This document shows positions 1-64,000 of a DNA stretch of 64,000 nt, one piece after another. Below the pieces are notes generated by a model. The model saw only the letters and a list, made by a program, of their open reading frames with translations, was not told where the DNA came from and ran no database searches. The stretch comes from a virus (Duplodnaviria; Caudoviricetes). The translations under genes were made by a program, and so were the position numbers. Each line of letters starts with the position of its first letter. Position 1 is the stretch's first letter. The stretch is from IMG/VR virus record IMGVR_UViG_3300011517_000006, positions 1 to 64,000 of that record, one strand, 5' to 3'.

Positions 1-5
1 TTGGC

Positions 6-32
6 TTCCGAAGGCTCAGCAAGCCTTCGGAA
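6..32. terminator. Perfect 11-bp hairpin, possible terminator
   Basis: TTCCGAAGGCT-cagca-AGCCTTCGGAA; no clear U-tract. Confidence 0.4.
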
Positions 33-240
33 ACTTCGTCTGCGCGTGTCGAATGATGTCCGCGGTGCGGCCATAGCGGACAACTTCGGCGATGGACGTG
101 GGGACCAGGTCGTCGGGCTTGTAGATATCATCGGCTTTAATCTCCCGTGACGCTCGCAGAGGGAAAATTGCCTGACGTCGAGCGGGCGCAGCCGTCAACA
201 CGCGCGCCAGAACGCCAGGCTCGATGTCATCGAGTTTCAT
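16..240 (-). CDS. Hypothetical protein
   Basis: ORF MKLDDIEPG..., no recognisable motif; stop codon lies inside the 6-32 hairpin. Confidence 0.3.
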   Translation of the reverse strand: MKLDDIEPGVLARVLTAAPARRQAIFPLRASREIKADDIYKPDDLVPTSIAEVVRYGRTADIIRHAQTKFPKAC

Positions 241-342
241 GAAGGCGTAGGTACAAGGTTCCAATAGGTCGCCGTGACGCATTGATGCACCCCACGGAAA
301 ATGGCCTTGGCCCTTCGGGTTGGGCACAACGCGGGACGCCGG

Positions 343-597
343 ATGAACGCAAAGGTCGATGACGTGCGCGAGCGCGTCATCAAGCTGGAGGCCCGCGAGT
401 ACGAGCGCCAGATCGAGGCCCTGAACGACCGCCTGTCGGCCGCCTTCAAGCGCATCGACGATCTGGAGGGGACGCGAGATCAGCAGAAGGGCGCCAAGGC
501 CCTTGTCGACTGCCTGCGTCAGACCGCGCCGCGCCTGCTGGCCGGCGTCGCCGCCTTCGTGGCGGGCATCGGCATCAAGAGCAGAGCCGAAGCATGA
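343..597 (+). CDS. Coiled-coil protein with C-terminal hydrophobic segment (phage holin/XhlA-like architecture)
   Basis: MNAKVDDVRERVIKLEAREYERQIEAL... followed by LLAGVAAFVAGIGI. Confidence 0.5.
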   Translation: MNAKVDDVRERVIKLEAREYERQIEALNDRLSAAFKRIDDLEGTRDQQKGAKALVDCLRQTAPRLLAGVAAFVAGIGIKSRAEA

Positions 598-626
598 GCC
601 GCAAGACGCCCCGCTAGTGGCTGCAG

Positions 627-836
627 GTGATCAACCTGTCGCGCACCACGACCATTCTCGCCCTCGGCTTCCTCGGCGGAAACCTGCTCTTCCTGCCGAT
701 GATCGCCTGGCTAGGGGATATGGTGGGCGAGCGTTATGCCAACGCGGTCATGCTGGTGGCGTTCATGTTCAAGGACGGAATGCTGCTGATCCTAGGCTTC
801 TACTTGGGGCGACACGAGAATGGGGACCAAGCCTGA
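627..836 (+). CDS. Small two-TM membrane protein
   Basis: Two hydrophobic stretches in 69 aa; GTG start. Confidence 0.5.
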   Translation: MINLSRTTTILALGFLGGNLLFLPMIAWLGDMVGERYANAVMLVAFMFKDGMLLILGFYLGRHENGDQA

Positions 837-1593
837 CTAGCCCACCGCGATCCAGAAGAGGACGCCGAAGATCGCCAAACACAGGGCGATCAGCGCTGAT
901 TCCATGGCCCAACCGACGCGCTTGCGACGCTTCCTCTGCATGTCCTGTCCTCCAGTAACGCCGGCACCATCTGCATAAATGACAGGGCTGTCCAGCGAGT
1001 GAGCATCGGTGAGGCCGCCCCATCGTACAGGGGCGGGCACCATTGAAGTTTCGGCCGTTGGCCGCGGGCGGACAGTGAGCGCGGCCGCATCAGCCAGCAC
1101 CCAGCAGGGTCCATCGCCCACTCAGAAAGGTTAGGCACGCGCGGGAGTGGGAATAACGTAAGATGTCCCTTTACCCAAAGGGTCGACGTCGGCGTTGCTG
1201 AGCATGACATAGCAGTTAAACGTGACGCATCGAGTTCACGGAATACGCGACCCCTGGCACCCCAATGGAGCCGGACCCAAGCGTGCACCACTAAGATTTG
1301 TCGCTACCAGAGCCGCACGGATGCGCACAATAGCCCACCGTCGCTCCCGCCGTTCCCTAGAGCCGACGTTCTGAACGTCCGCAAAGAGTCATATTTGGAC
1401 CTCGGCCCGACCTGTTGCCTGAAAGACGATATCGAGCCGCCGCCAAATCGAACCCGCACCGGGTGTCATTCCGGTCATTACGAAGATGGGCCGACAGGGC
1501 GCGTCCAGCCGTGGTGACGGGCTGAAGAGTCCATCTATCTCTGACGGAGTCCAGCTAGTTGAGACGTCCGACAATTATGAGATGAAGAATCCG

Positions 1594-1627
1594 TGGTGGT
1601 TGGAGGCGGCCACCAACGCACACCCAC
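1594..1627. repeat. Left att junction of prophage 1 (16-bp core plus 18-bp attP arm)
   Basis: TGGTGGTTGGAGGCGG 1594-1609 equals 49987-50002; CCACCAACGCACACCCAC 1610-1627 is the reverse complement of 49975-49992. Confidence 0.92.
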
Positions 1628-1659
1628 ATTGGAACGGACCGTGAAACTGGCGGTCTGAC

Positions 1660-2523
1660 CTAGAACAGGCTCGCCTGCGCCGCCGCCGGCGCCAGCTCGA
1701 CGCCCTTTCCGATCAGCAGCTCGGCCGCCGTCGAGGCCTTGTCGCCGCCGGCGATGGAATAGGTCGTCTGCACGGCCTCCATATCCGCCCAGGCGAACAG
1801 CTCGCGGATCTCAGGCCTGTCATTGATCGACAGCAAGAACCGCCCCTCGATCGCGCGCAGCTTGTCCGCCATGCGTTGAAAGTCGCCACGGATGAAGACG
1901 CCGACGCCATAGTCGCTTTCCCCGCCGAGATAGGGCGGGTCGAGGTAGAACAAGGTGCCCGGCCGATCGTACCGGGCGATGACATCCATCCAGTCCAGGT
2001 TCTCGATCACCACCCCCGCCAGCCGGTCATGCAGGCGCCTTAGCCGAGGCTCCAGCCGCGTCAGGTCGAAGTTGTGCGCGCCCTTGGTGCTGACCCCAAA
2101 CGACCGCCCCGACATCTTCCCCCCGAACGCCAGCGTCTGCAGATAGAGGAACCGCGCCGCCCTCTCGATGTCGAGCAGGTCGCAGTCCCGCGCCTCATTC
2201 AGCCGGGCGAACTCGCTTCGCATGGCCGGCCGCCAGCGCAGTTCGCGCAGCAAGGCCTCGGGAAACCGCTGCAGGACGCGGAAGAGGGTGACGATATCGC
2301 CTGATATGTCGTTGATGACCTCGACGTGAGGCCGCACCCTCCGGCGCAAGAAGACCCCGCCCATGCCGATGAACGGCTCGACGTAGGCGTCGTGCGGCGT
2401 GGAGGCCAGGACATGGCAGATGCGCTTGGCCAGATGGCGCTTGCCGCCCAGCCACGCGGCGGGCGGCTCGGCCGCGGCCACGGGGCGCTGGGCGACATAG
2501 AGAACATTACGGGAACAATTCAT
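1660..2523 (-). CDS. DNA adenine methyltransferase (Dam/D12 class)
   Basis: WLGGKR, EPFIGMGGV (SAM-binding motif), NDI and FYLDPPY motifs; start codon uncertain. Confidence 0.92.
   Translation of the reverse strand: MNCSRNVLYVAQRPVAAAEPPAAWLGGKRHLAKRICHVLASTPHDAYVEPFIGMGGVFLRRRVRPHVEVINDISGDIVTLFRVLQRFPEALLRELRWRPAMRSEFARLNEARDCDLLDIERAARFLYLQTLAFGGKMSGRSFGVSTKGAHNFDLTRLEPRLRRLHDRLAGVVIENLDWMDVIARYDRPGTLFYLDPPYLGGESDYGVGVFIRGDFQRMADKLRAIEGRFLLSINDRPEIRELFAWADMEAVQTTYSIAGGDKASTAAELLIGKGVELAPAAAQASLF
2502..2516. promoter_or_regulatory. Alphaproteobacterial LexA (SOS) box
   Basis: GAAC-attacgg-GAAC, exact GAAC-N7-GAAC consensus. Confidence 0.55.
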
Positions 2524-2710
2524 TTGCGGGCAGGTCCTTCGCACGGTTAGGAGAACCCCTCTCGCGAGAGCGGGGCGGCGACCGGCCGGGCGGCCGATCG
2601 GTCCAGTCGTGCGGGGTCCTGCCCGCAGGTCGACGCGTTGGCGCGCGTCGATCCCGCCCCGGACGTGAGGCGGAATGGATGTTGGCGCACGGCGTGCGCG
2701 GGAGCAGACG

Positions 2711-3202
2711 ATGACGCCCGCTGAAAGGTATTTCCTGAGCGCGCCCGACACCGCGTTTCCGAACGTCCCGCGCACCTGGGAGGGGCCTTTGCTCATGCCG
2801 GTGCGCTTCGGCTGGATCGTCAGCGTTCACTGCTGGGGATGCCGGCGGACCATCGACTTCAACGGCCGAGATCTCTGCACTCGCTTCCCGGACTGGCTCA
2901 GGCGCCCGCGCACCGATTGGGCGCGCGCTCTTCGCTGCAGCGCGTGCGGCTCGAAGCGCCTGCAGATCCATGAACGGAACGACGAGGCCACCCAGGGTGA
3001 GTTCTTGGGCTTTGGCGCTCACCTGTCATCAGCCGTCTCGCTGTTACGGCTCCGCTCGCGATTGGCCGACGCGGGCCTTAGCCTTGTGGATTTCTGGTCC
3101 CAACTGGGAGACATTCCACCGGCAGATCACCTTCGGGCTGTAGGGCTGAGCGAGGTGGTTGGGGGGCTGGCGGCAACCGAATCAGGTCGGCGCGAAACGT
3201 GA
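2711..3202 (+). CDS. Putative zinc-binding protein (CxxC...CxxC)
   Basis: HCWGCRR...LRCSACGS; GGAG upstream of the ATG at 2711. Confidence 0.7.
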   Translation: MTPAERYFLSAPDTAFPNVPRTWEGPLLMPVRFGWIVSVHCWGCRRTIDFNGRDLCTRFPDWLRRPRTDWARALRCSACGSKRLQIHERNDEATQGEFLGFGAHLSSAVSLLRLRSRLADAGLSLVDFWSQLGDIPPADHLRAVGLSEVVGGLAATESGRRET

Positions 3203-3600
3203 TGCGAGACTTCGTTGTCCCTTCATCCCCACCTTCATCCCCAAACTAATGCACTGAAAACACCATATCTAGCGGTCGGGCGAAAAGTGATCGCTAGATG
3301 TGCGCATCTTCCCTTGTTCCTTCAGAAAATACGCAGTTCAATGTTCCTCGTTAGCGGAACAAGGCTGACATGACCTTTGCAAACACGGGAGAGCGACGAA
3401 GCCATCGAGCGTCCGCTCCTGCGAAAATGGGGTCTGGGTGCAACCAGACCCCAAGATCGCGGATCGGATTCACGGCCGAAAAAGACCTAGGTCTGATTGT
3501 CTCGGCTGCATGCGTGATCCACGGCTCAAGAGCGCCGTAAGGACAGCACGTAATGCATCCTTGGACAAGCTCAACGGTCTCCAACAATGGAGATTTGATA

Positions 3601-3723
3601 ATGTCCGAAACGCCGAAACAGGCGCGTGAGCGCTGGGTTTACACCCGCTTCATCACGCGCAACGGCAAGCGCATCTATCACCCCACAGGCGGCCTGTACC
3701 GCTTCAAGGTGAAAGACCGCTGA
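3601..3723 (+). CDS. 40-aa small basic protein (not in the ORF track)
   Basis: MSETPKQARERWVYTRFITRNGKRIYHPTGGLYRFKVKDR; GGAG SD upstream; hairpin terminator immediately after. Confidence 0.65.
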   Translation: MSETPKQARERWVYTRFITRNGKRIYHPTGGLYRFKVKDR

Positions 3724-3730
3724 CCGAAGA

Positions 3731-3761
3731 AACCCCCGCCAGCGCGATGCTGGCGGGGGTT
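3731..3761. terminator. Bidirectional intrinsic terminator
   Basis: 13-bp perfect stem AACCCCCGCCAGC/GCTGGCGGGGGTT between convergent genes (small ORF and o-spanin). Confidence 0.8.
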
Positions 3762-3766
3762 ATCTT

Positions 3767-4081
3767 TTAGCCAGGCCGGGGCGGCAACTCAGGCGGCGGC
3801 TGGCAACTCAGCCCCTTCATCCCGTTATCAGCCGCCCATCGGCACAACCGGCCGACCGTCGCCCAACCCCGCTCGCCCCATCCCTCGATGGCGATGTCAT
3901 GGGCGATGCTGGCAGCGTCGCTGCGCACCGCTTCCGGCGGCATGACCGGCTTGGCCTCAACGGCCAGGTCGGCACTCGGCGGGTAGATCAACGTCACGCG
4001 TTCCCTGCTCGCGCAGGCGGTGACAGGCAAGAGCGACGCGGCCAGCAGTGGGGCGAGCGTCAGGGATCGCAGAGACAGCAT
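3767..4081 (-). CDS. o-spanin (Rz1-like lipoprotein)
   Basis: Signal peptide ending in lipobox VTA-C; Pro-rich; overlaps the i-spanin; lies downstream of the endolysin. Confidence 0.75.
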   Translation of the reverse strand: MLSLRSLTLAPLLAASLLPVTACASRERVTLIYPPSADLAVEAKPVMPPEAVRSDAASIAHDIAIEGWGERGWATVGRLCRWAADNGMKGLSCQPPPELPPRPG

Positions 4082-4328
4082 CGGTCCGTTCCTTTTCCAG
4101 TCGGGTATTGATCTTCAGATCGGTGAGCCGTTGGTCGGCCGCCCGATCGCGGGCCGCCGCGTCCGTGGCGCGGGCTTGGGAGTTTGCGGCCTGGACGGCG
4201 CGCTCTTGCCTGGCGCGCTCGCGGCCGCCCGCCGTGGCGGACCACCAGATCAGGACGATCATCAGCAGCAGACAGATCGCCGCCAACGCCCAGCCAGCGG
4301 CGGTCAGGGTGCGGAACGCTTCCTTCAT
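3957..4328 (-). CDS. i-spanin (Rz-like)
   Basis: N-terminal TM followed by an Ala/Arg-rich coiled coil; directly after the endolysin. Confidence 0.75.
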   Translation of the reverse strand: MKEAFRTLTAAGWALAAICLLLMIVLIWWSATAGGRERARQERAVQAANSQARATDAAARDRAADQRLTDLKINTRLEKERTDAVSAIPDARPTAGRVALACHRLREQGTRDVDLPAECRPGR

Positions 4329-4762
4329 CGCGCCAGCTCCCAATGAGGGCTGTCCGTCTCTCCCCGCTCGCGCGGCTTGCCGTTGCGGTTCCAGTCGGCA
4401 CCCCAGCGGATCGGAACGCCCAGCTCGGCCGACGCCGCGAACATGGCCTTGGCGATGGCGTCGAACTTCGGGAACCGCACCGGCCCCTCCCAGTCTACCG
4501 GGAACGGGATCAGATCGACAGCGTGGCCATAGCCCGTCTGGGCGTTGACGAAGTGGTTGCTGGTCAGCGTCCAGGTGACCTTGGGGCTCGGCTTGGTGCG
4601 GCCCTGTGCGTAAAGCTCCCGCTGGCGCTGCGGCGTGCGAACGCCTTCCAGCACAGAGAAGTCGACGGTGGATAGTTGAATGGCGCGCTCGACCACTCGG
4701 ACGAGATCGGGGTGAACGCCAGCGAGCCGGGCGCGCGACTGCGCACCAAGGCGAAAGGCCAT
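4325..4762 (-). CDS. Endolysin, M15 family Zn peptidase
   Basis: GVHPDL, EGVRT..RQ..LYAQGRT, SNH, GHAVD and DSPHWEL motifs. Confidence 0.92.
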   Translation of the reverse strand: MAFRLGAQSRARLAGVHPDLVRVVERAIQLSTVDFSVLEGVRTPQRQRELYAQGRTKPSPKVTWTLTSNHFVNAQTGYGHAVDLIPFPVDWEGPVRFPKFDAIAKAMFAASAELGVPIRWGADWNRNGKPRERGETDSPHWELAR

Positions 4763-4847
4763 GATGGTCTCCAGTTCAGATTGTGAGGAACAGAAAGCGC
4801 CGTTTCAGCGCTGCTTATGGGCTGGGCGGCAGCGCGTAGGAGTAGGT

Positions 4848-5018
4848 ATGCTATCGGTGAAAGAGCAGATCATTGCTGACGCTTGGATGCAGCACTTTGG
4901 AGAGACTTTGCCTGTGCTCGGCTGTACCGAACTCGCGGCCCAGATCCTCCGCGATTACGGAGTTGACATCGATCTGACGGCTGTTCGTGCCAATCCCAGT
5001 TGGAAAAGAGCGGCATGA
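4848..5018 (+). CDS. Small accessory protein, opposite strand inside the lysis cassette
   Basis: MLSVKEQIIADAWMQHFGETLP...; AGGAG SD upstream. Confidence 0.6.
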   Translation: MLSVKEQIIADAWMQHFGETLPVLGCTELAAQILRDYGVDIDLTAVRANPSWKRAA

Positions 5019-5060
5019 GCATTCGGCGAAGCTAACCGGCCGCTCTAGCGACCGGGACCG

Positions 5061-5573
5061 TCACGCCGCGGTAAGCAGCACCGCCACGATGATCAGGATG
5101 ACGAGACCGGCCCCGGCCATCATGCACAGGCGCACGCAGCGGCATGGCTCGCGCTCGCTGGCGGATCGTCCGTGCGGCTCGGGCGGCAGGGCGAAGGCCA
5201 TCTCGGCCACCACCTGATCAGAGACGCCCCGGCGCACGGCAAAGCCCAGCAGGCGTTCCGTCCACGGCGGCGGCGCCCGGTCGCGCATCACCCATTCCAG
5301 CAGGACGAGCGAGAGGCCAAGAACGACCAAGGCCGATGCCGGGACAAGGGCGCTCATGTGCTGGACCGCAAAGGCCCGGCCGGGGAAGACGAACGACAGG
5401 CCGCGCGCCACCAGAATGAGCGTCGAGGCGAAGAAGAAGCCCCGCACCGCCCAATGGGCCGTGATCTTGGTGTGATAGGTGGGCCCGAGCAGGCGGAACA
5501 CCTGGCTCAGCACCGCCCCGGCCGACAGGAAGACAAGCCCCGTCGCCAGAACCATCCAGTCGTGAGCGGTCAT
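5061..5573 (-). CDS. Multi-TM membrane protein (holin/antiholin candidate)
   Basis: About 4 hydrophobic segments; ATGA overlap with the upstream gene; lies in the lysis cassette. Confidence 0.7.
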   Translation of the reverse strand: MTAHDWMVLATGLVFLSAGAVLSQVFRLLGPTYHTKITAHWAVRGFFFASTLILVARGLSFVFPGRAFAVQHMSALVPASALVVLGLSLVLLEWVMRDRAPPPWTERLLGFAVRRGVSDQVVAEMAFALPPEPHGRSASEREPCRCVRLCMMAGAGLVILIIVAVLLTAA

Positions 5574-5905
5574 CGCTGTGTCTCCTTCAGAACCGCGTGA
5601 AGCGCCGCATAGACCAGGCGCTTGGTGAAGCCGAAGAAGCCGCGAGGGTCGTTCGCCGCGATCCAGCCCAAGGTCATCGCCACCCCGCGCATATCGAGCG
5701 CGGGAACGACGGCGATCAGGCTGGGCGTGAACGCTTCGGCCAGAATGGGACCGGCCACGACGCCGAGCCCCAGATGCAGCCACGCCTTGCGCTGGGCCAG
5801 CGGGTTGCCGGCCTTGGCGGAATAGGCGGTGACCAGACCGACGGCGCCGAAAAGCACGCCGCCGCACAGGCCCCAGAACGCGGGGAAATCCCTCGGGTCG
5901 AGCAT
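5570..5905 (-). CDS. Holin candidate
   Basis: 111 aa, 2-3 TM segments, basic C-terminus, GGAGG SD, upstream of the endolysin. Confidence 0.65.
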   Translation of the reverse strand: MLDPRDFPAFWGLCGGVLFGAVGLVTAYSAKAGNPLAQRKAWLHLGLGVVAGPILAEAFTPSLIAVVPALDMRGVAMTLGWIAANDPRGFFGFTKRLVYAALHAVLKETQR

Positions 5906-6007
5906 CCGCCCCTCCAAGAATGTCGGCCATAGGTGAGAGGCAGCCGACGCGCTGGCGTGGGCTTTCGGTTGCGTCCCTGCGGGTGGCGAACCGGGTTCGG
6001 CACCGGC

Positions 6008-6022
6008 GTTCGAATTCTGTTC
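6008..6022. promoter_or_regulatory. Alphaproteobacterial LexA (SOS) box
   Basis: GTTC-gaattct-GTTC in the intergenic region between divergent genes. Confidence 0.55.
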
Positions 6023-6078
6023 TAGGTGACGAGTGTACGTGAAAGAGGCAGGCTCACTGCCTAAACTGGGGAGGAACC

Positions 6079-6282
6079 ATGCCTATGTTCACGCTACAGG
6101 ATTTGCAGATCAGCCTTCAGAACGACAAGGCTTCGATCATGCTCAAGGACGAGCAAGATTGCTTCATTCACATCAATGGATTCTCCTTCAATCCAGAAGG
6201 AGATCAGACTGAAAGCGAGTTGAGGAAACTCGCTCTCGAACAAGCCAAGAAGACGCTTATCGCCGCTGCTGAAGACCTGTGA
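6079..6282 (+). CDS. Small accessory protein (moron)
   Basis: Strong SD GGGGAGGA; lower GC than the flanks; opposite strand to the late operon. Confidence 0.65.
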   Translation: MPMFTLQDLQISLQNDKASIMLKDEQDCFIHINGFSFNPEGDQTESELRKLALEQAKKTLIAAAEDL

Positions 6283-6562
6283 GCGAGGCAACTCTCGCCT
6301 CTAATGTTCCGATGCGCGTGAGAGCCGCTCCTAGGCTAGCGCGCAAGGACGCAACCTCTAAGTCTAGATCATTAACGTTCTGGGCGGTCGCTGCTGAAGC
6401 GGATGCTGCGGCAGCCTGCGCACTGGCGATTGCGGCGGCAGAACGTGCGTCGCCAGCACCCGTGCGGGCCTTGGGACGGAGGCGGCGCCAGAGGCCGGGA
6501 TGGGCGCTCGTCGTCATCAGAACAAGGCCGCAGACGAGCAACGCGATTGACACCATATCCAT
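6257..6562 (-). CDS. Hypothetical protein, N-terminal TM plus coiled coil
   Basis: GGAG SD; hydrophobic N-terminus; heptad-like C-terminus. Confidence 0.55.
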   Translation of the reverse strand: MDMVSIALLVCGLVLMTTSAHPGLWRRLRPKARTGAGDARSAAAIASAQAAAASASAATAQNVNDLDLEVASLRASLGAALTRIGTLEARVASLTGLQQRR

Positions 6563-6590
6563 GTCGGTTCTCCTGTGTGTAAGGGGTTCG

Positions 6591-6833
6591 TCAGGCTTCC
6601 GGCTCGGCCGGAACCTCGGGCTCTTCTTCCGGCTCAGCCTCGGGCGCGCACAGTACCTTGGCGTTGACCTCGGCGATCAGCCGGACCTGGGCCAGTTCAG
6701 CGGTCAGCCCATCGGGATACAGGCCGTCCGCCTGGGCCTGCTCGATGATGTCGAGGATTTCACAGAGCTTCTGCCCCACGGCGTCCTGATGGGCGCGGCG
6801 CGCGGCGAGGTGCTTTTCGAGCGTGGTGGTCAT
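6591..6833 (-). CDS. Hypothetical phage protein
   Basis: GGAGG SD; typical codon usage; acidic tail. Confidence 0.7.
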   Translation of the reverse strand: MTTTLEKHLAARRAHQDAVGQKLCEILDIIEQAQADGLYPDGLTAELAQVRLIAEVNAKVLCAPEAEPEEEPEVPAEPEA

Positions 6834-6843
6834 GGCTCGCCTC

Positions 6844-6981
6844 CTAGTGCTTGTCAGCGCCGGGACGGCCGCGCGATCCGCCGTTGCCGCCAGACCCGCC
6901 AGTCGACAGGCGCTTGCGCAGCACGACCACGCCGATGACGACGATAGCGGCCAGAATGGCCAGGGGGATGAGGGTGGACAT
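6844..6981 (-). CDS. 45-aa single-TM protein (not in the ORF track)
   Basis: MSTLIPLAILAAIVVIGVVVLRKRLSTGGSGGNGG...; AAAGGAG SD. Confidence 0.65.
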   Translation of the reverse strand: MSTLIPLAILAAIVVIGVVVLRKRLSTGGSGGNGGSRGRPGADKH

Positions 6982-7001
6982 GGTCGTCTCCTTTGTTGAA
7001 A

Positions 7002-10000
7002 TCAGACGTTGAAGATCGCGGCCGCCCCGACCGGGATCGTGAAGGCCCGCCCCGATCCGGCATCCCTGACGAGGCAGGCGAACTGAGCGCGCTTGATCTC
7101 GCCCGGCGACGAGACGTTGACGCGGAAGGCGGTCTCAGGACCGGACGGCGCGGTGATGGTCCAGGTCTCTTCGCCGCCGATCTGCGACCAGTCGTAGCTC
7201 ACAGAGCCGGTGGCGCCGGTCGTCGTTATGGTGACGGTGGCGGTCGTAACCGACCCTGCCGTGGTGCGGGTTCCGATGCGGCTGGCGGCACTGGCTTGGG
7301 CGTGGAAGCCGCCCCCGCCGCTCAACTCGGCGCTGCCGTAATAGACCTTCCCGTCCGTCCCCAGCGCGAAGTAGCCGTTGGTTCGGCTCATGGCCGACAG
7401 GGCGATGGTGTTAGGCCCGAACCACAGAACCAGACCGCTCGACACGCCGAAGCCGGGACCGATGGTCAGGCGACGACCCGATATGTCCACGCTGACCGGC
7501 GCGCCGAAATAGGCTTCGCCGTTGATCAACTTCAGGGCTGTGACGATCTGGTCGCCGACCACGTTGCGCAGCAGAAGCTCAGTCGCAGCGAGGGCTATCT
7601 CGCTTCCACCCGCCCCGGCCAGAGCCTTGATGTAGGCGGGGCTGCCACCAGCGGCGAGGATCAACTCAAAGGCAGATTGGCCTAGCCGCGTCACTGCATC
7701 GACGGAAGTCGATAGCGCCAGGGATGCGCGAGCATCGACGGCGATCAGCTGGGAATCGTCCCGCCACGCCGTCATGCTGTCGCCGACTTCCAGCTTGATC
7801 TGACGGACGCCCGCTCCGTTTGTCTGGATGCCGGTCAGGTTTTCTCCAAAGACGCGGACCCGCACGCGCGTTGTCCCGGCCGGGAACGACGTGATCTTGA
7901 CGAAACGCCGCGCGCCCTCGCCGAAGTTGGTGTTCGTATTCACGAACGCTCGGGAGGAGTAGCCCAGAACCCCGCCAGTGTTGCCGTAGCAGGCCAGATC
8001 CACCACAACGTTGCCGCTGGTCGCCAAGCGTCGGAAGTCGGCCGACAACACATAGGTGAGGCTGGCATTGATGCTGATATAGTCGCTGTCGAGGCCGTTG
8101 GTGCCGTTCAGGTTCACGTACGCATGAGGCCCAACCGGCGCCGTGGTCGTGTAAAGCCAGGATGAGGAGGACCACCCGGCGAACCCCTCAGCAAATGTCG
8201 AGTTCGGCAGGATGTTGAAGCCGGACTGGTTATTGACGCTGGCCACCAGATCGGCGCTGATCTGGGCGCTGGCCGCGCTGGCGCTAGCGCTGGACGCTTG
8301 GGCGATAGCTGTGGCCGCAGCGCCTTGGGCGGCGTCTTTGGCCGAAACGGCGTCGTTCTTCGCCGTCACGGCGGTGCCGGACGCCTGAGAGGCCGTGTTG
8401 GCGGAACCCGCCGCCGCCGAAGCGGAGGAGGACGCTTGGTTGCTGTAGGTCGAGGCCTCCCCGGCTTTCGTCGCCGCCGTTGTGGCCGATCCACTGGCGG
8501 CGGTTGCAGACTGCCCTGCCGCCGTCTCGCTGGCCGCTGCGCTGGAGGCGGAGGTCGCCGCCGCCGAAGCGCTATCAGCCGCATCGAAAGGAGAGGGGGT
8601 CCAGACGGTCGCGGTCGCGCCTTCCTCGATCTTGACGGCGGCGATCTCGACGTTGACGTTCGCCTCCATGTTCGGGCGGAAGAAGCGCGCCCGAACCGAC
8701 GACAGGGTCATGTCGGCGTGAGCCGAAGAGAAGTTCTCCCACGTGTAGCGGGTCCAGACGTTGGACTGGATATCGAAGGCCCGTTCCGGCAGCGTGTCCG
8801 GGAACAGGTCGAAGGTGATGGGCTTCGACCCCGAGCCAGCCAGGCGACGCGCCATGAAGCTGAGGCTGTAGGGCGTATTCTGCTTCAGCGGGCCGACAGC
8901 GATGGATCGCTCCTGCGAGCCCGATCCGGTCCCCACCATGGAGAAGCCCCAGCCGGACAGCCCCTCGCTCGTGGTCACAACCTGACCCGCCGTCGCGCGT
9001 GTGCGGCGCACGAGGTTGGTCCGCCCTTGTTGCAGCAGGGCAAGCATGGCCTCGTCGCGAGCGGTAGAGGCAGACACTTGGGAGGACAAAGCGGAAGCTG
9101 CGCTTATACCCGCCTCGTTCGCCTTGGTTGAGGCCGTCGAGGCCGACCCCGCCGCCGCGCTGGCCGAGCCTGCCGCCGCATCACGGCTGTTTGCTGCTTG
9201 GGTGGCGCTGCTGCTGGCGCTGGCTGCCGAGCCTGCCGCGTCGTCACGGCTGTTGGAGGCCTGCGTGGCTGCTGTCTGGGCCTGACCTCGCGCAGTTTCG
9301 GCTTGGGTCTTGGCCGCGCTGGCCGCGCTGGCCGACTGGCCCGCCGCCGTATTGCTGGCGGCGGCTGAACTGGCCGAAGCGGCCGAGGCCGAAGCCTCCA
9401 GTTTGGCCGCAACCTCAGATGTCACATCCTCATAGACCAGAGACGCAATCTCGACCGTGCCGCCCGATGCGCCGATGCCGCCTGTCTCAGAGCCCAGATA
9501 CGAGCCCGGCCGGAAATGGGTGGCGGTCGGCTGGCCGGATCGGATCGAGGCCGACGTGCCTTCCCAGACAACTGTCTGCCACCCGGCCGCGACGGACATC
9601 GTCACAGTGGTATACTGGCCGCCGTTGTTATCACCCGTCGCGTTCGACCGCCGAATGCCGATCTGCACCTTCGTCGGCAGCGCCCCTGCCGCGACCAGAC
9701 GCACCCGCGCCGTCACGCGATGCGTCCTACCCTCGCCGATGGCGACCCAGCCCCTGGTGTTGACGTGTCGCGCCACGCCGGTCGTGCGCAGGACATCGCC
9801 CTCGTCAGCGTTCGTCTCGATGCTGACGCCAGGGCTGGTGACTGGCCCCGTGTTCTCCGGGCGGCCGACCAAAGTGCTGGTGAAGAACCCAACCTGCGCT
9901 GGACGGCTCGGCAGCGTGGCGACGGCTGCTGATTGAGCCCCATCCTTCGCCGCCGTAGCCGTGACTGACGACGCCTGCGACGCCGCCGCGCTAACTCCAG

Positions 10001-13000
10001 CCGCATCTGCGAACGACGAGGCTTGGTTACGGGCGGTGACGGCGGCGTTGGACGCGGCCTGCGCGTCGCTCTTTGCCGTGGTGGCAATCCCCGCCTGCGT
10101 CGTCGCCGTCGATGCAGCCCCGGTCGCCGTTGTGGCGCTGTCCGCCGCCTCGTTACGGAAGGTCTGGGCCTGAGCGCGGGCGGTTTCCGCGTCGGTCTTG
10201 GCGGTCTGTGCCGCGCTGGCCGACTGACCGGCTTGGTTTGAAGACGTGGCCGCAGAGGACGCAGACGAAGCTGCTGCCGTCGCCTTCTGGTCCGCCGTGT
10301 CGCGGGCGCTTTCCGCCGCGACCTTGGCCGCATTGGCCGCCGTAGCGCTGTTTCCGGCCTCATTGGCCTTGGTTGCAGCCGTAGAGGCCGACCCGCTGGC
10401 CGCCGTCGCCGAACCGCCAGCCGCCGTGGCGCTGCCCGCCGCAAGCCCGGCCTGTTGCGTAGCCGTCGCCGCAGACCCGGCCGCGTCCGTGGCCTTCTGG
10501 GTCGCCGTGGTTGCGCTGGCCGCAGCATCGTTCTTGCTGGTCAGGGCCGCCGCCGCAGACCCCGCCGCTTCGGTGGCCTTGGTCGCAGCCGTATCACGCG
10601 CCGTCTGCGCCTCGCCCTTGGCGATGAGCGCATCCGCCTTTGCCTGGACAGCCGCAGCCTCAGAAGCCGCCGCAGCGGCCGCCGAGGTCGCCGCGCTGGC
10701 CGTGTCGCCATAGACCTCTTCCAGCGCCTCGACCGCCTGACGGTTCTGATCCGCCAGCGTCTTCGTGTCCGTCAGCCTGTCAAGCACGTCCTGAACCGGC
10801 TCGCCGTTCAGGTGGGTGGCGCCGCCCGAAATCAACTGCCCCGGCACGCGCGGCCCGATTACCAGAAACTGGCTCGGCACGCCCTGCGCCGACAGGTGCG
10901 TGATGGCCACGAAATGCTCGACGCCCGGCGTCAGGTTGCCGATCTCCAGCGCCTTCGTCAGCGGCGCGCCTTCATAGACCTCAGTCCACGGACCATCGAC
11001 GGTCAGCCCCCAGGCGATCCGCACGGCCGCCACATTGGGATCGGTGATCTCGCCGCGCACGATCAGGATCGGCTGCGACAAGCCGTTCGCGTCCGCCCCC
11101 TTGGCGTCCACGCTCCAGACAGAGGCGAGAGGCGCGCCGGGAACCGGCTTGACCACCGTCACCTGCAGCGGGCGGGACACACGACCGTCCACGGTCGTCG
11201 CCGTGATCTCGAACTCGACCCGCGTCGCCTCGACGCCCTCGATCGGAGCCTCGCGCAGCGGCGGAGCGATCAGTTCGCGCGCAGCCCCATCCAGCGCCGG
11301 CAGAGGCGCCCAGCTCGCGGTCTCGCCGGCGATTGAGACGCCACGCCACCTCACGGTGAAGGCGCTGATGGGCGCCCCGCGCCAGGTCGGAATGGCGAAG
11401 CTCACGCGCACGCCGTGCGCATCCTCTTGAACGCCCAGAAGCGTCGGGCGCGGCGGGTTGGCGTTACGGTCGCCCGACAGGCGCGAGGGCAATGACGGGA
11501 TGGGCCCGGTCTCGCCCGCCATCAACTGGGGCGCGACATAGCGCACCCCTGTGATCACCGCCGTCAGGTTCTCGCCCGGCTCGATACCGACGATCTCAAC
11601 ATCTTCGCTGACCCGCTCCGACACGCCGAAGGCGATCAGGTCGTCGGCCTGTGGGCACAGCGCAGGGTTGCGCGCATCGGTGAAACGGATTTCACGCGTC
11701 TCGCCTGCGAAGGTTTCGACGGGGACAGAGACGTGCAGCCCGTTCTTGGTCCGCAGGTCAGCCGCGTACTCCTGCCCGGCCTCCATCCTCACCGGCTGCG
11801 TCAGCCGCAACCCGATCACGGCGCTGCCATCGGCGCTCCAGCGGCGGCAGCGCACCCGCGCCTCGGCGCCGTTCAGAGGCCGTCGCCACGCCAGCCGCAC
11901 GCGATCGCCGTACTGCGACACCAGATGCTCGATATCAGCCGTCCAGGTATCGACCCGGCGTTGCAGTTTCAGCGATCCCAGAGCCCAGCGCCCGTCACGA
12001 AAGGCGCGGTTCGGCGTCGCCTGACCGTCCAGACGCAAGGCCTCGACCAGCGTGGCCGCCGTGATCCCCTTCGCCGGATCCGCAACCTCTCCATAACCAT
12101 CGGCATAGACGAACAGCTCGTCGGCCTCGCCGCCCTTCTCCAGGTTCAGGAACTCGACGCGAAGGGCGTGAACCGGGTCCGGATAGACGATCTCCCAGCG
12201 GTGATCGCGCAGATTCGCTCCGGTAAACAACTGGCGCGGCGCCGGCTTCTCGACCCAGGGCGAGGCCGCGACCTGAACGCCATCCCAGAACAGCCAGGCG
12301 CGCCCGGCGCGCTCCAGGATCTGCAGAACCTCCGCCTGCGTCTTCGTTTCCGTCAGGTAGACATGACACTTCCAGTCGTACTGTTCGCACAGGCCCGACC
12401 ATGCCCGCAGGCGCAGATCCGCCTGGGCGGGCAGCAGGGGTTTGGCGGGAGCCGGTCCGGTCAGCAGCCAGCGCGCCAGGGCGGCCGGGTTCGACGTCGC
12501 GACCGCCGGTCCCCAGCTACTGCCCGTCCAGGTCGGACATTTCGGCTTGATGCGGCAGGTGATCGGCGCCAGCCCGCCCTGATTGATGGCCGAGGCGCGC
12601 ACCGCAAACTCGATCAGGGACAGCGTCTCGTCCGTCACCGGCTTGCGGAAGGCGACCGCCTTGATGGCGCTGAGCAGAATCCGGTCCTGGCGCTTGGCGT
12701 TGTCGTCATCCGGGCGGCTGCGCGTCAGTTCGAACTCGTAACGATCGTGCGGCAGGCTCACCCAGTGGGTGATGCGCATCGGATCCTTCGAGCGCGCGCG
12801 CCGCGACATCGTCGGCCCGTTCTGCCACGGTCCGGTGGCGGCCCCCGTCATGTCGATCGGGCGATAGCGCACCGCGACCGAAACAGTCGCGTCGATCAGC
12901 CGGCCGTCATCCTTCTGAAAATGCAGGCCCGCCGGCAGGAAGAAATCGAAGCCGAAGCGGCTCCCGTCCGAGGACGCCGCTCGCACCAGCGGCGTCGCGC

Positions 13001-13802
13001 TGCCCGGCGTCGCCTGCAACTCCTCCTGGAGATCCAACTGGTCGACATCGTTGGGATAGAGCTGGAAGGCGCGCGGGCCCGGCTCCAGATGCTGGACCAT
13101 CCGAAAATCGCCCGGCCCCATGGTGCTGACCAGGGTGTCGCCGATCTTGACCTCGGAAACTTCGCACGGGCCGTAGTGGACGCCCAGGATGCCGTACAGC
13201 CAGACGTCGTCGCCTTCGCTCTGGGTAAAGGTCTTCACCGCCAGATCCGGCGCCGCCACCACCTCGCCCAGCGCCAGAGGCATGGTGCCCCACTGCCGGT
13301 ACTGGTTCGACGCGCTCTGCAGGGCGTACCGATCATTGGCCCGGGCTGGCGTATCACGCTGCCCCATGGAGGAGACCAGCGCCGCCCCGCCGACCAGCAC
13401 CCCGACCTGGAGCGCCGTGCGCGCGATCAGCTTGGCGACCAGCATGGCCTGGTTGGAGGCGAACAGGGCCATGCCGCCGATCCAGGACGACACCGCCAGC
13501 ACGGCCAGGGAGACGAGGATCTGCCCGATATCCTTCCCGCCGCCGCCACCGCCGCCCAGCGGCTCAACGACAAAGTGGACCAGCTCGCCGGCCTTCAGGA
13601 CCCGATCGAGCGCGACCTCGCGAGGCAGGCGCGCCCCATCGATGTAGATCTCCGTGCGGTCCAGCAGGTTGACGGGAAGCCCCGCCTTGACCGCCTCGAC
13701 CAGCGCGCCGCGCACCGTCAGGCCTTCGATCACGGCCAGATCGAAACTGCCGCGCCCGAAGGCTTCAGGCGTCACGACGATGGGCAACGAGCCGTCAGCC
13801 AC
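7002..13802 (-). CDS. Tail tip / host-specificity protein (gpI-like plus TipJ-like) with a long fibre and carbohydrate-binding-like modules
   Basis: 2266 aa; follows NlpC/P60 and the DUF1833-like gene; Ala/Ser/Thr-rich stalks alternating with globular beta-rich domains. Confidence 0.88.
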   Translation of the reverse strand: MADGSLPIVVTPEAFGRGSFDLAVIEGLTVRGALVEAVKAGLPVNLLDRTEIYIDGARLPREVALDRVLKAGELVHFVVEPLGGGGGGGKDIGQILVSLAVLAVSSWIGGMALFASNQAMLVAKLIARTALQVGVLVGGAALVSSMGQRDTPARANDRYALQSASNQYRQWGTMPLALGEVVAAPDLAVKTFTQSEGDDVWLYGILGVHYGPCEVSEVKIGDTLVSTMGPGDFRMVQHLEPGPRAFQLYPNDVDQLDLQEELQATPGSATPLVRAASSDGSRFGFDFFLPAGLHFQKDDGRLIDATVSVAVRYRPIDMTGAATGPWQNGPTMSRRARSKDPMRITHWVSLPHDRYEFELTRSRPDDDNAKRQDRILLSAIKAVAFRKPVTDETLSLIEFAVRASAINQGGLAPITCRIKPKCPTWTGSSWGPAVATSNPAALARWLLTGPAPAKPLLPAQADLRLRAWSGLCEQYDWKCHVYLTETKTQAEVLQILERAGRAWLFWDGVQVAASPWVEKPAPRQLFTGANLRDHRWEIVYPDPVHALRVEFLNLEKGGEADELFVYADGYGEVADPAKGITAATLVEALRLDGQATPNRAFRDGRWALGSLKLQRRVDTWTADIEHLVSQYGDRVRLAWRRPLNGAEARVRCRRWSADGSAVIGLRLTQPVRMEAGQEYAADLRTKNGLHVSVPVETFAGETREIRFTDARNPALCPQADDLIAFGVSERVSEDVEIVGIEPGENLTAVITGVRYVAPQLMAGETGPIPSLPSRLSGDRNANPPRPTLLGVQEDAHGVRVSFAIPTWRGAPISAFTVRWRGVSIAGETASWAPLPALDGAARELIAPPLREAPIEGVEATRVEFEITATTVDGRVSRPLQVTVVKPVPGAPLASVWSVDAKGADANGLSQPILIVRGEITDPNVAAVRIAWGLTVDGPWTEVYEGAPLTKALEIGNLTPGVEHFVAITHLSAQGVPSQFLVIGPRVPGQLISGGATHLNGEPVQDVLDRLTDTKTLADQNRQAVEALEEVYGDTASAATSAAAAAASEAAAVQAKADALIAKGEAQTARDTAATKATEAAGSAAAALTSKNDAAASATTATQKATDAAGSAATATQQAGLAAGSATAAGGSATAASGSASTAATKANEAGNSATAANAAKVAAESARDTADQKATAAASSASSAATSSNQAGQSASAAQTAKTDAETARAQAQTFRNEAADSATTATGAASTATTQAGIATTAKSDAQAASNAAVTARNQASSFADAAGVSAAASQASSVTATAAKDGAQSAAVATLPSRPAQVGFFTSTLVGRPENTGPVTSPGVSIETNADEGDVLRTTGVARHVNTRGWVAIGEGRTHRVTARVRLVAAGALPTKVQIGIRRSNATGDNNGGQYTTVTMSVAAGWQTVVWEGTSASIRSGQPTATHFRPGSYLGSETGGIGASGGTVEIASLVYEDVTSEVAAKLEASASAASASSAAASNTAAGQSASAASAAKTQAETARGQAQTAATQASNSRDDAAGSAASASSSATQAANSRDAAAGSASAAAGSASTASTKANEAGISAASALSSQVSASTARDEAMLALLQQGRTNLVRRTRATAGQVVTTSEGLSGWGFSMVGTGSGSQERSIAVGPLKQNTPYSLSFMARRLAGSGSKPITFDLFPDTLPERAFDIQSNVWTRYTWENFSSAHADMTLSSVRARFFRPNMEANVNVEIAAVKIEEGATATVWTPSPFDAADSASAAATSASSAAASETAAGQSATAASGSATTAATKAGEASTYSNQASSSASAAAGSANTASQASGTAVTAKNDAVSAKDAAQGAAATAIAQASSASASAASAQISADLVASVNNQSGFNILPNSTFAEGFAGWSSSSWLYTTTAPVGPHAYVNLNGTNGLDSDYISINASLTYVLSADFRRLATSGNVVVDLACYGNTGGVLGYSSRAFVNTNTNFGEGARRFVKITSFPAGTTRVRVRVFGENLTGIQTNGAGVRQIKLEVGDSMTAWRDDSQLIAVDARASLALSTSVDAVTRLGQSAFELILAAGGSPAYIKALAGAGGSEIALAATELLLRNVVGDQIVTALKLINGEAYFGAPVSVDISGRRLTIGPGFGVSSGLVLWFGPNTIALSAMSRTNGYFALGTDGKVYYGSAELSGGGGFHAQASAASRIGTRTTAGSVTTATVTITTTGATGSVSYDWSQIGGEETWTITAPSGPETAFRVNVSSPGEIKRAQFACLVRDAGSGRAFTIPVGAAAIFNV

Positions 13803-13913
13803 GGACGCCTCCTCCTCTTGGTTGTCGATGGGATGCGCACGGCGTGCGCTGCCTGCGTCGGGTCGAAAAGGCGAACCCTTTTGAGCGCAGGCGGCTCAGA
13901 AACTCCGGCGCGG

Positions 13914-14369
13914 CTAGAGCGCCGTGACGATGTCCGTGACGAAGGCGGGAACGAAGGCCGCCTTCAGGCCGTACCGGCTTCGCGGCGCATCCAGATCCAA
14001 CAGGGTCGTCCCCATCGGGCTGTCGGCGTGCAGCACCAGGCGCGGCGTCAGCATGTAGCCGACGTGGCCGGCTTTCCCCATCCAGGTCAGCCAGGCGACC
14101 ACGCCAGCCTGGGGCTCAACCATCCGCCACGACGCCAGGCCCTGCGCCAGAAGCCGGGCCCGCGCTTGACCCCCGGCCGAGCTGACGATCGCCGCGTCAT
14201 ACAGTTCCAGATAGTCGGGAACCTCGATCCCGCTGAAGGTGCGCAGGCACCAGCGGGTCAGGCCACGGCAATCCCACCCCTCGGGCGTATCGCCCTTGGC
14301 CTGAAACGGCGCGCCGATCAGCACCGACGCCCGCGCGATCAGATTGCCCGGTACCAGCATAAGCGTCAT
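13914..14369 (-). CDS. NlpC/P60-family tail tip protein (gpK-like)
   Basis: GWDCRGL catalytic Cys and GHVG His motifs; tail-tip position. Confidence 0.82.
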   Translation of the reverse strand: MTLMLVPGNLIARASVLIGAPFQAKGDTPEGWDCRGLTRWCLRTFSGIEVPDYLELYDAAIVSSAGGQARARLLAQGLASWRMVEPQAGVVAWLTWMGKAGHVGYMLTPRLVLHADSPMGTTLLDLDAPRSRYGLKAAFVPAFVTDIVTAL

Positions 14370-14839
14370 CAGAACTGGCCTGGCGCGGTCGCTGGCGTAT
14401 AGCTGACGGCGCAGGCGGGTTCTTCGTTGAAGCTCCTCGGCTGGATCACCGCCGTGGCCTTCGTCTCGTCGCCTTCGGTCGAAGAGACGCGCGCGTCCAT
14501 TAGTGCGCGCTCCAGGACATCAGGATCCGCGACGCGAACTACGGCCAGGTCGATCCTCGGCGGATCCTGCGCGGCGTCGCAGGCCTCCTCGATCCGCTGA
14601 TCGACATTCGCGATCGTCAGCCGCCCTTGTCCGAACGGGTTGTCCTGGCTCGCCCCCGCCCATTTCAGCTGAAACGGGTAATGGACGTGATCGACGCCGT
14701 TGGAGCGCAAGCCGCCGGGCCAATCCGTTACCGCGATAGGCTCGTCCAAGGCGTCGCTGTAGATCGTCACCAGCTGCGCCGCCGCATCAGGCTCGCCCCG
14801 GAATGCGGCCTCGACCAGGGCCTCGGTCACCTCCGTCAT
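14369..14839 (-). CDS. Minor tail protein (DUF1833-like, gpL position)
   Basis: YPFQLKW...GRLTIANVD...DP motif pattern and synteny. Confidence 0.7.
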   Translation of the reverse strand: MTEVTEALVEAAFRGEPDAAAQLVTIYSDALDEPIAVTDWPGGLRSNGVDHVHYPFQLKWAGASQDNPFGQGRLTIANVDQRIEEACDAAQDPPRIDLAVVRVADPDVLERALMDARVSSTEGDETKATAVIQPRSFNEEPACAVSYTPATAPGQF

Positions 14840-15753
14840 CAGGCGGTCTCCAGCCACAGCGTGAAATCCATCAGGTGCAGCGCGCCGCGCGTTTCGGACA
14901 GGCGCGGGGCGCCGTCTGCGGCCCAGCTGGCCACGCACAGTCGTTCGCTGCCCGGCTCGACCATCCAGAACCCGTTGGCTCCAGCAGCGAAAGCCTCCAG
15001 CGCGGCGCGCTGCACCACGTCGCCGCGAATGCGCCCCGCCAGCTTCCGCGCAGGATCAGAGGCGATCGGGCGGCTCATCGGCCGTCCCGGCCCGGCGTCG
15101 AACTCGATGCGGCCGGCCTTGGGCTCAAAGGTGGCGCCGACCTCGATCTCGCGCAGCCAACCGGGCCAGGCCGCGCGCTGCAGGTCCGGCGCGCTGTGCA
15201 GCCCCGGCGACCAGAGAAGGGGATGCGACAAGCCTGCAGGCGGCACCGCCACCATCGGCTTCAACAGCACGGCCTCGACGTGCTGCCCCGCGGCCTGCGC
15301 CACGGCGCCCGCCTCCAGGATGGCTGCGACCGCCAGGGCGGGCCGCGGCAGACGGGCCCAGGCGGTGAAATAGGTGTCGCGCAGGCCTTCTCTGGCCACG
15401 CCCCACCGCTCCAGCACCGGCCGGCGGACCTGCAGGTCATAGGACATGACGGTGTCGCCCGCCTTATCCACAAAGCGGACCCGCACGAAGGGCGCGACGG
15501 CCGCGCCGTTGATGAAAGCGGCCGCGGCGGCCGACACCTCGACCACGGCCGCATCACGGATGTCCGCCGCCGCATTCGCCGCCGTGGCCACGCCGAAGGC
15601 CTGCCCGGGTGCCGCCGACGCCCCGTCGGCCTTCAGCACGATGCGGCCGGGCGCGCCCCGGTCGGCCTCGTCGACTCGGAGGTTGAGCCCGGCCGGAAAC
15701 CGCGTCCAGCCGCTCGCCCCATCCAGCGCTCCCGCATTCGTCAGCCGGTTCAT
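14839..15753 (-). CDS. Distal/minor tail protein
   Basis: Directly after the tape measure; FEPKAGRIEFDAGPGRPMSR resembles distal tail proteins. Confidence 0.6.
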   Translation of the reverse strand: MNRLTNAGALDGASGWTRFPAGLNLRVDEADRGAPGRIVLKADGASAAPGQAFGVATAANAAADIRDAAVVEVSAAAAAFINGAAVAPFVRVRFVDKAGDTVMSYDLQVRRPVLERWGVAREGLRDTYFTAWARLPRPALAVAAILEAGAVAQAAGQHVEAVLLKPMVAVPPAGLSHPLLWSPGLHSAPDLQRAAWPGWLREIEVGATFEPKAGRIEFDAGPGRPMSRPIASDPARKLAGRIRGDVVQRAALEAFAAGANGFWMVEPGSERLCVASWAADGAPRLSETRGALHLMDFTLWLETA

Positions 15754-15760
15754 GATGCTC

Positions 15761-18496
15761 CTATCGACGGCGCGGCCGCGGCGAGGCGTTCAGGGACCGC
15801 GCCAGGGAGCCGTCCCGCCCCGCCTTGGCCAGCTCGTTCTTGAACAGAGGCTCAAGCTCCAGCTCCATGCCGCCCCCGGGCGCCTTCGACAGGCGGCCGG
15901 TCATCGGCTCGGATCCGTAGTTCTTGATCGTCAATCCGCCCAGGCTCACGTTCATGGCGCCGCCGGCGGCGGCGGCCTGCAGGGCCCGGTTATGCTCCAG
16001 CACCCGCGAGCCGCGCGGCAGGTTCAGCAGCTCGGGCCCGCGCTCCCCCACCCACTTCCAGCCGCCGTCCGAGAAGTCCGTGCCGGCTGAGTGCCCGCCG
16101 GGAGAGAACAGCGCGCCCAAGGCGCCGGACATCCCGCCGCCGCCCCCGAACATCGCTTTCAGCGCCCCGCCCCAGTCCAGGCCGGCGAGCATGTCCGCCA
16201 GCTTGTCGGCCCACTTGTCCGTGGCGCGCTCAAGCTGCCCGGCCAGGGCGTCGCCGATGCCGCCGCTACGGATGTCCGACAGCATGTCGCGCATCCACGC
16301 CCGGCGCGCGCCTAGGGCGGTCGCGTCCAGCTCTTCCTTGATCTCCTGCTCGGCCTGTTTTTGGCCCTCGCCGTAGTTGAGCTTGTTGCGCCCCTCGATC
16401 TCCCGGGCCCGGCGCTGCACGCGATCATCGACGCTCAACCGCCGATACGCTTCTTCGTCCCCCGACAATCGCGCCAGGTTCAGCCGATGCTCCGTCTTCG
16501 CGTCAGCGATCGCCCGCTTCAGCGCGACAGAGCGAGCCTCGACCAGCCGGTTTCGCTCAGCTTCAGCCAGATTAGTGGCGGTGGCCAGATCGTACCCGGC
16601 TTGGCCGTACTTCAGGATGCGCTCTTCATGATCGATGCGCTTGCGCTGGTTCTCCAGCGACCGCTCTTCGCCCAGCAGCCGCATGACCTGCGCCTCGGCC
16701 TCCCGCTGCAGCTTCAGCCCCTCTTCGTCCCGCAGCACCGCCATGGCGTCCTGCAGGCGCTTTTCCTCCTGCGTGGCGCGGTTCTTGGCCTCGGCCGCCC
16801 CGACGCTGTCGTCCTCCAGCTGCCGGATGCGCGCCCGCACCCGCGCCTCGGATTCCAGCGCTCGCACACGATCCAGATCATTGGTCGCCTTCGCTTCCTG
16901 CAGCGACAGATTGGCGTCGACATCCTCCTCGCGCCGCGCCCGTTGCAGCAGCTCGCGCGCCTGACGCTCGGCCTCGCGCCGCGCCCGCTCGGCATCGCGC
17001 GCGGCCTTGTCGCGATCCTTCTTGCCGGCGTCGGCGCGGTCCTTGGCCTCCTGCGCCGTCTGGTTGGCGGCGGCCGAGTTTGCAGCGGTCTCGCGCTCGC
17101 GGTTCTCCCAGTCGCGAAGGAAGGTCTCCGTAAAAAGCTTCGTCTCCGCCTGCCGGCGCGCGAACGGGGTCGCCGCCAGATCCCGACGCAGCTCCAGATT
17201 CTCAATCCGCTCGTCGCGCGTCGTCTGCAACCACTCGCCCAGCTTGGTCCAGTAGTTGGACATGCTGCGGGTCGCGACATCCCAGAAGCTGCTCAGGTCG
17301 TCGACCTTGTCGGCGTGGCCGCTCATCGCGCCGGTCAGCGCTTCCATCAAAACCTTCTGCGCCGCCGTGCGGTCGCCCAGTTTGATCAGGCTGTCGATGT
17401 GATCCAGCGTCTTCTGGTCCAGCAGGCCGAACTGACGCGTAAAATCGCGTGCAGCCTTGTCCGGCTCCGACATCGCCTTGGCCAGCATCTCGGTCGCAGA
17501 TTTCGCGTCGACCCCCATGAAGGCGGCGAAATCCTTGGTGATCGCGACCAAGCCGCTCATTACCTCCCCGCCGATCTTACCCGTCGAGACATAGGCCGAG
17601 GCCATGTCGCGGGCGGACTTCAATGAGATGTTGCCAGCTTCAGCCCCCGCGTCAGCGGCGGCCTTCAGCTCGGCGCCGGACATCTTGGCCGTCCGCCCGA
17701 GACCTGTCGCGGCCCTGTCCAGCGCCGCCGTCGACTTCTCCGCCTGGGCCCAGGCCACAGCCATGGCGCCGGTCGCCCCGGCCAGCAGCCCGACGCTGCC
17801 GACCAGCAGCGTCAACGGCCCCGTCAGCTTGATGGCCGAGGTCGACCACGCGTCCAGGATCTGCGGTCCCTGCTGGATCGCGATCATGGCCGGGTTCATG
17901 CCCATGGCGGCCGTGGTGAACACGTCCGCCCCCTGACGCGTCAGGTTCAGGCGCGACGCCATGACGTTGCGGCTCAGCCCCTTGCCCTGCCGATCCAGCG
18001 CCGCCGTCGTCTCGTTGAAGCGCTGCCGGGCCAGGGTCTGCGCCTGCGCCAGCTGATCGGTCGTGATCTTCCCGCGCTTGGCCAGCGCGTCGTACTCGGC
18101 CAGTTCCTGGTTCAGCTTCATCTGCGCCGCCCACAGCGGGTTAAGCGTTTCCAGCAGCACCTGGGCCCGCCGATCATATCCCCGTTCCGCCGCCTCGAAG
18201 GTGCGTGCGGCTGCGGATGCGCGGGCATTGGTCCCGCCCGTCACGCCGGTGGCGGCGTTGATACGGGCCTGCACCGACGATGCCTGATCATTCGCGGCCC
18301 GCTCCGCATTACGCGCAGCCGCAGCGTAGTCGAGCAAGGCCTGCACCTCACGCTTCTTGGCGACAGCAGCTTTGTCGGAGCCGGACTCGGCGCTCTTGTT
18401 CATGCGCTCGACCGCGTTCTCCACCGTCTGCGCGATGCGCACGGCGTCCTGACCGCCCTGTGCCTCGATGCGGAGAGCGATTTGTTTGGTGGTCAT
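15761..18496 (-). CDS. Tail tape measure protein
   Basis: 911 aa, helical and Ala-rich; QGADV..AMGMNPAMIAIQQGPQI and WVGERGPEL motifs. Confidence 0.92.
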   Translation of the reverse strand: MTTKQIALRIEAQGGQDAVRIAQTVENAVERMNKSAESGSDKAAVAKKREVQALLDYAAAARNAERAANDQASSVQARINAATGVTGGTNARASAAARTFEAAERGYDRRAQVLLETLNPLWAAQMKLNQELAEYDALAKRGKITTDQLAQAQTLARQRFNETTAALDRQGKGLSRNVMASRLNLTRQGADVFTTAAMGMNPAMIAIQQGPQILDAWSTSAIKLTGPLTLLVGSVGLLAGATGAMAVAWAQAEKSTAALDRAATGLGRTAKMSGAELKAAADAGAEAGNISLKSARDMASAYVSTGKIGGEVMSGLVAITKDFAAFMGVDAKSATEMLAKAMSEPDKAARDFTRQFGLLDQKTLDHIDSLIKLGDRTAAQKVLMEALTGAMSGHADKVDDLSSFWDVATRSMSNYWTKLGEWLQTTRDERIENLELRRDLAATPFARRQAETKLFTETFLRDWENRERETAANSAAANQTAQEAKDRADAGKKDRDKAARDAERARREAERQARELLQRARREEDVDANLSLQEAKATNDLDRVRALESEARVRARIRQLEDDSVGAAEAKNRATQEEKRLQDAMAVLRDEEGLKLQREAEAQVMRLLGEERSLENQRKRIDHEERILKYGQAGYDLATATNLAEAERNRLVEARSVALKRAIADAKTEHRLNLARLSGDEEAYRRLSVDDRVQRRAREIEGRNKLNYGEGQKQAEQEIKEELDATALGARRAWMRDMLSDIRSGGIGDALAGQLERATDKWADKLADMLAGLDWGGALKAMFGGGGGMSGALGALFSPGGHSAGTDFSDGGWKWVGERGPELLNLPRGSRVLEHNRALQAAAAGGAMNVSLGGLTIKNYGSEPMTGRLSKAPGGGMELELEPLFKNELAKAGRDGSLARSLNASPRPRRR

Positions 18497-18497
18497 T

Positions 18498-19199
18498 TCA
18501 GCTGCTCCTCTTGCGGACGATCAGTCCGGCGGTCCTGGCCCCGACCTCATTGGCGATGGCGTCTAGGTCCAGTCGTTTTCGTGTGGTGATCTGCGGGACC
18601 AGGATGAAGACCACGATGGTCTGGCCGGCCGGGCCGTAAAGCCTCGAGCCCCGCCCCCGGGACTGATAGGGCTTGGCCACACGTCCTGCGCCCAGCATGG
18701 CCTGATCGGCGACCAGGAAGGCGCGACGCCCTCCCTTCTTGCCGCCCTCATAGACGAAGCGAAGCTTCATGCCGGTGCGGCGCTCAAAGCCGCCGGGCGT
18801 GATCCGCTCGCGCGCGCCGCGCTTGTTGACCGTGGCGCCCATGCCGTTGGCCCCGCGCTTTAGGCCGAACTTGCCGGCCGCCTCGGTCGGAATCGCCAGC
18901 CAGCGCCCGCCTTTGGCCCGAATGACGGTCGCCTCGATCGCCGTCTCGATGATTTCGGCCGCCTTTTTTCGCACCGCGACAAAACCGGCGGCGTCGATGC
19001 TGTCCTGTCCTTTCGGGTAGACGTTGCCCCGCCAGGCTTTCGGCAATCGGTTACCCTTGAAGGCCGACTGGGTGTCGGCCCGCAGCCGCCCCTTCAGTAG
19101 ATCCGTTCCCTCGCGAATGCTGGCGGTGATGTCCCGTGCCAGCTCCTTCTCGATCTCGGCCGCCAGGCCATCGGCGCTGATGCTCGTTCTGACCCTCAT
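18498..19199 (-). CDS. Tail-associated protein (DUF6441-like)
   Basis: WLAIPT and VFILVPQIT..KRLDL motifs; position upstream of the tape measure. Confidence 0.65.
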   Translation of the reverse strand: MRVRTSISADGLAAEIEKELARDITASIREGTDLLKGRLRADTQSAFKGNRLPKAWRGNVYPKGQDSIDAAGFVAVRKKAAEIIETAIEATVIRAKGGRWLAIPTEAAGKFGLKRGANGMGATVNKRGARERITPGGFERRTGMKLRFVYEGGKKGGRRAFLVADQAMLGAGRVAKPYQSRGRGSRLYGPAGQTIVVFILVPQITTRKRLDLDAIANEVGARTAGLIVRKRSS

Positions 19200-19914
19200 G
19201 CGTCATCCTCCCGCCGCAGCCCCTTGACGATCTGCCCCTCGACCAGAGGCAGGGCCTCGGACATCAGCAACCGGGTCGCCTCGTCCATCGGCCCGCCCAG
19301 TTGGGCGAAGGCGACGACGGCGGCATAGTCCAGAGCGAAGGCGCCGAATCCGCTTGACCTCAGCTGGCCGGCGCAGGCGTCGAAGACGTCCCAGACGCGC
19401 CGCCCCTGCGCGGTTTGCGGCGCGTGCTTGTCAAAGGGACAGGGCTCGCCTTCGCCGCCGCAGTATTGTCGGCGGCAACTGTCCCGGCAGTAGGATCCGC
19501 CTCCCTCTCCGAACTGCCACTCGGCGAGGGAGACGATCCGTTTTTTTCCGAGTTCAGGGCGTAGACCTCTGCCGCATACCCCTTGTCGAAGAAGTCGAAG
19601 ATATTCGGCCGCTGCGCCAGCAGCGCCAGCACCTGTTCCGGCGTCAGCGTCTTGATCGGCGCGCCGTCTTCGTCCGCCACGCCCTTCCACTCGACGGCCC
19701 CTGCGGCGACATAGGCCGCCGTCATGACGAACAGCCCCTGCCCCAGGTGACTGAGGCCCTCCTCGTTCCATTCGACGCCTTGGGCCCGCATCAGGTCGGC
19801 GCTGATATGGCGCGCCTCAAGGATGACCGGCGTCGAGGGCGGCAGCATGCACACGCGCACGCCGTGCGCCGGCTCCAGCCATTCCGGCTGGGCGGCGATC
19901 TTCAGCTGAAGCAT
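19196..19914 (-). CDS. Tail assembly chaperone G-T fusion via -1 frameshift
   Basis: A AAA AAC heptamer; the -1 frame continues KKRIVSLAEWQF...ALDYAAV... to a stop at 19196. Confidence 0.75.
19360..19914 (-). CDS. Tail assembly chaperone (gpG-like)
   Basis: Between the tail tube and tape measure genes; contains slippery G GAA AAA AAC at 19549-19540. Confidence 0.75.
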   Translation of the reverse strand: MLQLKIAAQPEWLEPAHGVRVCMLPPSTPVILEARHISADLMRAQGVEWNEEGLSHLGQGLFVMTAAYVAAGAVEWKGVADEDGAPIKTLTPEQVLALLAQRPNIFDFFDKGYAAEVYALNSEKNGSSPSPSGSSEREADPTAGTVAADNTAAAKASPVPLTSTRRKPRRGGASGTSSTPAPAS

Positions 19915-19929
19915 GGTTCAGATCTCCGC

Positions 19930-21237
19930 TCAGGCTGCGCCGTAGGCCGAACCGGCCACGTCGTTGTCCAGGATGACGGTCAGCGCACGGCCCAGCGTCG
20001 GGTCCACGGCGGCCTGATAACCATAGTCCGCCTGGATCCCGCCCGGGCCCGTGACCGGCCGCTTCGCCTTCGGCAGGAAGACCCGGTGCAGCACCAGGCG
20101 CAGCGTGAAGTCCGTACCCGGCAGCGACCACATGTATTCCAGGTCGCTGGCTTCGCCGTTCTCCGCCTGCAGCTGCAGTTCCGGACCGCTGTAGCGCACG
20201 CCGATCTGCCCGGTCAGCGCCAGGGCGCCCTCATCGATCCCGCTGACCCGACCGTCGCTGCGGATGGCGGGCACGGGGTCCAGCCCGTTCGACAGGTTGA
20301 ACTGGCCGCTGACCAGGTCCGCGATCGGCACGCCATGGCGCAGCACCGATCCCGAGAACTGCGAGAACCGGGCGACCGCCATTTCCGCCGCCACGGCGCC
20401 CGCCGCTGACGCCGTGTCTACGGATTCGCCCTGAGCGATCAGGCCCAGCGTCGCCGTCAGGTTTCCGCCCCGCTGCATCTGAACGCCCAGAGTGTTGGCC
20501 TTCACGCCGTAGTTCATGTTGAACGCCGGAACCTCGGGGTGCTGGATCTCGATCGAGGCCGAGGGCAGGACAGCCGCTCCGCTGGTGAAGGTGTGGCGAT
20601 AGCCGCCGGACGCAGCCCCGCCCGCCAACGTCGCGCCCGAGGCGCTCGCGTTGGAAGCCGGCGTGGTGCTGGCCTCGAGCGCGAATGCATTGCCCGCCAC
20701 GCCCAGGGCGTCGTGCTGGATCATGATGGCGTTGCCGCGATCGTTCTGCCGATAGCTGGCGGCGGCGACGCCGGTCACCCCGCTGGCGTTCAGCACGCGC
20801 ACGGCGTTCGCCACCGTGGCCGGCAGGGTCGCCCCGATCTGGATCTGGTTCGCCGTCGGCGTTCCGGTTACGAAGGTGAACGTCTGGCCCCCGACCCCGA
20901 TGGTCCCATTGTTCGCCGGTTGGGCGGCGAAGGTGATGGCCCCGCGCGCCGCCTTGCCCGCCGCGCTCGTCGGCGCGCCCAGCAGCAACCGCAGCCACAC
21001 GCCGATCTGACGCGCACACATCGGCACGACGGCGTCGCCCGCATTCGTCACCGCATCGCGGCCGGGTTCGCTCGGCTCGCGCCCGCGGCCCAGCAACTCG
21101 CCGTCGATCAGCGGCTGCTCCTCGCCCAGCGACGCCGAAACGAAAGCCATCAGGCCAAAGCCGGCGGCTGGAGCGAAGCCGAAAGTCTGTTCAATAGCCA
21201 ATGCCATGCGGGCGTTGGCGCCGCGTGCGCGTGCCAT
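19930..21237 (-). CDS. Major tail tube protein
   Basis: MARARGANARMAL..., SLGEEQPL, LPSASIEIQHPEVP motifs typical of this tail-tube family. Confidence 0.85.
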   Translation of the reverse strand: MARARGANARMALAIEQTFGFAPAAGFGLMAFVSASLGEEQPLIDGELLGRGREPSEPGRDAVTNAGDAVVPMCARQIGVWLRLLLGAPTSAAGKAARGAITFAAQPANNGTIGVGGQTFTFVTGTPTANQIQIGATLPATVANAVRVLNASGVTGVAAASYRQNDRGNAIMIQHDALGVAGNAFALEASTTPASNASASGATLAGGAASGGYRHTFTSGAAVLPSASIEIQHPEVPAFNMNYGVKANTLGVQMQRGGNLTATLGLIAQGESVDTASAAGAVAAEMAVARFSQFSGSVLRHGVPIADLVSGQFNLSNGLDPVPAIRSDGRVSGIDEGALALTGQIGVRYSGPELQLQAENGEASDLEYMWSLPGTDFTLRLVLHRVFLPKAKRPVTGPGGIQADYGYQAAVDPTLGRALTVILDNDVAGSAYGAA

Positions 21238-21311
21238 GTCAGTTCTCCGTCGTGAAGGGATGTCCGCCTGGGGCCGGACGAGATCAGCCAGGTGTGATCG
21301 GCTCAGACCGC

Positions 21312-21743
21312 TCAGGTCAGCGGGTTGGACGTCGAGTAGACGACGACGATGTTGAACTGCGCCCCTCGAACGGGTTCGGCGTTCTCGAGGGTCACGTCGT
21401 CGGTCATCGGCGCAGTGGCCTCGGCCCATTCAGCGACGCCGCCAAGGCTTCGATCCGCCTCAATCCCGTCGCCAATCAGGATCAGCAGTTGGTCCAGCAG
21501 TTCGTGCCGATTGGTCGAGCCGGGCGGGCCCAGCACCTCGATCTCGAACTCATGGGTGTAGGTGTAGAGCAGCGGCGATAGGGTCACCTCCGGTGCCCCC
21601 GGATCGCCGTCATGTAGGATGATGGTGCCGCCCGGGTCCGGCCGCTTCGGCCAGGGCTGGTCTCGCCTGAACTCGGCGTCGGGCGCCGCAGCTTTGAGCA
21701 CCGCCTTCACGCCCTTGGCCGCGGCTTCGCGTGCGCTTTCCAT
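21312..21743 (-). CDS. Tail terminator protein
   Basis: ILHDGDPG.PEVTLSP..YTYTH..EIEV, DRSLGG; position upstream of the tail tube. Confidence 0.72.
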   Translation of the reverse strand: MESAREAAAKGVKAVLKAAAPDAEFRRDQPWPKRPDPGGTIILHDGDPGAPEVTLSPLLYTYTHEFEIEVLGPPGSTNRHELLDQLLILIGDGIEADRSLGGVAEWAEATAPMTDDVTLENAEPVRGAQFNIVVVYSTSNPLT

Positions 21744-21746
21744 GGC

Positions 21747-22076
21747 TCAGCCCCCGACTGGTACGACAGCACACAACCACCAGCCGTCCTCATTGCGTCG
21801 CGGATCTCCGACGACCTTTAGCGTCTCGCGCACTGAGCCGGTCACATCGTCCAGCAGTTGTAGCTGCTGACCCTCCTCCGGTTCAGCGACCCAGCGCTGA
21901 TGGATTTCGACGGCGCGGGTCGTCAGGATGTGCGACGCGTCGCCATACCGCGCGATCGCGTCCTCTTCGGCCGGGTGGACCCGCACCTCGCCGGCCACGC
22001 CCGTCCACAGCGCACGATCGCCGAGGTGTTCATCCACCTCGGCGACCATGGCTGTCAGATGCTGCCCGAAGCCCAT
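21747..22076 (-). CDS. Head-tail joining protein (gpFII-like)
   Basis: Small beta-rich protein directly after the capsid gene. Confidence 0.62.
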   Translation of the reverse strand: MGFGQHLTAMVAEVDEHLGDRALWTGVAGEVRVHPAEEDAIARYGDASHILTTRAVEIHQRWVAEPEEGQQLQLLDDVTGSVRETLKVVGDPRRNEDGWWLCAVVPVGG

Positions 22077-22077
22077 T

Positions 22078-23151
22078 CTAGGGCTTGGAGCCCCAGACCC
22101 ACTTCGTGGTCAGACGAGGCTTCCGCCAGATCGGCAGCGAGTTCATCTGGTACTTCCACTCCAGACCCGCGCCGTGCTTCATCACCTCTTCAGAGAAGTG
22201 GATCAGATCCTCGTCCGAGAAAGTCGACCCGTCCAGTTCGCGGATATCCAGTGGGGGAGCCGCATAGGTGACGTGCGCCTCGATCGTGCCGGTCGGATAG
22301 GAAACCCCCTCCTTGGCGTCGAGCAGCCGCGTCGTGCCTTCCGTTCCCCACAGCTTCACCCGCGCCCGGTACTCGCGGATCGTACAGCCGGCGATCTCGA
22401 TCACGCGACGGAAGCTGGTCGCCGACTTCTCACGCTGCTGGTTCAGCAGCTGGAGCATGGCGGGCGTGCCGGCGAAATACTTCTCCACCGACGGGTGACG
22501 GATGATCTTGCTGTAGAACTCCGGCGCGATGCGAACTTCCAGCCCGGTCATCGTGTCATTGACCAGCTCTTCCTCGGTGCCGGAAAGCACCTCTTCGAGC
22601 GCCGCCGGCACGTCGAAGTTCGGATCATCCAGGTCGAAATAAACGACCCGTTGCTGCAGGCCGAACACCTCGTTCAGGTCGTAGATGAGCTGATTGGCGC
22701 CGTCGACGATCCGCCCCTTCAGCGAGGAGATCTTCATCACCTCCAGGGTGATGGAGAACTTCAGACGGTTGCGGCGGTGACGGGTTTCGACCTTGTTGAT
22801 CAGAGCGTCGTCCGGCGTTCGGGTGCGTGCCGCATAGGCCATCCATGAGCGGAGATCCGCCGCCAGCACGGAGTCTTCGTGGCTGACGTTCGGGATCTCG
22901 AAGATGACGCCCTTGCCCTTCCCGTGCCGGGCGATGGTCGACGGCCGGCCGCCTTCCGTGACCGGCAGCGCGGTGATCACGCCGTCATCGATGTCGATGC
23001 GGACGTAAGGCGTGTCCAGCCCCTCGCTGGGGAACATGCCGTCCGCGTTGAGCTGGCCGAACTGGTCGGGGACAGAGTTGATCAGGCCGGTGTGGTGCGC
23101 GGCCGTCAGGGGCAGCAGCGAGCCGCCGTCCATCAGTTCATCGGGGTCCAT
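22078..23151 (-). CDS. Major capsid protein (lambda gpE family)
   Basis: 357 aa; follows the decoration gene; LT.AIN-like start, LKGRIVDG, QMNSLPIWRKP ending. Confidence 0.9.
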   Translation of the reverse strand: MDPDELMDGGSLLPLTAAHHTGLINSVPDQFGQLNADGMFPSEGLDTPYVRIDIDDGVITALPVTEGGRPSTIARHGKGKGVIFEIPNVSHEDSVLAADLRSWMAYAARTRTPDDALINKVETRHRRNRLKFSITLEVMKISSLKGRIVDGANQLIYDLNEVFGLQQRVVYFDLDDPNFDVPAALEEVLSGTEEELVNDTMTGLEVRIAPEFYSKIIRHPSVEKYFAGTPAMLQLLNQQREKSATSFRRVIEIAGCTIREYRARVKLWGTEGTTRLLDAKEGVSYPTGTIEAHVTYAAPPLDIRELDGSTFSDEDLIHFSEEVMKHGAGLEWKYQMNSLPIWRKPRLTTKWVWGSKP

Positions 23152-23212
23152 CGGAGCCCTCCTATCATTTCAGTGTTCAGGGATGCCGGACCGACGGGTC
23201 CGGTTTGCCGGC

Positions 23213-23902
23213 TCAGCCGCTGACGCGCGGCTGGATGCCCAGCGAGGCCAAGCGACGGTAGGCCGCTTCCTTCTGGTCGTCGGTGACGCCCGTCGGCCAG
23301 GCGATGGCTTCGCGACGGATGATGACCGGGCCGCGCGCCAGGACCGTCAGCTCGACATCGACGCCGACCGGCGCCTCAGCCGGGAGCAGGTTGATGCCCG
23401 TGATGATCTGCGAGCCGTCCGTCGCCGCCGGATCCCACGGCGCATCCTTCTCGATCACGCCGTCTTCATAAGCGACGGTGACCGGGATCCGGTCTCCGGC
23501 GACAAAGTCCGCCGCGCCGTCCGCCAGGGTGAAGTTGATGGCGCCGTTGTACGGCGAACCGACATTGCCGGCGCCGTCCAGGCTCCCGTCGGGACGGATC
23601 ACCTGGAAGGCGCCGCCGCCCGCCGCTGGCGAGACGATGACCACTTCATACTGGCCCGCAGAGGCCCCCGTGTCCGCCGTGACGACGCCGATCGCGCCGT
23701 TGCCCGTGCCGACGACGGCGCCGGCCGTGACGGTCGCCGCGCCGATCAGCACAGTGCCGACAAGCACGAAAGCGGCGAATGCGCGGGCCGAGCCGACCCC
23801 GCCCAGGCCGACGCGCTTGTCGGTCGTATAGGTCGGATCATACTCCGAATGGATAAGATCGCTGAGGCCGGGCAGGCCGGTCTCGAAAGTATAGGCCTTC
23901 AT
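23213..23902 (-). CDS. Head decoration protein (gpD family) with a Gly-rich inserted domain
   Basis: WDPAATDGSQ...GI and VLARGPVII..AIAWP motifs. Confidence 0.82.
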   Translation of the reverse strand: MKAYTFETGLPGLSDLIHSEYDPTYTTDKRVGLGGVGSARAFAAFVLVGTVLIGAATVTAGAVVGTGNGAIGVVTADTGASAGQYEVVIVSPAAGGGAFQVIRPDGSLDGAGNVGSPYNGAINFTLADGAADFVAGDRIPVTVAYEDGVIEKDAPWDPAATDGSQIITGINLLPAEAPVGVDVELTVLARGPVIIRREAIAWPTGVTDDQKEAAYRRLASLGIQPRVSG

Positions 23903-23971
23903 GACGGCCTCCTCTGTTCAGCAGGTTGATGCGACCGGGATCAGGTCCAGCCCCCGGCCGAGCTGGTCGGC

Positions 23972-24484
23972 TCAGCCGGCGACGCCGCCCCGGTTCCGAT
24001 CGATGCGGGCGGCGACGGCTGCATTCAGGCCCGTGGGCGCCTTGGCGCCGTCAGCCTTCAGGCGCTGGGCGCCCGACATGACGCGATCCAGACGGTTGCC
24101 GCCCTGGGCGGAGCCGGCCACGGCGGCCGACGCCTTGAACTGCGCCAGCGTCTGGCCCGACTGGATCGCGGCCAATGCAAGGGCGGGGTTCTTCTTGGCC
24201 TCGGCCGAAGCAGCGATGGCCGAGGCTTCGCCGTTGCCGCCTTCCGACGCTTCCAGCGGGTCGTCATCTTCGTCGTCGTCTTCGTCCGGGTCCTTCTCCT
24301 CAGCTGAGGAGCCGCCCTGACCGGCGCCGACGTCGTCCTTGTCGTCCTCGTCATCGGGCTCGGGCGCTGCGGCGCCGGCCTTGACCTTCGCAAGGTTCGC
24401 CTGCGCCAGTTTGAGAGCCTTCTCGGCCTGGGCCACCTGGGCGGCCGAACGGGCTTGCCGGCCCGCTGTCGGTTTCGTGGCCAT
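23972..24484 (-). CDS. Nested in-frame scaffold protein (Nu3-like)
   Basis: Internal AAGGAGG SD before MATKPTAG; Ala-rich/acidic C-terminal third of the protease gene. Confidence 0.65.
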   Translation of the reverse strand: MATKPTAGRQARSAAQVAQAEKALKLAQANLAKVKAGAAAPEPDDEDDKDDVGAGQGGSSAEEKDPDEDDDEDDDPLEASEGGNGEASAIAASAEAKKNPALALAAIQSGQTLAQFKASAAVAGSAQGGNRLDRVMSGAQRLKADGAKAPTGLNAAVAARIDRNRGGVAG

Positions 24485-25555
24485 CACGGCCTCCTTTTCG
24501 GTATGGGCCGAAGCGCGCGAGCCCGACGCGCCGGCTTGGCTTCCTGAAACAGGCTCGGAAGAAACGTGGTCGACCAGGGCGGCGAAGGCCTGCTCCTCGT
24601 CCATGATCTCGTCGGCGAGGCCCAGCGCGACGCCCGATCGGGCCTCATCCTGGTGCTCGGCCATGAAGACGTCGGCTCTCAGCTCCAAAAGCTGTTCGCG
24701 GGTCAGGCTCGATCGCCCCGCCTCGACATCGGCCAGAAACAGCTCGCCCACCTGGTTGACATCGGCCTGCCAGGCCGCCCGTGCGCTCTCGCTCAGAGCC
24801 TTCCACCAGGCGCCGTCCGTCTTCACCCCGCCTTCGGGAAACTCGATGGTGGTGATCTCGACGCCGTCCTGCTCCAGCGAGCCCGCGTGGCTTTCATGGA
24901 CCATGACGGCGCCGATCGAACCGACGTAACCGACGCTCGGCGCGATGATCCTGTCGGTCTGCGCCGCAATCCAGTAGCCGGCCGAACAGGCCATGTCGGC
25001 ATAGGTCCAGATCGGCTTTCCGCCGGCGGCCTCCCGGGCTTCACGCATGAAGCGGGCCAGCGTGGGCAGGCCGCCGGCGACGACGCCGCCGGGCGTATCA
25101 AGGCGCAGGAAAACGCCGCGAACGCGGGCGTCGGCGAGCGCCTCGCGCATGGCCATCAGCAAGGTATCGTACCCGTGCCAGACGACGCCGCAGAACTCGT
25201 CGCCGCGTTCAACCAGAGGGCTGTCGCATTCGATGAGCGCGACGCCGTCTTTCAGCGACCAGCAGAATCCCGTGTCCTCGACCTCGCCCAGCCAGCGCGG
25301 TTGATAGGCGAGCCGCTCCTCAATCGGGACGAAGGGTGCGCCTTCGCCGTCGTCCCAAGCGAACGCCGTGCGCGCGCTGTCGCCGGGCGCGTGGCCCAGG
25401 CCCACGCGGCGCAGGAAAGCGTCCAGCCGCGATGGACGGCTGAAGGCGCGCGGATCGACCGAACGGATACGCACCGCCAGATCTCGCGCCGCAGCCGGGG
25501 TAAGCAGAAGGGGGCGGCCGGCATAGCGGGCCGCCATGGAGGCGTAGTCAGGCAT
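23972..25555 (-). CDS. S49 prohead protease (gpC-like)
   Basis: LDTPGG, ACSAGYWIAAQ and VGSIGAV S49 motifs. Confidence 0.92.
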   Translation of the reverse strand: MPDYASMAARYAGRPLLLTPAAARDLAVRIRSVDPRAFSRPSRLDAFLRRVGLGHAPGDSARTAFAWDDGEGAPFVPIEERLAYQPRWLGEVEDTGFCWSLKDGVALIECDSPLVERGDEFCGVVWHGYDTLLMAMREALADARVRGVFLRLDTPGGVVAGGLPTLARFMREAREAAGGKPIWTYADMACSAGYWIAAQTDRIIAPSVGYVGSIGAVMVHESHAGSLEQDGVEITTIEFPEGGVKTDGAWWKALSESARAAWQADVNQVGELFLADVEAGRSSLTREQLLELRADVFMAEHQDEARSGVALGLADEIMDEEQAFAALVDHVSSEPVSGSQAGASGSRASAHTEKEAVMATKPTAGRQARSAAQVAQAEKALKLAQANLAKVKAGAAAPEPDDEDDKDDVGAGQGGSSAEEKDPDEDDDEDDDPLEASEGGNGEASAIAASAEAKKNPALALAAIQSGQTLAQFKASAAVAGSAQGGNRLDRVMSGAQRLKADGAKAPTGLNAAVAARIDRNRGGVAG

Positions 25556-25565
25556 GGTGTTTTCC

Positions 25566-27212
25566 TCAGGCGGCGGTGCGCTGATCCAGGAAGGCCTGGT
25601 GCGCGGGATCTCGGCTGGTTGCGGCGGCGCGCTCCAGCGCCCCGCCCGGCATGGTCAGGCCCAACTCCTGGTACTTGGCCTGCTCTCGCGCCGTTTGCTC
25701 CAGCACCTCTTCCCAATCCTTGCCCTGATCGTCGCACTCGTCTTCCAGAGTGCTGACGTTGGCCTCGATGCGGGCGGAGGCCGCGTCGATTTCCTTGGTC
25801 GGATCGATGAAGCCCCGGCCGGGGCCGATGCAGTGGATCTGACAATAGGCGTCGACCGCGTCGTAGAAGTCCGGCGCGCCCTCGGGGATCTGGACGTAGC
25901 CCCTGTCAAAAGCCTCTTCGGCCCAGGCGACCACGAACGGCCTGACCAGCTGGTCTTCCATCAACCCCATCAAGGCGACGGTTTCGGCCCAGGCGTGGAC
26001 GAGGGCTGCGCGAGCAGACGAATAGTTCGTCTGCGAATAGTCCATCGACAGCTCTTCGTAGGTCACGCCCACCGATGCGGCGATCAGGCGCAGGATCGAA
26101 CGCACGAAGGCGTCGAAGCTGGCGACATCCTTCGACGCCGTCTGCAGTTGCAGTTCATCGCCGTACGGCAGGACCGGAATCTGGGCGCCGTTGGCCAGGT
26201 TGACCGGGTGTTCCTTGTAATGGTCCTGGCGCCAGGTCTCGAACTCCCTGACGTCTTTCGCCTCGAAACTCTCGCTGACGGCGCCCGGCCCGCCGTTCGA
26301 CTTCATGAAGGCGACGATGAGGGCATTGACCGTCGCGCTCTGCAGCGTGGCGTCCGTGAACCGGGACAGCGCGCGGAAGCTCTTCAGCGCGGCCGCGAAG
26401 CGGCTGACCCCGCGCGTCTGGCCGGCCCGTTCAGGCTCGAAGCAATGAAACACCTGCGGCCGGCCCCACTCGGTCCAGCGCTCGAACCTCTGCCAGCGGA
26501 ACTGGCCAGGCCCGCCGAAGTCGGACGGATGCCGCTCGCGGATATGATAGGCGTCGGCCGCGCCCCAGGCGTCGAACTCGACGCCGCCGCGCAGTTCGTC
26601 CCGATCCGGTCGGCCGTTCGGATTGCTCAGACGGTCAGGATCGACCAGACGAAGCCGCGTCTTGTACCGGGTCGCCTCGTCTTCCGCCCATTCGCCCAGC
26701 CCGAGCGCCTCGCCGTCGACCACGATGTGCGACGCCGCCAGGCGTAGTTGCTGGCCCCAGGTCAGCTTGCGCTCGGCGTCGGACGTAAAGGCGTGGCCAT
26801 AGCCGTAAAGCTGGAACTCTGTGCTCAGATCGGCCCCGAGCTGCCGCGCCGCTTCCCTGTCGATGCCGAGAGCGCGGGCGTTCGGCCTGAACTTGACCCG
26901 CCAGCCCTTGCCGACGGCCGCATTGACGCGGCGAGACCGCGCCGACGCGGCGACTGGATCGTTGCGCACCCGCTCTCGCACGCGCGCGGTGACGCGATCG
27001 CGGTTGGGCAGCCATTGCTTGTCGGCAGAGCCGAGTTGGGCCGGCCATTCGGCAAAGTAGGTGCCATGGCCGCTCGCCCCCTCATAGGAAGGGGACCCGC
27101 CCATGGCCGCCGTATCCGTCATCGCCACGGTGCGCGCGCGGGCGACCTCCAGGCGAGAGATCGACCGGCCCGAGGCGGACACCAAACCTGAGGGAGCGAA
27201 CGGCGTGCGCAT
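25566..27212 (-). CDS. Portal protein (lambda gpB family)
   Basis: RGVSRF, GVTYEELSMDYSQTNYSSARAAL and IDPTKEI motifs. Confidence 0.93.
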   Translation of the reverse strand: MRTPFAPSGLVSASGRSISRLEVARARTVAMTDTAAMGGSPSYEGASGHGTYFAEWPAQLGSADKQWLPNRDRVTARVRERVRNDPVAASARSRRVNAAVGKGWRVKFRPNARALGIDREAARQLGADLSTEFQLYGYGHAFTSDAERKLTWGQQLRLAASHIVVDGEALGLGEWAEDEATRYKTRLRLVDPDRLSNPNGRPDRDELRGGVEFDAWGAADAYHIRERHPSDFGGPGQFRWQRFERWTEWGRPQVFHCFEPERAGQTRGVSRFAAALKSFRALSRFTDATLQSATVNALIVAFMKSNGGPGAVSESFEAKDVREFETWRQDHYKEHPVNLANGAQIPVLPYGDELQLQTASKDVASFDAFVRSILRLIAASVGVTYEELSMDYSQTNYSSARAALVHAWAETVALMGLMEDQLVRPFVVAWAEEAFDRGYVQIPEGAPDFYDAVDAYCQIHCIGPGRGFIDPTKEIDAASARIEANVSTLEDECDDQGKDWEEVLEQTAREQAKYQELGLTMPGGALERAAATSRDPAHQAFLDQRTAA

Positions 27213-27220
27213 GGCGCGGC

Positions 27221-27805
27221 TCAGTCCTTGGCCTGCGCAGTCGCGCGGGCTTCCAGGGCTTCGAGGCGAGACTTGAGCGACGCCAGCTCTGCGGCGCTGC
27301 CATTGCCCGCCTCATCGAAGGCGGCGAAGCGCGCCTTCAGGGCCTCGTCAAGGCCTTCGAAGCGCTCATCAACTGCGGCAAGCGCCGTCTTGAGGGCCTC
27401 GTCAAGGCCTTCGAAGCGCTCATCAACTGCGGCAAGCGCCGTCTTGAGGGCCTCATCACGGGTTGCGCCAGCCTTCTCCTGACCGAAGAAGCGCTCATCG
27501 ATCAACGCAGCGAACTTATCGAACCGCTCGCCGATCCAGGCGTCATCGTAAGCGGCCGATCCGGGAACAGCGACGGGCACGAACGGCGTATTCACCGCCT
27601 CGTTGAACTGCTGGCGGGCGTTCAGGACGCCTTCGACCAGAGTGTCGGGCACGGGGCGGCTGGGAAAGCTCACCAGAGCGCGCATCGCGTCCAGCAGCAC
27701 GATCAATGCGGTCACGGCGGGCACGCCCGACAGGGAAATGCTCGCGTCGATGGGTTCCTGCGCCGGCGCGGGGGCGGGGGCGGGCGACTTGGGGGTGCGG
27801 CTCAT
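27221..27805 (-). CDS. Hypothetical coiled-coil protein between gpW and portal
   Basis: GAGGAGG SD; internal 18-aa tandem repeat. Confidence 0.7.
   Translation of the reverse strand: MSRTPKSPAPAPAPAQEPIDASISLSGVPAVTALIVLLDAMRALVSFPSRPVPDTLVEGVLNARQQFNEAVNTPFVPVAVPGSAAYDDAWIGERFDKFAALIDERFFGQEKAGATRDEALKTALAAVDERFEGLDEALKTALAAVDERFEGLDEALKARFAAFDEAGNGSAAELASLKSRLEALEARATAQAKD
27339..27446. repeat. Two perfect 54-bp tandem repeats (in frame)
   Basis: 27339-27392 equals 27393-27446; encodes ALKTALAAVDERFEGLDE twice. Confidence 0.92.
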
Positions 27806-27934
27806 GGTGGCCTCCTCGATGTGATGAAATCCGGGTGCGAAGGCGGCGCCGCCCCGACGTCGGCGATCGGGGATCGCGGGCAGCCGAGAGCCTCCCCGAA
27901 CCCGGGGCGGGAGGCCGGTTGACGGCGTAGATCG

Positions 27935-28165
27935 TTAGAGGCGGATGCTCAGCGCGCCGCGGCGGCGCAGCGGGGCGCCGTCTAGTCGCAGGGCCTTGGC
28001 CTCAAGATTGGCGATCTCGGTTTCCAGCCGCCCGATATCGCCCTTGGCGTACTTCACGGTCCGTCCGTTGCTGGTGATCTCGGCCACCTGACCGCCGGCG
28101 ATGATCTTGGCGTACGCCGCGCGGAAGGCGGCTAGCTGGGCGGTCTCTGCGGGCGTCAGCGCCAT
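27935..28165 (-). CDS. Head-tail adaptor (gpW family)
   Basis: 76 aa; GGQVAEITSNGRTVKY...L...I motif; directly after terL. Confidence 0.82.
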   Translation of the reverse strand: MALTPAETAQLAAFRAAYAKIIAGGQVAEITSNGRTVKYAKGDIGRLETEIANLEAKALRLDGAPLRRRGALSIRL

Positions 28166-30276
28166 TAGAAGCTCCATTTCTTCTTGGCCGCTGCGACCTC
28201 GGCCGAGCTGGCGGCGGGCGCAGACAGCGTTTCCGACTGACCGGCTGGCGGACGCTCCCACAGCGCCTCCAGGCCGGCCTTCTCGGCCTGTCTGCGACGC
28301 GCCAGCTCAAGCCAGTCCGGCTCGGCGCCCGAAACCCCGATGCCCAGAGAAGCGGCCAGCGCGCGGTTGTAGACCCACAGGTCCAGCTCCTCGTTGCGAC
28401 GGCGGACGCGAACCCAGGCCTCATCCTTCACGACCCCCGTCTTGCTGTCCTGGACCGAGACCAGAGCCTCGCCGGTCAGTTCCTCGAAGAAGTCCCGCTC
28501 GACCCACCCCGGCCAATGGGGGCGACGCGGCGCCCGAGCGCCCTTCTCCCCTTCCAGGCTCAGCGGAATCGCCTCGTTCATCAGCGTCCGCTTCAGATCC
28601 CAGGTCCCGACGCGCCAGGTCCGGCACGAAACCACTCGCCCTTCCGGCCCTTCCAACTTCTGTTTCGCGCCTCGGCGAAGCGGCATCCGTCCCCAGCCGT
28701 CAGCGCCGTCCAAGGCCTTCGATTTCCCGTGCGCCGAGCAGTAGGCATAGACGTGGAAGGTCCCGTAGCCGGAATCGACGCCCTGCACCTCAGTGGCGAC
28801 ATAGCCGCCGTCCTCATGCGGCCACCTCTTGCGCTCCAGCTGCGCCAGCTCGGCCCATATCTGCGGCTCCGACGGCCCGCCCTCGATCCGCCCCTTATCG
28901 ACGGGGACGTGCTCAGCATCGGGGCCCCAGGCGTAGGCCGTCCACTGGGCCCAGTCCCCGTTCAGGTCGACGGCGATGGTGACGATCTCGTAGCCCGACG
29001 GCACCACGCCCTTGGTGAACCGGCCGTCCCGACGTTCCAACAGCTTGTCGACATCGGCCTGCTGGACCGTGACTTCGTAAGCCTCGCCGAAGATCTGCTG
29101 ATGCAGGGCGATCTTCGCCTCTTCATCCGTCGCATCCCGGATCTGTTCGGCGATATAGGCCCAGTCCACGGCGTCGGACACGACCTGCCAGGCGTGGTAG
29201 CTGGGCTGTCGGCCCTCTGTCGGCCGTTCCCGCCAGGCCTCGTACTCGCTGACCGCGATGAAGGCGCCGGGCGCCGGATTATGAGGGTCCGCCGACGGGA
29301 AGGTCGGTATCCAGCCGCCGCGCACGCCGTGCGCAGGTTCGCGATACGGGTGACACGCCTCGACCATGGCACGCTTGTGCCGATGCTCTATCACGCCGCC
29401 GCATGACGGGCAGTTGAAGTGGGGCGTTTCGCCCTTCTCCACGCCCATCATCAGCTCGCGATCCAGTCGGATCAGCACCCCGCCGGGCAGCGACGAGCAA
29501 TGGGGACAGGGCAGGTACAGCCGGCGCTGGTCGCCGATGCGATAATCGGCCGTCACCGGGCAGCCGGTCAGTTCGCCTTCATTCTCCTCCGAACGACGAA
29601 CAAGCCCGGGCGTCGAGTTGTGGAAGGTCTTAGCGCCGGCCAGCTCCCACTGAAGCTGGCGGACCTTGATCTGCTTGTGCGGGTCGCCCCGATCCCCGAC
29701 CGACACGCTCCAGTTCGGCGTCTCTTCCTTCACCACCAGGCAGAATGTGACCATCTGCAGCGGCTTGGCGCTGGTCGTGCCGAAGAACTGTCCGTAACCG
29801 CCCGGGAAGCGTTTGTAGGTGTTGGTCGAGCCCTGCTCATCCCGCGAGGTCACCGCACGGATCTTGCGGCGCAGCTCGGGGGTGGCGTCGACAAGCGGTT
29901 GCCACTTCGTCCGGTTGTACTTGAGCGCCTCGTCGCCGCTAGGCAGGGCGACGCCCCACGGGCGAGCCACCACAGCCGAGTAGTAGAGCGTCGCTAGGAC
30001 GCCGATCGTCGTCTTCGCGATCTGGGCGGAACCGACGAAGGTGACCGTCCTAGCCGGATCATCGGGGTGAAGCCGGTCCAGCGGCTCGATCAGATACTCG
30101 AACCCATCCCACGATAATGGGCCTTCCCGCGTCGTGCCCGTCTCACCGGGGATGACGACGCGACCTTCGGCCCAGGCGCTGATCATCTGATCGGGGGCAG
30201 GCGTCACGGCCGTCGCCATGGCCATGACCAGCGACGCCGCCTGCCGCGCCAGCTCGGCGCTGCTGAACAGGCTCAT
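28165..30276 (-). CDS. terL: Terminase large subunit (GpA family)
   Basis: GSAQIAKT, STP, GDQRRLYLPCPHC, IAVD and RNEELD motifs. Confidence 0.93.
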   Translation of the reverse strand: MSLFSSAELARQAASLVMAMATAVTPAPDQMISAWAEGRVVIPGETGTTREGPLSWDGFEYLIEPLDRLHPDDPARTVTFVGSAQIAKTTIGVLATLYYSAVVARPWGVALPSGDEALKYNRTKWQPLVDATPELRRKIRAVTSRDEQGSTNTYKRFPGGYGQFFGTTSAKPLQMVTFCLVVKEETPNWSVSVGDRGDPHKQIKVRQLQWELAGAKTFHNSTPGLVRRSEENEGELTGCPVTADYRIGDQRRLYLPCPHCSSLPGGVLIRLDRELMMGVEKGETPHFNCPSCGGVIEHRHKRAMVEACHPYREPAHGVRGGWIPTFPSADPHNPAPGAFIAVSEYEAWRERPTEGRQPSYHAWQVVSDAVDWAYIAEQIRDATDEEAKIALHQQIFGEAYEVTVQQADVDKLLERRDGRFTKGVVPSGYEIVTIAVDLNGDWAQWTAYAWGPDAEHVPVDKGRIEGGPSEPQIWAELAQLERKRWPHEDGGYVATEVQGVDSGYGTFHVYAYCSAHGKSKALDGADGWGRMPLRRGAKQKLEGPEGRVVSCRTWRVGTWDLKRTLMNEAIPLSLEGEKGARAPRRPHWPGWVERDFFEELTGEALVSVQDSKTGVVKDEAWVRVRRRNEELDLWVYNRALAASLGIGVSGAEPDWLELARRRQAEKAGLEALWERPPAGQSETLSAPAASSAEVAAAKKKWSF

Positions 30277-30277
30277 G

Positions 30278-30853
30278 TCAGGCCGCCGCCAGCTCGTCTT
30301 CCGTGAAGCCGCCCGCCAGCTTGGTCAGCTCGGTCACAAGGTTGTTCAGCAGCTTCTGGTCAGCCTGTTTCAACACATGCTCGGCCTGGCGGACATCGCT
30401 CATGCCGGCCACCTCAGTGGCCAAGGTGCGACGCCGGCGCTCCAACGCCTGGGTGAAGGCGACGCCCATGGCCTCGACCGCCATCGTCACCGCCGCCTTC
30501 GACAGAAGCTCGCCCTTCCGCTCAGCCAGGTCGAGTTCCAGCTTTTCCTCTTCCAGCGCGCGCTTCCGCGATCCCGCCGGGCCCGCAGGCGCCGCCGACG
30601 GCGCTTCGACCACCTGACGACTGTCCTGCACCGAGAGGGATTCGCCGCGCGCCCGGATCAGGGCGTCGTAGTCGACCTCCTTAACGCGCCCCTGCGCGTC
30701 ACGTTTGACAGGCAGGTCCTCATTCCTCGCGATGAAGCGAGAGATCGATGATTTGTTGATCGGCCGACCGGCTTTGGCTTCCAGCGCCGCCGCCTCGCTG
30801 ACGCTGACCCAGCGCCGTGACGATCCGCCATCGAGCAGGAAGGGCTCTGTCAT
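30278..30853 (-). CDS. terS: Terminase small subunit (Nu1-like)
   Basis: N-terminal HTH-like segment; LELDLAERKGELL; immediately upstream of terL. Confidence 0.82.
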   Translation of the reverse strand: MTEPFLLDGGSSRRWVSVSEAAALEAKAGRPINKSSISRFIARNEDLPVKRDAQGRVKEVDYDALIRARGESLSVQDSRQVVEAPSAAPAGPAGSRKRALEEEKLELDLAERKGELLSKAAVTMAVEAMGVAFTQALERRRRTLATEVAGMSDVRQAEHVLKQADQKLLNNLVTELTKLAGGFTEDELAAA

Positions 30854-30859
30854 GCCGTT

Positions 30860-31005
30860 GCGCTCCCTGTTGCGTCAGCAACGCCCGTTGCACCCCTCGA
30901 AACATCGCTCACTAGGGAACGAAAACGCTCTGCCCCACCGTATAGGGCCAGAAATGGGGGGAAGGACCCAAAACACCCCTGCACGCCGCACAAGTCATTG
31001 AAAGA
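30860..31005. other. Probable cos/packaging region
   Basis: Non-coding stretch directly upstream of terS, the position of cos in lambda-type phages; exact cosN not determined. Confidence 0.3.
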
Positions 31006-31010
31006 CAATG

Positions 31011-31042
31011 AAAAACCCGCCCGAGCGGAGCCTTGGGCGGGT
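31011..31042 (-). terminator. Intrinsic terminator between the NusG paralog and the late operon
   Basis: Minus strand ACCCGCCCAAG-gctccg-CTCGGGCGGGT followed by TTTT. Confidence 0.75.
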
Positions 31043-31084
31043 GGGGCGGAACGGGCTGAGGCTGAATGGCTACCGCACTGCGCG

Positions 31085-31657
31085 TCAGTTCTCTGACGGC
31101 AGTGAAATGATCTGGCGCGAATCACGCCCTAGCAAGGTGAATACGACTGCGGCTCTGTCGCCGTCAACCATCTCATCAAAGACCAGATCATAGTCCGCCG
31201 TAGGACCGGTGAGGCGGATTTTGTCTCCCCGCTTATACCGACAGGCCCTTGCAGCGGCCTTTTCGTTGTCATTCCGAGCCCTCTGCAACACCACCAGACC
31301 GTTGACCTCGCGGGCCTTGGTTTCAGTGATGAAGCGGCTGGGGATCGGGCAGGGCCGGGCGGTCTCGCCGGTCCCGCGCATGATGACCTCCGTCACACCC
31401 ATGGTCGAGAACACAGCACGCCAGCGGTCCTGGTCGAGATCCATCTCGATGAACAGGTAGCGCGGGATCATCGGTCGAGGCGACGGTGCCTGACCATTCC
31501 GAACCCGGGCCCGGGCAGGAGGCGGCACCAGCGGCAGGTAGACGTTGAAGCCCTGCTGCTCCAGTTGATACCGGGCATGCCGTTCCTGATGGGCGTGGGT
31601 GACCACGACGTACCAGGCCTTGCCGGATTGAGCGGATTGAGCGTTCGACGCGGTCAC
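31085..31657 (-). CDS. NusG/RfaH-family transcription antiterminator
   Basis: NGN motifs WYVVVTH..QE, GFNVYLP, PMIPRYLFIE; KOW-like YKRGDKIRLTGP; GTG start inferred. Confidence 0.85.
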   Translation of the reverse strand: MTASNAQSAQSGKAWYVVVTHAHQERHARYQLEQQGFNVYLPLVPPPARARVRNGQAPSPRPMIPRYLFIEMDLDQDRWRAVFSTMGVTEVIMRGTGETARPCPIPSRFITETKAREVNGLVVLQRARNDNEKAAARACRYKRGDKIRLTGPTADYDLVFDEMVDGDRAAVVFTLLGRDSRQIISLPSEN

Positions 31658-31685
31658 TTCTGCAGCCCCTTCGATGCGGTTTCGG

Positions 31686-31935
31686 GCGTCCCACGGCGTA
31701 CCGGCTGAACGTCCCACTTATCTTTTTGAGAACACTCGATAAAAATAGAGACGGGACGCGCGGGACGGATGGGACGCACCTGTGGCGTCGTGCGCTCCCG
31801 CCTGTGCGCCCCCGCAGGAGGCCGGTACCGCGTCCCACGCGTCCCGGTGTCCCACACCCGCCTCAAAGGCCGATCATTCATGGCTTTCACCGTGGGACGC
31901 ATTGCGGGACGCACGGTCGCCGGACCCGTCCCAAA
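31686..31935. other. Candidate replication origin of prophage 1 (GGGAC repeats plus AT-rich segment)
   Basis: 11 GGGAC/GTCCC copies in about 250 bp around the AT-rich 31718-31750 segment, at the 3' end of the helicase gene. Confidence 0.55.
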
Positions 31936-33733
31936 CAGGCGGCTCGAACGCGGAAACCTCTGCAGGATCGGCCCCCAATCCGACCGGCCTCTCCAGCCAG
32001 GGGGTCAGGGGGACAGCCATGGCCCGGCTCTGGTGCATGCCGAAGCGCACCGGAGTAGGCAGCGCTCGCGGCGCATAGGCGTCGCCGAGGTCTGCCAGGT
32101 GCTCCAGCACCCCGCGCCAGTTGGCGTAGTGGGTTCCCGCCAGCGCCCGCGCGAGAGCGGGGTGGTTCGTAGAGATCACCAGCCATGGCCCGGGCCTGTC
32201 GTGACTGCCGTGACCGTTCTCGACCTTCAGGCCGAAGGTCTTCAACACCTTCTCATGGACGCCCGGGCTCTCCAGTTGCTCCTGGATCATCTCGCCGATG
32301 GTCAGGTGGCGATCCTTGGCGTGCTGGCCCGAGTTGATGGCCCATATCCGCGACAGACAGGCCTGCCCCGGATTCTGCGCGGCCGAGGTCTCCTCCCGGT
32401 TTCGGATCAGCGCCGACCACCTGGCCACCTCCTCCCGTGCCGTCTCGATCGTCAGCGCCTCATCGTGCAGCAGCAGCCTTCGCCCGGCGGCGAGCGCGGC
32501 GACCAGATCGGCTGCCCGGGGCGTCTGCCCGCTTTCCCCCAGCGCGGCCTTCAACAGACCTACGTCCGACCGGTATCGCTTGGCCTCGCGCACGGCGCGC
32601 GCCAGCAAGCGGGGGGACACCTCCCTTGCCCAGTCTATGGCTTCCTTCAGCGTTTCGTCGGCGCCGCCCTTGGCCTTGCCCAGCAGCCTCAACCGCACTT
32701 CGACCACCCGCGTGGCCATGGCGTCGCCCAGCTGCACCGGCAGGATGCTGGCCAGGTAGGCGGACCCCACGGCGGTCTGACCCGCAGTCCGTCCGCCCGT
32801 GTCGCCCTGACGCCGGGTCGATCCCTCGCCGGTCGACATGCGTCGCAGCACTTCCAACGCCTTCTCGACCGGCCCCTGCCCGTCCACGCTGGGCTCCGCC
32901 TCGTCCAGGTAGAGCGCCCGCGCCTCGCCGGACAAGCCGTTGCGCAGACCCGCCTCCGAGAAGCTGTCCAATAGATCCCCGGCGTTCGCGCTGCCTGCCG
33001 CCTGCAGCAGGCGCGACAACGTCGTCTTGCCGGCCCCTGCTCCGCCGCTCACGCTGGCGTGCGGCCTGAACGGCGGAATGGCGCCGAGCAGCGCGGTTCC
33101 CTGCCATCCGAACAGCGCGTCCGCCTCGCTGAGGCCATCGGGATCCCGAGGATCCAGCGGGGCGAAGTTCCACATGTTCATCAGCTCGCGCAGCTGCTCG
33201 CCCTCCGCGATGGTCGCGGGCTTGCCTGGCCTGGGGGCCGGGGGGCGCAGCAGCCACAAGGGACCGCGGTTGCGGGCGCCGTTCCTCAACGCCTCCGCCA
33301 CCGATTCCCAATCGTCATCGCCGAAGGGCCAACGGCCGACCGCGTCGCCGGCATGGACGACCGGACCGTCTATGGTCGACCACACCCCGTACCCACGCTG
33401 CGGCCGATCGCTGTCCCACCGGCCGGCCTTGCGGCATCGATCGACGAACCACTGGGCCGCCATGTCGCGCTGCAGCTTTCCATCGTTGTCGCGCCATTGG
33501 GCCAGGAACACCCGCCCCTCCAGGCTGACGAACAGGTCGGTCTTCAGCATGCCGGCGATCTTGGACGCCGGCTCGCGGCGCAACTCGCCCTCAGGCAGGG
33601 CGAAATGCACGTAACCGCCCTCGAACCCCAGCGGGATCACCGGACAGTCCTCGACCTTCGGCTCGATCCAGACGGCGCCGGACGCCGCCTCGCTGTCGGG
33701 ATCGGCGTCATCCATCACATAGGAATCGTTCAT
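31874..33733 (-). CDS. Phage replication P-loop ATPase/helicase
   Basis: Walker A GGAGAGKTT, Walker B LYLDEAE; coupled to the primase gene. Confidence 0.75.
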   Translation of the reverse strand: MNDSYVMDDADPDSEAASGAVWIEPKVEDCPVIPLGFEGGYVHFALPEGELRREPASKIAGMLKTDLFVSLEGRVFLAQWRDNDGKLQRDMAAQWFVDRCRKAGRWDSDRPQRGYGVWSTIDGPVVHAGDAVGRWPFGDDDWESVAEALRNGARNRGPLWLLRPPAPRPGKPATIAEGEQLRELMNMWNFAPLDPRDPDGLSEADALFGWQGTALLGAIPPFRPHASVSGGAGAGKTTLSRLLQAAGSANAGDLLDSFSEAGLRNGLSGEARALYLDEAEPSVDGQGPVEKALEVLRRMSTGEGSTRRQGDTGGRTAGQTAVGSAYLASILPVQLGDAMATRVVEVRLRLLGKAKGGADETLKEAIDWAREVSPRLLARAVREAKRYRSDVGLLKAALGESGQTPRAADLVAALAAGRRLLLHDEALTIETAREEVARWSALIRNREETSAAQNPGQACLSRIWAINSGQHAKDRHLTIGEMIQEQLESPGVHEKVLKTFGLKVENGHGSHDRPGPWLVISTNHPALARALAGTHYANWRGVLEHLADLGDAYAPRALPTPVRFGMHQSRAMAVPLTPWLERPVGLGADPAEVSAFEPPVWDGSGDRASRNASHGESHE

Positions 33734-35037
33734 GCGGACACGCCCCCGGCTACGCTCGCGGCGGCCTCGGCCGCCCTGATCACTTCGTTGAAATCCATGC
33801 CGATCGGCGGGCGCGAGACACGCACCTGCGTCGAACTTCCGGTGCTCAGGCGGCGGCTCCAGCTGGCCCGGGCCAAAGCGCCGCTCACGCGCGCCCGCTC
33901 GGCGCTGTCACGCACCGCCTCGATCATTCGCTTTTGCTGGCGCCCGCTACGTCCTTTGACCGTCACCGGGCTCATGTCGCCGTCGACGGCGATGTCGATC
34001 AGCCCCCACGGGTTCTCCGGATCCTCCGGCCAGGTGAAGCCGGGCCGCAAAGGATCCGCCCTGACCCGCCAGATGTCCCGTGCGCCATCCTTGTCGATGG
34101 CCTCGAAGCCGCTCAACCGATCCAGCGATCCCGCCGCAACCGCCCGAACCGGCCGGCTCAACGGCCCAGCCAGCATCATGGCCCGCGACGCCGCGTTCTC
34201 GACGCCCTCCGCCACCACGAGGGGGCCTGGGGCGTCCGGTCGCGTCAACCACAGCCCGCCCGGCAGCACATAGCCCTCGATGTCGCCATGCCGGTCCGGC
34301 CGGGGCGGCCCCGCCAGTCCGTCGCGACGCGCCAGCACGAAATGGCCCTGCGGCCCCAGCATCCGCTTCGCCGGCGACCGGTGCGTCTTCCCGCGCCCGT
34401 TGGGCGCCAGATAGGTGCAGTGCACGCCGCCGGTCGGACCCAGCTCCGTCATGACCAGAATGACCATCGCCGGCAGGAACACGCCCCGCTCCGGATGGCC
34501 GCTATGCCAGGTTCGCGGATTGAACCCGACCAGAGCCAGCATCCGCGCCGCGACGGGCCCCCGGATGCTCCGCGCCTCTTCCAGATAGACCTGCGCCAAC
34601 GACCCGGCCGCGGGCTCACGCTCGCGCCAGATCTTGCGCGCCATTTCCAACCGCCATGCGGCGTCGGCCAGCGCCTCGGCTTCGGCCTGTTTCGACGCCT
34701 GCGCACGCCGTGCGCGCGAAGCCTCGCTTTCGGGCTTCAACTCGCCGCCCATCAAACGGCGGGCCGCGTCGGCCATCGTCTCATCGCCGCCTGAGAACAG
34801 CCGATGCTCCAGATCGATCACATCGCCGCCGCGCGGGTCGCAGGAATAGCACTGCCAGCGCCGCCCATCGGCGGACACGCGGAACGGGGCTAGTTTGCTC
34901 TTGGCCCCGCATTCATTCAGGGGGCAGACGCCTCGATAGCCCTTGCCCGTCTTGCGCAGCTTGCACTTGGGCGCCCGGATCGCGATGTCCTCGCACCGGA
35001 CCGCCGCACGCGCCCTGTCGAACAGCTCGTCGCTCAT
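33730..35037 (-). CDS. DNA primase (CHC2 zinc finger plus toprim)
   Basis: GVCPL..C...WQCYSC..GGDVIDL; LVVAEGVE; IAVDGD. Confidence 0.85.
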   Translation of the reverse strand: MSDELFDRARAAVRCEDIAIRAPKCKLRKTGKGYRGVCPLNECGAKSKLAPFRVSADGRRWQCYSCDPRGGDVIDLEHRLFSGGDETMADAARRLMGGELKPESEASRARRAQASKQAEAEALADAAWRLEMARKIWREREPAAGSLAQVYLEEARSIRGPVAARMLALVGFNPRTWHSGHPERGVFLPAMVILVMTELGPTGGVHCTYLAPNGRGKTHRSPAKRMLGPQGHFVLARRDGLAGPPRPDRHGDIEGYVLPGGLWLTRPDAPGPLVVAEGVENAASRAMMLAGPLSRPVRAVAAGSLDRLSGFEAIDKDGARDIWRVRADPLRPGFTWPEDPENPWGLIDIAVDGDMSPVTVKGRSGRQQKRMIEAVRDSAERARVSGALARASWSRRLSTGSSTQVRVSRPPIGMDFNEVIRAAEAAASVAGGVSA

Positions 35038-35723
35038 GCCGCGATCTCCGCAGCCCTGACAGCGGCCTCGATCCGGAAGCAGGCGGTGTCGAAATGCTTC
35101 GGATCGATCTCGACCCCCGTGAACCTCAGGCCCCGCTTGATCGCCGCCACGCCGGTCGAACCGCTGCCCATGAAGGGGTCGCACACGTTCGCGGCGTTGA
35201 TGGTGGCCAACACCTTGTCCATGACCGGATCGGGCTTGACCGTCGGATGATCGACACCGGTGAAACGGCCGCTCTCGCTCAGGATCCACCGCGCCTTGTC
35301 GGTCAGGCTTCCGACCGGATGCGCGCCCGCCAGCCAGGCGTGAACCCAGAACTCCGTGTCCGGCCGATAGTGCTTGTTCGCCACCGGCAGCGGGTTGGTC
35401 TTGTGCCAAGCGCAGACGACGGTCCGATGGTACCGCGCAGCCAGACGCGGCAGCAGCTGGGGCAGCTGATCGTTATGACAGAACACCGCCACCGACCGGA
35501 ACGTGGCCGGCGAACAGATCCGATCGTCGAACCCCTGATCCAGCCCGGCCGCCGCGATCCGATCCATGTTCGGCCGGGCCTTGCGGAAGCGTCCTGCCCC
35601 GCGCGTGTTGAACGCATACGGCGGATCGAACACCCCCGCGTCCTGGGGGCCCAGGGTCCGCACCACCTCGTACCCGTCGCCCAGGTAAAGCGTCGCCGGC
35701 CCGATGACCTCGATCCGGCTCAT
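35034..35723 (-). CDS. DNA methyltransferase (beta-class N4/N6)
   Basis: FDPPY precedes HPTVKP and DPFMGSGSTG...GVEID. Confidence 0.9.
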   Translation of the reverse strand: MSRIEVIGPATLYLGDGYEVVRTLGPQDAGVFDPPYAFNTRGAGRFRKARPNMDRIAAAGLDQGFDDRICSPATFRSVAVFCHNDQLPQLLPRLAARYHRTVVCAWHKTNPLPVANKHYRPDTEFWVHAWLAGAHPVGSLTDKARWILSESGRFTGVDHPTVKPDPVMDKVLATINAANVCDPFMGSGSTGVAAIKRGLRFTGVEIDPKHFDTACFRIEAAVRAAEIAA

Positions 35724-36121
35724 GCCGCCGCCCCGCGCGAGGCTTCGATCTGTCGCCGCGCCTCGGCCTTGTTGGCCGCTGTCATGAAATAGCCCACGCC
35801 CCAGCGGGTGCCGATCTCGATCCCGAACGGCTTCAGCTTCCGCCGGATGTGGCAGACGAAGACGTCCACGATCTTCATCTCGGGCTCATCCTCGCCCCGG
35901 TCGCGGTAAAGCGCCGCCATCGCGGAGTCCTTCGTCAGCAGCTCGCGCTCCAGCAGGACCCCGAACAGTCGGGCCTGCTGGACGGTCAGCCCCCACTCCA
36001 GCGGCGGCAGGACGCACAGGCCCATCGCCTCCTCCAGCTCAACGATGCGGTCTTCCAGGCGCGTGATCGTGGCCTGCAGCGCGGCCTCGCGCGCAACGGG
36101 GTCAACCTGCTCGACGGCCAC
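35720..36121 (-). CDS. Receiver-less OmpR-type winged-helix protein, CtrA-like DNA-binding domain
   Basis: EPEMKIVDVFVCHIRRKL...IGTRWGVGY; N-terminal coiled coil in place of a receiver domain. Confidence 0.8.
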   Translation of the reverse strand: MAVEQVDPVAREAALQATITRLEDRIVELEEAMGLCVLPPLEWGLTVQQARLFGVLLERELLTKDSAMAALYRDRGEDEPEMKIVDVFVCHIRRKLKPFGIEIGTRWGVGYFMTAANKAEARRQIEASRGAAA

Positions 36122-37019
36122 GACGTTTCCCCTTCCGGTACAGAACGATGGCCAGGGCCTTCCACAGCGGCGTCTTGTGCGTAGCCGCGAAAACCGCAGC
36201 CTCCTGTTCCGCCGCCTCGCCCAGCGCCAGCATCGCGTTCGCCACCCCTTCCGCGTCGATGTCCTCGCGGTATTCCTCGTCGTGCAGCAGCGTCTCGACC
36301 GCCTTGATCTGACCCGCCGTCAACGGCTGCGCCCGCCCCTTCACCAGGGCCTCCAGCACCATGCGCGCCCGCATGGCGCCGCGCCGGTTGATCAGGGCGC
36401 CGATCGCTCGCACCGCGACCGTGTCTCCGATGGCCCAGACCCCGTTGCCTGGCTGGGCGCGCAGCACTCTCACCCCGGCGCGGGCGCAGACCTGGTCAAT
36501 TGTCAGGGCGTCCTCGTCCCCGGCCGCCGCCGCCGCGTAGTGCATCTGCATCGGTGTGATGTTCAGCCGGTCGCGGTTGTGGCCGATGAAGCTGTGGGCC
36601 CGCTCTGATCGGCTCGCCGCCTCGACCACCATCACCGGAATGGTGGTCACCATCGGATGGCTGCACGCAGCGATCGCCGTATGCTGGCCGTCGATCACCT
36701 CCAGCCCGCGCTCCGTCCGGGCGCAGACCGGCGGCTTGAACCGACGCCAGTCCCAGCGGGCGCAGATCTTGCGCACCAGCTTGATGGACCGCTCCGACAG
36801 GTTGCGCTGATACCCTTCATCGATCAGCAGCGTGCCTGGATCGACCCATTCGAACGTCGGCGACGCCGTCTCGGCCGCCCCGGCCTCGACCCCCGACAGA
36901 TTGATGGCCTTCACGCCCCTCAGGGCCTTCGACACCGCTGCGGCCGCCAACTCGGCGTGGCATGCGGCCACATAGCGGTCGTCCGCCTGGCGAAACGCTT
37001 GACTGCCCAGCTCCGTCAT
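36102..37019 (-). CDS. ParB/Srx-like domain protein (DUF6551-like)
   Basis: LLIDEGYQR...VIDGQHT motif. Confidence 0.72.
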   Translation of the reverse strand: MTELGSQAFRQADDRYVAACHAELAAAAVSKALRGVKAINLSGVEAGAAETASPTFEWVDPGTLLIDEGYQRNLSERSIKLVRKICARWDWRRFKPPVCARTERGLEVIDGQHTAIAACSHPMVTTIPVMVVEAASRSERAHSFIGHNRDRLNITPMQMHYAAAAAGDEDALTIDQVCARAGVRVLRAQPGNGVWAIGDTVAVRAIGALINRRGAMRARMVLEALVKGRAQPLTAGQIKAVETLLHDEEYREDIDAEGVANAMLALGEAAEQEAAVFAATHKTPLWKALAIVLYRKGKRRGRRAG

Positions 37020-37378
37020 CCGTCGATGTCCTTTCGCTCGCGGCGCGTCGCCGCGCCCTGATGTCCGGCCAGCGCCTCGCGCGCCGCCTGCGCCGCCGCC
37101 TTCAGCGGCCCCTGCAGCTCGCGGCGGCCGGCCGTGGTCTCGGCGCAGTACCGCCGCGACAGGCGCGACAGCTGCACGCACGGGTTCGATCGGGTGACCA
37201 CGCCCGGCGCGCAGGCGTTCTTGGCCTCATGGGCGACGCGGGCCAGCGCCGTCATCGGCTTGCTGGGGGCCGCCGCCGCTGCGGCCTCGGCCTGGGCGAT
37301 CAGTTCGTTCCAGCAGGCCTCGTCATTGGCCGTCATCCGGCCGTCGGGCCCGCCGCGCAGATTGCCGAAGCGGCTCAT
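37016..37378 (-). CDS. Hypothetical phage protein
   Basis: GGAGG SD; ATGA-type coupling; ends RKDIDG. Confidence 0.6.
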   Translation of the reverse strand: MSRFGNLRGGPDGRMTANDEACWNELIAQAEAAAAAAPSKPMTALARVAHEAKNACAPGVVTRSNPCVQLSRLSRRYCAETTAGRRELQGPLKAAAQAAREALAGHQGAATRRERKDIDG

Positions 37379-37415
37379 GGGCGGGCCTCCGGCTGGGCCG
37401 TCTCAAAGACAGCAT

Positions 37416-37646
37416 CTATCCAGCGAGGTCGAGCAACTGCTCCGCCAGTTTCAGGGCCTGAGCCTTCGACAGCTCGATCGAACGACCCAATCCCATCATC
37501 CCGCCGAAGTCTCCGACCGCCAACAGGATGTTGTCCTTTTCCGCCCGGACGATGACCTGATCGGTGCTCGTGGTGACGCGGATGGTGGCCGTCGTCACGC
37601 TGATGGTCCCGTCCGCGCTGCGGCTGATCGTCTTTCGCTCGTACAT
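37416..37646 (-). CDS. Hypothetical protein
   Basis: MYERKTIS...; start could be further upstream at 37724. Confidence 0.5.
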   Translation of the reverse strand: MYERKTISRSADGTISVTTATIRVTTSTDQVIVRAEKDNILLAVGDFGGMMGLGRSIELSKAQALKLAEQLLDLAG

Positions 37647-37761
37647 GATGGGGCTCCCTTGCGATTGAACGGATGGATGGGCCGCTGGCGGAGGATTCGC
37701 CTCCGCCAGCGACTCGCTCTCCATTGGCGGCTTCCAAACTCAACCGATGGAGAGAACTGAA

Positions 37762-37998
37762 ATGGACGACGCCTTCATCGCCGCAACACGGTTCAAGATC
37801 GCCGCTCTCGAGACCGTTGTGGGGGACCTGATCACCGTGCTGCACGGCTTGGCCCCCGAAGAAATCGAAGCGCTTCAGATCGCGACCGAGCAACGCATGG
37901 CGAGTGCCGAGGACGACGTGTCCCGCCGGCTTCACGAACTCCGTCTTCAGCTTCTTGATGATGGCGTCTCGCGCAGCACAGCGCTTCAGGGGCGATAG
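37762..37998 (+). CDS. Hypothetical protein (moron)
   Basis: Helical 78-aa ORF on the strand opposite to the early operon. Confidence 0.5.
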   Translation: MDDAFIAATRFKIAALETVVGDLITVLHGLAPEEIEALQIATEQRMASAEDDVSRRLHELRLQLLDDGVSRSTALQGR

Positions 37999-38054
37999 GC
38001 CCGATAGATCGGCCTGAACGCCGCCCCGTTCCATGTGGCTAGACGGGCGGCGGC

Positions 38055-38774
38055 TCATGGGCGGGCCCCCGAGGCTGCCGGGGCGCATTGGACTTCTCCG
38101 TCAGTTTCGTGATGAACAGAGCGATGCGTTTCCTCGCCGCCCTGATCGCCGCAGCCTTCACCGGCCTCGCTGCGCCCGCCTTGGCTGATCCGTGCAAGCG
38201 GATTCCCGACCGAGGCCCCATGCCCGCCGAACTGGCGCGCGGGCGCACCTTCTCCGGCCCGGTCGTCTACGTCGGCGACGGCGACAGCCTGTGTGTCGAG
38301 ACCCTGCGAGAGCGGGGCGGGAATGGTTGGGTCGAGGTCCGCCTGGCGGACTTCAATGCGCCCGAGCTGAACGACCCCGGCGGCCGCGCCGCCCGCGACG
38401 CCCTGGTCGCCATTGCCATGAACCGCCGCGTCGTCTGCGTCGCTGGCCGCAAATCCTACGATCGCGTCGTCGCCCGCTGTACGCTCGGCGGTGTCGGGCT
38501 CGGCGAGCGGATGCGGCGGCGGGGCATCGCCGAAGGCGGGCGCTGACGGTACAGCGAAGAACCAGTCTCCGCTGAACGGAAGATCGCGCCGCAGCGCCTC
38601 ATCCCTGATCTTTACCAATACAGGGTAGGACGGGTTGTCTCTCCCGTTTTCGTAACGTGAGATCGAAGGCCGCTGCACCCCCGCGATTTCGGCGAACTCC
38701 TCCTGACGGACGCCAAAGACATGGCGGCGCACCCAGCGGATCGGCGAGTCGGTTATGAGCGAATCACTAGCCAT
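38055..38774 (-). CDS. Cro-like HTH repressor of prophage 1 (XRE domain in the first about 75 aa)
   Basis: QEEFAEIAGVQRPSISRYENG; divergent from cI; the frame runs on antisense through the nuclease gene. Confidence 0.72.
   Translation of the reverse strand: MASDSLITDSPIRWVRRHVFGVRQEEFAEIAGVQRPSISRYENGRDNPSYPVLVKIRDEALRRDLPFSGDWFFAVPSAPAFGDAPPPHPLAEPDTAERTAGDDAIVGFAASDADDAAVHGNGDQGVAGGAAAGVVQLGRIEVRQADLDPTIPAPLSQGLDTQAVAVADVDDRAGEGAPARQFGGHGASVGNPLARISQGGRSEAGEGCGDQGGEETHRSVHHETDGEVQCAPAASGARP
38124..38546 (+). CDS. Secreted thermonuclease (SNase family)
   Basis: Signal peptide MRFLAALIAAAFTGLAAPALA; VGDGDSL, VRLADFNAPEL and SYDRVVA motifs. Confidence 0.85.
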   Translation: MRFLAALIAAAFTGLAAPALADPCKRIPDRGPMPAELARGRTFSGPVVYVGDGDSLCVETLRERGGNGWVEVRLADFNAPELNDPGGRAARDALVAIAMNRRVVCVAGRKSYDRVVARCTLGGVGLGERMRRRGIAEGGR

Positions 38775-38779
38775 GCGCC

Positions 38780-38846
38780 TTTTGTGCGTGATTCGCACAA
38801 AAAGAACAGCTAGGAAGTTCGCCTTATGAACGTGCGCGAGGCGAAC
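38780..38846. promoter_or_regulatory. Operator cluster between cro and cI (GTGCG-N5-CGCAC family)
   Basis: GTGCGtgattCGCAC 38784-38798, GTTCGccttaTGAAC 38817-38831, GTGCGcgaggCGAAC 38832-38846. Confidence 0.7.
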
Positions 38847-38867
38847 TTATTGGGGATAGGCGGTCTT

Positions 38868-39500
38868 ATGACCGTTCGACGCCCCACAAATCGCCTCGGC
38901 CGGCCCGAACTTCCAGTGGAAGAGGATACGGCTGGAGGGCGCCTGCGCGCACTCAGGAAGCTAGCTCGAGAAGACCAACAAGATCTTGCCGATGCTTTGG
39001 GCGTAAGCCGCACCCAAGTATCCAAGTACGAGAACGCCGGGCATGTAATGCCCGACTACATTATCGAGCGCGCCGCCCAACACTACGGGGTCACTCCCGC
39101 CTTTCTACGCTACGGAGATACCGACAACCGAATGGCCAAGGTGGTCGGACGCGTCGGCGCAGGCGGCCACGTCGAGGCCATCGAACAGCCGCCCTGGCGT
39201 TACGTCGAGGTCCCGGCGAGTTGGCGCGACGCGATTGCGCTCGAAGTCTCCGGCACCTCTTGTTGGCCGATCTACGACGACGGCGACGACATCGTCATCA
39301 GAGGCGAGCGACGCTTGATAGCTGAGGAAATCATCGGCCGGATGTGCGTTGTCGAAACAGTCGACGGCCTTGGGCTAGTTAAGCGTGTGCGGAAGGGAAC
39401 GCAGGAAGGCCTGTTCACACTTGAAAGCCCCAATGCGCCGCCGATCGAAGATGTGCAGCTCGCTAGCGGTCGCCCCGTGAAACTCCACGCCCCTCGCTAG
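38868..39500 (+). CDS. cI: CI-like repressor (XRE HTH plus S24 peptidase)
   Basis: QQDLADALGVSRTQVSKYEN; VGAG cleavage site; VSGTS and VKR catalytic motifs; alternative start 38826. Confidence 0.88.
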   Translation: MTVRRPTNRLGRPELPVEEDTAGGRLRALRKLAREDQQDLADALGVSRTQVSKYENAGHVMPDYIIERAAQHYGVTPAFLRYGDTDNRMAKVVGRVGAGGHVEAIEQPPWRYVEVPASWRDAIALEVSGTSCWPIYDDGDDIVIRGERRLIAEEIIGRMCVVETVDGLGLVKRVRKGTQEGLFTLESPNAPPIEDVQLASGRPVKLHAPR

Positions 39501-39859
39501 TTCAAAAGATGCAAGCATCTCAAGTCCAAGTCTGAGCAACGCTCCTCGACGATCAACGGCTCTACCACCACTCCTCCAGTCGTGATCATCTGGCACTCGA
39601 TCACACGAGGCGGGCCGTGAGAGAGGGTGCGGGGCGGGTGAATCCCCGGCGTCCGCGCGCCCGCTACTCCGCCCTCCCTGGCCTTGATCCATGCCAAGTT
39701 ACAGGTTTGACCGGGTCGTTCATCTAACCCAGCCAACTGCACAGCCAAATCGCCACGCTGCTCTCTCGTCGTCGCATCCTCGTGTGCCGCGAACATCACA
39801 GCAGCCACGCCCGCGAAAAGCAGCAGAACACAACCAACCGCCCAATTAGACTTCTTCAT
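39497..39859 (-). CDS. Membrane-anchored protein convergent with cI
   Basis: N-terminal TM; Cys-containing periplasmic-like part; GGAG SD. Confidence 0.55.
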   Translation of the reverse strand: MKKSNWAVGCVLLLFAGVAAVMFAAHEDATTREQRGDLAVQLAGLDERPGQTCNLAWIKAREGGVAGARTPGIHPPRTLSHGPPRVIECQMITTGGVVVEPLIVEERCSDLDLRCLHLLN

Positions 39860-39950
39860 CGTGGCCCCTCCGCGCCCCTCCTTTGTGCGCGATTCAGCAC
39901 CGCCATGATAGGCGACCAATGAATTCCAAAGCGTCACATAACGCCAATAA

Positions 39951-39998
39951 GTGCGCTTGACGCACATACAAAAGCAGACATATGTTCGCGTTACGCAC
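39951..39998 (+). promoter_or_regulatory. Early promoter with two operators (pL/OL analogue)
   Basis: GTGCGcttgaCGCAC overlapping TTGACG (-35); GTTCGcgttaCGCAC at 39984-39998. Confidence 0.72.
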
Positions 39999-40015
39999 AT
40001 AACGCGGAGGCCTCC

Positions 40016-40546
40016 ATGGCCCAGTCTGATCTACCTGCCTTCGAAGCCGTACTCCGCTCGCCCCAGGGCGAGATACGGGTTTGGCTTGAGCCTGCGACGA
40101 ACCCGGACGCAGAGGCGCACGCCGTGCGCACTCGCCTGCGCATCGACTACGGCGACGAAGCCGACCGTCTTGTTCACGACCAGGCCGCCCTGCGCCTGGT
40201 CGCCCAGCTGACCCGCGCCGTGCGCGGCCTGTCCGGCGCAGGCACGGCCGAGACCGCCGCCGTCGCCGCCGCCCCCAGCGTCGGCCCATGGCTAGTCGAG
40301 CGCACCGAGGCCGAGCCGACGACGCGCACCCTCGTCGCCCATCTGTTTCAGGACTACCTCGCCTGGTGCGACCGACGCGCCTTCACGCCCCTGTCCCGTT
40401 TCGACTTCGGCCGCGAGCTGGAGCAGCGCGGCTTCCCCTCCGCAGGCAAGATTCGTCAGGGCGCGACCCAGGGTCATGCGCGCGGCGGCCTGCGCCTGCG
40501 GCCGGTCGCTGTCGGGTCGGCTCTCAAGACGGGAGACGCCCGATGA
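40016..40546 (+). CDS. Protein with a D5/primase-C-terminal-like winged helix
   Basis: LFQDYLAWC.....PLSRFDFGRELEQRGF...RGGLRL motif. Confidence 0.6.
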   Translation: MAQSDLPAFEAVLRSPQGEIRVWLEPATNPDAEAHAVRTRLRIDYGDEADRLVHDQAALRLVAQLTRAVRGLSGAGTAETAAVAAAPSVGPWLVERTEAEPTTRTLVAHLFQDYLAWCDRRAFTPLSRFDFGRELEQRGFPSAGKIRQGATQGHARGGLRLRPVAVGSALKTGDAR

Positions 40547-40968
40547 TCCTCCCGCCCCACGTCTCGGCGCTCGCCGCCGTTCCGGCGCCGTCGAGGCCGG
40601 ACGCCGCGTCCGCCCCGAACGTCTTCCCCGGCGCCGTCCCGGTCGTCAGCATCGATGACGACCTGCTCGACATCATCGCCCAGCTGCACACCGCGCCCAT
40701 TCGGTCCTTCGACCTCTCGACGGCCGCGGTGATCTCGGGCCCCTTCGTCGAAGGGCGCGTCTGCATCCGCATGGACGGTCGGTCCTGGTCGCTTCCGACC
40801 GTCTCCTGTTCCGTCCTCGCCCTGCTGGTCCGCCTGGAGCGCGACTTGCGCGCCTGCGACCTCTTCGCCGACGCCTTCAACGCCGCCGTGGCCCAGGCCG
40901 AGGCCAAGGTGGACGCCGTCCACGCCTGGTCGGGTCGAATCCGACCGACCGAAGGGGACGAAGGCTGA
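40543..40968 (+). CDS. Hypothetical phage protein
   Basis: ATGA coupling; typical codon usage. Confidence 0.65.
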   Translation: MILPPHVSALAAVPAPSRPDAASAPNVFPGAVPVVSIDDDLLDIIAQLHTAPIRSFDLSTAAVISGPFVEGRVCIRMDGRSWSLPTVSCSVLALLVRLERDLRACDLFADAFNAAVAQAEAKVDAVHAWSGRIRPTEGDEG

Positions 40969-41375
40969 TGGCGTCCGCCCTTTCCTTCGCCGACGCCGCC
41001 GCCATGCGCGCAGCCCTGGCCGACAATGACACAGGCCCGTTGGTCGTGATCGAGCTGCGGCCGCCCTGCGCCTCCGAACGCATCGAGATCTCAGGCGGCT
41101 TCGACGGCCCCGACCCGGTCCAGGTGGTTAAATCCCTCTGCCGCGCCTTGGAATGCGGCCCGGGCGCCGTCGCCGCCGTCATCGACCCGACAGCGCGCGG
41201 CCTGCGCGGCGAAGAGGCGCGCTGTTACGTCCTGGACAAGGCGGACCGTCGCGTCGCCCGTATCTGCGGCCTCAGCTTCGCCTATGTGAACGTCGCGGCC
41301 TCGGCCCTGGCCAACAGCGGCTGGCGACCGGGCATGAACCGCGAGAGCGGCCTCCGTCCGGATGCCTTCCAATGA
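40968..41375 (+). CDS. Hypothetical phage protein
   Basis: TGATG coupling; typical codon usage. Confidence 0.65.
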   Translation: MASALSFADAAAMRAALADNDTGPLVVIELRPPCASERIEISGGFDGPDPVQVVKSLCRALECGPGAVAAVIDPTARGLRGEEARCYVLDKADRRVARICGLSFAYVNVAASALANSGWRPGMNRESGLRPDAFQ

Positions 41376-41521
41376 AGCGCAACGGCCGCCTTCTCACCGA
41401 CACGGGCCGCGAAGCCCTCGCCGCCGTCCTGGTCATCCTCCTCGCCGTCGCCTTCGCCGGCGCTGCGCTCCAGGCCCGGGGACCCGCCCAACCCCTGCCC
41501 GCTCAACACCGGATCCGCTGA
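41372..41521 (+). CDS. Small single-TM protein
   Basis: [33 protein letters not shown]...; ATGA coupling. Confidence 0.6.
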
Positions 41522-41522
41522 C

Positions 41523-43499
41523 ATGGCTTCCCCTGCCCTGCGCGAAATGCGCGAGGCCGACTTCCCGGCCGTCGTGCACACCTACACCGACGTCCTGCGC
41601 CTTCTGCGTGATCAGCCGCAAGGCGACGCGGGCCATCTGGCCCGCCTGACCGGCCGTGACGGCTCGAACGTCCGCCGCGACATGCACAAGCTGGTCGACG
41701 CCGGCGTCGTCCAACACGACGGGGCCTGCTGGATCCTGACCGACAAGGGCCGTCAATGGGTCGCCGGCCAGGACGTGGCCGAGGGTCTGATTTCGCCCGA
41801 CGGTTCCGCGGTTCCGGTCACCCGCTGTCCCATCGATCAGATCCGGCCCAACCCGGCCAACCGCCCGATCGACCCCGAGACCATTCCCGACCTGGCCCTG
41901 TCGATCATCGGCGCGGACGACGTGCTCCAGCCCCTGATCCTGACCCCGCCCGACGCGAACGGCGTGCGCATGATCCTGGCCGGCGAGCGTCGCTGGCGCG
42001 CTGTCCGCCACATCATGGAAACGGGCAGCACCCTGCCCGCCGCCCTGACGCCCGGCGTCCCCTTCGTCGAGCGCGAGGCGACCGAGGCCGAGGCTCTGCA
42101 GATCACCATCATCGAGAACAGCCAGCGCCAGGACCTCTCGCCATGGGAAGACGCCCAGCTGCTGCTGCAGCTGCAGGCCGCCACCGGCTGGAACGCCTCC
42201 GAGCTGGCCCGCAACATCGGCCGCGCGGCCGAGGGCGAACGCTCCGGGCTGCGCGACGTCCAGACCAAGCTGAAGGTCGCCCGCGAGGCCTCCCCCGCCG
42301 CCATCGCCGCCTATCTCGACAACGGCAGCTGGGACCAGCTGCGCAGCAGCGTCAGCCAGCCCAAGGCCACGACGCTCTCCGACCAGGTCGCCGAGTACGG
42401 CGCGGCCAGCCTCAAGCCCGGCGAACCCACCCCGCTTGAGCAGGCGATCGAGGAGGCGCAGCAGCTTTACACCGTCGCCGATTTCGGCGTCCCGGCCGAT
42501 TGGAAGGCCGACGACTTGGGCGCGGCGGCAGCCTGGCTGGAGACCGGCACCCTCGAGATGCTGACCTGCACTGACGGCAGGGTCAGCGCCACCATCTATG
42601 TGGCTCAGCTCAAAGGCGGCGCTTGCTGGCTGAACGGCACGTCGCACACCGCCGCGACGTCCGGCCACTCCTCCAGCCTGAATGGCGTCTGGAGATCCGC
42701 CGCCCCGGCCTTCGTGAGCCGGAAACGCGCGATTGAAGCGGCCGCCGCCTACCTCAAGCTCACCTACGGGGCGCACCTGACCAAGCGCATCCGGGATTGG
42801 CTCAGCGACCCAGAAGGCGCGCCGACCGGCCCCCATGTTGTAAACGGGATCGACTACGGCAACGCCACCCGCGCAAACGAAGCGCGCTACGCCGCCGGCA
42901 TCCTCCAGCGCCCGGCCGCCAACTACGGCTCAGCATCCCGCAGGGATCCGCCCGCGCCCGCCGCCGAACCCGGCGACGCCGACACGCCCGCGCCGGCGTC
43001 CTCCGCCCGCGAAGAACTGGCCGAACAACGCCTCGAGCGCCTCGGCGCGGCCCTGCAGGTCCTGACCGAGCGGCTCGAGCCCCTGCTCGCCGTCCTGCGC
43101 GGCGACCGCACCGACGACGGCCTGGTCACGCTCGAGACCGACGACGCCGAGTACTACGAGCGCGAGATCTCCGAGGCCTGTCAGTGGGCCGAGGACGCCC
43201 TGGCCGACACCAGCACCGTCTTCGACGGCTGGGGCGAGGAGACGCCGCGCCCGGACCTGGGCGCGCCTGCCGTGCCGATCCGCCAGTCGATCACGGCGGA
43301 CCACATCGTCTGTCTCGAGGACGGCCGCAAGTTCAAGTCGCTGAAGCGCCACCTGCGCACCCGCTACAACCTCTCGCCGGAAGAGTACCGCCGGCGCTGG
43401 GGTCTCCCGGCCGACTACCCCATGGTCGCGCCCAACTACGCCAAGGCGCGCGAGGATCTGGTCCGCCGGATGGCCCTCGGCCTGGCGGGGACGCGCTGA
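41523..43499 (+). CDS. wHTH - ParB (CTPase) - HTH - MucR/Ros zinc-finger fusion protein
   Basis: ParB box [10 protein letters not shown] and [14 protein letters not shown]; C-terminal [44 protein letters not shown]. Confidence 0.88.
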
Positions 43500-43933
43500 T
43501 GTCCGCCCGCCCCTGGATCGAAGGCGCCGCCCTTCTGGCCGCCCATCACCGCGCCGCACCGGCGCCCCGAACTCTTCACCGCAGGAGCTATCCCGTGTCC
43601 CCCGACGTCCGCTTCGCCCTGCTCAGGGCTGACCCCCAGAACCAGCAGTCGGCCAAACCTCTGGCCTTTCCCGACATCGGCGCCCTGGCGCGCCACATTC
43701 AGCGCGAACGCGCCGGACGCTCGATCGAGCTGGTCGACATCGAGGACCTGCGCTTCGACGGCGACGCCAACATGCGCGAGGGCGTCTCGGTCTACGTCCT
43801 GGACCTCGGCGGCGATCGCGACGGCCTGATCGGCCACTGCTGGCTTGACGGCCAGGGGCAGGACGCCCTGCGCCACGCCCTCGCCCGCAACCAGCTGGCG
43901 AGCATCAGCGCCCCTTCGGCGAGGGCCGCCTGA
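43499..43933 (+). CDS. Hypothetical phage protein
   Basis: TGATG coupling; typical codon usage. Confidence 0.6.
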   Translation: MSARPWIEGAALLAAHHRAAPAPRTLHRRSYPVSPDVRFALLRADPQNQQSAKPLAFPDIGALARHIQRERAGRSIELVDIEDLRFDGDANMREGVSVYVLDLGGDRDGLIGHCWLDGQGQDALRHALARNQLASISAPSARAA

Positions 43934-44379
43934 TGGACGGCGCGACCTTCCCCTCCGTCCAGCCCGCGCCCGACCTCGCCGCCGCCGAGCCGCCCGCCCG
44001 CCTGAACCGGCGCCAGGCCGCCAAGCGCAGAACGCGTCAGCGCGTCCTCGCCGCCGCGACCGACCTGTTCAACGACGTCGGCTACGCCAAGGGCACCATC
44101 CGGGCCATCGCCAAGCGCGCCGGCATGTCCACCGGCGCCGTCTTCGCCAACTTCATCGACAAGGACGACCTCTACGTCGCCGCCTTCGGCCACCCGCCGC
44201 TGACGCCCGAACAGGGCCTCCGCCTGGCCGCCGCTCTGCGCGAGGCCGAAGCTTTCATCCGCGGCTTCGACGACGACCCTCTGCAGGAAGGCGTTCCTGA
44301 GCTGCTGCAGGCCATCAAGGCGGTCGTGCCCCCTCCGCCGCCCGCACCGGCTCAGGCGACGGGAGGCGCCGATGCATGA
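43933..44379 (+). CDS. TetR-type HTH protein
   Basis: RVLAAATDLF..VGYAKGTIRAIAKRAGMSTGAVFANF.DKDDL. Confidence 0.85.
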   Translation: MDGATFPSVQPAPDLAAAEPPARLNRRQAAKRRTRQRVLAAATDLFNDVGYAKGTIRAIAKRAGMSTGAVFANFIDKDDLYVAAFGHPPLTPEQGLRLAAALREAEAFIRGFDDDPLQEGVPELLQAIKAVVPPPPPAPAQATGGADA

Positions 44380-44737
44380 CCGCCTGCCTGGGCTACGCGC
44401 TCTCGATCATTCACACGGCCCTGATGCGCCTGCTCGGCCGCCGGCGCCTGCTCTGACGGCATCGCCCCCGCCCCCGGCCTATGTGGACCGGGGCTACCAT
44501 CCCGGCGGCCGCTGGGAGCGGATCCTGCGCGCCATCCACGATCAGCCGCTGACCGAGACCGAGATCCTGCGCGCCGTCCACGACGGCCGCTACCCGCGCC
44601 GGATCGAGCGCCGCAAGATTCACGCCGCCCTGATCGCCATGACCCGTCAGGGCCTGACGGCGCGCCTGCCGGGTCGCCCGCCCGCCTTCACCGCCACCGC
44701 GCACGGCGTGCGCGTCCTGCATGGAGAGGCCGCGTGA
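44372..44737 (+). CDS. Hypothetical winged-helix-like protein
   Basis: ILRAIHDQPLTETEIL...MTRQGL..R....FTATAHG pattern. Confidence 0.55.
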   Translation: MHDRLPGLRALDHSHGPDAPARPPAPALTASPPPPAYVDRGYHPGGRWERILRAIHDQPLTETEILRAVHDGRYPRRIERRKIHAALIAMTRQGLTARLPGRPPAFTATAHGVRVLHGEAA

Positions 44738-44886
44738 CGCCGCACCTCGATCCCATCCCCGACCGTCATCCGCGCCTGATCGTCTGGTGCGGATGGTTCC
44801 GCCGCGCCGGCTGGTCCGTCCGCGACATCGCCAAGCTCTTCAACATCTCGATCGGCGAGCTGATCGAAGCCGGAGTCGAACCATGA
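44734..44886 (+). CDS. 50-aa small HTH protein (not in the ORF track)
   Basis: GWSVRDIAKLFNIS; GTGA and ATGA coupling on both sides. Confidence 0.6.
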   Translation: MTPHLDPIPDRHPRLIVWCGWFRRAGWSVRDIAKLFNISIGELIEAGVEP

Positions 44887-46618
44887 CCAAGGTCACCCCC
44901 AACGGGCCCGGCGCGCGCCCGCTCGCTCAGCTCAAGCGTTTCCGCGCGCTGGAAGACATCCTGATGGGCTTCTCTGACGGCGTCGACGGCGACCGCCTTC
45001 AGGCCGGGCTCACATGGGCCAAGACCGGCCGCGCCGATTGGCGGCGTCAGGACCTGATCAGCCTCTTCGCCGCCCCGTGGGTCGCAGCCCAGGAAGAGGC
45101 GGGCTGGGAAGGCAACCCCACCCTCCAGGGCGAAATGGAGCTGGACGAGATCACGGCCGCCGCCCTGCAATCGGATTCCAGCGAAGACTTCGTCGCCAAG
45201 CGCGAGGCCGGGGAGATCGACCTTTACGACGATAAGGTGCAGGCGGGCATCGCTTGGACGATGCGTCAGTGGGGCGAAGCGCTGGGCCTCAAGGCGTGGA
45301 CGCAAGGAGATGGGTCGGAGAGCGTCGAGGGCGACGTTGGCGCGGAAATCCACACCATCCTGGTCGATGCGGGGCTACGTGACCCTGAGACGAACAAAAT
45401 GGCCGCCCTCCGCGTCCAGCCGCAAGCCTCGGCCAACGACCAGCTGACGGCGGATGAGGCGTGGTCGGACCTTCTCGACAAGGACGACCGCACCTCGCCG
45501 GAAGACCAACCGGGAATGTGCCTGATCACTGCTGGCGAACTGGCGGATTACATGGCCCGCGCCCGGCCGCAGCCGGTGGCTCTGCCGCTGGAAGACGCCC
45601 CTCGCGACGGAACGATGTTGCGCCTGCGCGTCCGCTACGAGGCGGCCAATCAGGATGAGGCCTGGACCCCGCTAGAAGACAGCGAGGAAAGCTGGACTAT
45701 CGGCTTCAACAACTTCGACAACACGGGCGATGACCGCTGGCAGTTTGTCGGTTGGGACTGGTCGCAAGACCACCTGTTGGAAGCCACAGGAGGCGCCGTC
45801 ATCGGCTGGCTTCCCTTCCACACCCACCCCGCCCCCGCGCCGGAAGGCGGGGCGGTGGATGGCTGGCGGGCCATCGACAGCGCCCCGATTGGCGAGCTTG
45901 TGCAGGTCTATTGGCCTTGCATGGCCCTCAACGACGATGGCGAACTCACCGGCGAGATGCTTGACCGCGAGGGCCACGTCAGCCTGTCGTTCCGGCATTC
46001 TGAAAAGCACGGCTGGGAACCTGACAGTGTGATCGAGGCCAACGGCGATGGTTTGGTGACGACTTCGAGTTCGGTCAGCCGACCCATTGGAAGCCGCGCC
46101 CCTCTCGTCCTTGCACCGCCCTCGCCACCCGCGAGGAAGCCCCGGCAGAGGCGGGGGATAGAGTGGTCCTATCACGCGACACAGTTGAACGACTTCTGGC
46201 CTGCGCGGATACGATGATGCCTCTGTCTCCCTTGGTGGAGCGCCTGCAAGAAGCCCTCCGCGCCCAGCCGCCAGCCCGCGAGGATGCGCAGCCGGTGGCG
46301 TATTGCTGCCTAGAACATTTGACCCGGATCAGGCGACAGGCTGAAGCCCGCGGAGAGGCATCGTCGGTTATCTACGGTTATCCGGCCGGCACATATCAGA
46401 CGCCCCTTTACACCCACCCCGCCCCCGACGCGCTGCGGGTCGCCATGGAGGCGTTGGAGCCGTTCGCAAAGGGCGGACACCATCGGACCATGCCCGGTCT
46501 CTCGCCGTCCTACACGGTCGCCGACTTTGGAGATGGCGTAGTCGTCACTGTGGCCGACTTCCGCCGCGCCGCCGAAGCCTTCGCCGCCCTGCAAGCCGAA
46601 CAGAAAGGCGGTGCGTGA
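44883..46618 (+). pseudogene. Mosaic DUF551-like protein split by a 1-nt frameshift near 46049
   Basis: The frame changes mid-module: ...VIEANG in one frame continues as WFGDDFEFGQPTHWKPRP in the frame of the 46163-46618 ORF. Confidence 0.6.
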
Positions 46619-46875
46619 TGGCTGATCCTGACTATGAATACGACGACCGGGACGAAGGCGTGACCTGCCCGCGATGCATGGGCGATGGATCGGTGTCCTG
46701 CCATTGCGGCGGCGACCTGTGCGTCTGCGACAACTACGGCGAGCGCGATTGTCCGGTGTGCTTCGGAGAGGGCGAGGTATCGCCGGAGCGCGAGGCCCAA
46801 TACCTCAAAGCCGAAGGTGAGGCGATGGCGGCCATCCGAGCGGCATGGCCCGCCTCGTCGGAGCCTCAACAATGA
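46615..46875 (+). CDS. Cys-rich zinc-finger protein (DnaJ-type CxxCxGxG repeats)
   Basis: CPRCMGDG and CPVCFGEG. Confidence 0.72.
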   Translation: MMADPDYEYDDRDEGVTCPRCMGDGSVSCHCGGDLCVCDNYGERDCPVCFGEGEVSPEREAQYLKAEGEAMAAIRAAWPASSEPQQ

Positions 46876-47090
46876 GGATCATCGAGAAGAAGCGCGGCTA
46901 TTTTCGCGGCACGCACAAGGGCTGCACGATCGAGATCGAGCGCGACCGCACGTCAGGCGATGACCGGTGTAAGTTCTACATCACCGTTCAGGGCGCCGAC
47001 GGCTGCTACCGTTACGACGGCTGGAGCCCTGAAGGCGTCGAGACCATGGCCCAGGCCAAGCGGGAAGCGATCCGGGGGGCGTGCCTGTGA
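46872..47090 (+). CDS. Hypothetical phage protein
   Basis: ATGA coupling. Confidence 0.6.
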   Translation: MRIIEKKRGYFRGTHKGCTIEIERDRTSGDDRCKFYITVQGADGCYRYDGWSPEGVETMAQAKREAIRGACL

Positions 47091-47524
47091 CCCAGACCGA
47101 CCGCCTTGACGCCGACATCGAGCCCCTCTGGAACCTCTACGAGGTCACCGTCACCGCAGGCGACTACGTGGCGACCTCGACCCTCTCGGCCGCCACCCGA
47201 TCGCGCGCCGTCTACCAGGCTTTCCTCGACTACAGCGACGTCTGGACCGTCAGCTTCCGCGACTTCCTGTCCATGGTCCGGGTGCGGCGGGTCAGCAGCT
47301 GCGCCTATGACGGCTATGCCTATGTCCGCTGCGCCTATGGCGTCGATCCGCGCATCGGCGCCGAGGTCGAGCTGATCAACGGAGGCGACTGGACGGGCAA
47401 GCGCGGCCAGGTCGTTCACCCCGGCAAGTCGTCCACTGCCTACGTCTACGTCGCCTTCGCCGGCATTCGGCACGCCGTGCCCTGCCACCCGCGCAGCATC
47501 CGCATGATCGAGGCCTCGGCATGA
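47087..47524 (+). CDS. Hypothetical phage protein
   Basis: GTGA coupling; KOW/SH3-like C-terminus. Confidence 0.6.
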   Translation: MTQTDRLDADIEPLWNLYEVTVTAGDYVATSTLSAATRSRAVYQAFLDYSDVWTVSFRDFLSMVRVRRVSSCAYDGYAYVRCAYGVDPRIGAEVELINGGDWTGKRGQVVHPGKSSTAYVYVAFAGIRHAVPCHPRSIRMIEASA

Positions 47525-47817
47525 ACGGCGATGATGACGACGGCGCCCTGGCCGACCACGACGAGGGCTTCAACGACGACGGCCCGACGCTCCGCACCCT
47601 GGCCGCCGCGATCCAGTGTTGGTCGATCACCAATCTGTCCGCCCGGGTTCGCGACGTGGGCTGGAAGGCGGCCGTGGGCCCGACCCTGGGCGAGGCGGCC
47701 CTCGCCTTCGCCCTGCCTGTCGAGCGCATCAAGGCCGCCGTCGAATGGCACTACTGGATGTTCCTGACCGGCGACGGCGCCGACGCCGACCTGGTCATCG
47801 AGCATGAGGGGGAGTGA
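47521..47817 (+). CDS. Hypothetical phage protein
   Basis: ATGA coupling; typical codon usage. Confidence 0.65.
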   Translation: MNGDDDDGALADHDEGFNDDGPTLRTLAAAIQCWSITNLSARVRDVGWKAAVGPTLGEAALAFALPVERIKAAVEWHYWMFLTGDGADADLVIEHEGE

Positions 47818-47826
47818 ACCTTAGTC

Positions 47827-47997
47827 ATGGCCCCCGCTCCTCGCCGCGTCAGCGAAGCGATCGAGCCCCCTTCCGGCGGGCTCGATCCCGCCCTGCTGCG
47901 CATCATTCAGGCCATGGCCCGTGCGGATGCGCGCCGCGACTTCCAGGCCGCCAGCGCCGCCCCCTTGCCGACCGACAGGCTCGCGAGTCACGATTAG
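47827..47997 (+). CDS. 56-aa protein, last gene of the early operon (RDF candidate)
   Basis: LDPALLRIIQAMARADARRD helix; upstream of the serine integrase; function is inference. Confidence 0.4.
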   Translation: MAPAPRRVSEAIEPPSGGLDPALLRIIQAMARADARRDFQAASAAPLPTDRLASHD

Positions 47998-48401
47998 CGC
48001 CACGGCCACGGCGACGATCGCCGCCGCCACAATGGCCAGGGCGAACAACCCGACGCCGTTCGAGACTTCCAGATCGAGGGTGTGATGCAGTTTCACGACG
48101 ACAATTCCTCAGCGATGACGCCGCCAGTCTCGACCCGTTCGAGATCCGGCAACGCGCTGATCGTCACACCGCCCTCGAGGGGGGCGGACGCTCAACGCAC
48201 GCTCAGCCTGTCGTCACGACATGGATTCCAACAATGCACCGTCTTTGTGGGGGCCGCACCGCACAAAAGGCCAAGCGACCAGACTATGCGACCAGTGAGT
48301 TACGGCTGTTTAACCGGCCTTAGGGTCAGGCCCGTCCCGCACCATAAGACGCGGGCAGGGGCTCACATCGCCGATCGCGCCCATCGGGAGGGCGGACGGC
48401 C

Positions 48402-50030
48402 GTGATCCGCGTCGCCCTTTACGCTCGCTACAGCTCGGACCGACAGAACGAGCGCTCGATCTCCGATCAGTTGAGCCTCCTGATCCAGCACGCCGGCGCC
48501 AAGGGCTGGGCCGTCGTCGGCACCTACACCGACGCCGCCATTTCCGGCTCGGCCATGGCGAATCGCCCCGGGCTTCTCGCAGCGCTCGCTGCGGCCGAAC
48601 GGGGCGAGTTCGACCTGCTGCTGGCGGAAGACGAAGACCGTCTCGCCCGCAACCTGGAACACTTGGCGCACGTGGCCAACCGCCTGGCCGACATCGGCGC
48701 CGGCATCGCCACCCTGTCGACGGACCGGGTCCAGGACATGCACGTCGCCTTCAAGGGGCTCATCGCTCAGGACTTCATTCGCAACCTCAGCATGAAGACC
48801 AAGCGCGGTATGGCCTCCAATGCGGAGAAGGGGCTCGCGACCGGCTCGCGCCTTTACGGCTATCGCTCCCAGCCCGGCGGCGCGGTCGAGATTGTGCCCG
48901 ACCAGGCCGAGGTGGTCCGGCGCATCTTCTCCATGTACGTCAACGATCGCATGTCCTCGCGCGAGATCGCTGAACGCCTCAACCGCGACAGGATACCCTC
49001 TCCGGCCGGCCGGGAATGGAACGCCTCATCCATTCAGGGCTCGCGCCAGCGCGCCAACGGCATCCTGCACAGCGAGATCTACGCCGGCGTAAAGGTCTAC
49101 AACCGCGTCGAGATGCGAAAGGACCGCCAGACGGGGCGTAAGATCACGATCTGCAAGCCGCCCAGCGAGCACAAGCGCATCGACGTCCCCCACCTGGCCA
49201 TCATCGACCAGGACCTGTGGAACGCCGCCCGGCAGCGCCTGGACAGCCGGCAGACGGCCGACCCTTCGCAGCGCGCAAGCCTGCGGCGGCGCCCGGGCCT
49301 GCTGTCCGGGCTGACCAAGTGCGGCTGCTGCGGGGCGTCCTACACCTCACTCAGCCAGGGGCGCCTGGTCTGCGCCGCCTATCGTGAGAAGGGCGTGTCC
49401 GCCTGCAATAACAACCGCCACGTCAAGCGCGCCGAGATCGAGCAGCGCGTGCTGGACGGCCTGCGCACGCGGCTGCTGGCCCCCGAGGCCATCGCCGCCT
49501 ACGTCCGCGCCTATCACGCCGCCTGGGCCGAGCAGGCCGCCCAGGTCGAAGACCGCCGCCGCCCTCTGACGCGGCGGCTGGCCGAGGTCGAGCGCGCGAT
49601 CGAGCGCGGGGCCGAAGCCCTGCTCTCCGGTGCGACGGCGGCCGCCGTCATCGGCAAGAAGCTCGAAGCCCTCGAAATCGAACAGGCCCAGCTCAAGGCG
49701 ACCCTTGAACAGCTCGACGCTGAAGGCGCGCCGCCCGTGCAGCTGCACCCGCGCGCGGCCGAGAACTACGCCCGCAAGATCGAGCAGCTCCAGGCGCGCC
49801 TGGCCGAGGCGGCCGGCAGCACCGACGACGCGGACAGAGACCTGATCGGCAGCGTCAGGGGCCTGATCCAGAAGGTGGACATCGAGCCGATCAACAAATC
49901 GAGAGGATCGCCGGTGCGGGTCACCTTGCACGGTGACCTCGCCCGGTTCGTTCTCCCGCAACACCCACCAGCTAGTGGGTGTGCGTTGGTGGTTGGAGGC
50001 GGGATCGAACCGCCGACCTGTGGGTTATGA
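48402..50030 (+). CDS. int: Large serine recombinase (integrase of prophage 1)
   Basis: ALYARYSS catalytic Ser, DRLAR, recombinase domain, LLSGLTKCGCCG zinc ribbon, coiled coil; 3' end runs through the att core. Confidence 0.95.
   Translation: MIRVALYARYSSDRQNERSISDQLSLLIQHAGAKGWAVVGTYTDAAISGSAMANRPGLLAALAAAERGEFDLLLAEDEDRLARNLEHLAHVANRLADIGAGIATLSTDRVQDMHVAFKGLIAQDFIRNLSMKTKRGMASNAEKGLATGSRLYGYRSQPGGAVEIVPDQAEVVRRIFSMYVNDRMSSREIAERLNRDRIPSPAGREWNASSIQGSRQRANGILHSEIYAGVKVYNRVEMRKDRQTGRKITICKPPSEHKRIDVPHLAIIDQDLWNAARQRLDSRQTADPSQRASLRRRPGLLSGLTKCGCCGASYTSLSQGRLVCAAYREKGVSACNNNRHVKRAEIEQRVLDGLRTRLLAPEAIAAYVRAYHAAWAEQAAQVEDRRRPLTRRLAEVERAIERGAEALLSGATAAAVIGKKLEALEIEQAQLKATLEQLDAEGAPPVQLHPRAAENYARKIEQLQARLAEAAGSTDDADRDLIGSVRGLIQKVDIEPINKSRGSPVRVTLHGDLARFVLPQHPPASGCALVVGGGIEPPTCGL
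49975..50002. repeat. Right att junction of prophage 1
   Basis: attP arm GTGGGTGTGCGT followed by the 16-bp core shared with 1594-1609. Confidence 0.92.
49987..50030 (-). tRNA. 3' half of a tRNA with CAT anticodon (Met or Ile2); att fragment of prophage 2
   Basis: TCATAA-CCCAC-AGGTC-GGCGG-TTCGATC-CCGCC-TCCAACC-A-CCA; the 5' half is absent. Confidence 0.9.
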
Positions 50031-51203
50031 AGCCGCCGCGCCCGACCCCTTAGACGATTGTTCTTCCTCGCCCTTTTCCGGACCCTTGGGCGATGCTCCG
50101 GGACTATTCCGGGAGAGCGCCGCAAGCCCGGCTTTCACGTCGTCCTCGATCGCGTGGGCGTAAACCATCGTCGACTTGATGTCGGCATGGCCCAGGAGGC
50201 GCTGCGCCAGACGAAGGTTGCCGGTCTCCCGCAGGATCTGCATGCCGCTGTGGTGGCGCAGGTCGTGGATGCCCCGCAGGCCCTTGGCGTCCTTCAGCCC
50301 GGATCGCTTCATCGCCCGGCGCATGGCGATAGCGGCTCCAGAGGGCTTGAGCGCCTTCAGGATGACCTTCCCGGCCGGCCCGCGTAGGCGCCGCTCGCGA
50401 TACCAGACCGTTTCCAGCTTCGCGGCACGCGCCCGGCCAAGACGAGCCGATAGCATCGCCGCATCCTCGGGCAGCAGGGGGATGACGTGATCGTCGCCGC
50501 CCTTCCGATCTCGAAGGCGGACGCGGGCGTTGTTGATGTCGGCCACGTCGAGGTCGTCGAGCGAGAAGAACAGCTCCGACAGTCGACAGCCGTAGCGGGC
50601 GGCGAAGCGGATCAGGTCGTGCCAGTGGGGCAGAACCTCGGCCTCGACCCGCTCCAGCTCATCCCCGACGAGCTCCTTGGGCCGGGGCTTAGGCTCCTTG
50701 AGGCGCAGGGCCTCCCAGTCGATCTCCGGAAGCCTGGCGCCCCATGCCTTCCGTGCGCGGTTCAGGATCGGCCGGAGGGTGTCGATCATGTCCCGGTTCA
50801 CCGTCGAGTTCGACGGCAGGTATTCCTTCGCCCCCTTGGCCTTGGACTTCACGATGCCCTGGCCGCGGCGTCGCTCGATGGCGGTGGCGATGTGGTTGGT
50901 GGTGATGTCGCAGATGCGTGTCCCTGCCCCCACGACGGCCATCATGCGCTCGATCCGGGCTTCCAGACGGGCGCCGCCCTTCAGCGTCGTGCCGCGCTCG
51001 GCCCACCAACGGCCGGCGGCCTCGTCCAGGGTCATCTGCGAGGCGTCATCCAGTTCGCCCGTCGCCGCCTTGGTGCGGATGCGGCGTTCGACCTCCTCGG
51101 CCTTGCGCTTCGTCTCCACGCCGGTCGAGCCGTGGTAGCGCCTGCCCTTGTATTGGAAGTCGTAGGCCCAGTACCGGCTGTTCTTCGGCAGGTAGACGGA
51201 CAT
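50025..51203 (-). CDS. int: Tyrosine integrase of prophage 2
   Basis: YGCRLSEL, K(GG), HDLRH, LGH and Y catalytic set; N-terminal YDFQYKGRRY arm-binding-like segment. Confidence 0.93.
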   Translation of the reverse strand: MSVYLPKNSRYWAYDFQYKGRRYHGSTGVETKRKAEEVERRIRTKAATGELDDASQMTLDEAAGRWWAERGTTLKGGARLEARIERMMAVVGAGTRICDITTNHIATAIERRRGQGIVKSKAKGAKEYLPSNSTVNRDMIDTLRPILNRARKAWGARLPEIDWEALRLKEPKPRPKELVGDELERVEAEVLPHWHDLIRFAARYGCRLSELFFSLDDLDVADINNARVRLRDRKGGDDHVIPLLPEDAAMLSARLGRARAAKLETVWYRERRLRGPAGKVILKALKPSGAAIAMRRAMKRSGLKDAKGLRGIHDLRHHSGMQILRETGNLRLAQRLLGHADIKSTMVYAHAIEDDVKAGLAALSRNSPGASPKGPEKGEEEQSSKGSGAAAS

Positions 51204-51496
51204 CAGGGATCGACGCGATAGACGCGCGCACTAGGTAGGCCTGGAGGGCAAACCTTGTCCTCGATCCTGTAGATCGCCTCGCGCAAGGGCTGGACAGGAT
51301 CGGTGGCGTTCAGGATCTTGGCGACCGGAACGACTTCCTCTGCGAGCTTCTCCTCGCCGGTGCCGGGAGGCGGGTAGCCGCCTTCAATGATCACTGCTTC
51401 GGCGGTTCGACGGACGGGCCTAAAAGCTACGGCAGAATCCTTCATCTGGAACTCAGCGTCGTATATCGCGCCCTGGATAAGTTGGTCGTCGGTCAT
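51203..51496 (-). CDS. Hypothetical protein
   Basis: GGAGG-like SD; TGATG coupling to int. Confidence 0.55.
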   Translation of the reverse strand: MTDDQLIQGAIYDAEFQMKDSAVAFRPVRRTAEAVIIEGGYPPPGTGEEKLAEEVVPVAKILNATDPVQPLREAIYRIEDKVCPPGLPSARVYRVDP

Positions 51497-51509
51497 GTCC
51501 CTCAGCCTC

Positions 51510-51836
51510 CTAGCGTCCGGCCGTCTTCTTGCGCTGGCTGAACGGCACGACCTTGCTCTGGACGTGAACCGTCGGCCTCGGCTTCTCCTCGCGGACCGGG
51601 GCGTCAGCCTGCGTCAGATAACAGCGTATGTCACCCTCGGTGTAAGCGCGCCGCGCGCCGCGACGGACAGCACGGATCACGCCCTCCTCGGTCAGTTCGC
51701 GCAAGGTTCCGGCATCCATGCCCAGCAGCTTGGCGGCGGCCTGGGCGGTGATGATGCAGGCGTCAGCGAACGCCATCTGGATACGGCGCTCGGTGGCGGG
51801 GCCGATGGTGGCGACAGCGTCGTTAGCTGCGGTCAT
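51510..51836 (-). CDS. xis: Excisionase-like HTH protein
   Basis: ITAQAAAKLLGMDAGTLRELTEEGVI.AVRRG.RR.Y; close to int. Confidence 0.75.
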   Translation of the reverse strand: MTAANDAVATIGPATERRIQMAFADACIITAQAAAKLLGMDAGTLRELTEEGVIRAVRRGARRAYTEGDIRCYLTQADAPVREEKPRPTVHVQSKVVPFSQRKKTAGR

Positions 51837-52090
51837 GGTGCCCCCCTTGTCAGGAAATAGAGGCGGGCGGACGAAGGGCCGTCAAAGGTCTCGTCCTCAG
51901 CAATGCGCTTGATCAGCCCCTCGGCCTGAGAGAGCCGGGCCAGAACGGTGTTGATGGCCGCCTCATCTTCGCGGCGCGCGCGGGCTTCGGCGGGCGTCTT
52001 CGACTTCGTCGACATAGCGCCGAACCAGATCGCCATCCGGCCCAGACGCTGGACGGCGAGGGCGAGTTTGTCGTTTGCGACGGTGGTCAT
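51833..52090 (-). CDS. Hypothetical phage protein
   Basis: ATGA coupling. Confidence 0.6.
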   Translation of the reverse strand: MTTVANDKLALAVQRLGRMAIWFGAMSTKSKTPAEARARREDEAAINTVLARLSQAEGLIKRIAEDETFDGPSSARLYFLTRGAP

Positions 52091-52476
52091 TTCAGCACCT
52101 GATCGATCCAGGCGCTGACGTGCGCGGTCACGATCACCGCATCGCCGCCCGCCTCAACGCTGTTGCTGACCAGCAGGGCAATGTCTTTGTCGAAGCTCGG
52201 CTCTTCGGGGCGCAGGGCTGCGATGGCCGCGCGGGCGATCCTGATAGTGTCCGAAACCTGCTGCAGCATGCCGGGGTTGGTCTCGGCGTTCTCATAGGCG
52301 ACGTCGACGAACTGCTGCCAGGTCGGGTAGCCCGGCACTTCGTCTCCATCGACGTTGTGGATCACCGCGCAGACCCGCTCGATCACGTCGAAGCTGGCGC
52401 GCTCTTCCGGCGTCATGTTGTCGTTGCGGTGTTCGGGTGCGCTGGGCTTTCCGCCCTCGATGACGCGGAAAGTCAT
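52087..52476 (-). CDS. Hypothetical phage protein
   Basis: MTFRVIEGGK start motif; ATGA coupling. Confidence 0.62.
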   Translation of the reverse strand: MTFRVIEGGKPSAPEHRNDNMTPEERASFDVIERVCAVIHNVDGDEVPGYPTWQQFVDVAYENAETNPGMLQQVSDTIRIARAAIAALRPEEPSFDKDIALLVSNSVEAGGDAVIVTAHVSAWIDQVLK

Positions 52477-52592
52477 GGCTTCCATCCTTGGCGGGTGTTG
52501 TGAAACTGGCCGCAGCGGCGGCAGGAGCCCCACAGGGCGCCGGGGCTGAGCGGGACGTGGCCGAGGAAGAAGCAGAGGAGCTGCCGAATCAT
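52473..52592 (-). CDS. 39-aa Cys/His zinc-finger-like protein (not in the ORF track)
   Basis: MIRQLLCFFLGH...SCRRCGQF; ATGA coupling on both sides. Confidence 0.62.
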   Translation of the reverse strand: MIRQLLCFFLGHVPLSPGALWGSCRRCGQFHNTRQGWKP

Positions 52593-52948
52593 CGCGTAGC
52601 GGCCTTGATGATGGCGTAGGTGCGCGGGCACTCTCGCGCGCCCCAGCGATTAATCGCTCCGTTCATCTGCTCCTCCTTGAAGGCAGCAGTCGCTTCATCC
52701 CAAACGCGCGCCAGCCGAGCCCAGATCACATCGTTTTGGCCGAGCCGATCAACCGCCTCTCGCGCCTCTGGCGCTGCCAAGACAAGCCGGTAGCAGCGTC
52801 CAAAGTCGCTGGTGTCGCGAGGATGATGGGGGTTGCGGACTGCGATGCCGCACGTCTCGCGGGCGAGGTCCTTGGACGATAGGCCCACGTCGTCGCTGAG
52901 CGCCCATAGGGCAACTGCAGCCTGTATCTCACGGAGCGATCTGGTCAT
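52589..52948 (-). CDS. Conserved-looking hypothetical phage protein
   Basis: HPRDTSDFGRCYRL motif. Confidence 0.68.
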   Translation of the reverse strand: MTRSLREIQAAVALWALSDDVGLSSKDLARETCGIAVRNPHHPRDTSDFGRCYRLVLAAPEAREAVDRLGQNDVIWARLARVWDEATAAFKEEQMNGAINRWGARECPRTYAIIKAATR

Positions 52949-53073
52949 GCGGAGAGCCTCAGCAGGAGTTCGCAGAAGCCCATGCTCCCGACGCCGATGG
53001 CGCCGCCCAGCACGATGAGCTTCCAGATGGGGGTGTTGTGGTGGGCTGGGTTCGACCAGGAGCGGCGGATCAC
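52945..53073 (-). CDS. 42-aa single-TM protein
   Basis: IWKLIVLGGAIGVGSMGFCELLL; GTGA and ATGA coupling. Confidence 0.5.
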   Translation of the reverse strand: MIRRSWSNPAHHNTPIWKLIVLGGAIGVGSMGFCELLLRLSA

Positions 53074-54446
53074 TGGCCGCCCTCCGGCTGAGCCCCGCCG
53101 TCGCCCAGCGCATCACCCATGAAGAACTTGGCCACCAAAGGCGTGATCGGCAGGTCGAGAACCCGGATGGCGTTAGCGACAGCGGAGCGGATCAGGTTCG
53201 CCGCGTCGTCGGCATCGTCGGAGGCCCCGTGCTGGACGGCATGCAGCTGTCCCATCGCCGCGACCAGCTGGAAGGCGACGCCGCCCTTGCTCGCGGGGGT
53301 CATGCGCAGGGCGGCGCTGGGGATGGCCGACAGGTCGTGGTCAGCGCGGGAATAGGCCAAGATCTCCCTGGGGTGCAGGGCGGTCGCGTTGCTCGCGTCG
53401 TGCTTCTCGAACGTGCTGAGAGCGTCGAGCATCTCGCCCGAGAGATCCGCGACCGCGCAACCGGCGGGCAGCGGCGCCGGGATACGGCCCATGCGCCGCG
53501 CGTCCTGCACAACCTGCTCCGCAAAGCTCAGAGCGTCGCGCTCGCCGGTCCACTCTTGGCTGAAGACCTGAGCCTTGAATGCAAGAGCTTCAGGCGTCTC
53601 GGCCGGCGTCGAGATGAGTGTTGCGACCGCTTCGTTGACCGCCCGCAGCGCAGCATCCTCTTCAGTTCGAAGCGCGACCAGCCCCAGTTCCTCCCCGAGG
53701 GCGGTCCGGTCCTTCTGGAACTGCAGGAAGACCGCCGCCTTGTCTGCCGCTTCTTCTGGGGTGAGCTTGGGATCGTCACCCCACGGCGCATGGACCGCCT
53801 GCTCGATGGACTGGACCGAAAGGTAATACCGGCGATCAGGGCCAGATCGTCGCAAGGCGTCGGGCCAAGGGCGGCGCTGACCCAGCTCAGCTTCAGCCGA
53901 ACTCAGGGCGGCTTGGGCCGCCTCAGAACGCCGCGCGGCAGCGAGATAGGCGTCGCGGGCGGCGTCCCATTCAGGCGACGCCCCGTCGCGATCCGCCCAG
54001 TCCTTGATAGCGACGTAAGCCGCGAGCAGACCATCACGCGCATCGTCGTGGTTCAGGTCTGTGACCGCTTGTTCGCCGCAGGAAAGGACATAGGCGCCGA
54101 TCCGCTTGACCATCGACGCGGGCTCGGCAGGGGGCAGGAACAGCAGGCGGTGGCCGAGGTCGCCGACGCGCTTATGCTCAGCGTGCCAGGCCTCAAACTC
54201 GGCCGTCTCGTCGTCACCCCGCGCATCGACAGCGCAGCACTCGTCCCAGAGCGCGGTAAGGCGTGGCTGCGCGTCCTCAATCGCCTGGATCAAGTCGCCC
54301 TCAGACATGGCGATGATCTCAGGTGAATCGTCAGGGGCGGCGGCATCGAAGGTCGCGACAGCCTCAGCGGCGTTCACGGCGTTTCGGGCAGCAGTCATCG
54401 CTCCCGCGCCGGTAGTGATAATCGGTTTTGTAATGGTGGCGCTCAT
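53070..54446 (-). CDS. Hypothetical helical protein
   Basis: Long ORF with phage codon usage; TPAETPEALAFKA-type motifs. Confidence 0.7.
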   Translation of the reverse strand: MSATITKPIITTGAGAMTAARNAVNAAEAVATFDAAAPDDSPEIIAMSEGDLIQAIEDAQPRLTALWDECCAVDARGDDETAEFEAWHAEHKRVGDLGHRLLFLPPAEPASMVKRIGAYVLSCGEQAVTDLNHDDARDGLLAAYVAIKDWADRDGASPEWDAARDAYLAAARRSEAAQAALSSAEAELGQRRPWPDALRRSGPDRRYYLSVQSIEQAVHAPWGDDPKLTPEEAADKAAVFLQFQKDRTALGEELGLVALRTEEDAALRAVNEAVATLISTPAETPEALAFKAQVFSQEWTGERDALSFAEQVVQDARRMGRIPAPLPAGCAVADLSGEMLDALSTFEKHDASNATALHPREILAYSRADHDLSAIPSAALRMTPASKGGVAFQLVAAMGQLHAVQHGASDDADDAANLIRSAVANAIRVLDLPITPLVAKFFMGDALGDGGAQPEGGQ

Positions 54447-54892
54447 CACGTAGCCGCCCTCTGCGAGGCGCGACGCGCCTTGAGGTTTCTCAGAGCCGTG
54501 GCGACCCCATCCGCGTTCACCGCAAGGGAGTGGACGCGATAGCTGATGCCGGGCGCGCGCCTCTCAGCTGCTTCCAGCCAGTTGAGCAGCCGAATGCCTT
54601 CATCGAGCACGGCGTCGGGCATGAGGTAAGCAAAGCTGCTTCCGCTCTCGCAGCGGATGTCGCAGCCAGCGCGACGATACGCGGACAGCCATTGCCGCTC
54701 TTCCCAAAGAGCTGGGCGTGGTTCTTTCCCGAAGTAGGGGAACAGATCCAGACCGACCAGCGCCAGGCGGCGTGCTTCGCGTAGATCGGCCTGGGAAGGC
54801 TTCGCCACGACCGGGATGCCAGCGGCTAGATCCGTTTCAAAATCGGTAGGCGGCAAATCCGCACGCGCTTCAGTGTTGGCAAAAGCCTGCAT
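54446..54892 (-). CDS. Hypothetical protein, first gene of the leftward early operon
   Basis: GAGGAG SD before MQAFANTE. Confidence 0.6.
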   Translation of the reverse strand: MQAFANTEARADLPPTDFETDLAAGIPVVAKPSQADLREARRLALVGLDLFPYFGKEPRPALWEERQWLSAYRRAGCDIRCESGSSFAYLMPDAVLDEGIRLLNWLEAAERRAPGISYRVHSLAVNADGVATALRNLKARRASQRAAT

Positions 54893-54925
54893 GGCGTTCT
54901 CCTCGGTGTGCGCGAACGATGACAA

Positions 54926-54960
54926 AGTGTGCTCATTGATGCAAGCACATTTTGTGCTTT
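54926..54960. promoter_or_regulatory. Operator region (OL analogue) of prophage 2
   Basis: AAGCACA-ttt-TGTGCTT palindrome 54943-54959; TGTGCTCATT shared with the cI/cro region. Confidence 0.6.
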
Positions 54961-55067
54961 CCTTGCTTGGGGCGTTTCTTCGAGACGCCATTATCGGTCG
55001 CAGAGCTACCCGCGGTCGTTGACTCTTCACTCCCCTAAAGGCCCCTTGCGGTAGTGAAGGAGTGGCC

Positions 55068-55301
55068 ATGCAGACCATCTATCGTGTGCAGACTTACCGC
55101 CGTCAGGGTCGACGCCTGGAGGCCGGGCAAATGCATCAGTTCGCCGATGAGGCAGCAGCGAGAGCCGCTGGGATTTCATTGTCTGGCAAGGCGGCGGGGG
55201 TCGTCGTCTATGCAATCAGTGGGGAACCAGAAGCCGACTTTTGGGACGAGCCGATGTTGCTGTCTCGGCATGGAGTCGCTCCTGAAGATCGGGAGGTCTG
55301 A
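55068..55301 (+). CDS. Hypothetical protein
   Basis: AAGGAG SD; coupled to the exonuclease gene. Confidence 0.65.
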   Translation: MQTIYRVQTYRRQGRRLEAGQMHQFADEAAARAAGISLSGKAAGVVVYAISGEPEADFWDEPMLLSRHGVAPEDREV

Positions 55302-56198
55302 ATGGGATTTCTGTCGAAGCTGTTCGGGTCGCCATCGAAGCCAGCCGCGCCATCTCCGATCTCGGCATGGAGCGTAGACTTTGTGGTCGTCGACGTTGAA
55401 ACAGCCTGCTCTCGCTCCAGCAGCATTTGCCAGATCGGGATCGTAGGCTTCCGCGAGGGCAAGGAGGTCGAGGCATTCGAAACCCTCGTTGATCCGCGCG
55501 ACGAGTTCGATGATTTCAACGTCCGCCTTCACGGGATCGGTCCGAACCACGTCCGAGGCCGACCGACATTCTCCGCTCTTCACTCCGTCGTAAACGCGCG
55601 CCTCGGCGGTCAGATCACCGTGGCTCATTCGAGCTTCGATAAAGGCGCGCTTGCGTCGGCCTGCGAGCGCCACGCTCTACCGAACATTTCAACTACATGG
55701 CTTGATAGCGTCATGGTTGCGCGAAGGGCCTGGCCTGAGCTGTCCAGTCACCGGCTGAACCTCCTGGCGGACTATCTTGGGATAGAGCATCGACACCACG
55801 ACGCGCTCAGCGATGCGCGCGCTGCCGGGATGGTGATCGTGAAGGCAATTGATCACACCGGCCTAAGCCTAGCCGACTGGCTGACGCCGCGCGCTCACGT
55901 GGTGCCTTCTCTCAAGCGCGCAGGCGGGGCGGGACCGCTCGCTGGGCACAGCGTGTCATTTACAGGCGAGTTTTCAGTAACCAAGGCAGAACTCGCCGAC
56001 CAACTGGCGGCCGCTGGTGCTGCGACGACCCCTGGGCCGACGAGGAAGACGACGATTTTCGTGGTCGGACAGCAGGACCCAGCGTCGCTGGCCGGGAAGG
56101 CAAAAAGCAACAAGCACCTCAAGGCCGAAATGCTTCTTGCCTCTGGCCAGCACATCCAGATTGTGGACGAGGCCGGCCTTCGAAAGCTGATGTCTTAG
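55302..56198 (+). CDS. DEDDh 3'-5' exonuclease fused to a BRCT domain
   Basis: VVVDVET, AHSSFD, DS and HHDALSDA motifs; C-terminal SVSFTGEF...AAGA..T..PTRKTTIFVVG. Confidence 0.88.
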   Translation: MGFLSKLFGSPSKPAAPSPISAWSVDFVVVDVETACSRSSSICQIGIVGFREGKEVEAFETLVDPRDEFDDFNVRLHGIGPNHVRGRPTFSALHSVVNARLGGQITVAHSSFDKGALASACERHALPNISTTWLDSVMVARRAWPELSSHRLNLLADYLGIEHRHHDALSDARAAGMVIVKAIDHTGLSLADWLTPRAHVVPSLKRAGGAGPLAGHSVSFTGEFSVTKAELADQLAAAGAATTPGPTRKTTIFVVGQQDPASLAGKAKSNKHLKAEMLLASGQHIQIVDEAGLRKLMS

Positions 56199-56782
56199 CG
56201 CGGCCGCATGTTGGTGACGACCGCGGCCCACTCCACAGTCTGGTCCGTCAGGGTGGGCTCGTTGCTATTACTGTCGAGATGGAAAAGGCCGTTGGCTGCG
56301 GGACGCAGGCGCTTAACCAGCACCCTCCCGTCGGCCAGGCCCACGACACAGAGCCTGTTGAACATGTCGGGTGTCACTGGCGAGCGCACATCGTCGTAGA
56401 AGACCAGCCAGTTGTCCAGCACAGGACCCAAGCTGTCGCCGCGGATTTCCGCAGCCACCGTCTTGGGACCAGCATTGTCGGGAGCAGCCACGTAGTCGAG
56501 GTTGCCCTGCCCTTCCGAATACAAGACCGCCGCCGATCCGGCGGCCACGTAGCCGACGACTGGAACTTGCCGATGTTCTGCGTCAGCCCCGCTCATCTCG
56601 AGCTCTGAGGGTTTCATGAGCAGGGCGAGCGCGACTCGCTCCACGTCCGCTCTGGTGGGCTCCGTCCTATTCCGCTCCCACGACGATATCGTCGTCTGCG
56701 CCGTCCCAACGGCTAGGGCTAGCGCTCTTTGCGACATTCCTTTGGCCTGCCTGGCCCGAGCGATGCGATCCCCGATCTTCAT
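56195..56782 (-). CDS. cI: CI-like repressor of prophage 2 (XRE HTH plus S24)
   Basis: MSQRALALAVGTAQTTISSWE; VAAG; IRGDSL; VKR. Confidence 0.9.
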   Translation of the reverse strand: MKIGDRIARARQAKGMSQRALALAVGTAQTTISSWERNRTEPTRADVERVALALLMKPSELEMSGADAEHRQVPVVGYVAAGSAAVLYSEGQGNLDYVAAPDNAGPKTVAAEIRGDSLGPVLDNWLVFYDDVRSPVTPDMFNRLCVVGLADGRVLVKRLRPAANGLFHLDSNSNEPTLTDQTVEWAAVVTNMRPR

Positions 56783-56827
56783 GGCGGGAACGTGCCGCTG
56801 CACACTGGCGGCGTCTAACGACAATAT

Positions 56828-56855
56828 GTGCTTGTCACAAGCACGCTTTGTGCTC
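56828..56855. promoter_or_regulatory. Operator region (OR analogue) of prophage 2
   Basis: GTGCTTGT-c-ACAAGCAC perfect dyad overlapping AAGCAC-gcttt-GTGCTC. Confidence 0.65.
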
Positions 56856-56866
56856 ATTATGGCCTC

Positions 56867-57115
56867 ATGCGAAGCCATAGCCAGATTGTTCGAGATTTCG
56901 GCGCCGCCGGTCTTCACCGGGCCTTGCGTGCTCGGGGCCATGTTATTCATCCGTCGACTCCGCAGCGGTGGGCTGAACGAAACTCCATCCCCGGGGGATT
57001 TTGGGCCGACTTCGTCGATATCGGCGCCTCAACGCTGAAAGAACTGGCCGACGCCGCCCGCCAGGGGGCGGGCTGTGGCGACCGTCAGCGCGAAACCGAC
57101 CGCGGGGCCGCCTGA
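56867..57115 (+). CDS. Cro-like protein of prophage 2
   Basis: Divergent from cI; TPQRWAERNSIPGGFW motif. Confidence 0.72.
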   Translation: MRSHSQIVRDFGAAGLHRALRARGHVIHPSTPQRWAERNSIPGGFWADFVDIGASTLKELADAARQGAGCGDRQRETDRGAA

Positions 57116-57359
57116 TGCAACGCCCCTCTCGCCTTCTCCCGCTGCTCCTGAGCCAGACGCCACCACTTCGGGTCGCGCGTCTCCCGCGCCGCGACGCTGC
57201 AGGCTCCGGCCGCAACTCCATGGCGGATCGCCCGCAAGATTTCTGCGGACGGCTCCGGTCCGCTGTTCGCCCTGTCCAACATCTCAACCTCCAATCCTGT
57301 GAGGCGACATTCGGCCAACGCCGGTCGCCCGTCACCTTGCATGCACAAGGCTCTTGGCA

Positions 57360-57803
57360 ATGAACGACTTCTCCCCCGCTCTTCTGAAGGCGCACTTCGG
57401 CCAGCTGGTCGACGCCGTCGGCACCCAAGAAGCGGCCGCCGCATTCCTCGGCGTCAGCCGTCAGCGCGTCGGCCAGTTGATCAGCACGGCGAACAACGAC
57501 CTGCCGACCTGGGCGCAGGTGTGGAAGCTGGAAAAGGTGACGGGACAATCGCTGGTCTTCGGCGCGTTCGGTCGCATGACGGCGGGCGAAGAGGCCCACA
57601 CCGGCGCCCTAACCGCTGCAGTCGAAAGCACCGCCACGGCGACCCGCGCCCTTCAGGCCGTCCACGCGGCCAAGGCCGATGGCGTCATCGAGCAACACGA
57701 GGTCGAGGCTGTGCGCGACGCGGCGCGAGACAACCTGATCGCCGCCCAGCGCCAATACGACGAGAGCATGCGCTTGCGCTCGACAGCGGGAGCTGATGCA
57801 TGA
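57360..57803 (+). CDS. CII-like regulator
   Basis: AAAAFLGVSRQRVGQL HTH; position after cro. Confidence 0.6.
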   Translation: MNDFSPALLKAHFGQLVDAVGTQEAAAAFLGVSRQRVGQLISTANNDLPTWAQVWKLEKVTGQSLVFGAFGRMTAGEEAHTGALTAAVESTATATRALQAVHAAKADGVIEQHEVEAVRDAARDNLIAAQRQYDESMRLRSTAGADA

Positions 57804-58804
57804 TCCAGATCGACCGGATCACGACCTTCGACCGCGTCCGTCAGGCGGATCGCAAGCAGGTTGAAGCCTTGGCGGAAAGCATCCGCGAGGTCGGGCTGCT
57901 CAACCCCATCGCGGTGGCGCCGGATGGCGAGGGCTATGCCCTGATCGCCGGGATGCACCGGCTGGAAGCTGCGCGCCTGCTCGGCTGGACGGAAATCCCG
58001 GCCACCGTGCTGGCGCTGGATCAGCATCGCCGGATCATCGCCGAGTGCGACGAAAACCTGTGCGCGCCGTCCCTGACGCCCGCCGAACGCGCTGAGTTCA
58101 CGCGCCGCCGTAAGGCTGCATATGAGGCGCTGCACCCGGAGACGCGGGCTGATGCGCCAAAGGGCAATCAATATGCTTCTCGCCAAGTTGGCGACAAGCA
58201 ACCGGCGCCCCGCTTCACCGCCGATACCGCCGCCGCCACGGGCCAATCTGAGCGGGCCGTTCAGCGCGACGCCGAGCGGGGCGAGAAGGTCTCTGACGAA
58301 GCTCTGGCGCTGATCAAGGGGACCCGCCTCGACACCGGGCGCTACCTCGACAGCATCAAGAACCTGTCGCCCGCGGATCAGGTGGCGAAGGTGGAAGCGG
58401 ACCTGACACCGCCCTCTGAAGGCGTCGAAAAACGGGACACGCACCCCGCCGAACCTGTCGAGCCCATCGACCCCGCCGAAGCCAAGGCTCGTCGCGAGAT
58501 CGCCCAACTCCCCGACGAGGCCAAGGTCGACGAGATCGTCGGCCTACGCGCTGAAGTCATCGACCTCCGCAAAGCGGTCAAGGAACATAAAGCCAACACC
58601 GCCAGGCTGAAAACCCAGTTGAAGGGCCACGAGGGCGACAAGGACGACACGATCCGGGCGCTCCAAAGGAAGCTGGACCACGCGAACAGCGAGATGTTCC
58701 GCGCCAAGGAGGAGGCTGCGCGCGTCCTTCGCCACAACCACGTCCTGAAGAAGGAAATCGACAAGCTCAAGGCTGAGATCGAGAACCAGGTGTTCCAGCT
58801 TTGA
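57800..58804 (+). CDS. ParB N-terminal domain protein with coiled-coil tail
   Basis: LAESIREVGLLNPI, LIAGMHRLEA, ECDENL.....LTPAE. Confidence 0.85.
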   Translation: MIQIDRITTFDRVRQADRKQVEALAESIREVGLLNPIAVAPDGEGYALIAGMHRLEAARLLGWTEIPATVLALDQHRRIIAECDENLCAPSLTPAERAEFTRRRKAAYEALHPETRADAPKGNQYASRQVGDKQPAPRFTADTAAATGQSERAVQRDAERGEKVSDEALALIKGTRLDTGRYLDSIKNLSPADQVAKVEADLTPPSEGVEKRDTHPAEPVEPIDPAEAKARREIAQLPDEAKVDEIVGLRAEVIDLRKAVKEHKANTARLKTQLKGHEGDKDDTIRALQRKLDHANSEMFRAKEEAARVLRHNHVLKKEIDKLKAEIENQVFQL

Positions 58805-59052
58805 GCATCGTCGAGCGCATCAGAGCCCATGGCGGCGAGGTCGGACGGGACCGCTGGAACATCAGCCTCCGCAAGGGACGGCTGGATGCGACGGCGCTCG
58901 CCTGGATCGCGAAGCACCGGGGCCAGCTGATGCGCGAGATCTGGCCTGAATACGACGCCTTCGAAGAGCGCGCCGCCATCATGGAGTACGACGGCGGGCT
59001 GCCCCGACAGGAGGCTGAGCGCGCCGCATACCGGGAGGTGTGCGGATGCTGA
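58801..59052 (+). CDS. Hypothetical phage protein
   Basis: FEERAAIMEYDGGLPRQEAE motif. Confidence 0.7.
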   Translation: MSIVERIRAHGGEVGRDRWNISLRKGRLDATALAWIAKHRGQLMREIWPEYDAFEERAAIMEYDGGLPRQEAERAAYREVCGC

Positions 59053-60614
59053 CGTTCGTCGACGCCAGGGAGATTGCTCTGCGGCCCTATCAGGGATCGG
59101 TGGTTGAGCGGCTGCGCGAGAAAATCCGGCAGCGCATCAAGCGGCTGATCCTGTGCGCCACGACCGGCGCGGGGAAGACGCTGATCTCGGCTTACCTGAT
59201 CAAAGAGGCGGCGAAGAAGGGCAGCTATGTGCTGTTCATCGTCGACCGCGTCGCCCTCGTGGAGCAGACCAGCGCCGTCTTCGATGAATACGGTATCCCC
59301 CACGGCATCGTACAGGGCATCCACCAACGGTGGGCGCCGCGCGAAAACGTGCAGGTCTGTTCGGCCCAGACGCTCGCTCGCCGCAGCCTGCCGCGCGACC
59401 CCGACCTGATCATCGTCGATGAGGCACACTGCCAGTTCAAGGCCACGATCGAGTTCATGAACCGCTATCCAAACGCGGTGAAGATCGGCCTGACGGCCAC
59501 CCCGTTCACCAAGGGCATGGGCCAGCACTGGGACGGCATGGTCAACGCGGTTTCGACCCGTCAGTTGATCAACGACGGCTTCCTGGTCGAGCCCAAGATT
59601 TTCGTCGCCAAGAGCCCCGGCGACAGCGAGCTGGGTCGCAACAGCTTCGGCGAGTTCAGTGACCAAAGCGCCGCAGACGCCGGGATCAAGATCGTCGGCG
59701 ACGTGGTTCAGGAATGGATCGCCAAGACGCGCGAGCACTTCGGCGGGCCGGTGAAGACCATCGTATTTAGCCCGACAGTCGAGCATGGGCGCGAGCTATG
59801 CGCCGCCTTCGCCGCCGCCGGGTTCAACTTCCAGCAGATCAGCTATCTCGACGACGAGGACGAGCGGATGGAGCGGATCGCCGAGTTCCGCCGCCCCGAC
59901 AGCTTGATCCACGGCCTGATTTCCTGCGGCGTCCTGACCAAGGGTTTCGACGTGCCCGACGTTCGGGTCGGCATCTCCTGCAAGCCCTATCGCAAGAGCC
60001 TCTCCAGCCACATGCAGGAGATCGGCCGCGTGATGCGATCGCATCCCGGTAAGGACGTGGCCCTTTGGCTCGATCACTCGGGCAACTTCGAGCGGTTCGC
60101 CCTGGACATGTACGACGTCTGGGAGAACGGGGCGGGCGAACTGGATAAGGCCGAGAAGCGCGACAGCGTGGCCCGGGAGCGGAACCAGAAGGCCAGAGAA
60201 AAGGTCGTCTGCCCCGAATGCTCAGGCGCCCTGCGCGGCACGACCTGCACCGCCTGCGGCTGGGAGAAGCCCGCGCGGTCGGGCATCCAGGCCGTCGAGG
60301 GCGAACTGCGCGAATTTGATGCGGGCGCGATGGGGATGGAGGCGCGTCCGGGGCTTCGCGCCGAATGCCTGAAGAACCCCAAGGCGGTGTATAACGCTGC
60401 GCTCTGCTACAGTATCGACCAAAGCCGCAGCGGTGACTGTGAGGCCGCCCGGAAGCGCGCATATGCCATCTGGCGCGGGGTCTACCCGAGCAGCAAGCCG
60501 CCCTATCACTGGTTCGACATGGCGACGGTCGCTCCCGACGCCGGAGCCTATGCGCTGGTGGATCGCGAGGTCCTGCGGTTCCGCAAGCAGAGCAAGATGC
60601 GGAGGGCTGCATGA
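59046..60614 (+). CDS. SF2 DEAD/DEAH helicase with C-terminal zinc finger
   Basis: TGAGKT, DEAH, TAT, KGFD, QEIGRVMR; CPEC...CTACG. Confidence 0.92.
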   Translation: MLTFVDAREIALRPYQGSVVERLREKIRQRIKRLILCATTGAGKTLISAYLIKEAAKKGSYVLFIVDRVALVEQTSAVFDEYGIPHGIVQGIHQRWAPRENVQVCSAQTLARRSLPRDPDLIIVDEAHCQFKATIEFMNRYPNAVKIGLTATPFTKGMGQHWDGMVNAVSTRQLINDGFLVEPKIFVAKSPGDSELGRNSFGEFSDQSAADAGIKIVGDVVQEWIAKTREHFGGPVKTIVFSPTVEHGRELCAAFAAAGFNFQQISYLDDEDERMERIAEFRRPDSLIHGLISCGVLTKGFDVPDVRVGISCKPYRKSLSSHMQEIGRVMRSHPGKDVALWLDHSGNFERFALDMYDVWENGAGELDKAEKRDSVARERNQKAREKVVCPECSGALRGTTCTACGWEKPARSGIQAVEGELREFDAGAMGMEARPGLRAECLKNPKAVYNAALCYSIDQSRSGDCEAARKRAYAIWRGVYPSSKPPYHWFDMATVAPDAGAYALVDREVLRFRKQSKMRRAA

Positions 60615-61531
60615 CCCTGTCGCTGACGGAAGCGCTGCATCAGGCCTGTGCGGTGGTAGGCATCGAGCCGCCCAAGCGTCGGCTGTCCCCGGGCCAGTGG
60701 GTGCGCACGGACACCAAGGGCAAGAACGGCCGCGACGACGCCGCCGTCCTGATCTTCGACGACGAGAACGGCGGCATGGTCTGGAACCACCAGACCGGCG
60801 CCAATCACCGCTTCAGCCTTGCCGGGTCTGGCCAGGTGCGCCGCGATCCCGAAGCTGAACGCCGTGCCCGCCGTCGCGAGGCCGCCCGGCTAGCCGAGCA
60901 GCAAGAGGTCGAGCGGATCTGCGCGGCCATCGTGCGCGGCTGCCGCCAAGACAAGCATCCCTATCTGGAGAAGAAGGGCTTCCCTGACGAGCTGGGGCTG
61001 GTCTGCGACGTGCCCAGCAAGTTCTTCCCTGAGACGCCCTTCGGCGAAGCCCTGGCCAAGGCTCTGCCGGGCATCGGCCCCTTCCTGATCGTTCCCGGCC
61101 GCATCGGCGGCAAGGTTACGACGGTGCAGTTCATCACCGCCGACGGGGCGAAGAAGAACATCCTGCGCGGAGCCCAGGGCGGCGCCAGCCACAGGATCGC
61201 CACAGGGCGCGATACGTGGGTGTGCGAGGGCATCGCCACGGCCCTGAGCGTCAGGGCGGCCCTGCGGCTCCTGGGGGTGTCTGCGACCGTTCTGAGCGCC
61301 TTCTCGGCCTCTAACGTGGAGAAGGTGGCTGCGGGCATCCCTGGCGCTCGCATCGCGGCTGACCACGACGCCCCGAACCCGCATCTCGAGGGCAAGGGCG
61401 CAGGCGAGTTCTATGCGCGCCGCTCGGGCTGCGCATGGACCATGCCGCCGTCCATCGGCGACTTTAACGACATGCACATGGAGCGCGGTCTGAGGGCCGT
61501 CGCACTGCATCTCAGGGAGGCGCTGGGATGA
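60611..61531 (+). CDS. Toprim-domain primase
   Basis: HPYLEKKG, VQFI, VCEGIATA, IAADHD and GDFND motifs. Confidence 0.85.
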   Translation: MTLSLTEALHQACAVVGIEPPKRRLSPGQWVRTDTKGKNGRDDAAVLIFDDENGGMVWNHQTGANHRFSLAGSGQVRRDPEAERRARRREAARLAEQQEVERICAAIVRGCRQDKHPYLEKKGFPDELGLVCDVPSKFFPETPFGEALAKALPGIGPFLIVPGRIGGKVTTVQFITADGAKKNILRGAQGGASHRIATGRDTWVCEGIATALSVRAALRLLGVSATVLSAFSASNVEKVAAGIPGARIAADHDAPNPHLEGKGAGEFYARRSGCAWTMPPSIGDFNDMHMERGLRAVALHLREALG

Positions 61532-61544
61532 CGTGATGCAGGAT

Positions 61545-61995
61545 CATTTCGCGATGTGTTTCTCGCGAGCAATCAGGCGACGGCTAGGGCCGAAACCTGA
61601 TCGGCATGGGGATGGTAAGGCCCCGGTGTGCGCGCCGAAAGCGCACGAGATAGGCCCTCTGCAAGTAGCACCCGCTCTGATGTGTGGCGGAAGCGAACGG
61701 GTCACGAAACACCAGCCGCCTTACCCACACAGGACGCACCCGCAAGAGGTGCAGCCGCGTACGTCTCGCCATCGAATGACGTGCAATGCGGTGCCGCCAG
61801 GTCTCCGGAAGGAGAGCGAAGCGACGGCCATGGATCGACAGCCTGACCCCGATCCAGCGCAGACCAGCGCGAGCCGATTTGATGGAGTGTTACTGCGTGT
61901 CCCAGATGACCCTCAGTTCAGAAACACACTTCGTCCCATAGCAGGGCGAAGTGTGCCCAGCGGAACCCGAGAGCCCTAGTTCAGAAACTAGTTCA
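61545..61995 (+). ncRNA. Candidate structured non-coding RNA (or hairpin-rich origin)
   Basis: At least eight stem-loops including GCAA and GGAA tetraloops; the overlapping ORF looks spurious. Confidence 0.45.
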
Positions 61996-62015
61996 ACAAG
62001 GAAAGGAGAGCAGTA

Positions 62016-62291
62016 GTGGTCGCTAAGAAGAAGCTCAGCCGGAAGGAGCGTGAAGCTTCACGCGAAGAGGCTGCTCGGCGGTTTGACGAAATCGCCTCCC
62101 TCGTCAGCGAGGCCAGAAAGAACGACGAGATTGGATCGCATTACAGCCTTTGGATCGACCAACACCGGCGCGTCGAGTGGTGGCCTGGAGCTCAGCACTG
62201 GCGTTGCAGCACCCAGACGGATCACTTCGGCCCAATGGATGATTTGCTGACGTGGCTTCGGTCTGAGACCGCTCCAGGCCGGAGCATTTGA
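62016..62291 (+). CDS. Hypothetical protein
   Basis: AAGGAG SD; GTG start. Confidence 0.6.
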   Translation: MVAKKKLSRKEREASREEAARRFDEIASLVSEARKNDEIGSHYSLWIDQHRRVEWWPGAQHWRCSTQTDHFGPMDDLLTWLRSETAPGRSI

Positions 62292-62295
62292 CCTG

Positions 62296-62502
62296 ATGGT
62301 CGAGCGCATCACGCTCATGCAGCAGTACGCCGTGAACGAGCAGCGGCGCCGGGGGAGAACGGACCGTCAGATCGAGAAGATCGTCGGCCTTCCCCACGGC
62401 ATCCTCTCTCGCCGCTTCATCGTCGTCGACGACCGCGACCCCCTCCCCCGGCGAGGCCCCAGCGCCAGCCCCCGCACCCTTCACCGATACACCCTGTTCT
62501 GA
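62296..62502 (+). CDS. Hypothetical small protein, possible HTH
   Basis: RTDRQIEKIVGLPHGILSR. Confidence 0.5.
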   Translation: MVERITLMQQYAVNEQRRRGRTDRQIEKIVGLPHGILSRRFIVVDDRDPLPRRGPSASPRTLHRYTLF

Positions 62503-62516
62503 AAGGCCCTCCCCTC

Positions 62517-63296
62517 ATGGGCAAAGCCACCAAACCCCGCCTGAACCCCCGCTCCAAGGGCGGTCGCCCCCGTCAGCAGGGCGAGCGCACCAAGGGCGGA
62601 CGCCTGAAGCACGCCCCGAACGAACGCGTCCTGCAGATGCGGGCCATCTTCGGCGTCGACCACATCGGCCAGGCCTTCTCCCCCATCCAGATCGCGCTGA
62701 GGAACGGCTGGCTGAGCGAAGCCGACTGCCGAACCGCCGCCGAGTTCGCATCGCTTTACGCCGCCGCCGGTATGGGTCGCAGCAGCATCAGCCTGTCGGC
62801 TGGCATGGAGGTGAAGCCGGGAGCGGATACGTCGGGCGATGTGACCGCCGCGTCGTTCTTCGCCACCCTGCCGGATCGTGAGGTCGCCGAGATCTGGGAC
62901 GCTGTGTTCACCGACGATGGCGGCCCTGCTCTGGGTCGAGAAGAGGCCGCAGCCCGCGCCATGAAGCGCTGGAAGCTGGCCTGCGCCGCCATGTCGCCCG
63001 ATCAGCGCGAAGAGGTGCACAACGTCTGCATCCTCGACAGCTTCCCGCAGTGGATCATCCAGCGGGCGCACGGGCACATGGAGACGAGCTGGGAGAGGAA
63101 GCGCGACCTGCTGATCGCCGGTCTACGCGCTATTCGGGCAGAGCTTCATCCGCCCAAGGGGAAGCCGGAGAAGCAGCCGGAAACAGCGGTCGCGTCTCCC
63201 CGTCCCCGAGCCCAGGTCGAGCGCACGGTCTATGTCGATGAAGACGGCGAACCCCTGTTGGAGGTCGAGCGCGTCGTCCGTCGACCAGCGGCTTGA
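62517..63296 (+). CDS. Hypothetical phage protein (late-regulator position)
   Basis: Typical codon usage; lies between the replication and packaging genes. Confidence 0.65.
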   Translation: MGKATKPRLNPRSKGGRPRQQGERTKGGRLKHAPNERVLQMRAIFGVDHIGQAFSPIQIALRNGWLSEADCRTAAEFASLYAAAGMGRSSISLSAGMEVKPGADTSGDVTAASFFATLPDREVAEIWDAVFTDDGGPALGREEAAARAMKRWKLACAAMSPDQREEVHNVCILDSFPQWIIQRAHGHMETSWERKRDLLIAGLRAIRAELHPPKGKPEKQPETAVASPRPRAQVERTVYVDEDGEPLLEVERVVRRPAA

Positions 63297-63491
63297 CAGG
63301 CGGATCGAATAGGAAGATAAGCCTAGGTGCAGTTATGTCAGGGTGGCACGAAATCCTGACCGAGAGACCCCGGAGCATCATGCGGCCGGGGTTCTTCGTA
63401 TCCGGCTCCCTTAAGGGCGAGAGGGCGGCAGGCTTAGGGTTGGGGGTTCCCGGCCGGGTCGGCCGTCTGCCCCCTTGGGCACACCATCATC

Positions 63492-63818
63492 ATGATCATC
63501 AGGAGCTCCGGACCAATGATCGGGAACACCGAAGACTTCCTCGTGCGCGCTGCTGATGCTGAGGCCAAGCCCATCGAGACCCTGACGGTCAAGCTGGCTG
63601 TGGACAGCGAGGCGTTTGAAGGCGCGATCAAAGCCGCTCTCGCAGAGGCCGGGCGTTCAATCGTGGGGGATCGCCCCATCACCATCATCTCCAGTCGGAA
63701 GGGCCTCGCCGTCAGTGTCGGCGGCCGACACATCGGCTTTGTAGCGGGCCAGGATAGCAGCACCCTGCACATCGCTGTTCCCCATGGCCTGACGAAAACC
63801 GTTGGCCCGTCGTCCTGA
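63492..63818 (+). CDS. Hypothetical protein
   Basis: ORF with plausible composition; start uncertain. Confidence 0.45.
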   Translation: MIIRSSGPMIGNTEDFLVRAADAEAKPIETLTVKLAVDSEAFEGAIKAALAEAGRSIVGDRPITIISSRKGLAVSVGGRHIGFVAGQDSSTLHIAVPHGLTKTVGPSS

Positions 63819-64000
63819 CCGCATCGCCGCCCAAGGCACCCAGCGCCTAAGAGGCCGCAGAGGCGTAGAGCAACGCAAGCGCCGCCTCGCCGCCGAGCCC
63901 CTGTGCAGGGATTGCATGGCCAAGGGGATCATCACCGCCTCGACGGTGCCCGACCACATCATCCCGCTGAGCCAGAACGGCCGAGACACCGACGACAACA
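63802..64000 (+). CDS. HNH endonuclease (partial, packaging-associated)
   Basis: EPLCRDC...TVPDHIIPLSQNGRDT.DN; TTG start inferred; truncated by the window end. Confidence 0.82.
   Translation, partial: MARRPDRIAAQGTQRLRGRRGVEQRKRRLAAEPLCRDCMAKGIITASTVPDHIIPLSQNGRDTDDN

Follow-up and report, generated by a model that had tools for sequence, protein, structure and literature searches.

What does a phage protein do that ends in a copy of a bacterial MucR zinc finger and begins with the parts of a ParB-family DNA clamp? The question is raised by a gene at 41523–43499 (plus strand) of IMG/VR record IMGVR_UViG_3300011517_000006, a Caudoviricetes virus of which we analysed positions 1 to 64,000 (64,000 nucleotides; hereafter the window). 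Judged from its sequence, this is a Brevundimonas prophage gene whose product, predicted to be made early, joins a ParB-type switch to a MucR finger of the host type. We infer that its likeliest role is that of a self-targeted counter-silencer or a KorB-like regulator.

Domain organization and fold

The open reading frame encodes 658 amino acids with a third-position GC of 0.90. Pfam searches of the protein gave two matches above cut-off and no others: ParB_N (PF02195; residues 100–201, E = 4e-9, 36.7 bits against a cut-off of 26.3) and ROS_MUCR (PF05443; residues 575–653, E = 1.5e-32, profile positions 45–123 of 123). The multi-domain ParB–MucR architecture put forward in the initial annotation is therefore that of a real, full-length gene. 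Its features, with their sources (AF2, AlphaFold2), are as follows.

41523..43499, plus strand: gene P0001, 658 amino acids, wHTH–ParB_N–HTH–middle domain–helices–MucR DNA-binding domain (open reading frame and Pfam)
41565..41738, plus strand: N-terminal winged helix (wHTH), residues ~15–72 (sub-cut-off Pfam, AF2, Foldseek)
41820..42125, plus strand: ParB_N nucleotide-binding fold, residues 100–201 (Pfam, Foldseek, alignment)
41847–41867, plus strand: divergent ParB Box I, PNPANRP
41982–42002, plus strand: ParB Box II, GERRWRA, residues 154–160
within 42108–42137, plus strand: ParB Box III, ENSQR, within residues 196–205
42141..42353, plus strand: ParB-type HTH DNA-binding domain, residues ~207–277 (Foldseek)
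42249–42272, plus strand: putative recognition helix including LRDVQTKL, with R244
42465..42812, plus strand: variable (mosaic) middle domain, β-sheet and helix (AF2, pLDDT 86)
42828..42929, plus strand: linear motif GPHVVNGxDYxNATRAxEAR...NYG, residues 436–469, conserved family-wide (alignment)
43002..43211, plus strand: two long helices, residues 494–526 and 539–563 (AF2)
43245..43481, plus strand: MucR/Ros DNA-binding domain, residues 575–653 (Pfam, Ros87, host alignment)

The N-terminal winged helix falls under the Pfam cut-offs (HVO_A0114, 26.0 against 27.6 bits; IclR HTH, 21.3 against 22); AlphaFold2 models it as helix–helix–helix–strand–strand with pLDDT 72–88, and Foldseek matches it to the winged-helix regulators 3cuo and 9e6a. 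What follows has the hallmarks of the ParB/Spo0J group, a ParB_N domain with Box II and an HTH directly 3′ of it. Residues ~96–290 of the AF2 model superpose on Caulobacter crescentus ParB–parS (6t1f; Foldseek E = 1e-8, TM 0.69, 200 columns), and the same two domains match Noc and KorB (8qa9; E = 3e-7 for KorB). N110, P111, N113, R114, G154, E155, R157, W158 and R202 are invariant in the family alignment (32 relatives are stated for G154, E155, R157 and W158). Box III is present, with R202 invariant across relatives, and Box I reads NPANR, not NPxQPR, so that it has the invariant N113 and R114 without Gln-Pro-Arg.

Neither Pfam nor the domain layout drawn from the alignment and AF2 model revealed a canonical ParB C-terminal dimerization domain in the 658-residue protein. 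Dimerization through the two long helices is possible, and the model makes them a candidate stalk in place of the MucR N-terminal domain. Given the Box I sequence and the lack of a canonical C-terminal dimerization domain, the 'CTPase clamp' of the initial annotation is a prediction only, and that same lack leaves clamp closure a prediction too. A recent survey describes NTP specificity as not reliably predictable from sequence or AF3 (PMC12704722).

Foldseek found no match to the middle domain in the PDB at E ≤ 0.001. A wide VIA-align search reached Z = 5.0 at best, its weak rows being dsRBD, WGR and AP2-like; a protein atlas search had no usable match and a representative-library search returned members of the ParB–MucR family alone. 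This domain is swapped between proteins with flanks that are 96–98% identical. The columns of the linear motif that follows are invariant or near-invariant in members with and without a MucR finger alike.

A MucR finger of the host type

The finger matches Ros87 (2jsp; E = 1.8e-25), and Brevundimonas diminuta has a chromosomal MucR to which it is 73% identical. Host comparisons drew on the genome of B. diminuta BD39 and those of 120 further Brevundimonas. Its zinc-ligand positions are occupied by C597, D600, H610 and Y615 (Cys-Asp-His-Tyr), the same four residues as in all 31 Brevundimonas chromosomal MucRs read, which bears out the description 'host-type'. The term 'near-canonical' holds in the sense that Cys-Asp-His-Tyr is canonical for Brevundimonas, and does not hold for the ligands, which are not Cys2His2. 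Because the host MucRs share the Asp and Tyr ligands, we ruled out a degenerate or non-functional finger; there are precedents for a Cys-Asp-His2 sphere and for DNA binding by variants without zinc (PMC9779718).

The MucR N-terminal region is absent, as had been claimed. The Pfam match begins at profile position 45, alignment of the fusion to host MucRs by hhalign begins only at host residue 33, and the first MucR helix (LLEMTADIVSAYV) has no counterpart in the fusion protein. The idea that the two helices before the finger hide a MucR N-terminal domain is unsupported by the same hhalign result. Oligomerization and silencing by MucR require the N-terminal domain, and a terminal basic tail is said to stabilize Ros–DNA contacts (PMC7710501). 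This tail (GGRKPAR..KK) is present in 31 of 31 host MucRs read and missing from 46 of 46 fused domains. The finger studied here retains the N-terminal basic stretch PAVPIRQSI and the basic residues of the finger helix.

A family with interchangeable C termini

The initial annotation allowed that the fusion might be a one-off frameshift or assembly artefact without full-length homologues. Full-length relatives, 45–97% identical, occur on many contigs, and synteny is kept in L004, L005 and L008–L013, which rules this out; the architecture is supported as real, conserved in many prophages and under selection. No isolated phage in INPHARED has a full-length ParB–MucR fusion.

The MucR domain occurs in 46 of the 143 relatives collected and is the best-kept part of the protein, at 74–95% identity where ParB_N is at ~53%. 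About two thirds of the family carry other C termini without the finger, among them a second wHTH and a helical domain, none with a Pfam match. MucR targeting is therefore an add-on and not the core function, and, because the alternatives include a second wHTH, the C terminus seems usually to be a DNA binder. We found no match to ParA (PF13614, PF01656) in the 88-kb provirus record and no ParA in the neighbourhoods of relatives: this is an orphan ParB-family protein without a ParA partner.

A predicted repressor-controlled operon

The gene lies in an operator-flanked operon between a CI-type repressor and an integrase.

38783–38799: perfect operator copy between cro and cI
38826..39500, plus strand: CI/LexA-type repressor (HTH_3 and Peptidase_S24)
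39950–39966 and 39983–39999: two operator-like palindromes overlapping the early promoter
39957–39986, plus strand: early rightward promoter-like site TTGACG-18-TATGTT (element 39950..39999)
43499..43933, plus strand: downstream gene of unnamed function, 144 amino acids, overlapping both neighbours (TGATG, ATGA)
48402..50030, plus strand: large serine integrase, closing the same rightward block of genes

Three operator matches occur at ≤1 mismatch, against 0.47 expected. The 144-residue downstream product has no Pfam match and is 77–91% identical in L004, L005 and L010. Throughout the relatives' neighbourhoods the ParB gene is always found between a CI/S24 repressor and an integrase, co-oriented with the latter, in phages with serine or tyrosine integrases. 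This layout points to early expression of the operon, on induction or infection. The AT-richest islands of the prophage are the switch and the late-operon starts. Elsewhere, the phage has genes for a CtrA-type winged helix that lacks a receiver and for a DNA methyltransferase, and GapR-like genes occur in related prophages; neither the CtrA-like nor the methylase gene is conserved along with the ParB–MucR family.

A phage-restricted palindrome

A perfect-palindrome scan filtered for conservation was the only approach from which a candidate site emerged, a generic repeat scan of 38–50 kb having given GC-rich noise alone.

2685..44713: array of the 15-bp palindrome GCG[C/A]ACGNCGT[G/T]CGC (variants of the site: GCGCACGGCGTGCGC, GCGAACGGCGTTCGC), 12–13 copies
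Starts: 2685, 11406, 13835, 19855, 20797, 25359, 27196, 29320, 34701, 40115, 41955 and 44699
Start 32588: near copy
40115..40129: perfect palindrome GCGCACGCCGTGCGC, within the operon's first gene and ~130 bp downstream of the early promoter
41955..41969: copy GCGAACGGCGTGCGC inside the ParB–MucR gene, encoding the conserved ANGVR of ParB_N

At ≤2 mismatches there are 15 matches against 3.5 expected, a number reached in none of 100 shuffles, and the copies are spaced at about one per 3.5 kb across the phage genome. The 45–64-kb part of the window has no copy, and neither does the neighbouring prophage. The copy at 40115..40129 is conserved in L004 and L005, and L008 and L012 have equivalents of the one inside the gene. 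Twelve of the 13 palindromes are intragenic and not at promoters; placement near AT-rich islands, which we considered, was not seen save for the copy at 40115. A host-wide repeat is ruled out: in B. diminuta BD39, eight of nine genomic palindromes lie inside a related prophage, with one copy in the ~3.36 Mb outside it.

The palindrome tracks the ParB module. All 11 family-bearing viral records have 5–12 copies (reversed-pattern control, 0). In a sample of 34 contigs, picked only for having at least one site among the matches listed and so not a census, all five multi-site contigs had the module, as did 2 of the 29 with a single site (Fisher p 7.5e-5). It is also the only open frame common to six divergent site-bearing records, one of which, G136, has nothing else in common with the others. 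A second ParB-like gene (36105–37181) was rejected as the palindrome binder because two complete phages, G125 (10 sites) and G130 (7), lack it. Finally, residue 244 in the putative recognition helix is Arg where half-sites read GCGCACG and Lys where all half-sites read GCGAACG, a covariation that rests on about one evolutionary event, with mixed sites in G125 (Arg).

The palindrome is thus probably where the ParB module loads or binds. Alternatively, it might serve another factor, packaging or recombination, leaving the ParB–MucR protein as an unrelated accessory or anti-defence protein with the middle domain as its business end. The swapping of this domain between near-identical proteins, as in arms-race or specificity modules, would suit such a role, as would the suggestion that prophage ParB_N fusions act in anti-defence (PMC12704722), and the complete phage G138 has two palindromes and no detectable ParB module. 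We consider this very unlikely given the significant association of sites with the module, its standing as the sole frame shared by the six divergent phages, and the near absence of sites from the host chromosome and their absence from the neighbouring prophage.

Because the palindromes are phage-restricted and co-occur with the module, the clamp probably loads on the phage's own DNA, and the same evidence makes phage DNA, not the host MucR regulon, the likely primary target. The proposal in the initial annotation that the protein loads at MucR sites is unsupported, as the comparative evidence favours a phage-specific palindrome. Action in trans on the host chromosome, where the protein would bind MucR sites and rewire the MucR/CtrA cell-cycle regulon together with the phage CtrA-like and methylase genes, draws on the resemblance of the finger to host MucR in identity and ligands, on those two genes and on the GapR-like genes of related prophages. 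It is improbable, however, for a module with its own sites, of which host DNA outside the prophage holds one copy in 3.36 Mb, and for a family in which many members lack the finger and with which neither the CtrA-like gene nor the methylase gene is co-conserved; moreover, a single finger that has lost the oligomerization domain and the basic tail should be a weak competitor across the genome.

The protein might instead be a tether, the ParB module gripping the palindromes and the finger the AT-rich host nucleoid, so that excised or unintegrated phage DNA rides the chromosome independently of ParA. Two separate DNA-binding specificities in one protein, the lack of ParA and predicted expression while the genome is episomal, on infection or induction, are in keeping with this. 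Yet the phage integrates by a serine integrase and has a short lytic cycle, a dozen genome-wide sites are unlike a centromere arrangement, and variants without MucR would need another tethering route, and we give this possibility little credence.

Relation to known systems

KorB of the IncP plasmid RK2 (8qa8/8qa9; PMC11790492) shares the ParB_N and HTH fold, many palindromes, C/G at their centre, distributed across the genome of the element itself (12–13 here, 5–12 in 11 of 11 related records) and, as we propose, a regulatory rather than pure partition role. The phage protein differs from it in the MucR finger fused in cis and the N-terminal wHTH. KorB partners with IncC (a ParA) and a separate latch, KorA, whereas the phage lacks ParA; and KorB has a C-terminal dimerization domain and many operators at promoters, whereas the phage sites are mostly intragenic. 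By analogy, the fused finger could play the clamp-locking part of KorA.

The protein might also be a KorB-like global repressor or timer of phage genes that spreads outward from the palindromes, with ParB self-association and the stalk replacing MucR oligomerization, and whose finger clamps down on phage promoters that are AT-rich, so that late genes are held back or lysogeny is favoured. Palindromes dispersed over their own replicon, like the multiple KorB operators on RK2 (PMC11790492), the Foldseek match to KorB, the palindrome just inside the protein's own operon and the recurrence of DNA binders such as a second wHTH at the C terminus are all compatible with it. It nevertheless seems unlikely to us, as 12 of the 13 sites are in coding regions, no KorA-like partner was identified, an early-expressed silencer of the lytic programme is less intuitive and no observation tells repression from activation.

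VirB of Shigella pINV is a ParB-family CTP switch that counter-silences H-NS (PMC10164555, bioRxiv 10.64898/2025.12.19.695565). Like VirB, the phage protein is an orphan of the ParB fold that a mobile element encodes, in a setting where a host xenogeneic silencer binds AT-rich DNA, and VirB is the functional model for the explanation that we prefer, in which counter-silencing is proposed by analogy. VirB uses few sites and is not known to have a copy of the silencer's DNA-binding domain.

MucR/Ros proteins are alphaproteobacterial zinc-finger silencers (PMC9410896, PMC7710501); here, by contrast, the finger ends a 658-residue ParB-type protein that has neither the N-terminal oligomerization domain nor the basic tail. 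Stand-alone phage MucR homologues (Mesorhizobium phage Cp1R7A-A1, Erythrobacter phage ZS04) also bring a MucR DNA-binding domain on a phage, but are small (133 amino acids in ZS04) and not fused to ParB. One review remarks that 'MucR carrying additional domains ... remain unexplored' (PMC7710501), and a 2025 paper calls the mechanisms of MucR anti-silencing unknown (PMC12560781). The protein also resembles the orphan prophage ParB-CTPase-fold fusions surveyed by Kaljevic et al. 2025 (PMC12704722) in having no ParA, a lineage-specific fused domain and uncertain nucleotide specificity. That survey highlights fusions to methyltransferases, DUF3850 and DUF4417, and its text and seven supplement files do not contain ROS_MUCR/PF05443; it gives no cognate sites for orphan fusions, whereas the ParB–MucR family has a predicted palindrome. 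We found no paper that links ParB and MucR in one protein or contains the palindrome sequence. Both the architecture, which the initial annotation had not recognized as characterized and for which we found no characterization in print, and its sites appear undescribed.

A tentative model

Our tentative preference is for an orphan phage ParB switch that acts on palindromes in its own genome, with the MucR finger as counter-silencer or clamp latch. On induction or infection, the repressor-controlled early operon would yield the protein. The constant wHTH–ParB_N–HTH module would recognize the 15-bp palindrome that the phage keeps about every 3.5 kb, and through this recognition the protein would load specifically on phage DNA and probably then spread by nucleotide-driven clamping. 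Its helical stalk would carry the copy of the host MucR finger, stripped of oligomerization domain and terminal basic tail; once gathered on phage DNA, the finger would most likely occupy AT-rich promoter islands that host MucR would otherwise bind and bridge. The outcome may be self-targeted counter-silencing in competition with MucR, comparable to VirB against H-NS, or the finger may be a built-in latch that halts the clamp at AT-rich islands, comparable to KorA for KorB.

Several observations count against this explanation. The core function does not need the finger, as two thirds of the family do without it; Box I lacks the QPR of CTP-hydrolysing ParBs; the finger lacks the tail said to stabilize Ros–DNA contacts; apart from the copy at 40115, the palindromes do not lie near the AT-rich islands; and G138 has two sites and no detectable module. 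More doubtful is a stronger version, in which the dozen loading sites and sliding clamps with a decoy MucR finger would give the phage counter-silencing in cis only, sparing the host regulon, while swappable C termini retarget the chassis.

Significance

Research on ParB-fold switches outside partition is young: KorB, VirB and Noc are its worked examples, a broad survey appeared in 2025, and most orphan phage members have no known DNA site or job. The ParB–MucR family brings a predicted cognate 15-bp palindrome, with two natural variants that track Arg or Lys in the putative recognition helix, a defined predicted expression context, and natural swaps in which a second winged helix or a helical domain stands in for the MucR finger, which together open the family to direct tests. 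In alphaproteobacteria the xenogeneic silencer is MucR, and the ways in which mobile elements escape from it are for the most part an open question; having captured a host MucR finger, the phage protein is an obvious candidate for such escape. If the stronger version of the model holds, it would be the first mechanism by which a phage counters MucR, and the protein the first ParB clamp to have a latch or effector DNA-binding domain built in. Should the clamp coat phage DNA, starting from its dispersed sites, the system would also show how a virus can, for the purpose of regulation, distinguish its DNA from that of its host.

Anatomy of the fusion protein

The open frame at 41523-43499 (+) is a real gene, with 658 residues, a GC3 of 0.90 and no internal stops. 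The initial annotation had described a ParB clamp fused to a MucR finger and named four parts; Pfam, motifs, an AlphaFold2 model and matches to solved structures located all four.

Parts of the fusion protein
Residues 100-201: ParB_N domain (Pfam, above cut-off)
Residues 154-160: motif GERRWRA
Residues 198-205: motif ENSQRQDL
Residues 575-653: ROS_MUCR domain (Pfam E = 1.5e-32, profile positions 45-123 only)

The N-terminal winged helix scores slightly below the Pfam cut-offs and is modelled with confidence by AlphaFold2. Residues ~96-290 of the model superpose onto the Caulobacter ParB-parS complex (6t1f; E = 1e-8, TM 0.69, 200 columns), and also onto Noc and KorB. The MucR portion of the full-length model is of low confidence (pLDDT 40-69); sequence searches of solved structures matched the C-terminus to Ros87 (2jsp; E = 1.8e-25) and the N-terminal half to Spo0J/ParB/Noc.

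Boxes II and III of the ParB part are intact, without variation across the family, and Box I reads NPANR (N113 and R114 invariant) as opposed to NPxQPR in CTP-hydrolysing ParBs. Orphan ParB-CTPase-fold fusions are reported to bind CTP, ATP or GTP, with a specificity that sequence does not predict (2025 survey, PMC12704722), and 'CTPase clamp' is therefore a prediction, though a reasonable one. Canonical partition ParBs have a ParA and a C-terminal dimerisation domain. The fusion protein falls outside this class: a Pfam scan detected no such domain, and the 88-kb provirus record has no ParA gene, nor do the neighbourhoods of relatives.

A modular family

A search of 5.8 billion proteins yielded 143 relatives. 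Many contigs, mostly of Brevundimonas, encode full-length relatives (45-97% identity) that have both Pfam domains; this architecture search rules out the artefactual or one-off fusion against which the initial annotation had warned. As BLAST by segment and a 32-member alignment reveal, wHTH-ParB_N-HTH (residues 1-280) is a constant module, the middle domain is swapped even where the flanks of two proteins are 96-98% identical, and the C-termini come in alternative forms.

Alternative C-termini in the family
1: two helices and the MucR finger
2: a second winged helix and a small domain
3: a helical domain without a Pfam match

The finger, present in 46 of the 143 collected proteins, is the best-kept segment of the family (74-95% identity, versus down to about 53% for ParB_N), which argues for a working DNA-binding domain.

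In the relatives P0007-P0012, N- and C-terminal flanks of 96-98% identity enclose a different middle domain (42303-42812 in the window), either unrelated or 45% identical, a case of domain swapping by recombination as is typical of specificity or arms-race modules. Structure comparison gave no clear match for its fold. A short family-wide motif, GPHVVNGxDYxNATRAxEAR (residues 436-457), is almost invariant together with a following NYG (42828-42929), including in members without the finger, and may be a docking peptide for a partner. Downstream, a 144-aa gene without a Pfam match (43499-43933) overlaps both the fusion-gene stop (TGATG) and the start of the next gene (ATGA); in a related prophage, L010, its identity is 77%, against just 26% for the ParB part of the fusion.

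A host-type finger without its oligomerisation domain

Aligned to Ros, the finger has Cys, Asp, His and Tyr at the four zinc positions in place of Cys2His2. Ligand decay is ruled out because host MucRs carry the same residues: in our comparison of Brevundimonas diminuta BD39 and other Brevundimonas genomes, they recur in the one chromosomal MucR of BD39, a strain with a closely related prophage, and in 30 of 30 other MucRs. By sequence the fused finger is host-type. It is 73% identical to the BD39 MucR, and the host signature is found in 43 of 46 fused domains; the few from other lineages have Cys-Cys-His-His or Cys-Asp-His-His.

The reported absence of the MucR N-terminal region holds: the Pfam match begins at profile position 45 and a profile-profile alignment at host residue 33. 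The basic tail GGRKPAR..KK, kept by every host MucR examined, is also missing from the C-terminal end. According to a review (PMC7710501), MucR depends on its N-terminal region to oligomerise and to regulate normally, and its basic regions stabilise contacts with DNA. The finger, lacking both parts, is therefore expected to bind MucR-type DNA without MucR-like bridging or polymerising. MucR-family silencers oligomerise; the fusion protein, with no domain for this, falls outside that class and is best classed as an orphan ParB-fold fusion protein.

ROS_MUCR is mentioned neither in the text nor in the seven supplement files of the ParB survey (PMC12704722), and a review states, with nothing more on them, that MucRs with additional domains 'remain unexplored' (PMC7710501). 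The full fusion is absent from isolated phages in our INPHARED copy, some of which encode small stand-alone MucR homologs. One of these, a 133-aa protein of Erythrobacter phage ZS04 (PV416405.1; L044:3986-4387), is annotated 'ParB-like partition protein', a name probably carried over from fused forms.

A dispersed palindrome accompanies the ParB module

Scanning for perfect palindromes that related prophages conserve, we recovered GCGCACG[C/G]CGTGCGC, a sequence not found in the literature searched. The window holds eight perfect and five one-mismatch copies, all at 2.7-44.7 kb and spaced 0.9-8.7 kb apart; at up to two mismatches there are 15 matches versus 3.5 expected, and no shuffle out of 100 gave as many. 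Twelve of the 13 copies are intragenic, in various frames and without conserved flanks. One lies within the fusion gene, coding conserved ANGVR, and one ~130 bp downstream of the early promoter.

The neighbouring prophage (window 50-64 kb, to 88 kb in the record) contains no copies, yet encodes its own 334-aa ParB_N protein (57800-58804; E = 6e-13). In the 3.4-Mb BD39 genome, eight of nine copies fall inside the 42-kb related prophage. GCG[C/A]ACGNCGT[G/T]CGC occurs 5-12 times in each of the 11 IMG/VR records that encode a family relative (38-81% identity), and its reversed pattern in none of them. Eight of the 12 intragenic palindromes (window:2685-44713) are in codon frame 0, in which the coding strand spells Ala-His/Asn-Gly/Ala-Val-Arg; the palindrome seems to be written into genes with preferred GC3 codons. 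The viral record G139 (L188-L190), a distant phage, has G as the central base on one and the same strand in seven of eight palindromes; the window shows no sign of this possible orientation bias.

The reverse test used 34 viral contigs (30 kb or longer) from among the matches listed, the sole criterion being one or more perfect copies. Homologs of residues 1-280 are encoded by 5/5 contigs with at least two copies and by 2/29 single-copy contigs (Fisher p = 7.5e-5, among the matches listed). Two further multi-site records, G136 and G139, have eight copies each and module homologs of 28-33% identity. Six divergent site-bearing records were compared with every window frame of 40 codons or more (1-50.1 kb). 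Only the frame of the fusion gene was matched in all six, and in G136 no other frame had a match. A second ParB-like gene (phrog_1033) was rejected as the protein shared with the sites, being missing from two essentially complete site-bearing phages; it is not co-conserved with the array.

Lineages with Arg244 in the recognition helix have GCGCACG half-sites (16/16 in G136, 16/16 in G139, 20/24 in the window), and those with Lys244 have GCGAACG exclusively (14/14 in G130, 10/10 in G131). G125 has Arg244 yet mixed half-sites. Residue 244 is a possible specificity residue, in a covariation that rests on roughly one evolutionary event.

The palindrome is probably the cognate site of the wHTH-ParB-HTH module. 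That protein and palindromes are unrelated would agree with G138, a complete phage with two sites in which the module was not detected; given the co-occurrence in multi-site contigs, we consider this very improbable. The array and its co-occurrence with the module point to the phage's own DNA as the primary target of the conserved module, rather than the MucR sites at which loading had been proposed. Trans-acting rewiring of the host MucR regulon, also proposed at first, would suit the host-type finger and is, set beside this primary target, distinctly unlikely.

A probable repressor-controlled early operon

The fusion gene belongs to a temperate phage.

Genes around the fusion gene
Further left (-): primase-like replication gene, terminase, structural genes
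Left (-): Cro-like gene, second ParB-like gene, receiver-less CtrA-type winged helix, DNA methyltransferase
38826-39500 (+): CI/LexA-type repressor
After the repressor (+): small genes with the fusion gene, TetR-like gene, large serine integrase

The sole sigma-70-like promoter match within 38.5-44.5 kb (39957-39986) lies right upstream of the fusion-gene block and is overlapped by two copies of an operator-like palindrome, TGTGCG-N5-CGCACA, of which a perfect copy lies between cro and cI (three matches versus 0.47 expected). From this arrangement we infer an early operon under repressor control that corresponds to lambda pL, in which case infection or induction would trigger synthesis of the fusion protein and the lysogen would not make it. 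The position between S24 repressor and integrase, co-oriented with the integrase, is kept in distant relatives, whether the integrase is serine or tyrosine.

A possible lysogen-expressed moron, 39497-39859 (-), lies in a stretch of lower GC that separates the repressor gene from the early promoter; this small gene encodes a membrane or signal-like helix at the N-terminus (MKKSNWAVGCVLLLFAG...). In the Cro-side operon, the phrog_1033 gene is adjacent to genes for a CtrA-type winged helix without a receiver (Trans_reg_C) and for a DNA methyltransferase of N6/N4 type (35034-37181 (-)). In L010, a GapR_DNA-bd protein (L010:4169-4465) is encoded three genes downstream of the ParB-MucR gene, a further host nucleoid-protein look-alike in the same operon.

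Proposed function

We infer all functional readings from sequence, predicted structure and co-occurrence. Palindromes every few kilobases over 45 kb would suit a protein that loads and then spreads, as do ParB, Noc, KorB and VirB, and their spacing would allow it to cover the whole phage genome. KorB, with its dispersed operator sites on RK2, is the closest system in fold and in the arrangement of sites; a KorB-like repressor or timer, in which ParB self-association stands in for the MucR oligomerisation domain, is nonetheless unlikely. A tether joining phage DNA to the nucleoid would use both the module and the finger, and seems improbable to us.

AT-rich islands in the window coincide with the switch region, early promoter and late-operon start. 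Our preferred, still tentative proposal is that the fusion protein may be a cis-targeted competitor of host MucR at these islands. Such a competitor would counter-silence, as VirB does against H-NS, and VirB is the nearest system by proposed function; alternatively, the finger would be a built-in KorA-like latch. A 2025 paper states that MucR anti-silencing mechanisms were not known (PMC12560781). Across the family, the C-terminal module would be cargo delivered by a ParB chassis, and in a third of its members that cargo is a host MucR finger.

Follow-up and report, generated by a model that had tools for sequence, protein, structure and literature searches.

The integrase gene at 48402-50030(+) of the 64,000-nt stretch of viral DNA analysed here (hereafter the window) raises the question of whether a phage recombinase can hold its attachment site inside its own reading frame, such that the protein ends differently before and after integration, and what such a change of ending would do. 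An initial annotation had placed the att core within this reading frame and proposed that the C-terminus of the integrase switches with the integration state. The ORF list, Pfam and a homologue search identify the gene in its present form as the 542-aa prophage isoform of a large serine integrase. It carries the Pfam domains Resolvase (PF00239), Recombinase (PF07508) and Zn_ribbon_recom (PF13408), the architecture of a large serine recombinase with an N-terminal resolvase, a recombinase domain and a zinc ribbon with coiled-coil insert. The protein matched homologue P0001 at 100%, and 311 homologues were found at E<=1e-20.

A 16-bp core, whose sequence is that of the tRNA 3' acceptor end plus CCA read in antisense, occurs in exactly two copies in the window, at 1594-1609 (attL) and at 49987-50002 (attR). 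When the prophage ends were joined in silico, the result was a 46-bp attP in which two perfectly matched inverted arms of 18 bp flank a 10-bp centre (symmetry centre between 49997 and 49998). The P arm (49975-49992) lies within the integrase ORF, and the viral tail has its first six residues encoded in the P' arm (1610-1627), the inverted repeat of the P arm. No 18-bp arm symmetry was found in attL, attR or the rebuilt attB. The rebuilt attP fits the serine-integrase type in being short (~50 bp), in having inverted arms and in sharing a 16-bp core with the tRNA. Between the cores (1594-50002) lies a lambda-like siphovirus prophage of ~48.4 kb, recognised by its portal, terminase, protease and tail genes; the inter-core 48.4 kb encodes a lambda-family portal, gpA terminase, S49 protease, tape measure and tail tube. 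The prophage further includes a very long ORF in the tail region (7002-13802(-), 2266 aa) and, at 41523-43499(+), a 658-aa protein in which Pfam detects an N-terminal ParB domain and a C-terminal ROS/MucR domain, an unusual fusion in a prophage.

The predicted empty attB junction was matched exactly in 22 contigs, 21 of which are labelled Brevundimonas, and the chromosomal side of attL, a few bases together with the core, matches these empty-site contigs. An intact tRNA-Met was present at all of the empty attB sites examined (8/8). The junction matches thus identify Brevundimonas as the host genus and bear out a precise insertion. An exact search of public viral contigs for the predicted attP junction of the window phage gave no match. 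A search for the displaced tail remnant in the closest provirus records, at their far end, matched no more than the internal arm or the methylase, these records being trimmed.

Taken alone, one exact 16-mer repeat would be no great surprise in 64 kb of GC-rich DNA, and the core could have been a chance repeat or an att site of another element, with the integrase end unrelated to it. However, the repeat coincides with both the tRNA 3' end and the integrase end, rebuilds a perfect palindrome with 18-bp arms, encloses a complete phage gene set and predicts an attB junction present in 22 contigs, and the two tail states described below recur in hundreds of homologues. A chance origin thus appears exceedingly improbable, and we rejected it on the attP palindrome and the attB junction.

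Sequences 3' of tRNA-Met in the eight compared Brevundimonas empty sites (within L085-L104) diverge beyond ~6 nt from the tRNA, which suggests, as far as these flanks can be compared, repeated turnover of integrated elements at a Brevundimonas tRNA-Met hot spot. As these flanks differ, the comparison gave no support to the reading of the window's left flank as the ancestral chromosomal neighbour.

The tRNA in the window is a 3' fragment of tRNA-Met(CAT), 45 nt from the anticodon loop to CCA (49987-50031(-)), and not an intact gene. It was recognised by its identity to intact Brevundimonas tRNA-Met, which extends from the CCA to the anticodon loop only and is followed by the 3' end of a tyrosine integrase. 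ARAGORN called no intact tRNA either in the window or in the 24 kb that complete the 88.5-kb record. The tyrosine integrase (50025-51203(-), Pfam Phage_integrase) belongs to a second, stacked element and ends with a TAA stop (50025-50027) in the same anticodon loop; it is because this element abuts the tRNA that no more than 45 nt at the tRNA 3' end are left. One tRNA-Met has thus received two elements, one stacked on the other, with the serine-integrase phage next to the displaced 3' fragment. L006, a relative at 93% identity that comes from a different isolate, shows the same integrase stack. The argument about the isoforms is unaffected by the truncation, because the fragment includes everything up to the stop.

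Three further features of this junction were observed. Within the anticodon loop, the TAA stop of the tyrosine integrase and the TGA stop of the serine integrase overlap in a span of 6 nt. The second element, which spans 50025-64000 of the window and continues in the rest of the record (64001-88475; L002/L003), leaves the record end without an intact tRNA. In an ordinary lysogen of the family, transcription of the integrase would cross the 3' half of tRNA-Met in antisense (49987-50030).

The two forms of the gene were then compared at the level of the protein. In the prophage, the final 8 residues and the stop are supplied by the antisense strand of tRNA-Met, and the stop itself (TGA, 50028-50030) is the antisense of U33-C34-A35 in the CAT anticodon loop; the initial annotation had likewise put the stop in the anticodon loop. 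In the excised form, rebuilt by joining the ends in silico, the frame reads through into 1610-1658 and yields a protein of 549 aa with the C-terminus VKLAV and the stop at 1656-1658. The translations and the two-copy core therefore agree with the proposed placement of the core inside the ORF and with a 542-aa prophage form against a 549-aa excised form. Translation of the rebuilt form also locates the displaced 3' remnant of the integrase at 1611-1658(+), comprising 15 viral-tail codons and a stop; the final nine of these codons (1629-1655), with VKLAV at their end, fall beyond the att arms. An in-frame stop is present upstream of the remnant (1578-1580), so that in the lysogen the remnant does not lie within a long ORF.

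Comparison of these in silico translations shows that, on integration into tRNA-Met, the integrase gene is cut at the core, so that the prophage copy loses 15 viral residues and gains 8 tRNA-encoded ones, up to a TGA that is present in the antisense of every tRNA-Met anticodon loop. The exchange concerns the last 15 of 549 residues only and keeps every Pfam domain. Given that the gene is cut at the core on integration, the integrating enzyme is always the viral isoform and the excising enzyme always the tRNA-tailed isoform.

The stop of the excised form (1656-1658) lies one base from the convergent stop (1660-1662) of a D12-class N6-adenine DNA methyltransferase (1660-2796(-); PF02086, E 1.3e-21), as had been noted earlier. 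The accompanying proposal of a designed gene end did not hold up as a general feature and was dropped: the neighbours 3' of 17 viral-form loci vary in strand and distance, and tight convergence is thus not general.

To place the window phage among its relatives, both tails were surveyed in homologues. Among the 120 best homologues (49-100% identity), 68 had a tRNA-derived tail and 45 a longer, non-tRNA viral tail, and in 2 the tRNA was read in another frame; few source names are attached to these 120, namely Caulobacter and Phenylobacterium. A search with 50%-identity representatives returned the same split into two tail forms, and the same design was seen in 79 viral-contig loci down to 32% identity. 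ARAGORN called an intact tRNA beside 18 of these 79 loci, and in 17 of the 18 it was a tRNA-Met overlapping the integrase stop. One lineage (L024) targets tRNA-Ser(GCT) instead.

Several lines of evidence indicate that the two tail forms are two states of one gene and not two subfamilies. The forms are interspersed, such that the nearest neighbour of each viral-form protein is a tRNA-form protein. The viral-form P0064 and the tRNA-tailed L009 share 99.6% identity over 520 residues and part ways only once the core-encoded glycines are passed. Further substantiating this, palindromic arms were found in the viral-form loci with their centres 36-63 nt upstream of the stop, and the isolated Rhizobium phage RR1-A carries a viral-form integrase. 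By these sequence comparisons, the att-in-gene design is common to hundreds of related phages. The proposed integration-state switch of the integrase C-terminus is thus real and kept across a very large serine integrase family. In addition, the natural occurrence of near-identical integrated and non-integrated forms, together with the empty sites, implies that the integrase is probably active both in attP x attB integration and in excision.

Departures from the common arrangement were also recorded. Several members (L082, L046, L018, L024 and the P0170/P0172/P0192 class) use other tRNA frames or earlier stops, for example -CGGRI ends or a stop in the T-loop, and the att-in-gene design persists through these changes of frame and target. 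One 95.7-kb provirus record, IMGVR_UViG_2814123113_000001, contains two family integrases (L065 and L012). One of them is tRNA-tailed and lies at the record end; the other lies mid-record and has a viral-type tail and no core palindrome (score 10/21). Such an arrangement might have arisen where tandem prophages formed a hybrid junction.

The question then arises whether the exchanged tail matters for the protein. In an AlphaFold (AF2) model of a viral-form member (mean pLDDT 83.5), long helices (361-441) lie between the zinc-ribbon region and the final strands, and residues 520-549 have a pLDDT of <50. The C-terminal stretch coded by the P arm, core and P' arm is accordingly predicted to be a disordered linker. 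In the window phage, the opening six residues of the tail are dictated by DNA: they are encoded in the P' arm, in mirror image of the P-arm codons.

One account of these features is that an attP in the 3' end of the integrase gene keeps enzyme and site together as one mobile module, and that the change of tail is a by-product without effect on stability or activity. The linker and the early tail are indeed set by the tRNA core and the mirrored arms, and their predicted disorder may tolerate any sequence. Members with other frames or T-loop stops evidently work as prophages, and the same advantage of a single module has been proposed for archaeal integrases with an att site in their gene (PMC8371274).

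The outer tail, beyond the att arms, behaves differently. It is the conserved portion, and the remainder of the tail diverges. Across the family, the viral tail extends 17.3 +/- 2.4 aa past the core glycines, compared with a median of 52 codons to the stop (range 4-244) in the other two frames; a neutral run-on should vary like those frames. For the window phage alone the tail length is unremarkable, as stops occur after 10 and 16 codons in its other frames. Viral tails follow the end pattern aliphatic-(R/K)-aliphatic-(A/R)-(A/V/L). Ends of the type aliphatic-[ARVSLG]-[AVL] made up 65% of unique viral tails and 6.6% of background ORF ends, although this and the other tail statistics were computed from related sequences and a crude ORF-end background, so that their p-values are inflated by non-independence. 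All four alanine codons are in use for the terminal Ala of viral tails, which speaks for selection at the level of the protein and not of the DNA. The separation from tRNA-derived tails is incomplete, since -RL ends occur among some of these too. The survey of attP-encoded and tRNA-antisense tails that had been proposed with the switch found length and terminal residues to be conserved in the viral tails. A tail change without effect is difficult to reconcile with an outer tail whose length and aliphatic/Ala end are kept to ~35% identity, with synonymous codons and far above background. The module advantage accounts for the position of attP, but not for the conserved outer tail, and we consider a by-product without effect rather unlikely.

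A candidate function for the outer tail is that of a proteolysis signal. The ssrA tag is known in engineered variants ending LAA, LVA, AAV and ASV. The two-piece tmRNA of Brevundimonas was not called by ARAGORN; it was located with Rfam RF01849 and its tag read by translation. This host tag ends in VRLAA, and the viral tail of the window phage in VKLAV; relatives end in VKIAV, IRIAV, VRIAA and similar. Tag and viral tail are alike in presenting a short, exposed C-terminal end of aliphatic residues and Ala, whereas the viral tail is encoded in the genome and ends in Val and the ssrA tag is added by tmRNA. Consistent with a degron, the C-terminus with its LAA-type end (here LAV) is exposed and unstructured in the model (pLDDT <50 at 520-549). 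A strict ssrA-end pattern was found in 9 of 48 unique close-family tails and 3 of 100 distant ones, compared with 0 of 502 background ends.

Other observations speak against a degron. The terminal residue is Val here and not Ala, and the strict pattern occurs in a minority of viral tails, many of which end in -RA or -RL; to our knowledge, these are not established ClpX motifs. The earlier suggestion that the viral tail is a Clp degron hence stands in part: the kept tail length, the aliphatic/Ala end, the predicted disorder and the likeness to VRLAA lend it indirect support, but the Val terminus and the minority share of the strict pattern weaken it. Weighing both sides, we give about an even chance to the viral tail being a protease degron that is removed by integration.

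If so, the viral tail would mimic the end of the host ssrA tag and serve as a ClpXP/ClpAP-type degron, and integrase made from unintegrated DNA would be short-lived. Lysogenisation might then depend on the protease load of the host, as in BPs-type phages. The prophage isoform, which is without the tag, would persist for excision.

Alternatively, the tail motif may act within the recombination complex, for instance by docking as a strand and so favouring attP x attB synapsis, by blocking attL x attR or by binding a directionality factor, in which case the isoforms would differ in directionality and not in stability. The earlier wording of a recombinase that senses directionality finds no support in these results. 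By construction, each isoform is restricted to one direction. The alternating aliphatic and basic pattern could make a short strand, and DSSP assigned one at 544-548 of the AF2 model, with low confidence. However, the tail makes no confident contact in the monomer model (pLDDT 33-45), its motif resembles the host ssrA end specifically, and no data link it to a directionality factor. A role in controlling recombination therefore seems improbable to us, and we return below to the possible degron.

In known systems, integration changes the expression or the integrity of a phage gene in several ways. Integration of lambda parts sib, a 3' element, from int, and sib acts on mRNA stability via RNase III. 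In both lambda and the window phage, the expression of int thus depends on whether the DNA is free or integrated; sib leaves the protein unchanged, whereas in the window phage the protein sequence itself is altered.

In the SSV-type 'suicidal' tyrosine integrases of archaea, the site is likewise part of the integrase gene, which integration splits and inactivates; this type has been described as exclusive to archaea (review PMC8371274). The window phage shares with them a recombination site within the recombinase's own gene and a compact integrase-att module. Unlike in the SSV type, the site lies in the last ~50 nt of the gene, a disordered tail is exchanged and the folded domains are retained, and the window integrase is thus not fragmented and inactivated.

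The closest precedent for the proposed control comes from mycobacteriophages. In BPs and in phages of clusters G, I, N and P, attP lies inside the repressor gene, and integration removes an ssrA-like tag from the viral repressor (Broussard et al. 2013; Villanueva et al. 2015, PMC4557955). This literature confirms the attP-within-gene precedent named in the initial annotation. Moreover, the integrase of BPs-type phages has a C-terminal proteolysis signal of its own, which sets the frequency of integration and lysogeny (Villanueva et al. 2015, PMC4557955). BPs and the window phage both place attP within a coding frame. They differ in which gene is split: in BPs it is the repressor, and the tyrosine integrase keeps a constant tag, whereas in the window phage attP lies within its own large serine integrase gene and not within a repressor gene. 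In addition, the family of the window phage has Proteobacteria as hosts, the replacement tail and stop come from the antisense of tRNA-Met, and no effect on immunity is implied. The viral tails, with their aliphatic-A/R-A/V ends, resemble the end of the host tag and are removed by integration; they may be a counterpart of the BPs tag. By analogy, the family would merge the BPs ideas, placing an integrase tag beyond the integrase's own attP.

A similar prophage has been described in Paracoccus aminophilus, vB_PamS_Pami6, a siphovirus with a serine recombinase that is integrated in tRNA-Met(CAT) (PMC6536676). Going by its published description, it resembles the window phage as an alphaproteobacterial siphovirus prophage with a serine recombinase in tRNA-Met(CAT); the paper gives the integration site only and mentions neither an attP within a gene nor two isoforms. 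No serine integrase whose frame contains attP, or whose tail depends on integration, was found described in the literature that we searched.

Together, these comparisons lead us to propose a protein-level memory of the integration state in a widespread clade of proteobacterial serine integrases, in which a labile viral isoform with a mimic of the host ssrA tag would only integrate, a stable tRNA-tailed isoform would only excise, and host protease capacity would gate lysogeny without a repressor. We put this full scheme forward tentatively, at somewhat below even chances.

Even if the tail is not a degron, the results imply that bacterial integrases can hold an att site in their own gene, a design which, in its gene-splitting form, the review assigns to archaea only, and that integration and excision are performed by different isoforms in these phages. 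This also matters for the mining of genome-engineering tools, since the prophage-derived sequences that make up most of the family in databases are not the integrating protein. If the viral tail is a degron, integration-dependent control, known from the repressors of actinobacteriophages, would also act on the recombinase, and this throughout a very large family of proteobacterial phages in which the protease status of the host would set lysogeny.

Follow-up and report, generated by a model that had tools for sequence, protein, structure and literature searches.

The window analysed here, a stretch of 64,000 nucleotides, is part of an 88,475-base provirus record from IMG/VR. From about 50 kb onward it is prophage, with all early genes on the + strand. 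Domain and family searches identified a tyrosine integrase gene on the - strand (50025-51203) and, on the + strand, genes for a DnaQ-like exonuclease (55302-56198), a CII-like activator (57354-57803), a ParB-like protein (57800-58804), an SF2 helicase (59040-60614) with weak similarity to PriA/N' and RadD, and a Toprim-type DNA primase (60611-61531; Pfam Toprim_3, E 5.9e-07; PHROG DNA primase families, E 1e-28). The primase stop codon occupies 61529-61531, and 17 nt past it begins a structured element, here called class 1 (61548-61991, core about 61548-61970, + strand), which is supported by an nhmmer profile and by covariation and is present in a single copy in the window. Behind it, on the same strand, lie a small ORF without a family match, orf91 (62016-62291), then orf68 (62296-62502) and orf259 (62517-63296), and another ORF starts at the window end. 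Scans of the neighbouring genes recognised none as an initiator gene, and no rolling-circle Rep gene was found among the genes scanned in this phage group.

The ribosome-binding site of the next ORF lies within a few tens of bases past the element. A consensus scan covering one promoter type detected neither a promoter-like nor a terminator-like site from the primase gene to the next gene, and it gave no sigma-70-like site on the two strands around the element, so that no site of these kinds delimits a discrete RNA. Since nothing of this sort brackets the element, it is expected to be transcribed within the early/replication operon transcript, an inference from operon context for which there are no RNA data, since no run recorded as RNA covers 60700-62500. 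The 195-nt gap behind orf259 (63297-63491) contains CCCCGG, 12 nt and CCGGGG at 63368-63399, followed by UUCUUCGU. This hairpin is weakly terminator-like and could terminate the early operon containing the element; it went uncalled in the consensus scan, which allows loops of up to 8 nt.

An open frame of 148 codons, ORF148 (61533-61979, + strand), overlies the element and has a GTG start right behind the primase stop, which would suit a real protein gene with merely incidental hairpins. The earlier note, which was made from the sequence alone, had remarked that this frame lacks the local codon bias, and its GC3 is indeed 0.60, against 0.85-0.86 in the helicase and primase genes. No Pfam domain was found in it. 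Compared with L003, the nearest distinct homolog, the region is 86% identical in nucleotides and only 57% identical as amino acids, and the L003 primase next to it is 95% identical in amino acids to that of the window. The share of indel runs whose length is not a multiple of three ranges from 4 of 5 to 15 of 16 over 16 homologs, and in L020, L021 and L060 none of the three frames is free of stops across the element. The homologs keep the pairings described below and not the ORF. Judged by these comparisons, ORF148 is an open frame by chance and no gene, and the class-1 element is non-coding; these comparisons have already refuted the protein-gene reading.

A primase-based scan of IMG/VR yielded 33 loci, and homologs of the element were collected with an nhmmer profile and three pattern scans, the first with the pattern ATAGNC..TTNNNCNCACNNGAC..GGGCGAAGTG and the last with a looser form. 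Pattern matches in L046, L053, L056, L057, L059, L061, L063, L064 and L066 were due to chance and were dropped after nhmmer. About 23 distinct class-1 sequences are known from viral (IMG/VR) contigs, metagenome contigs and prophages in two Rhodobacteraceae genomes, Defluviimonas sp. KMU-169 and Phaeovulum sp. NW3, and the profile matches the element with E values of 1e-53 to 1e-117 in 20+ loci. A blastn search with three family members against 50,697 phage records revealed no class-1 carriers among cultured phages, the sole match being the primase gene of Paracoccus phage Shpa, and the window element had no match among 72,556 plasmids.

The helicase-primase pair lies directly upstream of class 1 in every locus for which upstream sequence is available. 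The spacer between primase and element is usually shorter than 70 nt (260 nt in L041), and primase identity extends from 99% to as low as 35%. The downstream genes are not conserved and include the orf68 type, a 75-aa basic ORF, and 129-aa and 155-aa ORFs; in the window, orf91 intervenes between the element and orf68. In L017 the element is 73% identical to that of the window and the primase 52-55% identical, and in L021 a 100-nt block of the element is 82% identical and the primase 36-37% identical. On these alignments the element is conserved beyond its neighbours. All 21 loci with a full-length primase match (at least 36% identity) have in this slot either class 1 or a second element, class 2, which is described below.

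Covariation was assessed in a main alignment of 17 homologs (A3) and in a wider alignment (A5) that adds four distant members with primases about 35% identical. In the 17 sequences, 86.6% of the cells in the modelled helices are standard pairs, compared with 34-41% in controls in which the 3' partners were slid by 1-3 columns. The earlier note had proposed covariation as the test of its reading, and the pairings do covary: both sides change in 45 of 95 modelled pairs, and the covariation score of 0.327 (0.05-0.09 in controls) was attained by none of 500 shuffles. Taken alone, the two pseudoknots and the long-range helix of the model (PK1, PK2 and P15) are 94.4% paired, against 28-41% with slid partners, and the picture is the same in A5. 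Folding energy is far less informative. The + strand has a predicted minimum of -182 kcal/mol (z = -1.65, matched by 5 of 100 shuffles), and a better predicted fold is obtained for the - strand (z = -3.35), so that the single sequence by itself proves nothing. As a prediction from aligned sequences, the class-1 fold nonetheless has comparative evidence that we consider decisive.

The fold model started from RNAalifold, and the alignments were then read by eye. Of its 15 helix elements, all given here in window coordinates on the + strand, two are hairpin-loop pseudoknots and one is a long-range helix. The first hairpin, P1 (61549-54/61563-68), has an 8-nt loop, is 87% paired and shows changes on both sides in 3 of 5 pairs. 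It is followed by P2 (61572-77/61596-601; 75% paired, both-sided changes in 4 of 6 pairs), which holds the poorly aligned P2a (61581-84/61589-92; 59% paired). Domain I would then comprise P3 to P6, closed by a loop pseudoknot. The GGGG/CCCC hairpin P3 (61608-11/61621-24) is 88% paired, its closing pair being G-C, C-G or A-U, and its loop carries the 5' strand of PK1, in which GGUAAG pairs with CUUACC (61614-19/61720-25). PK1 is 98% paired, with changes from C-G to U-A and from G-C to C-G or U-A. P4, GUGCGC/GCGCAC (61628-33/61641-46), has three pairs changed on both sides and up to four pair types per position. The invariant joints GACAUAG and AGUAGC precede P5 and P6; P5 (61653-57/61699-703; 89% paired, with a C-G to U-A change) encloses P6 (61668-76/61686-94; 87% paired).

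Domain II would comprise P7 to P14, closed by the long-range helix P15 and holding the second loop pseudoknot, and the strand CUUACC-CACAC would link the two domains. P15, CACAC/GUGUG (61726-30/61951-55), is 100% paired in 17 and in 18 sequences, and its second pair is A-U, G-U or G-C. Within the domain, the hairpins P7, GCACC/GGUGC (61736-40/61748-52), and P9, ACGUC/GACGU (61761-65/61778-82), each show both-sided changes in 4 of 5 pairs; P9 has a 12-nt loop, and its stem, judged by eye, is 5-8 bp long in every lineage. In PK2 the P9 loop strand CCAUCGAA pairs with UUUGAUGG (61769-76/61878-85), with 88% pairing and both-sided changes in 6 of 8 pairs, or 7 of 8 on the wider alignment. P10 (61791-92, 61795-97/61816-18, 61821-22) has a conserved GC/AA internal loop and a near-invariant U-G pair, and bears the tip hairpin P10a (61802-06/61811-15); the two are 94-100% paired. 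The P10a tip has a GNRA loop, with the loops GGAA, GCGA, GAAA and GAAU occurring on a covarying stem, and is missing in subgroup B. P11 (61831-37/61850-56), with four pairs changed on both sides, has a 12-nt loop, ACAGCCUGACCC, that is invariant within subgroup A, and P12, GCGC/GCGC (61857-60/61867-70), is 72% paired with two to three pairs changed on both sides.

P14, UUCG-CCC/GGG-CGAA (61930-37/61944-50), is 100% paired and sequence-invariant with only wobble variation, and GGGCGAAGUG is invariant in all members. Its loop varies from 3 to 8 nt, a length variation that favours a hairpin over a double-stranded palindromic operator. Almost no variation is seen in P14, P15 and the joints GACAUAG, AGUAGC, GGAC and GAACC, and the other stems covary freely; the sequence-invariant core consists of the P14 hairpin, P15 and the adjoining joints. 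A 3' hairpin (61976-61991) is variable and cannot be aligned across lineages. Two CACAC strands, at 61925-61929 and 61726-61730, compete for the one GUGUG at 61951-55; the distal strand can pair with it in 100% of homologs and the local strand in about 76%, and this competition may represent a conformational switch or alternative pairing. For the loop pairings PK1 and PK2, covariation cannot tell intramolecular from intermolecular contacts.

Several other pairings were considered. The RNAalifold pairing of columns 83-86 with 458-461 was rejected, as the local P3 hairpin covaries. Complementarity of the P1 loop to GAAACACA (61921-28) is confined to the window and L003 and was left out, as were pairings of the P1 loop with GGA(A/C)GCGAA and of the P11 loop with the 5' strand of P2, the register of which shifts between lineages. 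A search for additional covarying windows of 4 bp added just one weak helix (61825-28/61873-76).

The nine hairpins and the direct repeat that the earlier note had described are all present in the sequence at the coordinates given there, and homologs support seven of the nine, five as read and two in part. Pairing in homologs bears out those at 61608-61624, 61628-61646, 61736-61752, 61803-61814 and 61831-61856, and that at 61572-61601 is supported with the weaker pairing of P2 and P2a given above. The seventh is the inner part of 61925-61955, where the outer CACAC/GTGTG is the roughly 76% local alternative to the fully conserved pairing with 61726-61730. Of the other two, the hairpin drawn at 61682-61730 (GTGTG..GCGG/CCGC..CACAC) fails, with only 13-23% pairing in homologs, and at 61761-61782 the outer ACGTC/GACGT alone holds, its loop pairing instead with 61878-61885. 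The row of local hairpins is thereby corrected to a two-domain fold held by long-range helices and pseudoknots.

The 11-nt direct repeat, AGTTCAGAAAC, occurs at 61915 and 61978 only. The two copies are designated S1, CCCUCAGUUCAGAAAC (61910-61925, + strand), and S2, GCCCUAGUUCAGAAAC (61973-61988, + strand), the latter overlapping the variable 3' hairpin. Each lineage has its own 8-11-nt repeat in the same two places, with the copies 61-70 nt apart and flanking P14 and the 3' strand of P15; examples are AGTTCAGAAAC, AGTTCTGA, AGTTGAA, TCGGCAGGAC, TCGGCATGA, GTGAGCTTG and ACTGCCAA, among others. Mean S1/S2 similarity is 16.2 within lineages, compared with 11.5 across lineages and about 10.7 in shuffles. 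By this comparison the direct repeat is a feature of the family and not a conserved sequence. Concerted change of two direct copies implies a common partner, either a strand that pairs with one or the other copy or a factor that has a pair of identical sites. No inverted copy of the repeat exists in any locus, and complementarity scans gave no consistent candidate for a partner strand of S1 and S2. AUAGGCUC could pair with S1 as well as with S2 in subgroup B but not in subgroup A, and this candidate was left out.

Loci L002, L004-L016 and L018, with primases 56-98% identical to that of the window, lack class 1 and carry class 2, an unrelated conserved structured element of about 330 nt directly behind the primase stop (L004:4919-5300; L002:1598-1980; L006:5296-5700). 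It is also present in a cultured phage, Paracoccus phage Shpa (KR072689; L062:3701-3997). Both sides change in 21 of its 81 predicted pairs, it has no match in Rfam, and 27 IMG/VR contigs contain a 24-base class-2 motif, which in almost all cases lies 111 nt beyond the primase end. Homology between the two classes was rejected, as profile searches in both directions were blank and only the short motifs GACAUAG and AGUAGC are common to them. The annotated Shpa gp47 (L062:3715-3894) overlies class 2, which also overlaps the start of gp48. The gp47 coding sequence is hypothetical and probably not a gene; open frames matching it in other class-2 loci have a low GC3 of 0.55-0.66.

Between the window and L002, homology ends at the primase stop and returns just before orf68, indicating that the cassette was exchanged as a unit between otherwise near-identical phages. 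The exchanged segment of the window (61532-62283, versus L002:1598-1981) includes orf91, and in L003, L004 and L006 a mini-ORF of 13-15 codons stands just before orf68 in place of orf91. Phages with a 98% identical primase and a 96% identical helicase thus carry class 2 instead of class 1, and it follows that neither protein can be a sequence-specific partner of the element. L082 (10924-13760, element on the + strand) has the order helicase, 131-aa ORF, class 2 and SSB gene, without the 306-aa primase, and this order ties the element to the replication module and not strictly to the primase protein. Two further observations concern class-2 loci. An extra 125-aa ORF (GC3 0.71-0.75) lies between primase and class 2 in L006 (4918-5295) and L015 (4918-5295) and is confined to these two. 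In L009 (1470-3989) the match of the helicase homolog is split into two parts, residues 3-309 and residues 311-524, with about 950 nt between them, and its gene has an insertion that is possibly an intron, an intein or a homing endonuclease.

Pair statistics indicate which strand of class 1 is folded. The modelled pairs include 109 G-U cells and 47 A-C cells, the latter coming partly from poorly aligned stems; 14 of 17 sequences retain the U-G pair of P10, and one position of P5 is G-U in 8 of 17. The excess of G-U over A-C, together with these conserved wobble pairs, identifies the + strand as the folded strand, which in every locus is the coding strand of all flanking genes. That GNRA loops read correctly on the + strand, taken in the earlier note as a sign of RNA, is borne out by P10a, whose four-base loop is kept on a covarying stem. 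The strand asymmetry, the agreement with the coding strand and the GNRA tip lead us to consider it quite likely that the element acts as RNA, in the absence of expression data. The covariation, the asymmetry, the loop and the lack of a coding signal likewise support the earlier proposal of an unrecognised + strand non-coding RNA.

G-T pairs and stable GNA/GNRA-like loops occur in single-stranded DNA too, and neither covariation nor the strand asymmetry can separate the two. The element could accordingly be folded single-stranded DNA exposed on one strand, namely a primosome-assembly or single-strand-initiation site or a cluster of origin hairpins recognised by the SF2 helicase and the Toprim primase. 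Class 1 always adjoins the genes of this pair, the helicase weakly resembles PriA/N' and RadD, and no scanned neighbour was recognised as an initiator gene; moreover, the invariance of P14 on both arms is what would be expected of a protein-recognised hairpin, and the lineage-specific repeats flank it like iterons. Known single-strand-initiation and primosome-assembly sites are, however, simple hairpins of 50-150 nt, and class 1 has 430 nt, two loop pseudoknots, long-range helices, a conserved internal loop and GNRA tips. The folded strand is also the transcribed strand in every locus, and near-identical helicases and primases work with the unrelated class 2. The hairpin origin or primase site that the earlier note offered as its alternative is weakened by these points and not excluded, and we regard it as unlikely.

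The position inside an operon without a promoter or terminator of its own, and close ahead of a ribosome-binding site, would also suit a cis-acting RNA, either a long leader (antitermination of the HK022 put type, or translation control) or a 3' UTR that stabilises the primase message. The local GUGUG pairing available in about 76% of homologs could then be a switch. Against this, the downstream gene differs between lineages, leaving no conserved regulated gene, the linkage is to the upstream gene, and 430 nt with about 15 helix elements is far above known put and leader elements. We find such a regulatory RNA improbable.

The class-1 element is non-coding and conserved, its pairs covary, its + strand is the one that folds, and it is linked to the replication module. 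We conclude, with a probability of roughly three in four, that 61548-61991 (+ strand) encodes a member of an uncatalogued family of structured RNAs of 420-440 nt, occupying a fixed slot immediately behind the helicase-primase pair in a group of temperate phages of Alphaproteobacteria.

What this RNA does is a more tentative matter. The element may act at or close to the origin of a replicon for which no initiator protein is evident, possibly as a structured origin or primer transcript of the kind of ColE1 RNA II or the T4 ori-transcripts, or as a scaffold for loading helicase and primase. Such a role in the start of replication, in cis, is favoured because the slot is always filled, because the association with helicase and primase persists between deeply diverged members, because no initiator was recognised among the genes scanned, and because unrelated cassettes can be swapped behind the same proteins. 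The origin role of class 1 nevertheless rests on position alone, and a self-contained cis role in or near the origin is an inference that we put forward only as one possibility. It is about equally likely to work on its own in another role, as an RNA or RNP comparable to GOLLD and ROOL. More speculative still, and rather doubtful in our view, is the proposition that class 1 and class 2 are both self-contained, RNA-based origin cassettes that start synthesis without a sequence-specific initiator, with the repeats setting replicon specificity; a folded transcript would then start DNA synthesis through an R-loop or primer, or through loading of helicase and primase. If this is true, tailed temperate phages of Alphaproteobacteria would use an origin logic resembling that of RNA II.

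To our knowledge, natural RNAs longer than 400 nt with pseudoknotted multi-domain folds are few. New classes of large RNA have each opened new biochemistry, as with ribozymes, RNA-guided enzymes and RNA cages. Class 1 offers a sharp genomic address, an invariant core and an unrelated replacement RNA in near-identical phages, and experimental access exists through class 2 in the cultured phage Shpa and through class 1 in the prophages of the two sequenced Rhodobacteraceae. Should the RNA belong to the origin, the start of replication in these phages without a recognisable initiator would be explained. Small ORFs called over such elements, such as Shpa gp47, are flagged as probable mis-annotations.

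Comparison with known RNA families was negative. Rfam 15, which covers GOLLD, ROOL, HEARO, OLE, raiA, RNase P, tmRNA, group I and II introns and riboswitches among others, has no match in 61532-62015 at E<=10 and no consistent match at that threshold in six homologous loci, and ARAGORN found no tRNA or tmRNA in the window. In a full-text literature search the element was undescribed, including in Fremin et al. 2023 (PMC10690425) and the Paracoccus virome paper (PMC6536676). As far as the nucleotide data allow, class 1 is a new, uncatalogued family of large pseudoknotted elements, very probably RNA.

Among known systems, GOLLD (RF01998) and ROOL (RF03087) resemble class 1 in being several hundred nucleotides long, multi-helix, pseudoknotted, borne by phages or prophages and found by covariation only, and the function is not known in any of the three. 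By cryo-EM, GOLLD and ROOL are reported to form RNA-only multimers (bioRxiv 10.1101/2024.12.08.627333). Class 1 differs from both in matching no Rfam model, in its high G+C and alphaproteobacterial hosts, and in its fixed slot behind the primase gene, inside an operon. GOLLD and ROOL are also larger.

Signals for single-strand initiation and primosome assembly include the phiX174 n' site, the G4 origin (ori(c)), plasmid ssiA and ssiB, and the sso of rolling-circle plasmids. Class 1 is similar to them as a strand-specific folded nucleic acid adjoining replication genes, of a kind recognised by helicase or primase. These signals are about 50-300 nt of hairpins without pseudoknots, and class 1 belongs to a phage group in which no rolling-circle Rep was found among the scanned genes.

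ColE1 RNA II and the phage T4 oriF and oriG transcripts belong to RNA-primed, R-loop origins. Class 1 has no homology with them, and no antisense partner like RNA I, RNase H site or mapped origin is known for it, so that the resemblance is one of position and logic only. In both cases a structured transcript of several hundred nucleotides lies beside replication functions in a replicon without an evident sequence-specific initiator, and a self-contained cis element of this kind would account for the exchange of unrelated cassettes behind one and the same helicase-primase pair.
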